Source: a bacterium
Lineage (GTDB): Bacteria; Patescibacteriota; Minisyncoccia; Phycocordibacterales; CAIZLB01
Assembly (NCBI GenBank): GCA_043718245.1
Contig: JAYSWB010000054.1
Coordinates: 1 to 34,236, forward strand
Direction of reading: 5' to 3'
Length of the DNA: 34,236 bases
In this document: positions 1 through 34,236 of the stretch, one piece after another
How positions within the stretch are numbered: position 1 is the first letter of the stretch
Layout of the letters: each line of letters starts with the position of its first letter
Position numbers and translations under genes: made by a program
Notes under the pieces: generated by a model
Told to the model about the DNA's origin: nothing
Database searches by the model: none
Seen by the model: only the letters and a program-made list of their open reading frames with translations

Positions 1-93
1 CTCGAATACTACAACAGCAAACGACTACATCTCGGCATCAAACTGAAAACCCCAATGCAATTACTAGCAAAGTGCGTCCAAGGTGTTGACTAG
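1..93 (+). mobile_element. C-terminal fragment of an IS481/IS3-like (rve integrase core) transposase, truncated by the window edge
   Basis: Frame 1 reads LEYYNSKRLHLGIKLKTPMQLLAKCVQGVD*, matching the YN-x2-R-x-H-x5-TP motif at the end of DDE integrase-core transposases; not in the ORF track. Confidence 0.6.
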
Positions 94-102
94 ATTACGG
101 GG

Positions 103-3100
103 TTAGTTTAGCCTCTTCACACTATCCGCAATTAAACTCGGACTTCCATTCCTTTTTGAAAACTTTCCCTTAATCACCACACACGATTCCGCAATCAAAA
201 CCGATTTCAATTGTTCATAAGTTTTTGGAAACACAACCACTTCAAGCGATCCTGTTAGATCCGCCACTTTCAAAAACATCATTTTTATCGCCTTATCTTT
301 TTTCGTAGCAATTTCCTTTGCCTCTTCAATAATTCCTGCAATCACATAAGCCGATTCTTCAATGCCGGTTTCTTTTAACTTTTCAATATTTAGTTCTCTT
401 TTAAGTAGAATTTCTCTGTATTTGTCCAGTGGGTGCCCCGAGATATATAGCCCCAAAAGTTCTTTTTCCCACAGCAGGCAGTCGGAGGGTTTTGCAGCTT
501 CAGCAGGTCTTAACTTTAAATGACTTTCTGAACTTCCCATCAGGTCAAAAAATGATCCTTGTTCTTTGTGATGGTTGTCTTGTGACTTATTAAAATCCAA
601 AAGATCAGGAATATTTTCAAGCATCATTCCGCGTTCACCAAAGGCATCCATGGCTCCACACTTTACCAATGACTCTAATGATTTTTTATTTAAATTTCTA
701 TCTCTGACACGATTTAAAAAATCCTCAAGTGATTTAAACTTTCCATTTTTTTCTCTTTCGACAATAATAATATCCGCAATTCCTTCTCCAAAGTTTTTTA
801 TACTGTAAAGTCCGAAACGAATCTTGTCTCCAATAAGTTTATCTTTGTCTGTTTCCATAATTTCTGAAGATGGTGTTCCTTTCACCACCGTAAAGTTTCC
901 AAATGATTCATTGATGTCAGGTGCGAGGACTGGAATTCCCATACGCTTACATTCAGCCACATAAATTGCAATTTCCTCTACATCCCCATGCGTTCCTGTT
1001 AAAATCGCAGCCATGTAAATAGCAGGGAAGTTCGCCTTCATATAAGCGGTTTGATACGCCACGCGTCCGTAACTTGCTGCGTGAGCTTTGTTGAATCCAT
1101 ATGCCTGGAAGGGAACGAAAAGCTCCCACAAGTGATCAGCGAATTTCTTAGTCTGACCATTTTTAATTATCCCCTCGATAAATTTTTCTTTCAAGGCGGC
1201 CATTTCAGCAGGAATCTTTTTACCTACGGCTTTACGGAATTTATCGGCCTCGAGCCAGGTGTATCCGGCTAAGTAGATCGTACAGAACAAGAGGTCATCC
1301 TGGTACACAATCAACCCGTAAGACTGATCAAGGAAAGATTTCATGCGAGGGTCTTCAAACTTTACAAGTGCAGGATTATTTTTTCTTGCGATATAGTCTG
1401 GAATCACTTCCATCGGTCCTGGGCGATAGAGGGCCACCATGGCGTTTATGTCGTGAATAGTGGTTGGCTTCAATTCCTTCAAAAATCGTGTCATGCCAGA
1501 ACCGTTCAACTGGAAAAGCCCTTCGGTTTCTCCCCGAGCGAGCATTTCAAAAGTTTTTTTGTCGTCATACGGAATAGTTTCAAGGTCGACGTATACTCCT
1601 TCAATTTTTTCCACAAGATCAATTGCAAATTTTAATTGCGATAAGTTTTTAAGTCCCAAAAAGTCGAACTTCATAAGTCCTGCATTGTTCTCGTCAATCG
1701 AGTACATATCGTACTGGGTAATAATTCGCCCTTCGCCTTTAGGGTCAAGTTGAAGGGGAGTCACGTCGGTCAGTGGCAGTGGCGAAATCACCACTCCGGC
1801 TGCGTGCACCGAAATGTGTCGTGCGTTTCCTTCAATTTTTTGTGCCATATCCAAAATACTTTTTACGTCTGGATCAGTTTCGTATAACTTTTTAAGTTCG
1901 GGCGTTTGCTTTAGTGCAATTTCAATTGTCATTGGAAAACCTTGTGATCCCATTGGAATCATTTTTGCAATCTGATCTCCCAAAGAATGCGGATGTCTCA
2001 TCGCGCGTGCCACGTCTCTAACCGCACCTCTTGCCATCATGGTTCCGAAAGTTCCAATCTGCGCTACTTTGTCAGACCCATATTTTTTTCGAGAGTATTC
2101 AATCATTTCATCCCGTCGGTTATCGGCAAAGTCCATATCAATATCAGGCGCAGAAGGTCTTTCAGGGTTCAAGAATCGCTCGAAGGGTAGTTTGAATTCA
2201 ATCGGATTCACATTTGTAATTCCAGTTAAATATGTCGTCATCGAACCTGCAACTGATCCTCTAATGTTCGTGAGAATTCCATGATCATGGGCGTACCGAA
2301 GGAGGTCTGCCACGGTTAGAAAGTATGCGGCATAACCTTTGTTTTTAATCACAGTAAGTTCAAACTCAATTCTTTCTTTGACAATATCGGTTAACTCTAC
2401 TTTTCGGGTTTCAAGTCCTGCATAAGTCAAAAACCGTAATTCCTCATCTGGTGTGCGCCCGCTCTCCACGGTGAATTCAGGAAAGAGCCACTTACCTAAA
2501 GTGATTTCTAAATTACATTCATCTGCAATTTTTTTACAATTGTCTAATGCTTCTGGAATATCCTTAAAAAATTCTTCTGCAGTTTTTGGTGAGATAAGAG
2601 AGAAGTCAGCATCATCATCAAAACTTTTTTCACTAAATTCATTTTGAATTGCAACTACAGTGTTTCGAGCCAGCTTGTCTTCTTTTTCCAAGTAATAAAC
2701 ATCATGGGCCGCAACCAGTGGAATATTATTTTCTCTGGCATATGTCACAATTTTCCTCATGTTTTCCTCATGTCCTTGAACTTCTGGGTGGTGGGTGAGT
2801 TCTAGGTAAAAATCAGCTCCATATATCTTCTTATAAAAATCAGCCAACTCCAAAGCTCGCTCCTTATTATCTCCCTTAATTGCAATTGCCAAATCACCGC
2901 TAAAAGATGGCACGATACAAATTAAACCCTCGTGATATTTTTCAATTAATTCCTTATCAATTCTTGGCTTGTAATAAAAACCGTCCAAATTGGATTCGGT
3001 CACAAGCTTTAATAAATTTTTATATCCAACTAAATCTTTCGCAAGTAAAACCAGTCTTGTACGTTTGTTATCAATCCTCGATTCTTTATCGTGCCGAGTT

Positions 3101-3321
3101 CGAATTGCAACATAAAAATCCACTCCAACAATCGGCTTGATTTCTTTCTTCTTACATTCTTTATAAAAATCAATAACACCGTACATGTTTCCAGCATCGG
3201 TCAATGCAATTGAGGTGAAGCCTTTTTTAACAGCGGCACCTACAAGATCCTCAATTTTAGGCAAAGCCTGAAGCAGGCTGTAATGACTATGGGTGTGTAG
3301 GTGCGTAAAGCGAGATTTCAT
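103..3321 (-). CDS. dnaE: DNA polymerase III subunit alpha
   Basis: PHP domain HLHTHSHYS, RGSVAGS, FERFLNPER, catalytic PDIDMDF, YGFNKAHA, C-terminal OB fold; 1072 aa. Confidence 0.98.
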   Translation of the reverse strand: MKSRFTHLHTHSHYSLLQALPKIEDLVGAAVKKGFTSIALTDAGNMYGVIDFYKECKKKEIKPIVGVDFYVAIRTRHDKESRIDNKRTRLVLLAKDLVGYKNLLKLVTESNLDGFYYKPRIDKELIEKYHEGLICIVPSFSGDLAIAIKGDNKERALELADFYKKIYGADFYLELTHHPEVQGHEENMRKIVTYARENNIPLVAAHDVYYLEKEDKLARNTVVAIQNEFSEKSFDDDADFSLISPKTAEEFFKDIPEALDNCKKIADECNLEITLGKWLFPEFTVESGRTPDEELRFLTYAGLETRKVELTDIVKERIEFELTVIKNKGYAAYFLTVADLLRYAHDHGILTNIRGSVAGSMTTYLTGITNVNPIEFKLPFERFLNPERPSAPDIDMDFADNRRDEMIEYSRKKYGSDKVAQIGTFGTMMARGAVRDVARAMRHPHSLGDQIAKMIPMGSQGFPMTIEIALKQTPELKKLYETDPDVKSILDMAQKIEGNARHISVHAAGVVISPLPLTDVTPLQLDPKGEGRIITQYDMYSIDENNAGLMKFDFLGLKNLSQLKFAIDLVEKIEGVYVDLETIPYDDKKTFEMLARGETEGLFQLNGSGMTRFLKELKPTTIHDINAMVALYRPGPMEVIPDYIARKNNPALVKFEDPRMKSFLDQSYGLIVYQDDLLFCTIYLAGYTWLEADKFRKAVGKKIPAEMAALKEKFIEGIIKNGQTKKFADHLWELFVPFQAYGFNKAHAASYGRVAYQTAYMKANFPAIYMAAILTGTHGDVEEIAIYVAECKRMGIPVLAPDINESFGNFTVVKGTPSSEIMETDKDKLIGDKIRFGLYSIKNFGEGIADIIIVEREKNGKFKSLEDFLNRVRDRNLNKKSLESLVKCGAMDAFGERGMMLENIPDLLDFNKSQDNHHKEQGSFFDLMGSSESHLKLRPAEAAKPSDCLLWEKELLGLYISGHPLDKYREILLKRELNIEKLKETGIEESAYVIAGIIEEAKEIATKKDKAIKMMFLKVADLTGSLEVVVFPKTYEQLKSVLIAESCVVIKGKFSKRNGSPSLIADSVKRLN

Positions 3322-3410
3322 ATTATTTGGAGAGTTTTTTGTGCTCTCATGCGGTAGTTGTTTTGATAAACAAGCACCATTAAACCTGATAGAATCATTA
3401 TATACATTTT

Positions 3411-3986
3411 ATGAGAATCTTCAAATGGCAGATTGGAATAGATGAGGCTGGAAGGGGGCCACTTGCGGGGCCTGTTTCAGTCGGGGCGGTTACGGTTCCT
3501 TCTAACTTCGACTTTTCTATTTTCAAGAATTTAAAGGACAGTAAGAAGTTGTCCGAAGCTAAAAGAGAAGAATTTTTTGAAGTTATAAAAGAGAAAATAA
3601 AGTATGAAGTTGTTATGGTTTCAAATAAAATTATCGATAAAAAAGGGATTTCGTACGCGATTAAGTTTTCTATTAAAACTCTTCTTGAAAAATTAAATCC
3701 AAATATTAAAAACACTAAAGTTTTCTTAGACGGATCCCTTAAAGCACCTGAAGAATTCACCCAAGAGACTATTGTAAAAGGGGACGAGAAAATCCCAGCA
3801 ATTTCTCTCGCTTCTATAATGGCCAAAGTTACGAGAGACAGATACATGAAGAAAATCTCAAAAAAGTATTCACTTTTTGATTTTCATGTGCATAAGGGGT
3901 ACGGTACGAAAAAACATATTCAGGCGATTAAAACCTACGGTCCATGCGACTTGCATCGTAAAACCTTCATCTCAAGGATAATTTAA
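3411..3986 (+). CDS. rnhB: ribonuclease HII
   Basis: GIDEAGRGPLAGPV, DSKKL, VKGD, ASIMAKVTRD, HKGYGT motifs. Confidence 0.97.
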   Translation: MRIFKWQIGIDEAGRGPLAGPVSVGAVTVPSNFDFSIFKNLKDSKKLSEAKREEFFEVIKEKIKYEVVMVSNKIIDKKGISYAIKFSIKTLLEKLNPNIKNTKVFLDGSLKAPEEFTQETIVKGDEKIPAISLASIMAKVTRDRYMKKISKKYSLFDFHVHKGYGTKKHIQAIKTYGPCDLHRKTFISRII

Positions 3987-4074
3987 CTTTTCTTAATGAA
4001 TATTAGCCTTTGATTTTATACACTAGAATTAGGTCGAAAATTTATTTGCAATTTCTAATATTATCTCTACAATT

Positions 4075-4347
4075 ATGTTAATGGCAATCAAACCAAAAAT
4101 AAGAATAAGTCTGTCGGTAGACAAGGATACTAGCGACATACTCACTGTGTTAGCAAAAAAGGCCGGCAAGCCAGTCGCTAGCAAGGTTTTAGACATGGTT
4201 GAATTTGCTCTCGAATGCGAGGAAGACAGAATCCTTGGCTTGCTTGCGGATAAAATAGTTAAAGAGAATAAAAAACCCCATCTTTCACATGAGGAATTCT
4301 GGAAACAAGTCGAAAAGCAGCAAAAACGAAGAAAAAAGCGAAAATAA
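4075..4347 (+). CDS. type II TA antitoxin, ribbon-helix-helix-like (start may be ATG 4081)
   Basis: 90 aa, N-terminal RISLSV strand, C-terminal LSHEEFW, directly upstream of a RelE-like toxin; TTGCAA-16-TACAAT promoter upstream. Confidence 0.75.
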   Translation: MLMAIKPKIRISLSVDKDTSDILTVLAKKAGKPVASKVLDMVEFALECEEDRILGLLADKIVKENKKPHLSHEEFWKQVEKQQKRRKKRK

Positions 4348-4621
4348 TTTTTGGAAAATAGAATATGAAGAAAGGGTTGTAAAATTTCTCGAAGTTGTAA
4401 GCCCAGATATAACTGCTCGCTTGAAGAATTCTATAGAGTTCAAACTTGCTCGAAATCCTGAAATTTATGGCATACCTCTCCGAGGCCCGTTTAAAGGTTA
4501 CTATAAATTCAGAATTGGAGATTATCGGTCAATTTTTTCAATAAATGGCAACATTATATTGCTGGTGGTTCTAATCGCTCACCGTAAAAATGTATATGGC
4601 AAGTTTAAGTCCCTACTATAA
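4289..4621 (+). CDS. relE: RelE/ParE family toxin
   Basis: PLRGPFKGYYKFRIGDYRSIF...IAHRKNVY is the RelE/StbE signature. Confidence 0.88.
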   Translation: MRNSGNKSKSSKNEEKSENNFWKIEYEERVVKFLEVVSPDITARLKNSIEFKLARNPEIYGIPLRGPFKGYYKFRIGDYRSIFSINGNIILLVVLIAHRKNVYGKFKSLL

Positions 4622-4662
4622 CCCATTGCCATCCTCCTTAAAATCTGTATAATATCCCCACT

Positions 4663-4902
4663 ATGGTAAACCACATGCGACACACCCGGGGCCACACCGG
4701 AAACCGACGAAGTCACCACGCTCTCACAACAACGAGCGCAGTTCTCTGCGGTACTTGCGGCGCTCCCAACCGAAAGCACGTTATTTGTGCTAACTGCGGG
4801 TTTTATAAAGGCAGAGATGTATTAGGCAAGACAAAGAAGACAGATAAAAAGGAGGCAAAATCAGCAGGGAAGGCCCCTCGATCTAAAAAGGCTAAGAAAT
4901 AA
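4663..4902 (+). CDS. rpmF: 50S ribosomal protein L32
   Basis: RRSHHAL, CxxC...HxxCxxCGFYKGR zinc ribbon, basic tail. Confidence 0.96.
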
Positions 4903-4905
4903 TTT

Positions 4906-4940
4906 AACAAAACAGCACCCCAACAAGGGTGTTTTTGTTT
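4906..4940 (+). terminator. intrinsic terminator after rpmF
   Basis: GCACCC-caacaa-GGGTGT stem followed by TTTTGTTT. Confidence 0.7.
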
Positions 4941-4987
4941 GCAAACTTTTAAAAAGACGTATAGAATACTCCTTGTAAGAACCTTAT

Positions 4988-5896
4988 ATGGCAAACCGGC
5001 ATTTATCACGTTCAATAGCAATGCAGTCACTCTTCGAATGGGATTTCCGTTCGATGCCGGACTTGTCCATGGATGAGGTTATTTCTCGAAACACCGAAGA
5101 GTTCGCACCAGGCGTCAGCGACACTAGTTTTACTAAAAAAATTGTTGATGGGGTTCTCACTAAAAAAACCGACATAGATTCTATAATTGAAAAAGCAGCA
5201 CCAGAATGGCCAGTGGCCAAAATTGCAATTGTAGACAGAAATGTTCTACGTGTTGGTCTATACGAATTACTTTTCGCAGACAAAAAAGAAGTTCCGGCCA
5301 AAGTCGCCATCAACGAAGCGATTGAACTTGCAAAAACTTTTGGGGGAGAAACCTCAGGAAAATTTGTAAACGGAGTTTTGGGTGCAGTCTACAAAGAAAT
5401 GGGCGAGCCAGGAAAGGACGAAGTTTCTCCACGAAAGATCCGCGAAGCAAAAATGAATATTCCGTTTGAACAGATGCCGATTAAGGTTTTGGGCGGTGCA
5501 GTAGTTTACGCGAAACATGAAGGTGAAGTTTATTTGGCACTTGTGCACGATGTTTTCGGGCATTGGACTTTGTCTAAAGGAAAGCTGGAACCAGGAGAAG
5601 ATGTGCAGGCTGGTACGATTCGTGAAATAAAAGAAGAGATGAATGTTGACATTACTATCGAAGAAGAGCTCGCAAAAAACGAATATGTCGCATCGCACCC
5701 AGAAGAAGGCAAGATCAGAAAACAAGTAACCTATTTCTTGGCCTCTGGACCTTATCAGGATTTGAAACTCGGCGACAGTGGAGGGCTCGACGATGCCAAA
5801 TGGTTCAAACTGCAGGAAATTTTGACCCTAAATTTTTATAGTGATATTCTTCCGATCGTGACAAAGGCCATTCAAATTCTCTTGAAAAAAGGCTAA
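4988..5896 (+). CDS. nusB: transcription antitermination factor NusB fused to a C-terminal NUDIX hydrolase domain
   Basis: N-half has DRNVLR, VAINEAIELAKTFG, FVNGVLG; C-half has Nudix box KGKLEPGE...REIKEEMNV. Confidence 0.93.
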   Translation: MANRHLSRSIAMQSLFEWDFRSMPDLSMDEVISRNTEEFAPGVSDTSFTKKIVDGVLTKKTDIDSIIEKAAPEWPVAKIAIVDRNVLRVGLYELLFADKKEVPAKVAINEAIELAKTFGGETSGKFVNGVLGAVYKEMGEPGKDEVSPRKIREAKMNIPFEQMPIKVLGGAVVYAKHEGEVYLALVHDVFGHWTLSKGKLEPGEDVQAGTIREIKEEMNVDITIEEELAKNEYVASHPEEGKIRKQVTYFLASGPYQDLKLGDSGGLDDAKWFKLQEILTLNFYSDILPIVTKAIQILLKKG

Positions 5897-5920
5897 TTTT
5901 ATTGTACTATACGGCTACTT

Positions 5921-6607
5921 ATGGATTTTTCAGTTTTCGAAAAAAGCATCAATATTAAGTTCAAAGACCCCGAGCTTTTAAAGCAGGCGTTTACTCACCG
6001 CTCATATTTGAATGAGCACAAGGGTTCCAAAATGGAACATAACGAACGTCTCGAATTTTTAGGAGATGCGGTTTTAGAATTAGCTGTAACAGATTTCCTT
6101 TATAAAAAATTTCCTAAAAAAAGCGAAGGGGAATTGACCGCGTACAGATCGGCGCTTGTGAATTCTACAACTCTTGCGACAGCTTCAGAAAAACTTAATA
6201 TGAATTCTTTTCTCCTCCTTTCAAAAGGGGAATCAAAAGACACTGGGCGTGCCCGCCAATTTATTTTAGCAAATACTTTTGAATCGGTTCTCGGGTCAAT
6301 TTACCTCGATCAGGGATATGATGTATCAGAAAAGTTTGTTTCAGAAAATCTTTTCCCAATGCTTGATGAAATCCTTCACACAAAATCTTTTATAGATGCC
6401 AAGAGTCAATTTCAGGAACGTTCTCAGGAAAAAGTAGGTATTACACCTGTTTACAAATTGGTAAAAGAAGCCGGACCCGATCACGGCAAGGTATTTACTG
6501 TCGGTGTCTACATTGATGGAGAAATGATTGCTACAGGTGATGGAAAATCTAAACAAGATGCGGAACAGGAGGCGGCGAAGAAGGCGCTGTCTATTAAAGG
6601 ATGGTAG
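5921..6607 (+). CDS. rnc: ribonuclease III
   Basis: AFTHRS, NERLEFLGDAVL signature, C-terminal dsRBD. Confidence 0.98.
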   Translation: MDFSVFEKSINIKFKDPELLKQAFTHRSYLNEHKGSKMEHNERLEFLGDAVLELAVTDFLYKKFPKKSEGELTAYRSALVNSTTLATASEKLNMNSFLLLSKGESKDTGRARQFILANTFESVLGSIYLDQGYDVSEKFVSENLFPMLDEILHTKSFIDAKSQFQERSQEKVGITPVYKLVKEAGPDHGKVFTVGVYIDGEMIATGDGKSKQDAEQEAAKKALSIKGW

Positions 6608-6647
6608 GATTTTTTTGATTTTTTCTGTTAGAATAAAAGCATATTTT

Positions 6648-8909
6648 ATGCAACTAAAAAGCCTCGAAATTAATGGTTTTAAGTCCTTCGCCAAGAAAGG
6701 ACATTTGGTCTTTAATTCACCGATTACGTCGATTGTAGGGCCTAATGGTTCGGGTAAATCAAATGTCGCAGAGTCTTTTAGATTTGTTTTAGGAGAGCAA
6801 TCTATCAAGTCCATGCGAGGCAAGAAGGGAGAAGATTTAATTTTTAATGGTGGTAAGGATACACCACGCGCAAACCGCGCCAGCGTTAAATTGGTGTTTG
6901 ATAATAAAACCAAACTTTTCAAAATGGACTTTGATGAAATTAGTTTAGAACGTGTGGTTCATCGAGACGGAGTAAACGAGTATTTTATAAATGGATCCCA
7001 AGTTAGACTAAAAGACGTGGCAGAAATGCTTGCGCATGCAAATATTGGCTCATCAGGTCACCACATAATTTCGCAAGGTGAGGCTGACAGGCTATTGTCA
7101 TCAAACCCAGAAGAGAGACGTGAAATGATCGAGGATGCCCTTGGTTTGAAAGTTTTTCAATACAAAAAAGAAGAGAGCGAAAAGAAGTTGGAGAAGACTG
7201 CACAGCATATAAAAGAAGTTGAATCTTTACGTCGTGAAATTGCACCGCATATTCGCTTTTTGAAAAAGCAGGTTGAAAAAATCGAGAAAGCCGCGGCACT
7301 TAGGAGTGAACTTTCAGTGCAGTATCGAGAATATTTTGCACGAGAGGAGGCTTATTTGAAAAAAGAAAAAAAGCGACTATCTGATGCAGTTGTTGAACCT
7401 CGACATGAACTTGAAAAAATTGAAAAGGAATTAACACACCATAAAAAAGTTCTCGATGAAATGTCTAAGGGTGATAATAATCACACACATTTGTTGGATT
7501 TGGAAAAATTAATTGGTACCACAAGACACAAAAAAGATGTATTAATGCGAGATTTTGGACGCCTCGAAGGAGAGATGTCTTACATTAAAAAGACAATAGA
7601 ACAAAAAATAAAAGAGGCAGAGAAATCGAATTCAAACACGAAAATGATTTCGCTTCTCCATATCGAATCTTTGGCCAAGGACGTCAACGAGCATCTCCAG
7701 ACTGTTTTAAATTCTGATAATTTAGAAAACATCAAAACTTCAGCAACAGAAATTAAACGCCTAGTGGCAGACTTTATTCATCATCATAAAAGCGAAGGGG
7801 AAGCGCCTATAATATCTGTAAGATCTGAAGAAGAAGAGTTGCTTAAAGTCACTTCAAAAATCTCTGAAATTGAGATTGAATTGAAAAATATAGGAACAGA
7901 AGAACAGGGACATCAGGCAAAATATCAGGAATTAAAGTCCAAAATCGATAAGGATAAAGAGAACAATGTGGAGTCCGAAAAGGCCATTTTACGCATTATG
8001 TCTCGCCAGAGCGAGCTTCACGGTCTATTGCACTCTATAAAGGCAGAAAACGACCGTTTAGGCCTAGAACAGGTCGATTATGACCGAGAACTGGCTGAGG
8101 CAGGAATGCTCATAGGACGCGAAGCTATAGCCTTTTACGAGGAGGATATTGCTGTACATATAAGCAGTGAGGAAGCTCGTTCTCTACAAGTTGAAAGGAG
8201 GCGTGCTATTGAAAAGTCCAAAATTCGCCTTGAAGAAATGGGCGGAGCCGGTGGTCAAGAAGTCATGAAGGAATATAAAGATGCGGAGGAACGCGATCAA
8301 TTTTTAATGAAAGAATTGGGGGATTTAACACAGTCATCTGAAACTTTGAATATATTGATTGCAGACTTAACTGAAAAATTAAATGAAATGTTTAAGGATG
8401 GAATTAAAAAAATAAATGCCGAATTTGATAGATTTTTTAAGTTGATGTTTGGTGGAGGAGAGGCAAGACTTGAAATTATTAAAGAAGTAAAGAAAAAGCG
8501 AAAGAGATCAGAAGATGAAATGGAGATTGAAATGGCAGAGGAGGAAGAAGTTTCAGAGGGAATTGATATTCACGTGGCGCTTCCACACAAAAAAACAAAA
8601 GGGTTAATGATGCTTTCAGGTGGAGAAAGGGCACTGACATCTATTGCGCTTCTTTTTGCAATGTCTCAAGTTAACCCACCTCCATTTATTATTCTCGATG
8701 AAACAGATGCAGCGCTTGATGAAGCTAATTCACGAAAATATGGAGATATGATTGAGGCACTTTCGAAGCATTCTCAATTAATTTTGATTACACACAACAG
8801 AGAGACAATGTCGCGAGCGGGTGTGATTTACGGAGTGACTATGGCAGGGGAAGGGCACTCGAAATTGTTATCGATTGCGTTTGATGAGGCGGTGGTTGTG
8901 GCGAAGTAG
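6648..8909 (+). CDS. smc: SMC-family chromosome segregation ATPase, short (~753 aa)
   Basis: MQLKSLEINGFKSF start at 6648 (the 6528 start overlaps rnc), Walker A GPNGSGKSN, Q-loop IISQG, LSGGE signature, Walker B ILDETDAALD. Confidence 0.92.
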   Translation: MQLKSLEINGFKSFAKKGHLVFNSPITSIVGPNGSGKSNVAESFRFVLGEQSIKSMRGKKGEDLIFNGGKDTPRANRASVKLVFDNKTKLFKMDFDEISLERVVHRDGVNEYFINGSQVRLKDVAEMLAHANIGSSGHHIISQGEADRLLSSNPEERREMIEDALGLKVFQYKKEESEKKLEKTAQHIKEVESLRREIAPHIRFLKKQVEKIEKAAALRSELSVQYREYFAREEAYLKKEKKRLSDAVVEPRHELEKIEKELTHHKKVLDEMSKGDNNHTHLLDLEKLIGTTRHKKDVLMRDFGRLEGEMSYIKKTIEQKIKEAEKSNSNTKMISLLHIESLAKDVNEHLQTVLNSDNLENIKTSATEIKRLVADFIHHHKSEGEAPIISVRSEEEELLKVTSKISEIEIELKNIGTEEQGHQAKYQELKSKIDKDKENNVESEKAILRIMSRQSELHGLLHSIKAENDRLGLEQVDYDRELAEAGMLIGREAIAFYEEDIAVHISSEEARSLQVERRRAIEKSKIRLEEMGGAGGQEVMKEYKDAEERDQFLMKELGDLTQSSETLNILIADLTEKLNEMFKDGIKKINAEFDRFFKLMFGGGEARLEIIKEVKKKRKRSEDEMEIEMAEEEEVSEGIDIHVALPHKKTKGLMMLSGGERALTSIALLFAMSQVNPPPFIILDETDAALDEANSRKYGDMIEALSKHSQLILITHNRETMSRAGVIYGVTMAGEGHSKLLSIAFDEAVVVAK

Positions 8910-8914
8910 GTTAC

Positions 8915-9202
8915 TCACCCAAACAAATACGAATGACTGCCTATATCCGCCAATATTAAAATTAACATCTCTTCCTCTATTTTATAGACTAAAAGCAAGT
9001 CGCCCTGTATATGACACTCCCTATGTCCTGCATATTCTCCCCACAATGCGTGGTCTCTGAATCCTGTATCTAATTTCTGTCCCAAAGTGAGTCTCAAAAT
9101 TGTATCTTCTACTTCCTGAAAAACTTCAGGTTTAACTTTCCCTGCACGTTGCAATCGTCTAAATGATCTATCATATTTTTTTGTTCTTTTTACTTGATAC
9201 AT
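8915..9202 (-). CDS. yafQ: YafQ-family mRNA interferase toxin
   Basis: RDHALxGxYxGxRECHI, DLLLVY and GSHSYLF motifs. Confidence 0.92.
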   Translation of the reverse strand: MYQVKRTKKYDRSFRRLQRAGKVKPEVFQEVEDTILRLTLGQKLDTGFRDHALWGEYAGHRECHIQGDLLLVYKIEEEMLILILADIGSHSYLFG

Positions 9203-9464
9203 TAGGTAAAGTTAAGAAATCTGCCATTGCCTCTTTTGCTGTGTTGTATGTCTTCCCATACTTCAGCGCCCATGCCACCTCCTTGTCCCATTCTGCCCTG
9301 ATTTGCTTCGGATTTCTCTTCGGTGTGAAGGGAAGTCCATTCTCTACAATAACCTGAGAAAGAAAAGTTTTAATTGCAGAAGTCATATCTAAACCAAGCT
9401 TGGATAATATTTTTGCTGAGCTGTTTTTAATTTTTGGATCTATACGTATGTTTAGTGTAGTCAT
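9171..9464 (-). CDS. dinJ: RelB/DinJ family antitoxin
   Basis: LNIRID...LGLDMTSAIKTFL...GLPF, upstream of yafQ. Confidence 0.9.
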   Translation of the reverse strand: MTTLNIRIDPKIKNSSAKILSKLGLDMTSAIKTFLSQVIVENGLPFTPKRNPKQIRAEWDKEVAWALKYGKTYNTAKEAMADFLTLPNVSSKKNKKI

Positions 9465-9507
9465 GTAACAAGTATAGACGTTGTACTTACATTGTCAATA
9501 CAGACGT
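9465..9507 (-). promoter_or_regulatory. sigma70 promoter of dinJ-yafQ with probable operator repeats
   Basis: Minus strand TTGACA-16-TATACT ending 6 nt before the ATG; AGACGTT direct repeat and TGTA-ct-TACA palindrome overlap it. Confidence 0.7.
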
Positions 9508-10170
9508 TTACTCTACAATATACCCACGTCCGGGTACTGTTTTAATCAAATTTGCTCTGCCCCCGTCCAGTTTTACTCGTAGATTCCTAACATGAGCCTC
9601 GATTGTATTTGAAAATGGGTTACTATCATTGTGCCAGACACTTTCATTTATATATCCTCGGCTGACAACTCTGCCTCGGTTTCTTGCAAAACATTCAAGG
9701 AGCATAAATTCCTTTCTTGTTAAGTAAATATTTTTTCCCTTTCGAGTGACGCTCTGCCTTGTAATGTCCAAACCAATATCATCAATATCCAAAGTTAAAC
9801 CATTAATTCCTTGCGGGCGACGAGTAACTGCTCTGATGCGTGCCAAAAGTTCATTAAATGAAAAAGGTTTTTGTAAATAGTCATCAGCACCAGCCTCGAG
9901 AAGTGCTATTTTCTCGGGGACCCTGTCGCATACAGAAATCATTATAATGGGAGCATGTTTGTTAGCGTCGCGTACTTCTTTGCAAACCTGGAGACCACTT
10001 CTTCGAGGAAGCATGTAGTCCATGATAATTAAGTCATAGTAGTTTGTACGAGCAAGATACGATCCATCTTCGCCATTATCAACGCAATCAACAGTAAAAA
10101 GTTCACTTTCTAAATTTTCTCGTAAAGTTTCTCTAATATCGTGGTTGTCTTCAACCAAGAGAATTTTCAT
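9508..10170 (-). CDS. OmpR/PhoB-family response regulator
   Basis: KILLVED, phospho-acceptor MDYMLP, GADDYLQKPF, winged helix ending TVPGRGY. Confidence 0.95.
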   Translation of the reverse strand: MKILLVEDNHDIRETLRENLESELFTVDCVDNGEDGSYLARTNYYDLIIMDYMLPRRSGLQVCKEVRDANKHAPIIMISVCDRVPEKIALLEAGADDYLQKPFSFNELLARIRAVTRRPQGINGLTLDIDDIGLDITRQSVTRKGKNIYLTRKEFMLLECFARNRGRVVSRGYINESVWHNDSNPFSNTIEAHVRNLRVKLDGGRANLIKTVPGRGYIVE

Positions 10171-10256
10171 GTTTTTATGTAATTATTATATTAAATAACT
10201 ACAATTTATCAACTACAGATGAAGGAAAGCTTAAGAAAACCTCTATTTATCCCCAA

Positions 10257-10742
10257 TTAGAGACTTTTGACCCTTAATTTCGTCTGTCTCTCCTTGTCTA
10301 CCTTTGGGAGTCGTACAGTTAGAAGGCCCTGATTTTCAAGTGCCTCTGCTCGTTCGATGTCTACCTCATGGGGTAAAACGATACTTCTAGAAAATGTTCC
10401 CCAGTAGAGTTCTTTATGAAAATAGTCTTGATCTGACACCTCGCTCTCTTCTTTTCGACTGCCTTTGATGGTCAAAATGTCTCGTGAAAGGGAAATTTCA
10501 ACATCTTCACGCTTTACACCAGGAATCATAGTCCTCACAATGACATGCGATGCCGTTTGATATACGTCCAATGCCAGTTCGCCTTCACCGGCTTGCTCTT
10601 CAAGCCATGTAGATGAAATACCAGAGGAACCACTTTGCTTTGTTAAGTGTTTTTTATGATCGTGCTCTTCAACCTCTTCAATTTCATCGTCAATAATGAC
10701 GCTACCTGTTAATCTTTCAAATAATGATCTTTTCTTTTTCAT
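10257..10742 (-). CDS. small heat shock protein (Hsp20/alpha-crystallin)
   Basis: LDVYQT, IPGVKREDV, GTFSRSIVLP, GLLTVRLPK, terminal LRV. Confidence 0.94.
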   Translation of the reverse strand: MKKKRSLFERLTGSVIIDDEIEEVEEHDHKKHLTKQSGSSGISSTWLEEQAGEGELALDVYQTASHVIVRTMIPGVKREDVEISLSRDILTIKGSRKEESEVSDQDYFHKELYWGTFSRSIVLPHEVDIERAEALENQGLLTVRLPKVDKERQTKLRVKSL

Positions 10743-10748
10743 GCTTTT

Positions 10749-11483
10749 TTAGAAGTTTTTAATCTTTTTCACGCGCTCGAGACTTATCGTTAAAAGAATG
10801 ACCAAAACCCAGACTGATAAGAACACAGGAAGCGTATTTTCTTTGTCGTTGTTTATTATAAAAAAATTAAACATAGAATGCAAGGCAACTGCGATGAATA
10901 AACCTGCACAGAGGGCAAAGAATTTTTTAGTCTTTGAAGCGTAGAACGTCAGTCCAATGCAAAGTGCAATGACCCCAGAGGCAATAAAATGAAGTAGCGA
11001 GGCGCCCATAAAACGCATAGCGGCTGCATTTATAGCTGTAATTGCTTCTCCGCGAAGTAGGGGTCCTAATAAAAGGATAGTATTTTCCATCGCAGAAAAC
11101 CCCAAAGAAGCGGTTGTCATATAAATAAATGCATCAATTGGGTGAAGAAATGAAGCGTGTTTAAAAGCCGTAAAGCGCGCAGCCAGATACTTTGTCAGTT
11201 CCTCCCAGAAAGCCCAGATGGTTAATGCAACAATACCACCGGCAGCGAAAGTGGGCACAAAAAACTTTCCAAAATAAATCGTCAGTTGTTGAAGCGGAAA
11301 TACCACAAACACTCCGGCCATACCAACCATGAAGGTAAAGATAATTAAACTGCGGGGCTCGTGATGATCGTTTTCCTCGTGCATCCAAAACCAAAGCCAT
11401 AAAAGAGCAGGTAAAATACCACCCATGAGGGCATAGAGAAAGACATGAAGTTTTAATGCGCAGATTATGCTTGTACAGGCCAT
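10749..11483 (-). CDS. prsW: PrsW-family intramembrane metalloprotease (true start may be downstream)
   Basis: HEPR, EExxK, GFSAMEN, H and HxxFN motifs within transmembrane helices. Confidence 0.9.
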   Translation of the reverse strand: MACTSIICALKLHVFLYALMGGILPALLWLWFWMHEENDHHEPRSLIIFTFMVGMAGVFVVFPLQQLTIYFGKFFVPTFAAGGIVALTIWAFWEELTKYLAARFTAFKHASFLHPIDAFIYMTTASLGFSAMENTILLLGPLLRGEAITAINAAAMRFMGASLLHFIASGVIALCIGLTFYASKTKKFFALCAGLFIAVALHSMFNFFIINNDKENTLPVFLSVWVLVILLTISLERVKKIKNF

Positions 11484-13609
11484 TTTTGAACGATAAGCAT
11501 ATTATCGTCTATTTTGACAGATTTTGGAAGGAGCGACCAGAGCTCTTCGGTGATAAAAGGCATGAATGGGTGGAGGACAGTGATCGAGTCTTTTAGGAGG
11601 AGGGCGAGGAGGGCTTGGCGGGACTCTTTGTTTTCTGATAATAAGACTTTCTTACTGTCCTCAATTAACATATCAGCTATATCGTTCCAAATGTAATGAT
11701 AGATTTTTTCAGAAGCAAGGTGATATCTGTATTCGTTTATATCTTTAGTTATATCTTTTAGAAAATTATTATGTAGAAGTATAAATGTTTTATCTGTGTC
11801 ATTTAGAGTTTTTTCTCCATCGTAATCTTCCAGAGCTGTCAAAATAAACCGCGTAATATTCCACAGCTTATTTCCAAAGTTTCTATTACCTTTAATTTTG
11901 TCTTCAGAAACCTTCATGTCCGTTCCAGGAGCGGTTCCTAAAATAAGGGTAAGTCTTGTCGCGTCCATTCCAAACTTATTTGCCATATCGATCGGATCAA
12001 TTCCATTCCCCAGGGATTTTGAAAACTTTACACCTTTTGCATCGCGAACAATTCCGGTAATTAAAACTTTCTTAAATGGAATTTGATCAAGAGCGTAACC
12101 TGTCATCATAATCATTCTCGCAACCCAGAAGAAAAGGATTTCATAAGCAGTCACAAGCAGGTTTGTCGGGTGGAAAACTTTCAAATCTTTCGTGTCATTT
12201 GGCCAGCCCATTGTAGAAAAAGTCCAAAGACCAGAAGAAAACCAGGTATCAAGTGTGTCCTCGTCTTGTTTCCAATCAGAGCCTTCAGGTGCGTCAATTC
12301 CGCAGTATATTTCCTCACCTTTATACCAAACGGGGATTCGGTGACCATACCAAATTTGCCTTGAAATACACCAGTCTTTCAAATTGTCGATCCAGTGGAA
12401 ATAGGTTTTATCGAAATGCGTCGGCATAATTTCAATTTTTCTATCAGCAACTGCAGAGCGCATAATGTCTTTTAGGGTTGTTGTGTGTCCGTTTTTTGTG
12501 AAATCTTTGTTTACTGCGACGAACCACTGTAATTTTGGAAGTGGCTCTACGATTCCACCAGTTCTTTCAGCGGTAGAGATGTTTTGATTAATTTCTTTTT
12601 CTTCAATCATCAGGTTTTCAGATTTAAGCCATTCAACAATCGCGGTGCGTGCATCTGTGGTTTTCTTATTCAAAATTCTTTCATCACCAACGGTCATTTT
12701 GGAGTACTCGTTTATAACTTGTTTGATAGGTAGATTGTGTCGTTCTGCCATCATGAAATCGATTTGGCTATGAGCAGGGGTAACGCCAAGTGCACCAGTT
12801 CCAAACTCTGGATCCACTTCTTTATCCGCAATGACTTTTACTGTAACTGGTACTCCGCAAAAATCGAATGAAAATTCCTGGCCAATATACTTTTGGTAGC
12901 GTGCGTCATCGGGGTGAACAGCAACGGCGGTGTCACCAACTTTAGTCTCAGGTCGAGAGGTAGAAATGGAAATAGGGAAGTCTTTTGAATATTTGAAAGT
13001 ATACAAAACCGCTTTGCGTTCTTCGTAAACAATTTCATCGTCCGAAATTGTAGTTTGACCTTTCGGGTCCCAATTGACTACTCGAAATCCTCGGTAGATC
13101 AAACCATCGTCGTACATTTGTTTGAAAATAGTTCGAACTGCGAGATTTCTTTTATCGTCCAAAGTAAAAGCTTCGCGCGACCAATCACATGAGGCACCGG
13201 TTACTTTTAATTGAGAGACAATCGTGTCGTGACTTTGCTGGGCGAATTCCTTAATTCGCTGCAACATTTCTTCGCGACCTAAGTCATGGCGAGATTTTCC
13301 TTCCTTTTTCTGAATGTCTTTTTCTACTTTTGCTTGGGTTGCAATTGCCGCGTGATCAGTTCCAGGAATCCATAATGCTTTCTTTCCGTTCATTCGATTA
13401 AAGCGGATAGCGATGTCTTGGATTGTCGCACCAAGTACATGACCCAAATGCAGGGTGCCTGTTACGTTTGGAGGGGGGAGGATGATGGTGTAAGTCTCAT
13501 CTCCTTTTAAGTTGTCAGGATTAAAAAGTCCGCTTTTTTCCCAAGCTTCGTAGATGCGTTTTTCAGTGTCCTGAGGGTTGTAGGGTTTTAAAAGTTTTTC
13601 GGGAATCAT
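11465..13609 (-). CDS. valS: valine--tRNA ligase (short form, 714 aa)
   Basis: PPPNVTGTLHLGH, GTDHAAIATQ, DWCISRQIWYGH, DTLDTWFSS, KFSKS. Confidence 0.97.
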   Translation of the reverse strand: MIPEKLLKPYNPQDTEKRIYEAWEKSGLFNPDNLKGDETYTIILPPPNVTGTLHLGHVLGATIQDIAIRFNRMNGKKALWIPGTDHAAIATQAKVEKDIQKKEGKSRHDLGREEMLQRIKEFAQQSHDTIVSQLKVTGASCDWSREAFTLDDKRNLAVRTIFKQMYDDGLIYRGFRVVNWDPKGQTTISDDEIVYEERKAVLYTFKYSKDFPISISTSRPETKVGDTAVAVHPDDARYQKYIGQEFSFDFCGVPVTVKVIADKEVDPEFGTGALGVTPAHSQIDFMMAERHNLPIKQVINEYSKMTVGDERILNKKTTDARTAIVEWLKSENLMIEEKEINQNISTAERTGGIVEPLPKLQWFVAVNKDFTKNGHTTTLKDIMRSAVADRKIEIMPTHFDKTYFHWIDNLKDWCISRQIWYGHRIPVWYKGEEIYCGIDAPEGSDWKQDEDTLDTWFSSGLWTFSTMGWPNDTKDLKVFHPTNLLVTAYEILFFWVARMIMMTGYALDQIPFKKVLITGIVRDAKGVKFSKSLGNGIDPIDMANKFGMDATRLTLILGTAPGTDMKVSEDKIKGNRNFGNKLWNITRFILTALEDYDGEKTLNDTDKTFILLHNNFLKDITKDINEYRYHLASEKIYHYIWNDIADMLIEDSKKVLLSENKESRQALLALLLKDSITVLHPFMPFITEELWSLLPKSVKIDDNMLIVQKWPVQA

Positions 13610-13786
13610 GTGGTAAATAGTAGCAATTATAGGGATATTAGGGAATTTGACAATTTAAATATATATGGTATACTGTATATGTAAAAGTACATTAAAACTT
13701 GGTGTTCTATGTTAGTTTATTTTGCTAAAAAGGAGCTGAAGGATTCGGCTCTTACTTTGCAAAATAAACCCAACTATACACACAAC

Positions 13787-14029
13787 ATGAAAAACATAAT
13801 TGCACTGATTGTCCTCATTATCCTTCAAGCCACGGCAAAAGCCTATGAGCTAATTCCGGATTCAGGGGAAGAATACCTTCCTCGGGAAATACAGGAGGGG
13901 ATAATGTATTTCGACCGCATGGTCGTAATACTGGTAGCAATACCACTATTCGGAATACCCATTGCTATGGGTATAATCGAACTCACTCTGTGGGTTCAGA
14001 AAAAAAGGTTGAAAAAAATAGGACAATGA
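13787..14029 (+). CDS. small hypothetical membrane protein (signal peptide plus one TM helix)
   Basis: In-frame ATG 13787 gives MKNIIALIVLIILQATAKA; TTGACA-16-TATACT promoter upstream and terminator downstream. Confidence 0.6.
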   Translation: MKNIIALIVLIILQATAKAYELIPDSGEEYLPREIQEGIMYFDRMVVILVAIPLFGIPIAMGIIELTLWVQKKRLKKIGQ

Positions 14030-14083
14030 AGTCCCGCAAGAGAGAGCTCCCGCAAGGACCTCCACTTGCGGGGCTTTTTCTTT
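14029..14083 (+). terminator. intrinsic terminator between convergent genes
   Basis: AAGTCCCGCAAG...CTTGCGGGGCTT followed by TTTCTTTT; the CCCGCAAG arm occurs twice. Confidence 0.7.
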
Positions 14084-15288
14084 TACAACCCCAAATTCCC
14101 ACTCGCCCTAAAATCCTTTTCCAAACTTTCTCCCTTACTTACAAACCGCATATAACCCGCCACCGCAATCATAATCGCATTATCAGTCGAATGCTCAATC
14201 TGTGGAACAAAGAGATTAATATCAATAAAATCTAACGCAGTCATTTTTTGAAAAGCCTCTCGAATATTTTCATTCGCAATGACACCACCACCGATAATAA
14301 GCGTGCGCACATTGTTATCAATCATTGCCGCTCGAGTTTTCTTCACCAACACCTCGGTCGCAGAATCCTCAAACTCTCTCGCAATATCTTCTTTATCAGT
14401 TTCGGAAAGTAAAGACATTTTTTTAACTAAATACAAAACCGCCGTTTTCAGTCCCGAAAAAGAAAAATCATAATCTTTTGTATTCAACATCGGACGAGGT
14501 AAAACTATGTCGGTATTTTTTTCTCTTTCTCTAGATTTTTTAGCTAGTAAAGAAATCTTTGGTCCACCTGGATATGGAAGTCCCAAAATTCTCGCAACCT
14601 TATCAAACGCCTCACCGACAGCATCATCCCTTGTTCTTCCAATAACAGAATATTCGTGCCAACTTTTTATTAAAACCAATTCAGTGTGTCCTCCAGAAAT
14701 TAAAAGTGCCAAAGCAGGGAAGGTGATATTTTGCGCACTATCAACCAACACCGAAACAATATGCCCCTCCATGTGATTTGTCGGAACCACTGAAATGTTC
14801 CAAATCGTTCCTAATGTTTTCGCAAAGTTTATTCCAACCCAAAGTGCAGGCTCGAGTCCCGGGCCTTGTGTAACGGCTATCACATCAATATTTGGCTTTT
14901 CAATTGTTTCGAAAAGCTTGATAACATCCTCGGCCATTTCATGCTCCATTTTTAGGGAGGTTAAAATACTAGATTTTTCTTCTTCCGAAAAAGTAGATTT
15001 CTTTTCTTTGTATAAACCTGCTTTTTTCAGCGCTTCAACAAAAATCGGCGTAATATTTTTACTATGTTCCCGTTTAGCAAGTGCTGGAAAAACACCACCG
15101 TGTTTAGCGTGGATTTCGATCTGAGATTGGAGGGCATTACCTAAAACCTTAATTTCAGGACCGTTATTTGAGGTATCAATTACGTCGCTTCCATTATAAA
15201 TAGCGGCACGTTCTCCAGCCTCAACGATACAAACCGCCGTCTCGTCACAGCTCGTTTCTATGCCTAAAACTATGGTTTTTTTACTCAT
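14083..15288 (-). CDS. tsaD: tRNA threonylcarbamoyltransferase TsaD
   Basis: LGIETSCDET, GPGL, NHMEGH, ISGGHT, DDAVGEAFDKVAR, FSFSGLKT, TDNAIMIA; likely start 15288. Confidence 0.97.
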   Translation of the reverse strand: MSKKTIVLGIETSCDETAVCIVEAGERAAIYNGSDVIDTSNNGPEIKVLGNALQSQIEIHAKHGGVFPALAKREHSKNITPIFVEALKKAGLYKEKKSTFSEEEKSSILTSLKMEHEMAEDVIKLFETIEKPNIDVIAVTQGPGLEPALWVGINFAKTLGTIWNISVVPTNHMEGHIVSVLVDSAQNITFPALALLISGGHTELVLIKSWHEYSVIGRTRDDAVGEAFDKVARILGLPYPGGPKISLLAKKSREREKNTDIVLPRPMLNTKDYDFSFSGLKTAVLYLVKKMSLLSETDKEDIAREFEDSATEVLVKKTRAAMIDNNVRTLIIGGGVIANENIREAFQKMTALDFIDINLFVPQIEHSTDNAIMIAVAGYMRFVSKGESLEKDFRASGNLGL

Positions 15289-15305
15289 GGGATCTCTAAT
15301 ATATA

Positions 15306-15920
15306 CTATTTTGTGCAAATCCAAAGGCCGTCACCTGTCGTGAGTTCTTCAACTTCCCATCCATTTTTAACTAGGTATACTTTAAAAGTTTCTAAGCGTT
15401 CTTTCATGTCAGTGGTGTTATCAACTATTAAAAAAGTTTTATCTGAAATTGCAGAATAAAGTGCCTCTAAATATTGAATAAAATTGGCACGGTTCGCGTC
15501 GAAAAACAATAAATCTACCTGCTTTACCTCATCAGCAATTTTCGGTATTGCAGTTTCAATTTCTTCTTCAAAAACTTCTACATTAATATTTGCTTTCTTA
15601 AAATAATCTTTAGCAATGTCCGATTTATACTTCCTCTTTTCAATTGTGCGTAGCTTTCCTTGGGTTTTTTTAAGTGCCAAGCCCATCCATACACCTGAAT
15701 ATCCAATACCCGTCCCAAGCTCAATAACATTCTTAATATTATTCTTCAAAATGAAATCATGTAAAAATTCTCCAGTTTCCGGAGAAACTGGCCATGGTCT
15801 GTCACCATAAACACCATCTTTATCAGTTAGATGTTGTCCTATTTCAATCTGAGAAGCAGAATACCAAACGAGTGTTTTGGATAGCTTTTCCAGTTCTTCT
15901 AAAATTTCTTTTCCTTCCAT
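15306..15920 (-). CDS. class I SAM-dependent O-methyltransferase (YrrM/TrmR-like)
   Basis: VIELGTGIGYSG motif I, LFFDA, IVDN; ATG 15920 follows the upstream stop. Confidence 0.85.
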   Translation of the reverse strand: MEGKEILEELEKLSKTLVWYSASQIEIGQHLTDKDGVYGDRPWPVSPETGEFLHDFILKNNIKNVIELGTGIGYSGVWMGLALKKTQGKLRTIEKRKYKSDIAKDYFKKANINVEVFEEEIETAIPKIADEVKQVDLLFFDANRANFIQYLEALYSAISDKTFLIVDNTTDMKERLETFKVYLVKNGWEVEELTTGDGLWICTK

Positions 15921-15921
15921 C

Positions 15922-16143
15922 TTAACCTCTAGTGTAGTCAACGGGTGTAGTTGATGATGGCGCTTCTTCTTCTATACTTGGAAAACAGATATCACCAGTC
16001 ATGATGTCAAATTTGTCTCCTGGTGCACAAGATACTAGTGGGGGAGTTTTCACTGCTGTCATTGATAGGTAGGCCCAGATAATAAGAGCAGAAACTACGA
16101 TGACACCGAGAATCAGTATAGAGTTGGTTTTGATGTTTTTCAT
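15922..16143 (-). CDS. small membrane-anchored hypothetical protein
   Basis: N-terminal TM helix, CAPGDKFDIMTGDIC motif; TGcTATACT 6 nt before ATG 16143. Confidence 0.65.
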   Translation of the reverse strand: MKNIKTNSILILGVIVVSALIIWAYLSMTAVKTPPLVSCAPGDKFDIMTGDICFPSIEEEAPSSTTPVDYTRG

Positions 16144-16233
16144 TTGTACAGTATAGCACAAATTCCTAATTTAGTAAGGGAACTACCTTATCTTCGTCTA
16201 TTATAGGTATAACAAATAATAAGTTAAAAAAAC

Positions 16234-16599
16234 ATGAATTCATCATACACCTCATCAAGTACCAAGCCTCTTTATCGAGGAACTCAAATAGTTTGGTATA
16301 TTCTCGGTATTATAGAGGCCCTACTAGCGTTTCGATTTATTCTAAAGCTCCTTGGGGCAAATCCAGGAGCTGGCTTCACCAATTTTATTTACGGAATCAC
16401 CTATGTCTTTGCTAATCCATTTTTGTCGGTTTTTCGAAGTACCGAGATCGTTTCAGGTAGCATTTTCGAATGGACTTCACTTCTCGCGATGGTTGTATAT
16501 TGGATTGTGGCAATGGGTATAATCAATTTATTCTTTATGGGAAAGACAGTTTCAACACCTGAAGCAGCTGCCAAGATGGAAGTTGAAGAGAAGAGATAG
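16234..16599 (+). CDS. YggT-family membrane protein
   Basis: RFILKLLGANP...FIYGIT...PF...LLAMVVY pattern. Confidence 0.8.
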   Translation: MNSSYTSSSTKPLYRGTQIVWYILGIIEALLAFRFILKLLGANPGAGFTNFIYGITYVFANPFLSVFRSTEIVSGSIFEWTSLLAMVVYWIVAMGIINLFFMGKTVSTPEAAAKMEVEEKR

Positions 16600-17067
16600 T
16601 TAAAACTCGATTTTACCTTTAGGTGAAAATAATTCCACTGAACTGATGGTGGGGTATTGAGTGAGGGTGTCATTGAGGACGGCCATTAGGTGTCCGCTCT
16701 CGCAACTGCTAAGCGCACTGAGGGGTTTTCCTTTAGGGTCCATGTCGCTTTCAAGTGTTACTTTGGCGACACTATTTGTAATAGTAACTGATTTGTAAAC
16801 TCCATATCGAGCAAGTTCTTCATTGAAAAGTATTTTTAAAGATGCATCTGCAACGGCGGTTGTTTTTGGGACTTTGTATGTCACAGGGTAGGTAACTCTA
16901 CAGTCGCTTGTTTTCGCGACTTCTTTATTCTGGATGTACAAAGTTAGGACTGTTTGGTCTTTTGATGTCGCGGGGGGTGTTACTTTTGGTTTTGACTGAG
17001 AGGTGGTAAAGATTACTAATAAGATAGTAATGATGAATATGATGAGGGCGATGTTTAGTTTTTTCAT
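16600..17067 (-). CDS. secreted/anchored protein with probable GerMN-like domain
   Basis: N-terminal TM helix; TTAVADASLKILF and SSC...TLTQYPTISSV resemble GerMN. Confidence 0.6.
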   Translation of the reverse strand: MKKLNIALIIFIITILLVIFTTSQSKPKVTPPATSKDQTVLTLYIQNKEVAKTSDCRVTYPVTYKVPKTTAVADASLKILFNEELARYGVYKSVTITNSVAKVTLESDMDPKGKPLSALSSCESGHLMAVLNDTLTQYPTISSVELFSPKGKIEF

Positions 17068-17116
17068 ATGTGAAGTATAGCAAAGTATGAATTTTCAATC
17101 ATGTTATAATGACACC

Positions 17117-17485
17117 ATGAAAACAGCCACTCGTCTGAATCCACCTTTGTGGGAAGCCTGTAAAAAAGAAGCGGTATATAAAATGGGAAAGTTCTCTGCC
17201 CGCGCTATGCAGTACGCGGTTACTTTGTATAAAAAAAGAGGAGGGAAATATTCAGGGGTGAAAAGTCCAAAGAATAGTCTGACACTTTGGACCAAGGAAG
17301 ACTGGGGATATACAGGTGAAGAAAAGCGTAGTAGGTATTTGCCAAAGAAGGCTAGGGAGAGTTTAACGAGGGGAGAGAAAATTGCCACAGACAGGGCAAA
17401 GAATGCAGGGACGAGGGCGAATAAACAGTGGGTTCCGCAACCGAAAAAGATTGCGAAAAAGACGGCGAAATTTAGGTTGAAGTAG
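17117..17485 (+). CDS. basic hypothetical protein, DUF5872-like (virus-associated family, from recall)
   Basis: SARAMQ...YKKRGGKY, W-x3-DW, RYLPKKA, KQWVPQPKKIA; TGtTATAAT 6 nt before ATG 17117. Confidence 0.7.
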   Translation: MKTATRLNPPLWEACKKEAVYKMGKFSARAMQYAVTLYKKRGGKYSGVKSPKNSLTLWTKEDWGYTGEEKRSRYLPKKARESLTRGEKIATDRAKNAGTRANKQWVPQPKKIAKKTAKFRLK

Positions 17486-17486
17486 C

Positions 17487-17508
17487 GGTGAGCCCAGTAT
17501 GCCTCGAA
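17487..17508 (+). repeat. left attachment junction, degenerate copy of the tRNA-Glu 3' end
   Basis: ggtgagcccagtatgcctcgaa vs ggtgaccccacagagaatcgaa at 22267-22288, ungapped, with both end blocks conserved. Confidence 0.72.
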
Positions 17509-17604
17509 TGGAACACCATGGAAAACTATGTGTTGAACTGGAAACAAGCAATGCAAACGATTGATCCTTCATATTTAATACTTAAGACGAGCTATGTATC
17601 ATAG
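17488..17604 (+). other. orphan in-frame C-terminal tail of the serine recombinase, joined to it only in the excised circle
   Basis: Open frame VSPVCLEWNTMENYVLNWKQAMQTIDPSYLILKTSYVS* starts at the GTG of the att core, in phase with recombinase codon V553 (22268-22270). Confidence 0.65.
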
Positions 17605-17719
17605 GATATTTACAACAAAGAGGTGTGATAGAAGATACCTCAGAGTGTATGGAACAGTAGTTAGTATGAGTATATCGAGCGAAATTAAATCTGCTGAACC
17701 AGTGCAGTAAATCAAAACT

Positions 17720-18193
17720 ATGAATAACATCACACTTACCAAATCAGGTCCTGAGTCACTTCTTACAGAAGATTTGTCCTTACGAATAAGGACTCTCCTT
17801 TTACAAGGCAAGAAGATCAAAGAAATCCAGAAATGGTGCGGTATTAAACCTGGCACATGGGATAAGTGGTATTTTGAGAACCATAAGGATTTCAGGCAGA
17901 AAATTACTAATTGGAGGAAGGAACGTTTTCTCCAAAAATCCATTTCTAACATTGAAGAAATGCTTGAAATGGAAACAAGTCACGAAGTAAGACAAGGAGA
18001 ATACTCGGCTCGTATTACTGATCCGAGGCTCCTTAAAATCAAGCTGGAAGCCTCTAAGTTCGTATTAGAGAATTTCAAATCTGAAAAGGATAAACAAGCT
18101 ACCGAGCTTTCTGCTGACCGAATGAGGCGAGTTTTGGAGATATTTGAGATGAATAGGAGAGGTGTCTATACTCAAGACACCTTGAAGGAATAG
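17720..18193 (+). CDS. HTH protein, terminase small subunit-like
   Basis: N-terminal HTH (IKEIQKWCGIKPGTWDKW) followed by a helical region; 157 aa; inside the element. Confidence 0.5.
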   Translation: MNNITLTKSGPESLLTEDLSLRIRTLLLQGKKIKEIQKWCGIKPGTWDKWYFENHKDFRQKITNWRKERFLQKSISNIEEMLEMETSHEVRQGEYSARITDPRLLKIKLEASKFVLENFKSEKDKQATELSADRMRRVLEIFEMNRRGVYTQDTLKE

Positions 18194-18194
18194 T

Positions 18195-18740
18195 TTATGA
18201 ATTTCTTATTTCAGAAATCTTTGAATACAGATTTTGTGCATTCTCAATTGAGTAAAATGCTGTTGGCATATTATAGAAATTTCTCATCATAGGCCATCCA
18301 GGAATGTAAAAGTTTATAACTCCTTTTGAACCAAAAATAATGTCTCCTTTCCCTGAAGATTTAACATTAAGCTGTATGTCACCTAATTTTTTAAGGTCAA
18401 CAGATTTAAGTTCAATGCTTGATACGCCTTGTTGAACAAGAGCTCTTTTGTCTGTCAAAACATAATAAAGATTATTATATTCTTTATTTGCAACAAAAAA
18501 TCTACCAATGGTAATATATAGACCCATTAGGACGAAAAAACCTCCGAAGATAAGAAAGAAAAAGGGCGCACCACTTACCCATGCAGTAAATTCCCAAAAC
18601 AAAGCAAATGCAAACCAGACAAATGTAAAAGGTATGATAAACCAAGACGGTCCTTGAAATAAGAAAGATTTTTTATCAGGTTTTCCCTCCCAAATTACCT
18701 TTTCATCTGGTAATAGTTGGCTCTTAATAAATTCCGTCAT
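18195..18740 (-). CDS. membrane protein with bacterial PH-like domain
   Basis: LLPDEKVIWEGKP, two TM helices, YVLTDKRAL...GDIIF pattern. Confidence 0.75.
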   Translation of the reverse strand: MTEFIKSQLLPDEKVIWEGKPDKKSFLFQGPSWFIIPFTFVWFAFALFWEFTAWVSGAPFFFLIFGGFFVLMGLYITIGRFFVANKEYNNLYYVLTDKRALVQQGVSSIELKSVDLKKLGDIQLNVKSSGKGDIIFGSKGVINFYIPGWPMMRNFYNMPTAFYSIENAQNLYSKISEIRNS

Positions 18741-18742
18741 GT

Positions 18743-19276
18743 TTATTTATTAGGGAAAATATCATCATCAGTTCCGTATTCTCCATCAGGCCCTAGGCTT
18801 CTTAGGTCATAGCTTGAAGCATCCTTAGAAACTTCATAATGAAATGGCTTCATATAATGATCGCTAGGCCATACTTGGTAACCCGCATCTTTGAGTTCAG
18901 CTAGGGATTGAGGATATTTACCTGTTTTTGTCTTGTAGAGCTCAAGTAAGCCTGCATCTTGTGTAAACAATTGAGCACTCAATTCTTTTTTAGGTTGTTC
19001 AAATGGGCCACCTTTTGCGACAAAACCAAAATAGAATAGAGAGCCATACAGAGATACAGTCACAATTATTCCCAAAATACCTAAGATAATTCCTGCGGTA
19101 GAAAACCCCTTACCAGAATAAAGTCCCTTCTTAATTTTTGACTTTGCCACTATTCCAAAAATTATTGCTAACAAACCAAGCAAAAGCCCTACTAAAGGTA
19201 TGAATGAGGTAATTCCCAATACTAAACTTGCTGTGGCTAATCCTGACTTTGGTAGGTTTGTTGATTGTGGCTCCAT
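18743..19276 (-). CDS. DUF4190 membrane domain fused to a T2SS GspG-like C-terminal domain
   Basis: SGLATASLVLGI...G-x-G-x3-AGIILG, then LELYK...GKYP and YDLRSLGPDGEYGTDDDI; likely start 19276. Confidence 0.78.
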   Translation of the reverse strand: MEPQSTNLPKSGLATASLVLGITSFIPLVGLLLGLLAIIFGIVAKSKIKKGLYSGKGFSTAGIILGILGIIVTVSLYGSLFYFGFVAKGGPFEQPKKELSAQLFTQDAGLLELYKTKTGKYPQSLAELKDAGYQVWPSDHYMKPFHYEVSKDASSYDLRSLGPDGEYGTDDDIFPNK

Positions 19277-19434
19277 TTTGATGGCGTTATTAATATGTTC
19301 AGTAGTATGACACAATATGTAAAAAAATGCATGCTGAGCTAACTACATATGGATTACTGCACTAGTGCACCAGATTTTATTGTTAATTTCCTTTAATTTA
19401 CATATGATAACTATGCACTCATGGTATATAAATC

Positions 19435-19848
19435 TTGAACGCCTCTATGTTAAATCCATCCCAATTTTCACCTCATAAACTTAAAGAAATACAACAAGTT
19501 TTGAATGCTGTTTTGGACCACTTTTCTACTGCTAATGTATCTCAGAAGTTCAATAAAATATCTATATCTAACCTTAATGGAGTGTCCGAAGTGGAGGCTA
19601 CAAATGTCCTCAAGGAAATTAAAGGCGTTAGTGTTTTGAATGAATTTTACAAGAAGAAATTCGCTGGTATAGAGCTTGTATCTCCCAACCCAGAGAAATG
19701 GATTAAGCGAGAGATGGATGAAAATGGACTTGAAAAGACCGATCTCGGTAACTACCTATTTGTAAAAGTAGAAAATCAGGCGGTGCTTGATGAAATTAAA
19801 AACACCCTAAAAGGAGTTGATGAAATTTTAGGAGCCAAGATGATGTGA
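19435..19848 (+). CDS. hypothetical protein (start may be ATG 19447)
   Basis: 137-codon ORF in AT-rich element DNA, no recognisable motif. Confidence 0.6.
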   Translation: MNASMLNPSQFSPHKLKEIQQVLNAVLDHFSTANVSQKFNKISISNLNGVSEVEATNVLKEIKGVSVLNEFYKKKFAGIELVSPNPEKWIKREMDENGLEKTDLGNYLFVKVENQAVLDEIKNTLKGVDEILGAKMM

Positions 19849-20153
19849 TTAAGTCAGTTTGTATAAGTAGGGATGATGGTATTCATCTCAGGAGTAATCC
19901 TATGAAAAGATATGAGGCGACGAAGAAGAGACTCGATCTCATTTTTTGCTTTTCTCAACAGACTTCATGGAGATTAGATGAGTTACAATTGGAAACAGGT
20001 TATTCCTTTGAAGGTGATACAAGTAAAGCAATAAAGAAAATAAATAGTCTTTTCAGAGAAAAAGTTGATCAATTAAATGACCTGATAATTCATACTGATT
20101 CATCAGGGTATAGACTAAACAAAGCTAAATATAATTTTGAATTTTTGGAGTAG
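19845..20153 (+). CDS. hypothetical protein, possible winged-helix DNA-binding domain
   Basis: GTG start overlaps the previous stop, AGGAG upstream; KAIKKINSLFREK...GYRLN resembles a wHTH end. Confidence 0.55.
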   Translation: MIKSVCISRDDGIHLRSNPMKRYEATKKRLDLIFCFSQQTSWRLDELQLETGYSFEGDTSKAIKKINSLFREKVDQLNDLIIHTDSSGYRLNKAKYNFEFLE

Positions 20154-20182
20154 ACCGTTACTAGGTGTTAATAACTCTTGTT

Positions 20183-20207
20183 GAAGTGCTAATTTAAGGC
20201 ACTTTTT
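20183..20207 (+). terminator. probable intrinsic terminator
   Basis: AAGTGCT-aatttaa-GGCACTT then TTT. Confidence 0.5.
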
Positions 20208-20293
20208 GCATATATGTTACCTAGCAAGCACCCAATTACGACCCGACCTATATTTGCGAGAATTGAGTAGTTGCTTATCTTGAACACAACCCA

Positions 20294-20363
20294 ATAAGCC
20301 TATTGCTTACTTGGCAGGTGCCGTAAGGCGTTCAAGAACCTGCCCAGTAAAGAGTAGGTTTAT
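20294..20363 (+). ncRNA. structured candidate antisense RNA (C4/CI-like) upstream of the recombinase operon
   Basis: Nested stems ATAAGCCTAT/GTAGGTTTAT, TTACT/AGTAA, GGCAGGT/ACCTGCC; inner GCC-GTAA-GGC hairpin; unpaired GTTCAAGA complementary to 19433-19440 and 20278-20285. Confidence 0.6.
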
Positions 20364-20390
20364 GTCCAAGATGGACAGCAACAGGCTGTC

Positions 20391-20615
20391 ATGGACTCAC
20401 TACTTAATCCCCAATCACTCATAGAACCACAAAAAGTCCCCTCTGAAGGATGTGTGTCTTTTGAGGAGTTCAAAAATACACTTGGTAAAACTGCCAATGA
20501 TTATTCAGATGATGAAATAGAAAAAATAAGAGTATTATTCGATTGCTTAGCGGAGGTAACTTTTGACAGTTGGCTCAAAAAAGTAAACAGCGGTATTATT
20601 AAAGAATTATCATGA
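20391..20615 (+). CDS. small acidic hypothetical protein translationally coupled to the recombinase
   Basis: 74 aa; stop overlaps the recombinase start (ATGA). Confidence 0.65.
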   Translation: MDSLLNPQSLIEPQKVPSEGCVSFEEFKNTLGKTANDYSDDEIEKIRVLFDCLAEVTFDSWLKKVNSGIIKELS

Positions 20616-22294
20616 TACCAAATGTTTCAAAAAACTGTGTAGTTCAATGTCGAGTAAGCTCTTTAAAACAATCTCAAGAAGGAGAAAGTTTAGAAATGCA
20701 GGAGAAATCAATGAGGGCATTCATAGCTCTGAAAGGCTGGAAAATTGTTCCAAATGATAAGGTGTGGTCAACCGCAATTTCAGGAAGAAAAACTGACCGT
20801 GCAGACTTTGAGAATATTCTTGATTTCATTAAGGCACATCCTGGACTAGTCGATTATTACATTTTTCGATCGATTGATAGGTTTACAAGAGCAGGAAGTG
20901 AAGAATACTCTCGAATGAAGCGTGAACTCTCTAAGTATGGAGTAGAGATGATTGATACTTATGGAGTCATCCAACCAACTAAGAACACATTGGCAGATTT
21001 TAATATGGAGTATGAATGGAGCAAGTATTCTCCTAGTGAGATAGCAGAGATTGTGATGGCGACTCAAGCCAAATCAGAGGTCACTAATATCCTCACACGA
21101 ATGATCGGACAAGAGATAAGTCTGACTCAGCAAGGTTACCGCACTCGAAGACCCGCAGACGGTTATGTAAATGAAAAGATTTATGTAGAAGGAAAGAAGA
21201 AAACTATTCAAGCTTCATGTCCCAACAGATCAAAATTTTATATAGCTATGTTTGAACTGCGTGCTCAAGGGTTAAGTGATCCAGAATGTGTAAGCAGATT
21301 AAATGCAATGGGATATACCTCTCCAATGCAAAACAAATGGAATAAGGATCACACTAAAATCCTTGGAAGAACAGGTGGGGCACCACTCACGGTCAAACAA
21401 TTCCAAAAGATCATGGAAAACACAATCTATGCAGGAGTGGTATGTGAGAAATGGACGCATTACAAGCCGATTAAAGCTCAATACAGCGGTTTAGTTTCGA
21501 TTGAGACATGGAACCAAGCAAATAGAGGCAAATTGGCTCTTATGAAGGATACTGAGGGCGGTCTTGAGTTAGTGAAAAGACAAAGCATCGGTAAATCACG
21601 AGAAAGATATAATCCAGAATTTGCATATAAATTTATAGGATGTCCGCTTTGTGGAAAGAAAATGCTTGGCAGTGCTTCAACTGGTAAAGGTGGAGTTCCT
21701 CGACCTGCATATCACTGTTCTCGTGGTCATGAGCGATATGGCGTAAAGAAATCAGAGTTCGAGGAGTCAGTAAGCAAATATGTTAAGAGCTTGAAATTCA
21801 AACCAGAGCTCATGGATGCTCTCGAGCTTACCTTTATGAAAAAGTATAGACAGCGTGAGAAAGAAATAGTTAAAGCATCAGGCGATATTCATCAAGCAAT
21901 TGCGAACCTTGAACTCGAACAGGCTTCTAAGCTAGAAGTTATTGAGACTACAAGGAGTGCGGTGGTGAGAGAAAAGTTTGAACAGGAAGTTGATGCTCTT
22001 GAAGCAAAAATAAAGGAAGCACGAAAAGAACGATTAAAAATTCAGATCACTAGAGACGATATTAAGTCATTTGTGCAAGAGGCAAAAAACATAATGGAAC
22101 ACCCAGCTGAAATCCTATTACAGCCAAGTAATCCAAGAGCAAAAGAGAAACTATTTGAGTTGTTCTTCGAGAAGATGCCCACCTACTCAGATATAGTTAA
22201 TGGAACACCAAAATTATCCTTGATATTCCAGCTTTCTTCAGACTTCAAACCTACTAACGAAACATTGGTGACCCCACAGAGAATCGAACTCTGA
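20612..22294 (+). CDS. large serine recombinase/integrase
   Basis: Catalytic CRVSS, SG and IDRFTR motifs, recombinase domain, zinc ribbon CPLC...YHCSRGH, coiled coil; last codons overlap tRNA-Glu on the opposite strand. Confidence 0.94.
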   Translation: MIPNVSKNCVVQCRVSSLKQSQEGESLEMQEKSMRAFIALKGWKIVPNDKVWSTAISGRKTDRADFENILDFIKAHPGLVDYYIFRSIDRFTRAGSEEYSRMKRELSKYGVEMIDTYGVIQPTKNTLADFNMEYEWSKYSPSEIAEIVMATQAKSEVTNILTRMIGQEISLTQQGYRTRRPADGYVNEKIYVEGKKKTIQASCPNRSKFYIAMFELRAQGLSDPECVSRLNAMGYTSPMQNKWNKDHTKILGRTGGAPLTVKQFQKIMENTIYAGVVCEKWTHYKPIKAQYSGLVSIETWNQANRGKLALMKDTEGGLELVKRQSIGKSRERYNPEFAYKFIGCPLCGKKMLGSASTGKGGVPRPAYHCSRGHERYGVKKSEFEESVSKYVKSLKFKPELMDALELTFMKKYRQREKEIVKASGDIHQAIANLELEQASKLEVIETTRSAVVREKFEQEVDALEAKIKEARKERLKIQITRDDIKSFVQEAKNIMEHPAEILLQPSNPRAKEKLFELFFEKMPTYSDIVNGTPKLSLIFQLSSDFKPTNETLVTPQRIEL

Positions 22295-22340
22295 TTACTG
22301 CCTTGAAAAGGCAATGTCCTAACCGTTAGACGATGGGGCC
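22266..22340 (-). tRNA. tRNA-Glu (TTC)
   Basis: GGCCCCATCGTCTAACGGTTAGGACATTGCC-TTTTCAA-GGCAGTAATCAGAGTTCGATTCTCTGTGGGGTCACCA folds as a cloverleaf with encoded CCA. Confidence 0.96.
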
Positions 22341-22428
22341 GTATTTGTCCCCAAGAATATAACATTTTTTCGTAAAAAGGCAAAAAATTACCATTTACAC
22401 TTAGTAGTATAAGGTTTACTATTCAGAT

Positions 22429-22908
22429 ATGAAAAACACCACTTTACTTTTCCTTATCAAAAAAACTGACAACAAAATTACTGATATTTGTCTCGCAATG
22501 AAAAAGCGAGGGTTTGGTGCCGGCCGTTGGAACGGGGTTGGTGGTAAGCTTTCAGAAGGTGAAACTATCGAGCAAGCTTTAATTAGAGAAACAAAAGAAG
22601 AGATTGATGTTACGGTTGGACCGATGTGGAAGGTTGCAGAGCTTGCATTTTCTTTTGCAAATAATCCTGACTGGAATCAGTTAGTTCATGTTTATACAAC
22701 AACAGAGTGGCAAGGAGATCCTGTTGAAAGTGAAGAGATGCGACCAGAGTGGTATGCCGTTAAAGACATTCCATTTAAAGACATGTGGCCTGACGATATC
22801 TTTTGGCTTCCAAAAGTCTTGGAAGGGGAATTGGTTAGGGCAGCATTTACTTTCGGTGAAAAAGATGCGATTTTAGATCAGAAAGTTGAAACCGTAGAGA
22901 GTTTATAA
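22429..22908 (+). CDS. 8-oxo-dGTP diphosphatase, MTH1/NUDT1-like Nudix hydrolase
   Basis: KKRGFGAGRWNGVGGK, Nudix box RETKEE, EEMRPEW, MWPDD. Confidence 0.9.
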   Translation: MKNTTLLFLIKKTDNKITDICLAMKKRGFGAGRWNGVGGKLSEGETIEQALIRETKEEIDVTVGPMWKVAELAFSFANNPDWNQLVHVYTTTEWQGDPVESEEMRPEWYAVKDIPFKDMWPDDIFWLPKVLEGELVRAAFTFGEKDAILDQKVETVESL

Positions 22909-22922
22909 TACTATTGTCAGGC

Positions 22923-22996
22923 GGGCGATTAGCTCAGTTGGTAGAGCGCGGGATTGACGTTCTCGAGGTTCGCAGGTTCGACCCCTGCATCGCCCA
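22923..22996 (+). tRNA. tRNA-Val (GAC)
   Basis: GGGCGATTAGCTCAGTTGGTAGAGCG-CGGGA-TTGACGT-TCTCG-AGGTTC-GCAGGTTCGACCCCTGC-ATCGCCCA; CCA not encoded. Confidence 0.95.
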
Positions 22997-23030
22997 CAAG
23001 GTAAGTCTTCAGTGCTGAAATTTGATTGTA

Positions 23031-23061
23031 TAAGAAAAGGGAGCCGCTGGCGGCTCCCTTT
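23031..23061 (-). terminator. intrinsic terminator, possibly bidirectional
   Basis: Perfect 11-bp stem AAAGGGAGCCG/CGGCTCCCTTT with a T-rich tail on the minus strand. Confidence 0.85.
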
Positions 23062-23079
23062 GATGTGGACTACTTCCTT

Positions 23080-23517
23080 TTATTTTTTCTTCTTGGTGCT
23101 TTGTTCTTCGTCGATAAGCGAGGAGGCTTTGTGTACGATTGGTTCGAGTTCACGGATGGTGAAGCCTGAAAAGCAAGTCATGAGGAACCGGAGATCCTCC
23201 ATATTCTTGCATGTTTTGAGCCATTGCCAGATGAAGGATCTCTTGGATTCACCTATGAGATCATTTCGAGCTGTTGCCCACAATATGATAAGTTCCTTAC
23301 TGTCCATGCAGAGCGTGATCCATTTAGCGAGAACTGCTTCCTGTCTTTGGCTACCACGGAAGGCTCGAGTGTATTCAGACTTTGCATCCTTTACACGGGT
23401 CATTGAATCAACATCGGGTTGTGATCTTGGGCTTTTGGCGCCGAAGGCTCGACTGACTTGGATTATGGTTAGTCCGAGAGCTGTTGCAATCTGGTTGTTC
23501 CTTGAGAACGTTTTCAT
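23080..23517 (-). CDS. hypothetical helical protein
   Basis: ATG-started 145-aa ORF with a minus-strand TTGACA-16-TACTAT promoter and a downstream terminator. Confidence 0.65.
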   Translation of the reverse strand: MKTFSRNNQIATALGLTIIQVSRAFGAKSPRSQPDVDSMTRVKDAKSEYTRAFRGSQRQEAVLAKWITLCMDSKELIILWATARNDLIGESKRSFIWQWLKTCKNMEDLRFLMTCFSGFTIRELEPIVHKASSLIDEEQSTKKKK

Positions 23518-23615
23518 TATTAATTTGTGAGTTGCGCAGACCTTTCGACCGGCAGGGTTGTGTGCTGTGGTTCAGATGAATAGTATAGTTCCAGGGATTG
23601 TTGTCAAATATAAAG

Positions 23616-23644
23616 TTGCAAAAATAATTAATTAGACTTACTAT
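23616..23644 (+). promoter_or_regulatory. sigma70 promoter facing a non-coding structured region
   Basis: TTGCAA-17 bp-TACTAT. Confidence 0.7.
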
Positions 23645-23650
23645 TGAATT

Positions 23651-23793
23651 CACGCCAGTCGGCGATATGGAAAGGTGAAGGCGGGCCCGGTGTTGATGAT
23701 TACCCATTGCTGGACATGTCTCTAGACCGGCCCGCCTCACCAGCCTTTTCCTTAGTGACTTCGCTTTACACTTTGTAAAACGAAGTCTTTTTT
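23651..23793 (+). ncRNA. candidate small RNA of unknown family (GC-rich long hairpin plus terminator)
   Basis: GGTGAAGGCGGGCCCGGT/ACCGGCCCGCCTCACC helix, 5' CGCC-agtc-GGCG hairpin, 3' GACTTCG...CGAAGTC-T6; no credible ORF. Confidence 0.55.
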
Positions 23794-23794
23794 A

Positions 23795-24709
23795 TTACGC
23801 GTGCAAATGATTGTAGATATCCTCCAGCGCCTTCACTGCATCACCCGCGGCAATATTATTTTGATGATAAAGTCCGTCGGTACAATCTCCTGCAGCCCAA
23901 ATGCCAGGAGTCTTTGACTCTTGTGTGCGAGGATCAACAACAATCTTTCCAATCGGATCCAATTCAACAATGTCTTTCACAAAATCCGTACTTGGAAGTA
24001 ATCCAATTTCTACGAAGATTCCAGTGACAGGAAGTTCAACAATTTCTTCACCGGTCTTATATGAAAAACTTTTCACAAACTTGTCGCCCTTAACCTCGTA
24101 TGGAATAGCATTTTTAATTGCTTTAACATTCGGTTTGGATAAAACCTTCTCAATTGTTACTTCATCGGCCCTAAAAACATCACTACGATTGACAATGCTT
24201 ACACTCTTACAATACGCTGCCAACTGCGCTGCGCTTTCAAAAGCGGCATTTCCGCCACCCACGACTACCACATCCTGATCAGAAAATAGGGGACCGTCGC
24301 AAGTTGCACAATATGTCAGGCCCTTGTTATCAAATTCCTCTGCACCAGGCACCTCCAATTTTCTACGTTTACTTCCTGTAGTAATTAAAATAGTTTTTGT
24401 TTCAAAAGTTTCGTCTTTTACAGTGACAGAAAAACCTTCTCCACTTTTCGTAATTTTAGAAACCAAAGATCCCTCCTTGATATCAACAACATTCCCCGCA
24501 TATGCTTTTAAATGTTTCTCTAGACTTTTTGATAATTCAGCACCACTGATTTTTATTGTACCAATCCAGTTTTCAATTCCTTCAGAGACGGTACTTTGTC
24601 CTTCGAAGTTTTTGGTAATAAAAAGAGTCTTAAGTTTTTTTCTGCTGGCATAAACACCAGCCGCTACCCCTGCGGGTCCTCCTCCAATAATAGTTAAGTC
24701 ATATGTCAT
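23795..24709 (-). CDS. trxB: thioredoxin reductase (TrxB/AhpF-like)
   Basis: GGGPAG, CATCDG, GGGNAA, AAGD motifs. Confidence 0.93.
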   Translation of the reverse strand: MTYDLTIIGGGPAGVAAGVYASRKKLKTLFITKNFEGQSTVSEGIENWIGTIKISGAELSKSLEKHLKAYAGNVVDIKEGSLVSKITKSGEGFSVTVKDETFETKTILITTGSKRRKLEVPGAEEFDNKGLTYCATCDGPLFSDQDVVVVGGGNAAFESAAQLAAYCKSVSIVNRSDVFRADEVTIEKVLSKPNVKAIKNAIPYEVKGDKFVKSFSYKTGEEIVELPVTGIFVEIGLLPSTDFVKDIVELDPIGKIVVDPRTQESKTPGIWAAGDCTDGLYHQNNIAAGDAVKALEDIYNHLHA

Positions 24710-24735
24710 AGTTTGACCATTCTAACACAAAAAAA

Positions 24736-25905
24736 TTATTTCAACTTTGAACGTCGGAGAAACGCGGGAATAGCATTCCAATCATCATCTTCCTTATCAG
24801 TTTTCTTTTCGTTCTTGACCGCTTCTGTAGAATTTGCAGTCGGCTGGTCGAAAGAAGTAACCGGAATTGAATTAAAAATCTTTCCCCGTTCCTTTTCAGC
24901 AGGGGCTTCAACGGGATTATCAAACAAACTTTTCTTAATTGCCTCAGAGTTAGGGAAGTTTGCTGCGATAACTGTGATTCGGAGTTCATTTTTCTTTAGT
25001 CGTTCATCGCGAACTGTACCGAAAATAATCTTGGCATTAGGGTCAACAGATTCTGTGATAAGTTTTGCAGCCTCTTGGATTTCCCACATTGTAAGGTCTT
25101 CGCCTCCTGCAATTGAGAATAGGACACCCTTCGCTCCATGTATTGAAACATCGAGTAGTGGAGAGCTGATAGCAGCACGAGCGGCCTCTTCAGCACGTTT
25201 TTCACCGCTTGCAAATCCGATACCCATAAGTGCTGACCCGGCATTTTCAAGAACGGCTCGAATGTCTGCAAAGTCAATGTTACCAACAGTTCCTGGCATT
25301 GTAATCAATTCTGATATTCCCTCAACAGCTTGTTTCAACACCTCATCACACATTCCAAAGGCCTGCTTTGCAGTAGTCTCTTTTGAGACTGTTGCCATCA
25401 ATCTATCATTTGGAATAACCACCAATGCGTCTACCGATCGAGCCAGTTCGGCCAATCCTTGTTCTGCAAGTCTCATTCGCTGTTGTCCTTCGAAAGAGAA
25501 AGGTTTTGTTACAACTGCAACAGTAAGTGCGCCCATTTCCTTTGAAATCTTTGCAATGACAGGAGAAGCGCCTGTGCAAGTTCCACCACCAAGTCCACCC
25601 GATACGAAAACCATGTCAGAGTTTTTCAATGCTTCTTGAATTTCTTCTTTAGTTTCTTCCGCTGCCTTTTTACCGACTTCAGGATTCATACCTGCGCCCA
25701 AACCCTTTGTAAGATTTTTTCCAATGTGAATTTTCTTTTTAGAAAGTGCGTGATGTAGGTCTTGTGCGTCCGTGTTAATAGCGAGAAAGTCTACGCCTTT
25801 CACTTTGGAATTGATCATATGGTTGATCGCATTTTTTCCCGAACCGCCGACTCCGACGACTTTGATTCGAGCAAATGTTTCAACTTCTGGTTTGACTTGT
25901 GGCAT
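24736..25905 (-). CDS. ftsZ: cell division protein FtsZ
   Basis: GVGGSG, GGGTCTG tubulin motif, IDFAD, C-terminal IPAFLRR. Confidence 0.99.
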   Translation of the reverse strand: MPQVKPEVETFARIKVVGVGGSGKNAINHMINSKVKGVDFLAINTDAQDLHHALSKKKIHIGKNLTKGLGAGMNPEVGKKAAEETKEEIQEALKNSDMVFVSGGLGGGTCTGASPVIAKISKEMGALTVAVVTKPFSFEGQQRMRLAEQGLAELARSVDALVVIPNDRLMATVSKETTAKQAFGMCDEVLKQAVEGISELITMPGTVGNIDFADIRAVLENAGSALMGIGFASGEKRAEEAARAAISSPLLDVSIHGAKGVLFSIAGGEDLTMWEIQEAAKLITESVDPNAKIIFGTVRDERLKKNELRITVIAANFPNSEAIKKSLFDNPVEAPAEKERGKIFNSIPVTSFDQPTANSTEAVKNEKKTDKEDDDWNAIPAFLRRSKLK

Positions 25906-26064
25906 GTTTTATTGGGGTATAGTTTAAAGGCAGCTTTTTTAAAAGCTTTCTATTCTGGTAATTTAACGATTCGTGATGATCGGTCCTCCTTTCCCGAGGA
26001 ATAATCAAGAACTGCCTATGAGGGTATAATAGCACGTTTTAAGGGGAGGGCAACAGCACGGCAC

Positions 26065-27261
26065 CTAAGGCAAAAACTGCTTGATCCACTTCCAAATAGT
26101 ACTGCGAGTTTTTCCGATTAACCTCATTCCTTCCTTTATATCAACTGTATTTTCATCCTCCGAATTAATTCCTAAAATTCCAAGCCCATAACCCACCACC
26201 CACTCAGCTTGTTTTTCAGTGATAAATTTAAAAGTTGTGTCATATTTTATACCAGGGCATTTTGATGGAAGGTGAAGGGAAGTTCGCGCTGCATTTTCAA
26301 TTCCAGATAAAGTCGAGCCTCCTCCAATCATTACAATGCCAGCAGGAAGTAGACCGCTTCGGTCAATCTTTTTTAAATGAGTATCAATTAGCTCGAAAAT
26401 ATCTGACAATCGTGCATCAACAATTCCGTCTAATTTTTTACGTGATACGGTCGGTGCACCAGCGCCACCTGTTTTAACAAGTTCTGCTTCTTCTAGAGAT
26501 ATTTGCAAACCTAGTGCTATGTCATTCGTAATGTCGTTCGAACCGATTGGGAAAACTTCTAATGAGATTGGAATATTATTTTCAAATACAATTATAGAAG
26601 TTGTCTCGGCTCCAATGTTTGCCAAAACACATCCTGCAATTTTCTGCGTCTTTGTCAGTGCTACGAGGCTGGCTGCCATAGGAGCCGCAACCACGTCTTC
26701 GATTGAAATTCCAGCCTCTTCAACAGCTAACAACATGTCATTTAGATGATGAGTCTGGCAGGTTATATATAGAACACGAGCCTCGAGACGTATACCTTTC
26801 ATGCCCTGCGGGCGACCTAAAACACGCTTGCCATCTACGCGATATTCGAGAGCAACACTGTGAATTATTTTTCGATTGCTGATATATGCTGTCGGAAGTT
26901 CTTTTTCGCTCTCTTCAAGCGCGCGATTAACATCAAGGTCTGTGATCTCGCTATCGGCTTTTGTTGTGTTGACTATGCCGATCCCAACAATTGCCGAGAG
27001 ACCAACCCCGCCGACTGATAGGTATGCTTTTTTAATTCGAAGCCCAGAGCTTTTCTCTGTTTGCGCAACGGCTGCACGAATGCTTTTTGCAACTTCACTA
27101 ATATTAGAAATGTATCCGTGGCGGATGCCCTTAGATTCAGATGTGCCATAGCCTACGATTTTTGGCTGAGTTGGAAATGAAGCTTCGAGAGAACGTTCAA
27201 CCGCAATCACTTTGACGCTAGATGTTCCGATGTCAATTCCTATTGATGTAATGCGGCTCAT
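26065..27261 (-). CDS. ftsA: cell division protein FtsA
   Basis: GIDIGTSSV, NIGAETT, ITNDIA, GGG motifs; upstream of ftsZ. Confidence 0.96.
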   Translation of the reverse strand: MSRITSIGIDIGTSSVKVIAVERSLEASFPTQPKIVGYGTSESKGIRHGYISNISEVAKSIRAAVAQTEKSSGLRIKKAYLSVGGVGLSAIVGIGIVNTTKADSEITDLDVNRALEESEKELPTAYISNRKIIHSVALEYRVDGKRVLGRPQGMKGIRLEARVLYITCQTHHLNDMLLAVEEAGISIEDVVAAPMAASLVALTKTQKIAGCVLANIGAETTSIIVFENNIPISLEVFPIGSNDITNDIALGLQISLEEAELVKTGGAGAPTVSRKKLDGIVDARLSDIFELIDTHLKKIDRSGLLPAGIVMIGGGSTLSGIENAARTSLHLPSKCPGIKYDTTFKFITEKQAEWVVGYGLGILGINSEDENTVDIKEGMRLIGKTRSTIWKWIKQFLP

Positions 27262-27297
27262 TTTAATAAAGATATTTTGAAGTTTTTAAGAATCCGA

Positions 27298-27681
27298 CTA
27301 AACCTTGAAAGCTTTGCGGATTTTCTCTTCTTCGCTCTCCATTCTACTACTATGTTCGTATCCTTTCAAATGAAACAAACCGTGGATAAATATGAATTTT
27401 AAATAATTCTCGTAAGTACGCTCGAAGAGGGGCGCCTTTTGTCGGGCTTTGTCGGGATTAATTACAATTTCTCCAACGCTTTTATCGACATTAAATGAAA
27501 GTATGTCGGTCGCATAGTCTTTTTTGCGATATTTTTTATTTAGGTTTTGAATTTTCTTTTTACCTACAAATACTAAACTTAAATTGAAATTTTTTCCTAA
27601 AACTTTATTTTTCATATTAGTAAAAAGCACCCCGTTAATTTTTGGAGTGCTTTTTAATGTTGTTGAAATCGAAACCTGCAT
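27298..27681 (-). CDS. ybeY: rRNA maturation endoribonuclease YbeY
   Basis: LNKKYR-x5-TDILSF and IHGLFHLKGYEH metal motif. Confidence 0.95.
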   Translation of the reverse strand: MQVSISTTLKSTPKINGVLFTNMKNKVLGKNFNLSLVFVGKKKIQNLNKKYRKKDYATDILSFNVDKSVGEIVINPDKARQKAPLFERTYENYLKFIFIHGLFHLKGYEHSSRMESEEEKIRKAFKV

Positions 27682-27686
27682 TTAAA

Positions 27687-27929
27687 TTACTTTCGGCGAG
27701 TTTTTACCGGAAGCTTTCCAAGTTTTGCCAATTTTTCGTATTCTGCCTTTCGTCGTAGTCTTTCAAGTCTTCCCATTTTTACCTTGTAAGGAGAAAGTTT
27801 TCTTTCTGCATATCGGTTACCTCTAACACGGGGAAGCACTCCTGAGTCATTCATACGCTTTGAAAAACGTCGCAAAACGGATGCGGGGCTTTCTGCTTGG
27901 TTTCTTTCGACTAAAATATTGATTGCCAT
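27687..27929 (-). CDS. rpsU: 30S ribosomal protein S21
   Basis: Small basic protein, ES-x3-LRRFSKR-x3-SGVL. Confidence 0.8.
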   Translation of the reverse strand: MAINILVERNQAESPASVLRRFSKRMNDSGVLPRVRGNRYAERKLSPYKVKMGRLERLRRKAEYEKLAKLGKLPVKTRRK

Positions 27930-28068
27930 AGGGTTACAAATGTAGCATAGCTTAAAACACTTATCAAGTGCTACCTAAGCTACTCGTAACTCCCTAATGT
28001 TTTATTACAACATGTTTTCTCACTGCATAAGTTCACATACATATGGCACTCTTTAAGCAATTAAGGAA

Positions 28069-28995
28069 ATGGCATATTTTCAGGGTATGAAAAATCTAAT
28101 TAAAGGTATCCTAAAACGTCACAAATCATTATTTGTAAGTGTATATGTGCTGAGTCTGGTGCTTTTTAGTGCAGGGCCGGTTTTTGCCTCGACTCCATCT
28201 CTTGGGGTTTTTAACAATAGCGGTAGTCTCGTCCAAATAAATGTAAATAATGCAGATGCAAATTATCCAGTTAATTTATATTACAACACCTCATCATCAT
28301 CAAATATTTACATTACAAACCTTGGAACTACAAATTCATCAGGATATTTTTCAACTACTTTAAATTATAATTCATATTCGATTCCACAAAACGCATATGT
28401 GTATGTAATTGTAAACGGGCAATCCTCAAATCAAATAATCTGGCCTAGTAGTACTTATAATCAGTCTACATATTTATCACAGAGCAATATAAATATTAAC
28501 GTAGGACAAGGACAATCGATCGCCATTTCAGGTTCAGGCTCTTATAGTCTTTCAAGTAATTCAAACCCGACTGCAATTTCTTCTATCGTAAGTGGTAGCA
28601 CATTGAATGTCTATGGAAGCGCGCCAGGGTCGGGGACTTTAAACGTATGTTCGACATCGGGGAGTGGGGGATGTGCCACTTTGTACGTAACAGTTGGAAA
28701 TTATATTAACAGTAATACTAATTATACTGGATATACTACATATACTAATGGAGCTTCATACAATGGGTACCCATACGGATATACATACAGCACGGCAGGC
28801 TATAACTCGTACAATAATCAAGGACGAGTATTGGGCGCATCAACTGGTTCTTCAATTTACTTGAGCCAGATTCCATCAACCGGAATTTCATTTGCAAACT
28901 TAAAGACGACTTTGTTTATGGTAGGACTACTTTCATGGAGTGTTTTCGCTGCCTACATTTTTACAGCAAAGAAAAGGAAAATACTTATTGACTAG
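28069..28995 (+). CDS. secreted Ser/Asn/Tyr-rich surface protein with C-terminal IPSTG-TM-basic tail (start may be 28087)
   Basis: Signal peptide ending VFA, beta-rich low-complexity body, VLGAST linker, QIPSTG + TM + KKRK. Confidence 0.78.
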   Translation: MAYFQGMKNLIKGILKRHKSLFVSVYVLSLVLFSAGPVFASTPSLGVFNNSGSLVQINVNNADANYPVNLYYNTSSSSNIYITNLGTTNSSGYFSTTLNYNSYSIPQNAYVYVIVNGQSSNQIIWPSSTYNQSTYLSQSNININVGQGQSIAISGSGSYSLSSNSNPTAISSIVSGSTLNVYGSAPGSGTLNVCSTSGSGGCATLYVTVGNYINSNTNYTGYTTYTNGASYNGYPYGYTYSTAGYNSYNNQGRVLGASTGSSIYLSQIPSTGISFANLKTTLFMVGLLSWSVFAAYIFTAKKRKILID

Positions 28996-29185
28996 TTCCT
29001 CCACTTGTGGGAAGTGTAACGTTTATGTTCGCGCCAGTTGTTGGTGCCGCCTTTCCTCTCATGTATCCAGGCCATATAAACAGAGCACCGAGAACAAGAA
29101 GAACTATTACAATTATTAATGCTAGAAAACCTAATCCTGAATCTCCGTTTCCACCTGAATTTGGAGTGTTTATTATTGTGGTCAT
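28985..29185 (-). CDS. small single-TM hypothetical protein
   Basis: 66 aa, Gly-rich N-terminus, one hydrophobic helix, INVTLP tail. Confidence 0.7.
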   Translation of the reverse strand: MTTIINTPNSGGNGDSGLGFLALIIVIVLLVLGALFIWPGYMRGKAAPTTGANINVTLPTSGGTSQ

Positions 29186-29298
29186 ATTTTTATTTTATTA
29201 ATTAAATATTTAACTTACAAATTAGAAGCCGTAGAAGGTTAAGAGTGATTACCGGTATCTATATATTATACTCCTCAAAATATGTTAATATTACAATC

Positions 29299-30294
29299 AT
29301 GAAAAAGATTACAGCACTAACTGGTGATCGCCCAACAGGCAAGCTCCACCTCGGTCATTATGTTGGATCAATTAAAAATCGTCTCGCTCTCCAAGACTCG
29401 GCCGACGAAACCTTTTATATGATCGCTGACATCCAAGCCCTAACGGATAATTTTGCAACTCCTGAAAAAGTTCACGACAATGTACTAGAAGTCGCCATGG
29501 ACAACTTGGCATGTGGACTCGATCCTAAAAAAACAACATTTTTTATTCAATCTCAAATTCCTGAAATTGCTGAATTGACTGTAATGTTTTTAAACCTTGT
29601 AACAGTTGCAAGACTTAAAAGAAATCCCACTGTTAAAAATGAAATGAATCAAAAAGGTTACGGCGAAGACGTGCCAGCAGGATTCCTTGCGTATCCAGTC
29701 AGTCAGGCAGGGGATATTCTTTTTTGCAAAGCTAATACCATTCCAGTCGGAGAAGACCAACTTCCTATTATTGAACAAGTGAATGAAATTGCAGACAAGT
29801 TTAATTCTCTGTACGGAGAAACTTTTGAAAGAGTAAAACCTCTCTTGTCAAATGCTCCTAGGTTGGTAGGGATTGATGGAAATTCAAAGGCTAGTAAGTC
29901 ACTTAATAACGCGATCAACCTATCCGATTCAAAATCAGAAATAGAAAAAAAAGTGATGGCGATGTATACCGATCCTCAGCATATCAGGGTAGAGGATCCG
30001 GGGCAGGTTGATGGAAATGTTGTTTTCATGTATTTGGATATTTTTGATGAAAACAAAGAAGAAGTCGAAAAACTGAAAGTACAATACAGAAAAGGGGGAC
30101 TCGGCGATGTTGCTGTAAAAAAACGATTAATAGAAGTTCTTGAAAATTTTATTGGTCCAATTCGTGAACGAAGAGAAAAACTTGATCCAAAAGTGGTTTT
30201 AGAAATTTTAAAGGAAGGTACCGAAAGGGTCCAAAAAATCGCACATAAGCATATGAAAGAGTTTAAAAAGTCGGTGAAAATAGACTATTTTTAA
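29299..30294 (+). CDS. trpS: tryptophan--tRNA ligase
   Basis: TGDRPTGKLHLGH, YPVSQAGDI, PVGEDQ, KASKS; ATG 29299. Confidence 0.97.
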   Translation: MKKITALTGDRPTGKLHLGHYVGSIKNRLALQDSADETFYMIADIQALTDNFATPEKVHDNVLEVAMDNLACGLDPKKTTFFIQSQIPEIAELTVMFLNLVTVARLKRNPTVKNEMNQKGYGEDVPAGFLAYPVSQAGDILFCKANTIPVGEDQLPIIEQVNEIADKFNSLYGETFERVKPLLSNAPRLVGIDGNSKASKSLNNAINLSDSKSEIEKKVMAMYTDPQHIRVEDPGQVDGNVVFMYLDIFDENKEEVEKLKVQYRKGGLGDVAVKKRLIEVLENFIGPIRERREKLDPKVVLEILKEGTERVQKIAHKHMKEFKKSVKIDYF

Positions 30295-30404
30295 AGCATA
30301 CTTAAAGATTTAGGGAAGTTGTGCTGACAAAATAGGGTGATATTATACAGCCATAGATATACTGCCCACAGGTGAATTGCTTTATATAAAACTAAAAAAT
30401 TTAC

Positions 30405-30746
30405 ATGAAAAATAAGCCTAAAAATAAAATAACGATGGAGGATTTGATGGTTGAAATTAGAAAGATTGATGCTAGAACTGATTTTAAAATAGACAGCTTG
30501 GCAGCTATGATCCAGAAGGGTTTTCAAGAGCAAGGTGTAAAGCTTGATGAACTATTTGAATTTAGGGACAAAACAGAACAAAGTTTATTCGAAGTCAAAA
30601 GTGATATTAAAACTATATACGGAAAACTAGATAGTATTGACGGAACCCTAGCCAAGATCAACCCGATGCTAGATGGCCTTAAATATAGCGACAGAGACCT
30701 GGAAAAACGAGTCACCAGGATAGAAAACAAGCTGGGAATGGCTTAA
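30405..30746 (+). CDS. coiled-coil hypothetical protein
   Basis: Heptad pattern, LAAMIQKGF...LEKRVTRIENKLG. Confidence 0.75.
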   Translation: MKNKPKNKITMEDLMVEIRKIDARTDFKIDSLAAMIQKGFQEQGVKLDELFEFRDKTEQSLFEVKSDIKTIYGKLDSIDGTLAKINPMLDGLKYSDRDLEKRVTRIENKLGMA

Positions 30747-30888
30747 AGACATCTTCTATTGCCTTTAAAATACTTCCAATGTATACTTCCATAGTTCCTG
30801 AATCTCTCCAGCCTAGGTTGTGGTAATTGCACAAGGGTCACGAGACGGTCGTTAGGGATTAAATAATTACACACAAATAGACAAATAA

Positions 30889-31212
30889 ATGGCTCTAAAG
30901 AAAATTTATGTTGGTAACCTTTCATGGGGTACTACAAATGATTCATTAAAGGCTGCTTTTTCAGAATTCGGTGAAGTCGCAACATCAATCGTTATGGTTG
31001 ACAAGATGACTGGCCGATCACGAGGCTTCGGTTTCGTGGAAATGGAAGATGCAGCTGCTGATGCAGCAGTTGCTGGTATGAACGGAAAGAATGTTGATGG
31101 ACGAGACCTCGTTGTAAACGAAGCTCGACCAAAGACAGACATGCCGCCAGAAAGACGATCATTCAATGGTCCTCGCCGAGATAACGGTATGGGCGGAGGC
31201 GGACGATTCTAA
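30889..31212 (+). CDS. RRM (RNP-1) RNA-binding protein
   Basis: RNP2 IYVGNL, RNP1 RGFGFVEM, VNEARP, Gly/Arg tail. Confidence 0.96.
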   Translation: MALKKIYVGNLSWGTTNDSLKAAFSEFGEVATSIVMVDKMTGRSRGFGFVEMEDAAADAAVAGMNGKNVDGRDLVVNEARPKTDMPPERRSFNGPRRDNGMGGGGRF

Positions 31213-31232
31213 TACAATCGAACGTTCCAACA

Positions 31233-31269
31233 AACAAAAAACATTGCACTTGTTGCGGTGTTTTTTGTT
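31233..31269 (+). terminator. intrinsic terminator after the RRM gene
   Basis: AACAAAAAACATTGCA-cttgt-TGCGGTGTTTTTTGTT. Confidence 0.75.
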
Positions 31270-31333
31270 GTACGATTTTGCAAAATCGCGTCGCGCAGTA
31301 TCCATTGAAGCGCGACGGTGGTATAATTTAAGT

Positions 31334-32074
31334 ATGAAAAATGGCGCAGTAAATTTTGTACTTCACAAAATCAAAGCAAAAAATCATCCAATAACAATTG
31401 CTGAAGCAATGGCACGAATGGGATACGATCATGTACAAATTTCCGAGGCTTTTACCGAAGTGGGGAAAACAACAGATAATCTACACCAGGAATTGCTTGT
31501 GGGAAACGATTTTCTCCCGACCTTGAATGAAAATCTCGAAGATTATTTTAAAGAGGGGAATATTAAAATATTTGAGAAAATTATTGTAATACCCAGCTTC
31601 TTTGCAAAAGACATAAAAATCCCAAAGACTTTATTTCCGTATCCTGCACCTGCTCGCGTTGTTGCAGACTTAATGAAGAGGGATAAAAGTATACAAGTAA
31701 CCCGTCACGTTTTTGCCTTCAGGTTTTTCTACGCGCTATCGATGGCAGTTTTAGGTATTGTACTTGCCTATGTTTTTATTAAAACTACAGAAAGAGCAAT
31801 TTTCTATTGGCAGGGAATAGTTTCTCCTAGTTTGCTTGTCTCAATTTCAATCTTGATCATATTCTCACTTTATATTCTCCAGCTGTTCGCCCACAGGCTT
31901 AAAAATGCAGGCATGAGTCCGTGGCTGTCACTTTTACTACTCACTCCATTTTTATCTACAATTACAAATTTATCTTCAAGTGATCAAAGGCTTGTTCTAA
32001 TCTTGTCGTGTATTCCCATCCTGAGCGTCTTCATAATTGCGATGTTGACACCGACACACCGTTATAGGCTATAA
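31334..32074 (+). CDS. membrane protein with C-terminal DUF805-like domain
   Basis: ATG 31334 six nt after TGgTATAAT; four TM helices with HRLKNAGMSPW. Confidence 0.7.
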   Translation: MKNGAVNFVLHKIKAKNHPITIAEAMARMGYDHVQISEAFTEVGKTTDNLHQELLVGNDFLPTLNENLEDYFKEGNIKIFEKIIVIPSFFAKDIKIPKTLFPYPAPARVVADLMKRDKSIQVTRHVFAFRFFYALSMAVLGIVLAYVFIKTTERAIFYWQGIVSPSLLVSISILIIFSLYILQLFAHRLKNAGMSPWLSLLLLTPFLSTITNLSSSDQRLVLILSCIPILSVFIIAMLTPTHRYRL

Positions 32075-32081
32075 TAGAGAC

Positions 32082-32399
32082 ATGGATAAATTAGTACACG
32101 CTGACATTTTCTTTTTCATAACAACATGCGCCATTGTTCTTTTAACAATAATTTTCGCAATAGCGCTTGTGTATGGGATTTTTATTGCAAAGAACGTTCA
32201 TTATGTAGTCAAGAAGATAAAGGAGGAGAGTGATAATATTTCAGGTGATATAGCTCATGCAAGACAAAAGATGAGAGAACAGGGAATGAAATTTGCCTCA
32301 TATGTTGCTTTCCTCAAGTCCCTTGTTAGTTTCGGTTCAGATAAAAAATCAAAGAAAAAGTCTTCAAAAAAGACAGATGATTCTGAAGTTACAAATTAA
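32082..32399 (+). CDS. hypothetical membrane-anchored protein
   Basis: MDKLVHADIFFFITT + TM helix + coiled coil. Confidence 0.8.
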   Translation: MDKLVHADIFFFITTCAIVLLTIIFAIALVYGIFIAKNVHYVVKKIKEESDNISGDIAHARQKMREQGMKFASYVAFLKSLVSFGSDKKSKKKSSKKTDDSEVTN

Positions 32400-32414
32400 T
32401 TTAAAATAAAATTT

Positions 32415-32780
32415 ATGAAAACAACAACAAAAGTAGCTGGTATTATTGGTGGGGTTGCAGCAGCCACTCTCGGTGCGTATTTTTACGCAAAAACACCAAA
32501 AGGTAAGAAGCAAGTAGCTAAGATCAAGACTAAAGCGACCCTCTGGGCAAACAGCGCAAAACGTGATATTTTGAAACACGTTAAGGGCTTAAAGGATGTC
32601 AATCAAAAGAATTATAATGCCATTGTTGACATGGTTGTTAAGAAGTATAAGGAATTAAAGAAGCTGGCTCCAAAGGAAGTAGTCCTAGTCGCAAGCGAAC
32701 TTAAAAAACACTGGAATAATGCAAAAAAAGAAATTACCAAAACAGTCACTAAAAGCGTCAAAGACGACCTCGTGGGGTAA
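32415..32780 (+). CDS. basic hypothetical protein with N-terminal anchor (YtxH-like)
   Basis: GGVAAATLGAYF then Lys-rich helices. Confidence 0.7.
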   Translation: MKTTTKVAGIIGGVAAATLGAYFYAKTPKGKKQVAKIKTKATLWANSAKRDILKHVKGLKDVNQKNYNAIVDMVVKKYKELKKLAPKEVVLVASELKKHWNNAKKEITKTVTKSVKDDLVG

Positions 32781-33516
32781 GGTTGATGCTTGGTATGATG
32801 ATTATGTCGAAGACCCAGAGTCCTATCACCAAAAGGTTGTAGAGCCTAATTTACTTAGAATTATTGGTGATGTTGCGGGAAAACATATCCTTGATCTTGG
32901 TTGTGGTCAGGGATATTTTTCGCGGTTGCTTGCACAAAAAGGTGCGATAGTTTCAGGTGTAGATGTTAGTCCAGAGTTGATTGAAAAAGCTACAGAGCGT
33001 TTAGGTGATTTAAAAATTCGCTATGTCGTCTCTCCAGCAGAGGATTTATTCTCTTTCGCTTCCGAATCTGAGGATATAGTCGTGTCGGTACTGGCAACTC
33101 AGAATATGCGTGAACTCGATAGGGTAATTGCCGAAGTTAAAAGAATCCTCAGGCCGGATGGTCGGTTCATTTTAGTATTGAACCATCCGGCGTTTCGAGT
33201 ACCGCAAGACTCTGATTGGTATTATAATCCTGAAAATAAAAAACAAGGGAGGGTAGTGACACGTTACATGTCCGAAGCTGCAGTCAAAATTGATATGCAC
33301 CCTGGAAGTTCTCAGAAAACTTTCACGTATTCTTTCCACCGCCCACTTCAGGTTTTTGTAAAATGGCTGGCTAAAAATAAATTAGCAATTACGCGTCTAG
33401 AAGAGTGGATTTCTCACAAGGAAAGCGCAAACGGCCCCCGAAAAGAGGCCGAAGACAAGTCTAGAAAAGAGATACCATTATTTATGTGCATAGAAGCTCG
33501 TCTCTTGGTACAATAA
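32719..33516 (+). CDS. class I SAM-dependent methyltransferase
   Basis: ILDLGCGQG, GVDVS, RILRPDGRF, NHPAF motifs. Confidence 0.92.
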   Translation: MQKKKLPKQSLKASKTTSWGKVDAWYDDYVEDPESYHQKVVEPNLLRIIGDVAGKHILDLGCGQGYFSRLLAQKGAIVSGVDVSPELIEKATERLGDLKIRYVVSPAEDLFSFASESEDIVVSVLATQNMRELDRVIAEVKRILRPDGRFILVLNHPAFRVPQDSDWYYNPENKKQGRVVTRYMSEAAVKIDMHPGSSQKTFTYSFHRPLQVFVKWLAKNKLAITRLEEWISHKESANGPRKEAEDKSRKEIPLFMCIEARLLVQ

Positions 33517-33520
33517 TGCC

Positions 33521-34236
33521 ATGAGTATTCTACGAGGCGTACTAATCCTAATAGTCTTCTTTCTAGGTCTGTATATATTAAGAGACCATTCTGATCCGAC
33601 TGGTTCAATTGTAAAATCAGGCTATGTTAGCCCGTTTGTTCAATTTTATAACGATATTAAATCCTCAACTACGAATTTACCAGGCTTTCTGAAAAATGAT
33701 AACCCTCAATTGTTTAATATGTTTGGTTACGCTGGAGTAGGTGGTGTGGATTTACCCACAGCTACTTCAACACCAGAAAGTGAATATAAAAGTTCTTCTA
33801 CCAATGCCACAAAGGCACCGACAATTAAGGGGCCAGTTCCAAGTAATAACAAACCTATTGCTATCCCACCAAAGGCAACTCCGCCACCGATTTCAGTTAC
33901 TCCGATTGGATCAACGGGTACAGAATTGTCACCTGATGGTATTGTCCAATACACGAACGTGGAAAGGTTAAAAGCAGGGTTAGGCTCTATCAAGATAAAT
34001 GCCAAGCTATCAGATTCAGCAGGTAATAAATTACAAGATATTTTTAGGCAACAATATTTCGAGCATATTTCACCATCAGGCATAGGTGTTTCTACACTGG
34101 CAAAACAATCTGGATATGATTATGTAGTTGTTGGAGAAAATCTAGCACTAGGAAGCTTTGGTTCAAATCAAGCGCTTCTTTCGGCATGGATGGCAAGTCC
34201 TGGACACAGAGAAAATATTATGGACGCACGCTATCA
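33521..34236 (+). CDS. CAP/SCP-domain secreted protein, truncated by the window edge
   Basis: Open frame from ATG 33521 (MSILRGVLILIVFFLG); Pro/Thr linker; YFEHISP, VGENLALG, AWMASPGHRENI; absent from the ORF track. Confidence 0.9.
   Translation, partial: MSILRGVLILIVFFLGLYILRDHSDPTGSIVKSGYVSPFVQFYNDIKSSTTNLPGFLKNDNPQLFNMFGYAGVGGVDLPTATSTPESEYKSSSTNATKAPTIKGPVPSNNKPIAIPPKATPPPISVTPIGSTGTELSPDGIVQYTNVERLKAGLGSIKINAKLSDSAGNKLQDIFRQQYFEHISPSGIGVSTLAKQSGYDYVVVGENLALGSFGSNQALLSAWMASPGHRENIMDARY

Follow-up and report, generated by a model that had tools for sequence, protein, structure and literature searches.

An open reading frame (ORF) for a large serine recombinase (LSR) that runs into the antisense strand of a tRNA gene raises the question whether an integrative element may carry its attachment site inside its own recombinase gene, and whether the exchange of the protein end that would follow has any consequence. 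The locus lies in a stretch of 34,236 nucleotides (the window) on a contig, C50, of an uncultured small-genome bacterium (genome 711,510 bp). According to the mechanism proposed here, strand exchange would take place within the TGA of a shared GGTGA core, read as the antisense of tRNA nucleotides 71-73, and integration would break the LSR gene behind codon V553. Its catalytic, recombinase and zinc-ribbon parts would stay beside the tRNA gene and gain seven antisense-tRNA codons, giving a 560-aa form, while the native tail of 37 codons would be moved 4.78 kb away to the opposite end of the element. Excision would rejoin both parts into a 590-aa enzyme.

The recombinase and its target tRNA

The LSR ORF (20612-22294, + strand) encodes 560 aa in its integrated form and runs, as an earlier note on this DNA had read it, into the antisense of tRNA-Glu to end in ETLVTPQRIEL*. 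Residues 1-553 are native and the last seven (TPQRIEL) derive from the antisense strand of the tRNA. The protein matches the Pfam Resolvase and Recombinase families and the phrog_95 integrases (5.6e-36). The resolvase-type catalytic domain (PF00239 at 9e-12, residues 11-117) contains the nucleophilic serine S16, invariant in 29 homologues, and is followed by the Recombinase domain, or DNA-binding domain 1 (PF07508 at 3.9e-6, residues 207-305). The LSR profile matches the catalytic domain of the TP901-1 integrase (3bvp, E 1.3e-9), and matches by sequence between the LSR family and solved structures are limited to the catalytic domain. No match to the Pfam family Zn_ribbon_recom was obtained at E<=0.01; C344, C347, H368, C369 and H373 are invariant in the homologue comparison, and residues ~400-500 appear coiled-coil-like, as judged by eye only. 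All recognised domains lie before codon 553, and about 6% of the protein is detached by integration. The enzyme meets the catalytic-domain, Recombinase-domain and att-geometry criteria of serine integrases, but catalysis of attP x attB recombination is inferred, with only indirect support from precise junctions in many loci and a self-closing contig.

The target, which supplies the B' arm, is a tRNA-Glu(UUC) gene (22266-22340, - strand; ARAGORN, tRNA-Glu(ttc)). The 3' end of the LSR ORF overlaps the antisense of its 3' end by 29 nt; the tRNA body is intact after insertion and its encoded CCA is supplied by the LSR codons TTG GTG. The right-hand core, attR (GGTGA, 22267-22271, +), covers the LSR codons L552-V553-T554 and is the antisense of tRNA nucleotides 71-75. 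The same core in the same codon phase recurs at the left-hand end, attL (17487-17491, +), with host DNA to its left and the P' arm of the element to its right. The G+C content is 0.35-0.37 within the element compared with 0.40-0.45 in the flanks.

The detached tail

Read from the GTG at 17488, the left-hand end encodes a valine followed by 37 codons, SPVCLEWNTMENYVLNWKQAMQTIDPSYLILKTSYVS, and a TAG stop at 17602-17604 (17488-17604, +). The tail is conserved as L.WNT.E..VL.WK..F and aligns with 40 intact tails of homologues and with 16 other detached tails. LSR homologues numbered 396 at E<=1e-10; among the best 120 of these, sorted by motif, 40 carry the conserved tail (LV.P..L.WNT.E..VL.WK.VF after an invariant '..LV'), 66 an antisense-tRNA tail such as ..LVTLRGIEPRF.. 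and 14 other or truncated ends. A hidden Markov model (HMM) built from the 40 native tails, none of them from the window genome, was run against a six-frame translation of the whole genome. Only two matches were significant, at C50 17476-17601 (+; E 6.3e-10) and at 254-412 (+) on contig C45 (E 3.6e-7), the third-ranked match having an E of 0.43. This protein-level result is decisive for the identity of the tail. On homology, then, the 37 codons in frame from the 17487 core are the true C-terminus of the LSR. The statement in the earlier note that joining the two GGTGA cores fuses V553 in frame to 37 codons (553+37 = 590 aa, compared with 560 aa when integrated) proved correct.

The 17 distinct detached tails remain open for 30-39 codons. 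In codons 10-25, beyond the att arm, their summed entropy is 17.65, 14.15 and 22.65 at codon positions 1, 2 and 3, respectively. The Asn codon of W-N-T is AAC in 17/17 detached tails, and conservation of the W-N-T part probably reflects a DNA-level constraint of the att arm.

Core, arms and repeated motifs

Taken alone, the DNA repeat does not exceed chance: the 22-nt segment at the tRNA end matches position 17487 at 15/22 and position 10968 equally well, with several further sites in the window at 14/22. A zero expectation for the repeat pattern is circular, the pattern having been built from the two copies themselves. The elements that the earlier note listed, GGTGAGCCCA-N7-TCGAA at 17487 and GGTGACCCCA-N7-TCGAA at 22267 with a spacing of 4780 bp, are all present. 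Its reading of the left copy as a degenerate junction needs revision: the resemblance exists, but this is not a displaced or duplicated tRNA fragment; it is a P' arm that resembles the tRNA B' arm. Likewise, the TCGAA aligned between the copies occurs at both, but the conserved feature is TGGAAC, located 5 bp further out.

Alignment of 18 left/right junction pairs gives TGA as the smallest common core, in the same codon phase. The GAAC of these pairs occupies +22..+25 in the P' arm, compared with +17..+20 in the tRNA arm; in the window, TCGAAC of the tRNA arm is at 22284-22289, +15 from the T of the core. As far as the available parts of the sources go, LSR sites have their outer recognition motif nearer to the centre by 5 bp in attB than it is in attP (PMC11722253; bioRxiv 10.1101/2025.05.02.651858), and the GAAC offset corresponds to this 5-bp attP/attB offset (PMC11722253). 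The arm motif is clear on the P'/B' side only, with weak symmetry in the P and B arms, and the host-side arms of the junction pairs are tRNA trailers with terminator hairpins. The crossover is inferred to lie within TGA (17489-17491), and the crossover dinucleotide, TG or GA, is likewise an inference that has not been shown.

A 9-mer, TGGAACACC, occurs in the P' arm at 17509-17517 (+; codons W-N-T), 20 nt away from the T of the core, and is a candidate recognition motif of the zinc-ribbon domain. Two direct copies lie within the LSR coding region: one at 22095-22103 (+; codons M-E-H-P), 174 nt before the core, identical in 55/57 distinct homologues, and one at 22201-22209 (+; codons x-G-T-P), 68 nt before the core, identical in 57/57. 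Three direct copies of TGGAACAC thus fall inside three conserved protein motifs (MEHP, xGTP and WNT) in three reading frames, spaced 106 and 88 bp in the joined form. These copies may be accessory, arm-like sites.

Boundaries and the joined form

On the left side, an ORF at 17087-17485 belongs to a phage protein family (phrog_14910) and is found in 3/50 genomes of the bacterial family, in other contexts. Its homology with the copy in genome G018 ends at ~17484, about 3 nt before GGTGA. The left flank of the C45 element is homologous to three genomes of the same genus up to a poly-T directly before the core. No clean empty site for the window locus was present among the relatives, in three of which (G001, G002 and G003) the interval from the left flank to the tRNA is occupied by other cargo. 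Nor were the circle and empty-site junctions, for which the earlier note suggested a search, present in Logan contigs (three runs of one study; such contigs drop rare variants).

The joined form of the LSR gene does exist. A related contig of 5,018 nt, L105, has a 43-nt terminal overlap, closes to 4,975 bp and carries a joined, intact 591-aa LSR with its tail and a small upstream ORF. Instead of a free circle it may represent a collapsed tandem array, since a tandem array with an intact internal LSR copy (L062) shows that such arrays exist among the relatives.

Cargo of the element

Next to the tail lies a 157-aa ORF (17720-18193, +) for a possible helix-turn-helix protein, weakly similar to small terminase subunits (phrog_2538, E 0.003) and without a Pfam match. 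The ORF listings of the C45 element and of L105 show an N-terminally similar ORF at the corresponding position, as judged by eye and without alignment. It is followed by a 181-aa ORF (18195-18740, -), from its sequence a suggested membrane protein, with no significant family match in Pfam or PHROG; a 190-aa ORF (18743-19315, -) with DUF4190 and resemblance to type II secretion protein G, a pseudopilin (PF13828 8.9e-15, PF08334 9.7e-6); and two overlapping ORFs of 137 and 102 aa (19435-20153, +) without Pfam or PHROG matches. A small 74-aa ORF (20391-20615, +) overlaps the LSR start with its stop (ATGA). A role as directionality factor or regulator is inferred for this candidate. The C45 LSR is immediately preceded by a homologue (28% identity over 46 aa, E 2.7e-5), and in L105 a 71-aa ORF overlaps the LSR start in like manner.

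Recurrence in relatives

The second element of the same genome, on C45, has an LSR (5067-6758) that is 41% identical and ends in antisense tRNA-Glu(CUC); its detached tail (254-412) is on the LSR strand and in phase at a TGTGA core. The LSR gene ends inside an antisense tRNA in 86/161 related loci. Among 81 genome and viral loci, 48 have an antisense-tRNA end, 13 are cut by the contig end, five have an intact tail and 15 end otherwise; the corresponding numbers for 80 metagenome loci are 38, 7, 19 and 16. Glu tRNAs predominate among the 86 targets (52), followed by Trp (13), Lys (8), His and Arg (4 each), Tyr (2) and Gly, Val and Phe (1 each). The earlier note had asked whether homologous recombinases next to tRNAs have a conserved in-phase tail at the far junction, and such tails, on the same strand, were found 4.3-10.6 kb upstream in 35/86 tRNA-ending loci (21/48 genome and viral, 14/38 metagenome). 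This count was obtained with flanks limited to 10 kb and with an HMM built from close relatives; with more than 5 kb of DNA available upstream, the detached tail was present in 20/38 genome and viral and 13/19 metagenome loci. All tail matches, detached or attached, are on the LSR strand (75/75).

The sister genome G002 has an LSR of another family, without a BLASTP match at E 1e-4 to that of the window, which ends in the same tRNA as the window LSR. At 8.8 kb upstream its detached tail was found in phase at GTGACCCCA (E 8.5e-11), and its homologues comprise 87 with antisense-tRNA, 12 with native (..WLSEL..) and 21 with other ends. Judged from these sequences, a second, unrelated LSR family is built in the same way.

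The intact tail is found on long contigs (up to 2.17 Mb) in five of the 81 genome and viral loci and in several of the 19 intact metagenome loci, with neither a second LSR in the locus nor an antisense tRNA downstream. These loci are mostly not from candidate-phyla bacteria. That the gene is whole although chromosomal is unexplained and counts against the proposed integration mechanism.

Origin of the left-hand tail

We are highly confident that an integrative element of 4.78 kb occupies 17487-22271, that its own LSR inserted it at the extreme 3' end of tRNA-Glu(UUC), and that attP is inside the LSR ORF 37 codons before the natural stop. What the tail is, where exactly the gene breaks, that the arrangement recurs in two LSR families and that the arm geometry is LSR-typical are matters of observation, and the continued mobility of the window copy is inferred and not shown. 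The earlier proposal of an att site inside the LSR gene is thus backed by tail homology, the second element in the same genome, recurrence, flank boundaries and the self-closing contig. It could be objected that a compact genome, an ORF running into an adjoining tRNA and a chance open frame of 37 codons produce such a picture by coincidence, as the DNA match of only 15/22 is equalled elsewhere in the window and an open frame of this length has, by our own estimate, a chance of roughly 8% in A+T-rich DNA. The tail HMM result contradicts this, as do the recurrence, the coding constraint and the second family, and we regard coincidence as practically ruled out. It is also very improbable that 17488-17601 is the leftover of an older, mostly deleted recombinase copy. 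The 3' flank of tRNA-Glu is a hotspot with different cargo in each genome of the genus, and the gene on the left flank is a member of a phage protein family, but the homology sets in precisely at the shared core, to the left of which there is no recombinase sequence, C45 and 33 further loci show this exact break again with conserved phase, and several loci have a tRNA trailer with a terminator on the left side.

Possible consequences of the tail exchange

That the 553+7 form is necessarily the excising enzyme, and that the tail swap makes the properties of the enzyme depend on the state of the element, are inferences and not shown; the roles suggested for the tail by the earlier note (directionality switch, interaction helix or degron) remain hypotheses without functional data. 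Tentatively, the exchange of tails may give small tRNA-targeting elements of candidate-phyla bacteria, as a whole class, a built-in sensor of their own state, with the TGGAACAC copies perhaps as accessory sites, a possibility that we regard as rather doubtful at present. The circle would then be the sole source of the full-length enzyme, which would integrate, and the chromosome the sole source of the tRNA-tailed enzyme, which would excise, perhaps with the small ORF that is translationally coupled to it. If true, directionality would be set by the recombination product itself, without a separately regulated factor.

It is a serious possibility, though one to which we would not commit ourselves, that the split is real and without functional consequence, the tail being dispensable, the recombinase gene lying at the outermost margin of a tiny element with its last codons doubling as the P' arm, and the 560-aa and 590-aa forms behaving alike. 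Every recognised domain precedes codon 553, the W-N-T codons coincide with a DNA motif, and the replacement tails differ in length and sequence by target tRNA and are unlikely to be selected because they vary with the tRNA that is hit. Yet E11, V/I14, W17, V20 and F21 are conserved as protein past the ~25-bp att arm with third codon positions free, family members as distant as ~45% identity retain the tail, and the second LSR family retains a different one. To this may be added the extreme C-terminus of SprA, implicated in directionality by Abe et al. 2021 (cited in PMC11722253), as far as the title of that paper tells. An inactive truncated form, which would lock the element in unless an intact copy were supplied in trans by a tandem insertion or an incoming circle, seems unlikely. 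Such a 'suicidal' outcome is known for tyrosine integrases with attP in the gene, according to the portion of the source at hand (PMC7253208), and the tandem array with its intact internal LSR copy would fit. In the window, however, only ~6% of the protein is detached, with catalytic and DNA-binding domains left in one ORF, and coding constraint is kept in the detached tails, which argues that these are regularly rejoined. For serine integrases, the literature searched contained neither state sensing by tail exchange nor such motif copies.

Comparison with known systems

Canonical phage LSRs mostly target protein-coding genes rather than tRNA ends. As described in the accessible portions of the sources, the phiC31, Bxb1, A118/LI and SPbeta SprA integrases have, like the window LSR, the order Resolvase, Recombinase and Cys/His cluster; canonical phage LSRs also share with the window element a very short core without a long direct repeat and a 5-bp offset of the attB/attP motif (PMC11722253, bioRxiv 10.1101/2025.05.02.651858). 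Unlike the window element, none has attP inside the integrase ORF in the literature searched, in so far as its text was available. SprA, again only through the title of Abe et al. 2021 (cited in PMC11722253), offers a precedent for an influence of the extreme LSR C-terminus on directionality. The SprA C-terminus is not known to be exchanged by recombination, unlike the window LSR tail.

In mycobacteriophage BPs, integration reportedly removes a C-terminal degradation tag. BPs and its relatives, with integration-dependent immunity, have attP in a coding region, and their gene product, like that of the window element, differs between the free and the integrated state, according to the available part of the report (PMC4557955). 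In these phages it is the repressor gene that is split, and their integrase is a tyrosine recombinase, whereas in the window element the recombinase gene itself is split.

A recombination site inside the integrase's own gene was described, in the literature searched, only for tyrosine integrases of archaea. In these SSV-type (type I, 'suicidal') integrases (SSV1/SSV2, pTN3, pT26-2), attP lies in the ORF and the gene is split on integration, a disruption proposed to regulate directionality, as stated in the consulted portion of PMC7253208. To the same extent, they share with the window LSR an attP in the integrase ORF, a tRNA target and a gene split to both element ends. They are, however, tyrosine recombinases of archaeal viruses and plasmids, whereas the window enzyme is a bacterial LSR that has no more than its final 37 of 590 codons detached, its large part remaining an intact ORF with a new short ending. 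The activity of this large part after integration is not established. The window LSR is a functional analogue of the SSV-type integrases and, because it is a serine recombinase, not a member of that group.

The recombinase gene and its detached C-terminus

The window comprises the whole of contig C50, 34,236 bp of a 711-kb genome in 63 contigs. Its ORF at 20612-22294 (560 aa) carries the Pfam Resolvase and Recombinase domains and matches phage integrase family phrog_95; the product is, on sequence evidence and in the absence of activity data, a large serine recombinase (LSR), whose relatives retrieved by homology belong to Parcubacteria, Saccharibacteria and further candidate-phyla bacteria. 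ARAGORN places a tRNA-Glu(ttc) at 22266-22340 on the opposite strand and, as the two overlap, the final 29 nt of the LSR gene, including its stop codon, are the antisense of the tRNA acceptor and T arm. The pattern GGTGAsCCCA-N7-TCGAA occurs in two copies, at 17487 and 22267, and the frame read from the GTG at 17488 gives a valine and 37 open codons. This frame begins SPVCLEWNTMENYVLNWKQAMQ... and matches the native-tail type of LSR ending, not the antisense-tRNA type. What the earlier note had observed, an LSR ORF running into antisense tRNA-Glu, two junction copies and an open in-frame tail, was found in all its parts and at the positions it gave. Its description of the left junction as a degenerate copy stood only in so far as both copies exist. 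Their likeness at the DNA level is no better than chance, since the 22-nt segment of the tRNA end matches the window DNA at 15/22 positions at 17487 and equally at 10968, and the significance of the repeat as DNA was rejected. An expectation of zero for the junction pattern is circular, the pattern having been written from the two copies themselves. Tyrosine-integrase islands leave long displaced tRNA fragments; such a fragment was also rejected, as none lies within the window.

Among the 120 best of 396 LSR homologues, which are 46-94% identical, the stretch '...GTPKLS..F.LSS......LV' is invariant and followed by two kinds of ending. Sorted by motif, 66 of these 120 end in antisense-tRNA peptides (LVTLRGIEPRF.., LVTLQRIEL) and 40 in longer conserved tails (LV.P..L.WNT.E..VL.WK.VF...), with 14 truncated or other. 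When an HMM of the 40 native tails was run against the six-frame translation of the whole genome, only two matches were significant, C50 17476-17601(+) (E 6.3e-10) and C45 254-412(+) (E 3.6e-7), the third-best reaching no more than E 0.43. The predicted tail at 17488 is therefore clearly beyond chance as protein, though not as DNA, and the proposal that the 37 codons are the C-terminus of the LSR is upheld by the better of the two matches. A comparison of the tail, by sequence, with solved LSR structures gave matches in the catalytic domain and nothing beyond. All 17 detached tails are open for 30-39 codons and past about 29 bp are kept as protein (E11, V/I14, W17, V20, F21) with third codon positions free, the summed entropy being 22.65 at the third position vs 17.65 at the first and 14.15 at the second; the Asn of the tail W-N-T is encoded by AAC in 17/17. 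Because DNA left untranslated in the integrated state would not keep a coding pattern, the elements must regularly enter the joined state.

A second element in the genome and the element boundaries

The other HMM match belongs to a second split-gene LSR in the same genome, on an element of about 6.4 kb (tail 254-412(+), core about 305-308, LSR 5067-6758, tRNA-Glu(ctc) 6732-6804). This LSR is 41% identical to that of the window, ends inside the antisense of its tRNA and has its detached tail upstream on the same strand. The junctions, ..TCT GTG ACC CTA.. to the right and ..TTT GTG AAC TCA.. to the left, have the core TGTGA in common and are equal in codon phase; joining them would give a tail that reads VNSLYLEWNTIQSEVIRWHEAF.... 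The cargo includes a 375-aa P-loop ATPase-like ORF, a 355-aa ORF and a 141-aa HTH-like ORF, and the dcw cell-division cluster lies past the tRNA.

Relatives lacking the element had been named earlier as a possible refutation, should they have a different left boundary. As far as the data allow, this test was passed. The left flank of the C45 element is kept in three same-genus genomes and homology stops at a poly-T directly before the core, and the left-flank gene of the window element has its sole close copy in G018 (87% at the protein level), DNA homology being lost about 3 nt before GGTGA. No clean empty site is seen in the relatives, the four genomes of the genus differing in cargo at both tRNA-Glu genes; as G001, G002 and G003 carry other DNA at both loci, only homology end points are usable. 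Nor do the contigs of sequencing runs X1-X3 contain a circle or empty-site joint, and their graph is interrupted within the tRNA; this result speaks neither for nor against.

The tRNA-Glu(ttc) 3' flank is an insertion hotspot whose content varies within the family (window 15324-22266 and its counterparts in G001, G002, G003, G007, G012, G014, G019, G021 and G029): 0.9-9.8 kb, with different genes in each genome, separate the tRNA from a conserved 413-aa gene (window 14083-15324). The 132-aa ORF at 17087-17485, immediately left of the element, matches phage family phrog_14910 (E 1.8e-21); it occurs in only 3/50 family genomes in other contexts, its homologues in G018 and G062 being located elsewhere, and is a probable remnant of some earlier insertion. 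Four contig ends (window 1-99, C45 1-105, C38 1-105, C49 10788-10888) carry copies, 96-98% identical, of a repeat of about 100 nt, which is probably dispersed and causes breaks in the assembly.

Recurrence across loci and the joined form

In 48 of 81 genome and viral loci the LSR ORF ends in antisense tRNA (Glu 34, Lys 5, His 4, and a single case for each of Gly, Tyr, Arg, Val and Phe); 13 ORFs are cut by a contig end, five keep the tail and 15 are other. The corresponding figures for 80 metagenome loci are 38 (Glu 18, Trp 13, Lys 3, Arg 3, Tyr 1), seven, 19 and 16; the two sets overlap (e.g. L036, L181) and the counts are not fully independent. A detached tail, of the kind that the earlier note had proposed to look for in homologues adjoining tRNAs, was found upstream of 21/48 and 14/38 tRNA-ending LSRs respectively, at a distance of 4.3-10.6 kb, and the LSR strand carries all 75 of 75 tail matches. 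With more than 5 kb of upstream DNA available, the fractions are 20/38 and 13/19. In the 18 distinct left/right junction pairs at tRNA-Glu the shared core always includes TGA and codon phase is constant, and the host-side arm often carries a tRNA trailer and terminator hairpin. Elements at tRNA-Lys, Gly and Val have cores of their own (TTGTCCGCC, TGGTGCA, GTGCG, TGTGGGCGA), likewise in phase.

The joined gene itself is found on contig L105 (5,018 nt), which has identical 43-nt ends, closes to 4,975 bp and encodes a whole 591-aa LSR with native tail; it is either a free circle or a collapsed tandem array. The start of this LSR is overlapped by a 71-aa ORF, as that of the window LSR is by a 74-aa ORF.

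An LSR of a second family is built alike, so that the design extends beyond a single lineage. At the corresponding tRNA-Glu(ttc), the sister genome G002 has a 573-aa LSR without BLASTP similarity to the window LSR at E 1e-4, extending 62 nt into the tRNA in a different reading frame. Of its 120 best homologues, 87 have antisense-tRNA endings, 12 have native tails (..P.AWLSEL....I.....L..) and 21 are other. An HMM of these 12 tails locates the detached one on the LSR strand, 8.8 kb upstream (E 8.5e-11); it is in phase at core GTGACCCCA and reads ..DPIAWLSELTKQRDYIK... Among the cargo of the element (8.8 kb, at about 6034-14850 of locus L015, G002:C7) are a methyltransferase and an ORF of 962 aa. 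Around L015 5075 lies a further P'-arm-like TTGGTGAGCCA, perhaps a scar left by an earlier element. A weak match to the second-family tail HMM at 1697-1852 of contig C44 (E 0.0023) may be a relic of a second-family element in the source genome.

Some loci depart from the simple arrangement. L062 (tail matches at 2991 and 7300) and L061 hold two element copies in tandem at tRNA-Glu(ctc), and the internal LSR copy of L062 is rejoined to a tail, forming an attP-like junction within the chromosome. LSR genes with intact tails lie on contigs of 140 kb to 2.17 Mb (L041, L044, L045/L169, L048, L049, L173), those with named records not being candidate-phyla (Rhizomicrobium, Verrucomicrobiia, Alphaproteobacteria, Saprospiraceae). 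These loci contain no second LSR, no antisense tRNA was found downstream, and a whole LSR gene with an attP-like core inside a chromosome is unexplained. At L028 the left junction (~3770) and the 3' flank of tRNA-Ile(tat) (11790-11885) share a 22-nt direct repeat; this tRNA lies 130 nt past the LSR stop, and the LSR ending is tRNA-like yet ARAGORN finds no tRNA there. The site may be more complex or decayed.

Att-site geometry and direct repeats

Serine recombinases exchange strands at a 2-bp overlap, and the cores shared by left and right junctions are, as expected for such an enzyme, only 3-9 nt long. Strand exchange would take place at TG or GA of the minimal TGA, which by our own reading of the acceptor stem is the antisense of tRNA nucleotides 71-73. 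The P arm shows mirror symmetry only as a weak ATT[CT] at about -26..-23, seen by eye, and the crossover dinucleotide could be either TG or GA. With a crossover at nucleotides 71-73 the tRNA body stays host-encoded and intact, the LSR codons TTG GTG providing the encoded CCA. An element carrying most of the tRNA, suspected from the identity of this tRNA in the source genome and G002, was dropped as the crossover maps to the last nucleotides. The two identical tRNA-Glu(ttc) genes, both next to LSR elements, are distinct from their G001 and G003 counterparts in the D loop, anticodon stem and variable loop; this is at odds with the flanking NUDIX gene, in which G001 and G002 are closest, and with a crossover at the tRNA 3' end remains unexplained. 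A 71-nt contig of runs X1 and X2, corresponding to window 22269-22339, has two differences from tRNA-Glu (T>C at 22299) at a depth of 6.4, equal to that of the organism's contigs, and could derive from another tRNA-Glu copy or from a variant strain.

On the P' arm a conserved TGGAAC begins 20 nt from the core T, and on the tRNA arm TCGAAC, a T-arm motif common to tRNAs, begins at 15 nt. A hallmark of LSR sites is an outer motif, for the zinc-ribbon domain, 5 bp further inward in attB than in attP, the phiC31 positions being known (PMC11722253; bioRxiv 10.1101/2025.05.02.651858). A P' arm that imitates, with this 5-bp shift, the tRNA arm bound by the same protein explains the degenerate 'copy' first noticed at 17487, and the P'-arm motif probably explains part of the W-N-T codon conservation.

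Within the gene, TGGAACACC is present three times in the window, always on the + strand, at 17509 (tail W-N-T), 22095 (M-E-H-P) and 22201 (x-G-T-P), against an expected count of 0.11, three copies being reached in 0/100 shuffles; an inverted copy is not present. One DNA word thus encodes part of each of three conserved protein motifs (WNT, MEHP, xGTP), every time in a different reading frame and in direct orientation. Calculated from coordinates, its spacing in the joined form of the window gene would be 106 and 88 bp, the same as that of the direct copies of TGGAACAC(C) at 1438, 1544 and 1632 in closed L105. At MEHP the 9-mer is exact in 55/57 and at xGTP in 57/57 of the distinct homologous 3' regions compared, with fixed synonymous choices (GGA, ACA, GAA and CAC among others); as these regions are related and were chosen for having both protein motifs, the repeat test rests on synonymous sites only. 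In the second family a comparable direct repeat, CTTTCAGAACTT, lies at the FSEL and LSEL codons. One possibility, for which binding data are lacking, is that the TGGAACACC copies are accessory or arm-like sites.

Possible roles of the exchanged tail

The structural interpretation, an att site inside the LSR gene and a tail split off on integration, is supported with high confidence. The 560-aa integrated and 590-aa joined forms proposed earlier are borne out by the tail HMM, the C45 element, the recurrence across loci and the joined gene of L105. Integration would be performed by the 590-residue enzyme and excision, unless an intact copy acts in trans, by that of 553+7 residues, both steps being inferred.

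Three readings of the tail swap remain, and functional data are available for none of them. The swap may switch direction or stability according to the element's state, it may be neutral and merely follow from fitting the site into the gene, or it may amount to a partial 'suicide'. Precedents exist: the extreme C-terminus of SprA reportedly has a role in directionality, going by the title of a study, and in the suicidal tyrosine integrases of archaea gene disruption is said to regulate directionality (PMC7253208).

Relation to known integrases

Serine integrases are valued in genome engineering as simple and one-directional, the reverse reaction needing a separate directionality factor. A family whose C-terminus is rewritten by recombination offers an experimental handle on whether the extreme C-terminus sets direction. 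The detached-tail loci also give precise att sites for at least 35 LSRs at conserved 3' ends of tRNAs (Glu, Lys, Trp, Gly, Val, Arg) and explain a common annotation artefact, recombinases with 'GIEPR'-type endings. For candidate-phyla bacteria they identify an abundant class of 4-10 kb integrative elements, with the tRNA-Glu 3' flank as a hotspot.

In the literature searched, some of it available only in part, no serine recombinase was described with attP in its own ORF; as subscription journals and supplements were outside the search, a prior description cannot be excluded. In the large LSR surveys open to the search, tRNA targets and att sites within coding sequences are unmentioned. The design was termed 'so far restricted to archaea' by a 2020 paper (PMC7253208). 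The window enzyme is assigned to the large serine recombinases from its sequence, without activity or coiled-coil data: the catalytic and recombinase domains are present, the residues of the Cys/His cluster are invariant, and on one side the att sites have the geometry expected of LSRs. Like the SSV-type integrases it has attP within its own ORF, but these are of the tyrosine family, to which the window LSR does not belong, and merely 6% of its protein is detached. The design of an att site inside the integrase gene is thereby extended from archaeal tyrosine integrases to bacterial serine recombinases.

Follow-up and report, generated by a model that had tools for sequence, protein, structure and literature searches.

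A conserved hairpin motif, probably an uncatalogued RNA switch, in small integrative elements of Patescibacteria

Introduction

Patescibacteria (CPR) have tiny genomes, and the regulation of their mobile elements is, to our knowledge, almost wholly uncharted. The C4 RNA of phages P1 and P7 (RF01695; also c4-2, c4-a1b1 and IsrK) is a cis-encoded antisense RNA in the operon leader of a mobile element, where short unpaired guide segments face complementary sites that are repeated within the same transcript. C4 has two such segments (a' and b'), and for each of them there are complementary sites on both the upstream and the downstream side; one target lies over the ribosome binding site of a downstream gene. 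In IncI-alpha/IncB plasmids (repZ/repA, leader peptide, Inc antisense RNA) a hairpin loop of the rep leader pairs with a distant segment to give a pseudoknot by which translation is set, and ahead of the rep gene there is a small leader ORF. The CI RNA of P4 is, according to a published account (PMC4825925), released by processing of an untranslated transcript; its pairing with the sites seqA, upstream of CI, and seqC, downstream of it, leads to premature termination.

Here we describe a motif from a stretch of 34,236 nt (hereafter the window; GCA_043718245.1, contig JAYSWB010000054.1, positions 1 to 34,236, forward strand). It belongs to a genome of about 0.7 Mb (711 kb) of the GTDB lineage Bacteria; Patescibacteriota; Minisyncoccia; Phycocordibacterales; CAIZLB01. 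A preliminary description of this DNA had proposed a C4/CI-like antisense RNA with two complementary targets inside the same element.

Comparison with described RNA systems

The motif is located between a regulator gene and an operon of a small ORF and a recombinase gene. It comprises a small hairpin, P1, followed by a long interrupted hairpin, P2, in which an unpaired guide segment is complementary to a proximal site in P1 and to a distal site at the start of the regulator gene. Like C4, the motif is the leader of a mobile-element operon with an unpaired guide and repeated complementary sites, and its guide and targets change together, a property of the functional class of C4 and P4 CI. Unlike C4, it has one guide instead of two, both targets are found upstream with none on the downstream operon and one on the upstream gene, and the intramolecular mimic is only 45 nt away from the guide. 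P4 CI is similar in being an untranslated leader before replication genes with a segment pairing with two sites of the same element, and its control acts in the integrated state. It differs from the motif in that both sites are upstream here, that there is no match in sequence or structure, and that the host belongs to the Patescibacteria and not to the Enterobacteria. As one site covers the start codon of a protein-coding regulator gene, an effect on translation would be expected instead of the termination known from P4 CI. The IncI-alpha/IncB leaders share the pseudoknot between a loop and a distant segment as well as a small ORF in the operon, whereas in our motif no counter-transcript is evident, a second hairpin provides the pairing partner from its internal loop, and there is an extra target on another gene.

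Membership in C4, c4-2 or c4-a1b1 was not borne out, as Rfam covariance models gave no match to these families even at E≤10. A cmscan of 19000-20800 at this threshold returned 10 weak matches, none of them to C4, c4-2, c4-a1b1 or IsrK. At gathering score only tRNAs were found in the whole window, and Rfam 15 has no family matching the motif. A description of the motif was also not found in the literature, as far as its text was accessible to our search. Among fourteen homologous loci the only match at gathering score was the LOOT RNA (RF03000), encoded in two related elements (L259, 72.4 bits; L065, 67.3 bits), so that LOOT belongs to this kind of element. LOOT is an RNA distinct from the motif, being encoded on the opposite strand and, by several hundred nt up to about 1.4 kb, further upstream. 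In the window LOOT was detected neither in 16500-19500 at E≤1 nor at gathering score over the full length.

Structure and covariation of the motif

P2 (20294..20363, + strand) folded as previously proposed into a long interrupted stem with an inner GCC-GUAA-GGC hairpin (20320-20329), leaving GUUCAAGA (20330-20337) unpaired. The unpaired guide (A)GGCGTTCAAGA is located at 20326-20337 and is the only conserved unpaired segment. The minimum free energy of P2 was -33.4 kcal/mol (z = -6.20), with 0/200 shuffles folding equally well, and the covariance model scored 98.4 bits on 20264-20362. The inner loop had been described as a GNRA tetraloop; the window indeed shows GUAA, but homologues carry GUUU, UCAC, UUAAC and others, so that this detail is not conserved. 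With 44 G-U versus 14 A-C cells in P2, its strand is the gene-sense strand. An ATG-ORF of at least 45 aa begins 3-13 nt past P2 in 17 of the 21 instances described below. Since P2 ends just before the next start codon and genes in the window are mostly without Shine-Dalgarno (SD) sequences, P2 seems to cover the ribosome landing region.

We considered P2 as an intrinsic terminator and rejected this, because a U-run (at least 5 T within 8 nt) follows P2 in only 5/21 instances, with 2 T in the window, and a consensus scan of 19200-20700 found no terminator-like site. The scarcity of U-runs, together with the absence of a promoter-like site between 20154 and 20400, also lends no support to a separate small RNA. 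A likeness of GUUCAAG to the T-loop of tRNAs was dismissed, as no T-stem could be seen by eye in the flanks.

P1 (20273..20299, + strand), recognized from sequence and folds, is formed by GCTTAT (20273-78) and ATAAGC (20294-99). The guide complement TCTTGAAC lies within this hairpin at 20278-20285, in agreement with the preliminary description. The 3' strand of P1 doubles as the 5' base of P2, and the two folds therefore compete. The proximal site was found in 20/20 aligned instances. It was located in a hairpin loop in about 9/21 minimum free energy folds (window, L092, L047, L084, L322, L032, L268, L271 and L294), and in the remaining folds the P1 stem was unclear. In the window the proximal site pairs with the guide over 8 of 11 nt only.

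The genome of the window itself contains three of the altogether 21 instances of the motif that were identified in Patescibacteria-type genomes, of which about 700 were sampled, and metagenomes. Seven were true matches among 67 genome pattern matches and 10 came from metagenome matches; the others were found with the covariance model, which recovered the two further copies in the window's own genome. The alignment comprised 20 instances, and part of its invariance was imposed by the search pattern (TTGCTTACT, GTTC, AGTAAA). Over these 20 sequences 94.2% of the cells were paired, compared to 30-52% with partners slid, and 16 pairs had changed on both sides (0/500 shuffles). Within the P2 stem, 95.2% of the cells were paired and 12/22 pairs showed compensatory changes.

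Covariation between guide and targets had been put forward as a way of checking the proposed pairings, and for the proximal site the outcome was positive. Its pairing with the P2 loop was kept in 92% of the cells, and 4/11 pairs had compensatory changes. Guide and site changed together as UCUCGAACGCC/GGCGUUCGAGA in L065, CCUGAACGCC/GGCGUUCAGG in L294, CUGAACACC/GGUGUUCAG in L039 and UUUUUGAACGC/GCGUUCAAAAA in L334; in L330 the pairing was maintained only via a U-G wobble. G-U cells (7) were not clearly commoner than A-C cells (5) in the loop-loop helix, which by itself can therefore not separate RNA from DNA. The three copies in the 0.7-Mb genome carry the different loops GGCGUUCAAGA, GGCGUUCGGG and AGCGUUCAGG.

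The distribution of the motif was patchy, with 2/50 genomes of the family and 3/151 genomes of the order (the window's own genome counted in both), as is expected of a mobile element. A blastn search against 50,697 phage records gave no motif match. Among viral contigs, no motif was present in 80 fetched loci of at least 118 matches to a loose pattern, and 0/18 matches to a strict pattern passed the covariance model.

Distal site and regulator gene

The distal target TCTTGAACGCCT (19433..19444, + strand), recognized from its complementarity and from homologues, is located over the TTG start codon at 19435. All of its 12 nt are complementary to AGGCGTTCAAGA (20326-20337), which belongs to the internal loop of P2, as had been noted. 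Judged from the window alone, chance is excluded only in part: 8 kb contained 17 inverted pairs of at least 12 nt (four perfect), and complements of 8 nt are trivial by themselves. The exact 11-mer of the distal site had no second occurrence in the 711-kb genome, the 12-mer was the sole complement of at least 10 nt to the loop in the whole window, and both pairings recur and covary in homologues, which argues for pairings beyond chance. The predicted duplex with the guide was -23.4 kcal/mol for the distal site (12 nt) versus -11.3 kcal/mol for the proximal site (8 nt) in the window.

A distal site at the start codon was found in five elements with an upstream regulator gene (window, 12 nt; L259, 11 nt; L039 and L266, 8 nt each; L339, 7 nt), always on the UUG or AUG of the upstream gene and reading [A/U]UG-AAC-[G/A]C[C/U]. 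Guide-target covariation was also positive for this site, which changed in concert with the loop in two of the five: L259 has AGC in the loop and GCU in the distal site where the window has GGC and GCC, and in L039 an ACC in both sites matches the loop GGU. About 17 nt around the distal site are shared by the window and L259, the proteins being only 40% identical. By arithmetic, a search of 24.9 kb, as done here, should yield about 0.03 sites of at least 11 nt by chance; taken individually, matches of 8 and 7 nt are not significant, and the five sites are not fully independent, as the start regions are probably homologous. Among aligned instances 4/20 have a distal site at the start codon. Most instances are without an upstream distal site, and the antisense step on the regulator can therefore be no more than an add-on of one subgroup. 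Three further 8-mers were located inside ORFs, where about three are expected by chance (arithmetic). No guide complement of at least 8 nt was found downstream inside the element, the nearest downstream 8-mers being more than 4 kb off, and possible trans targets with up to one mismatch were genome-wide no commoner than for a reversed control pattern.

The preliminary description had assigned a gene pair to the region upstream of the motif. Genes are indeed present there, but the pair represents one regulator gene split in two frames, which is a single ORF in L259. ORF137 (19435..19848, + strand) is the N-terminal part (40% identity to residues 1-136 of the 239-aa ORF of L259, E 7e-35), and ORF102 (19845..20153, + strand), in another frame with a GTGA stop/start overlap, is the C-terminal part (56% identity to residues 143-238, E 9e-35). 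ORF137 had no Pfam or PHROG family. ORF102 models as a winged-helix DNA-binding domain of OmpR/PhoB type (pLDDT 93.4), with an N-terminal sheet, three helices and a C-terminal hairpin wing in this order. Its top Foldseek matches were nearly all of this type (AdeR with TM 0.67-0.70, CadC, PhoB, ToxR), with weak E-values of 0.004-0.1; ORF102 had no Pfam match, and a profile search of PDB sequences yielded no OmpR/PhoB-family member. Single-protein scans gave no relatives of the regulator among genome or viral contigs. A profile search of 401 genomes of the phylum gave four usable distant homologues of the winged helix-turn-helix (wHTH) domain and, elsewhere in the profile, two weaker matches; none of them had a covariance-model match, and their intergenic regions look different.

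A weak promoter-like site (TTGTTA-17-TATGAT; 19380..19408, + strand) precedes the regulator gene. It matches the consensus only and is no evidence alone, since five such sites occurred in the region versus 5.3 expected in shuffles. A terminator-like hairpin (AAGTGC...GCACTT followed by TTTTT; 20184..20208, + strand) was recognized after the regulator gene by fold and sequence, and was absent from the consensus scan.

The integrative element

The host of the motif is a small integrative element, here of about 2.9 kb, at the 3' end of a tRNA-Glu gene. The tRNA-Glu (UUC) gene (22266..22340, - strand) marks the right border, as seen from same-genus genomes without the element, to which homology restarts at 22254-22268. 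For the left border we found no repeat and no match to the flanks of empty sites. Comparison of 17500-23500 with three DNA contig sets, which are possibly the source data, gave no joints, so that neither an excised circle nor an empty site was indicated.

Directly after the motif, 31 nt past P2, starts ORF74 (20391..20615, + strand), which by eye comparison of translations belongs to a family of conserved proteins of 56-77 aa and had no Pfam or PHROG family. The recombinase operon that had been predicted downstream of the motif was supported by Pfam domains: the next gene (20612..22294, + strand) encodes a large serine recombinase of 560 aa (PF00239 Resolvase, 9e-12; PF07508 Recombinase, 3.9e-06) without a zinc-ribbon domain at E≤0.01. 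Its last 29 nt overlap the tRNA-Glu gene on the other strand, and recombinase relatives in L026, L027 and L028 (41-58% identity) likewise end inside a tRNA-Glu gene. The copy in the window looks worn, with a proximal pairing of 8/11 nt, a split regulator gene and a small ORF that starts 31 nt after P2.

Across instances the downstream operons encode replication proteins plus a serine or tyrosine recombinase. Elements lacking the winged-helix gene had other neighbour types (tyrosine integrase, primase-polymerase, gpII-Rep), and the site sequence was still kept. A 402-aa ORF is located downstream of the motif in L092, L268 and L266, of which only that of L092 matched Pfam Phage_CRI (filamentous-phage gpII type, 1.6e-10). 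One closed genome carrying the motif had copper-resistance cargo in its element.

Interpretation of the motif

On balance we lean towards the segment 20264-20362 being one copy of a conserved structured RNA leader absent from Rfam, with the loop as antisense guide on the regulator start and the proximal site as internal mimic. On this reading the motif would work like P1 C4 or P4 CI, outside that family, and it probably represents a so far uncatalogued kind of RNA switch. The unpaired GGCGUUCAAGA of P2 would be a guide with two partners. Pairing with the first, UCUUGAAC in the P1 loop 45 nt upstream, would form a loop-loop pseudoknot; pairing with the second, a copy of this sequence that spans the UUG with which the winged-helix regulator gene starts (same strand, 0.9 kb upstream), would block translation of the regulator. 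The P1 site would then be a built-in mimic competing for the guide, with P1 in competition with the base of P2. Such an RNA might couple synthesis of the regulator to expression of the recombinase gene, in relatives also of replication genes, and the outcome would be a switch between maintenance and excision or replication. The sequences show the structure, both complementarities and their covariation, and we infer that the acting molecule is RNA, in which direction it regulates and whether it does so in cis or trans. The motif might control immunity or excision.

The most serious competitor, which we still regard as distinctly less probable, is a leader that acts in cis only. P1, P2 and the pseudoknot would exert translational (or attenuating) control of the small ORF/recombinase operon, and the distal copy, left over from duplication or shared ancestry, would have no RNA-RNA function. 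In its favour, P1-P2 pairing is universal (20/20 aligned instances, 92% of cells), the distal site is on the start codon in only five elements, and the ORF start is within 3-13 nt of P2 in 17/21 instances. The flank AAAUCU, common to the distal and proximal sites and unpaired with the loop, fits duplication as well. Against it, the distal site tracks loop changes in L259 (GCU with AGC) and L039 (ACC with GGU), it pairs better than the proximal site in the window (12 versus 8 nt, -23.4 versus -11.3 kcal/mol), and about 17 nt around it were kept between the window and L259 despite 40% protein identity.

Concerted change of the sites could also mimic covariation if the three TCTTGAAC(GCC) copies, two direct and one inverted, were DNA operators of an element-encoded protein, for which the winged-helix regulator and the small ORF product would be the candidates. 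The upstream gene does model as an OmpR/PhoB-type DNA-binding fold, one site at its own start fits autoregulation, and the loop-loop helix is not enriched in G-U over A-C (7 versus 5). We nevertheless consider operators unlikely: one copy is always in the internal loop of a strongly covarying, G-U rich hairpin (12/22 compensatory pairs; 44 G-U versus 14 A-C), another is in a hairpin loop in about 9/21 minimum free energy folds, the same site occurs in elements without the winged-helix gene and with other neighbours, and the pairing in L330 is held only by U-G wobble. Much less probable still is a recombination or replication site. It would be the attP used by the serine recombinase, or else would serve a rolling-circle element as single-strand origin or packaging hairpin. 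The hairpin adjoins the recombinase gene, but the motif was found with both serine and tyrosine recombinases, and recombinases of this family cross over at the 3' end of tRNA-Glu, a point within the 3' end of the recombinase gene itself; on these grounds attP was rejected. A filamentous-phage origin or packaging hairpin was suggested by the 402-aa ORF downstream in L092, L268 and L266 with its Phage_CRI match for L092 only, and by what we take to be a resemblance of the motif to the Ff origin. As a general reading it was rejected, because other instances are found with primase-polymerase or unknown replication genes and the motif accompanies three kinds of replication protein. Moreover, the symmetry axes of P2 and the loop-loop pairing overlap in the manner of a pseudoknot and not of a protein-bound palindrome, and neither the phage records nor the viral strict-pattern matches (0/18 passing the model) contained the motif.

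Implications for Patescibacteria and their mobile elements

The motif defines a new RNA family supported by covariation, for which a covariance model was built. It marks the control region of small integrative elements with serine or tyrosine recombinases and varied replication proteins, and is a practical marker for such elements in metagenomes. If the antisense reading is true, a guide of 11 nt would form a compact circuit together with its mimic and a target at the start codon, analogous to the immunity of P1 and P4 but independently arisen, in a host where translation seems tied to leader accessibility and not to SD pairing.

It is also possible, and we offer this only tentatively, that the motif determines the specificity of an RNA-based switch for immunity or maintenance which is widespread among the mobile elements of Patescibacteria, the guide/target pair being particular to each element. 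Without cross-talk, co-resident elements could then each govern the regulator, replication and recombinase genes that they carry, at a threshold set by the proximal mimic. Such a switch would be an example of start-codon masking as translational control where SD sequences are largely missing, and the first described regulatory RNA circuit for the mobile elements of this phylum.

Fold and complementarities in the window

Contig C50, which makes up the window, belongs to a 711-kb genome (63 contigs, 93% complete) and carries housekeeping genes typical of small genomes, e.g. DnaE, LeuRS, FtsZ/FtsA and a single ORF in which NusB and a NUDIX hydrolase domain are fused (4988-5896). The motif (20264-20362, plus strand) consists of a small hairpin P1 (20273-20299) and a long interrupted hairpin P2 (20294-20363). 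The sequence statements of the preliminary description were all right on re-checking, and P2 folded as drawn there at -33.4 kcal/mol (z -6.2; 0 of 200 shuffles as stable). The inner GNRA hairpin was present in this fold, but the GNRA loop was not kept in the aligned instances. P1 and P2 were proposed to be competing folds, and this was borne out, since in the window, as in several relatives, the 3' strand of P1 doubles as the base of P2 on its 5' side.

An unpaired internal-loop segment of P2, the guide (20326-20337), is complementary over 12 nt to a distal site (19433-19444), and this pair was recovered among the inverted pairs of the window. On the window alone the complementarity was not compelling, because 8 kb contained 17 inverted pairs of at least 12 nt and complements of 8 nt are trivial to find. 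Across the whole genome, though, the 11-mer of the complement has a single exact occurrence. Predicted duplex energies in the window were -23.4 kcal/mol for the distal site vs -11.3 kcal/mol for the proximal site in the P1 loop (20278-20285).

Occurrence of the motif

At gathering score, Rfam yielded two tRNAs and nothing else in the whole window. With E<=10, ten weak unrelated matches were found in 19000-20800, the best being mir-8 on the hairpin (22.7 bits); C4, c4-2 and c4-a1b1 were absent from these. A blastn search of 50 family genomes gave one clear hairpin relative (G013), and another copy was located upstream of the recombinase that is nearest to the one in the window (L024, 58% identity). 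A search pattern derived from three copies was run on one genome per species and gave 67 matches, seven of which folded at -27.8 kcal/mol or below with the whole architecture (next best -23.5). The same pattern in metagenomes added at least ten instances among the 118 matches listed, two of which share the same motif sequence. Relatives came from entries labelled Patescibacteria group, Parcubacteria, Saccharibacteria and Candidatus Taylorbacteria.

Seventeen sequences went into a covariance model, which detected the motif in 3 of 151 order genomes and 2 of 50 family genomes, the window's own genome counted each time. The genus has four other genomes, and they gave no match. The window's own genome holds it three times, on C50 (98 bits), C22 (45 bits) and C37 (33 bits). 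The extra copies (L335, G000:C22:19293-19383; L339, G000:C37:26830-26912) belong to separate elements, a Tyr-integrase type and a primase-polymerase type, and differ in the sequence of the loop (GGCGUUCGGG, AGCGUUCAGG); in L339 the guide is in the terminal loop of P2. No true instance occurred among the pattern matches listed for viral contigs or in phage records searched by blastn. A lower-depth sample contig was at least 90% similar over 20314-20524 (P2 and the start of the following small ORF) and diverged at 20524, which may indicate a related element in the same community. In the literature covered by our search, no description of the motif was found.

Covariation of stem and loops

Twenty instances were aligned by the covariance model, and the pairing of the guide with the P1 loop (loop-loop helix) was added by hand, outside the model. 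Paired cells amounted to 94.2%, compared with 30-52% when the 3' partners were slid by 1-3 columns, and 16 pairs showed changes on both sides, a number reached by 0 of 500 shuffles. Compensatory changes were found in 12 of 22 pairs of the P2 stem and in 4 of 11 pairs of the loop-loop helix, where 92% of cells were paired. An earlier MAFFT alignment of 17 sequences had agreed with this, giving 93.6% paired cells and nine two-sided pairs (reached by 2 of 500 shuffles). Some alignment columns were fixed by the search pattern, and pattern-independent matches added changes there; one of these (G087) has the stem UUUUC/GAAAA and the loop-loop helix UUUUUGAACGC/GCGUUCAAAAA.

At nine loci (L035, L032, L047, L231, L322, L330, L092, L268, L271) a short hairpin (e.g. 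AGGCU-N5-AGCCU) followed by UAUUUUUAUUUGGCU lies directly 5' of P1. It either terminates the gene upstream or forms an additional piece of the motif, and its GGCU could also pair with AGCC at the P2 base.

The regulator gene and the distal site

The upstream gene pair of the preliminary description, ORF137 (19435-19848, +) and ORF102 (19845-20153, +), turned out to be one gene in two halves, matching residues 1-136 (E 7e-35) and 143-238 (E 9e-35) of a single 239-aa ORF in the homologous locus L259. A GTGA stop/start overlap joins the halves, which are read in different frames, and the split could be a frameshift mutation or represent two translationally coupled cistrons. Sample contigs showed no difference at the split, though they are possibly the source data themselves. 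The structure model of ORF102 (pLDDT 93.4) best matched OmpR/PhoB-type DNA-binding domains (AdeR, TM 0.67-0.70; CadC, PhoB, ToxR), with weak E-values.

A guide complement lies on the regulator start codon in all five elements with such a gene upstream of the motif: UCUUGAACGCCU in the window (12 nt), UCUUGAACGCU in L259 (11 nt), (A)UGAACACC in L039 and (A)UGAACGCC in L266 (8 nt each), and (A)UGAACGC in L339 (7 nt). These sites are not fully independent, as common ancestry of the five start regions is probable. Covariation of guide and target, the check suggested for the preliminary reading, was found at the proximal site and, in two of the five elements, at the distal site: L259 has loop AGC and site GCU vs GGC and GCC in the window, and L039 has loop GGU with ACC in both sites. 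Three more 8-mers lay inside ORFs; by our own arithmetic about three such matches are expected by chance in the 24.9 kb searched. A profile search of 401 genomes turned up four distant homologues of the winged-helix domain that could be used, and the motif was not detected at any of them.

Genes following the motif

The 240-nt intergenic stretch behind ORF102 is followed by the small ORF74 (20391-20615, +) and a 560-aa large serine recombinase (20612-22294, +; Pfam Resolvase and Recombinase). Of 21 instances, 17 have an ATG-ORF of at least 45 aa that starts 3-13 nt past P2; it starts later in the window (+31), L271 (+26) and L039 (+58), and L084 has no such ORF. In most of the 17 this is the small ORF, its relatedness being judged by eye from translations, and in L047 and L333 a helix-turn-helix gene replaces it. 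The gene past the small ORF varies, encoding a gpII-type replication protein (Pfam Phage_CRI, 1.6e-10), a primase-polymerase (PHROG matches to 1e-24), a helix-turn-helix protein or unknown proteins, and a serine or tyrosine recombinase comes next after the replication/excision gene.

P2 was rejected as a general terminator because a U-run follows it in only 5 of 21 instances. Shine-Dalgarno sequences were mostly unrecognisable and upstream regions A/U-rich among 22 window genes; in such a setting a stable hairpin that closes immediately upstream of a start codon would be expected to hinder ribosome loading.

Further structures were observed in related elements. In two more distant recombinase relatives the small ORF comes first, and the recombinase gene is directly preceded by a different hairpin (L026, 3890-3970; L027, 2985-3065), which also has GTTCAAGG and is compensatory between loci (TCGC/GCGA vs TCAC/GTGA). 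In two related serine-recombinase elements LOOT RNA (Rfam RF03000) is encoded upstream of the motif, on the strand opposite to it (L259, 3505-3618, +, 72 bits; L065, 1031-1154, -, 67 bits); the Rfam search found none in the window. In a closed genome (L367, G134:C1:563000-582000) the motif is followed by an HTH/tyrosine-integrase pair and then a large serine recombinase, and metal-handling cargo lies upstream (two P-type ATPases, a CsoR-type repressor, DsbD_2-HMA, cupredoxin); the locus is a copper-resistance island.

Borders and insertion site of the element

On the left, homology to same-genus genomes breaks off near 16986; on the right it starts again at 22254-22268, where the 3' end of tRNA-Glu(UUC) (22266-22340, -) lies, a gene overlapped by the last 29 nt of the recombinase gene. 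Three recombinase relatives (41-54% identity) from other organisms likewise end inside an opposite-strand tRNA-Glu(UUC) gene (L026, 5600-5740; L027, 4700-4840; L028, 990-1130). Counting the window (20612-22340), the overlaps in the four measure 23-41 nt. CCA is encoded in the tRNA copies adjoining the recombinase and lacking at the empty sites of same-genus genomes. For these reasons this recombinase family appears to use the 3' end of tRNA-Glu as its insertion point, and the attachment site is apparently contained in the 3' end of the recombinase gene itself. We looked for the left border of the element and did not find it; with the pilin-like gene (18743-19315) counted as host DNA, the element would span about 2.9 kb and comprise split regulator, motif, small ORF and recombinase. 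The region from a yggT-like gene to tRNA-Glu (16600-22265) is a variable island of unrelated genes within the genus, with a length of 5.6 kb in the window, compared with about 3.2 kb (G032) and about 9.8 kb (G031) elsewhere.

Possible function of the motif

The structure and both complementarities are present in the sequence, and we infer that the molecule is RNA because G-U pairs in P2 are strand-specific, both partners of the loop-loop helix are in loops and the distal site falls on start codons. On the gene-sense strand the stem has 44 G-U vs 14 A-C cells (19 of the G-U from one conserved U-G), which points to a folded sense-strand molecule, whereas the loop-loop helix, with 7 vs 5, does not by itself discriminate RNA from DNA. 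Sites serving as DNA operators for a protein of the element would be compatible with the latter count and, given the stem, are improbable in our view. Even more doubtful is a recombination or replication site: replication genes do follow the motif in some elements, but insertion at the tRNA-Glu 3' end rules the motif out as the attachment site of the recombinase. A leader acting only in cis is a possible, rather unlikely reading; the start-codon site was found upstream in only 4 of the 20 aligned instances, and the concerted changes at that site speak for a second target. We somewhat favour a leader RNA whose antisense guide would pair with a start-codon target and would have a mimic of that target in the proximal site.

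The logic of such a leader resembles that of phage P1 C4. It also resembles that of P4 CI RNA (PMC4825925). The proposal of a C4/CI-like antisense RNA holds for a guide with two sites in the element and fails for family membership: the covariance models were unmatched, and the topology differs, the motif having one guide and both targets upstream, with none on the downstream operon. That the motif represents a new RNA family is well supported, and an antisense mechanism would be plausible for it, in a setting of mobile elements of a poorly known phylum.
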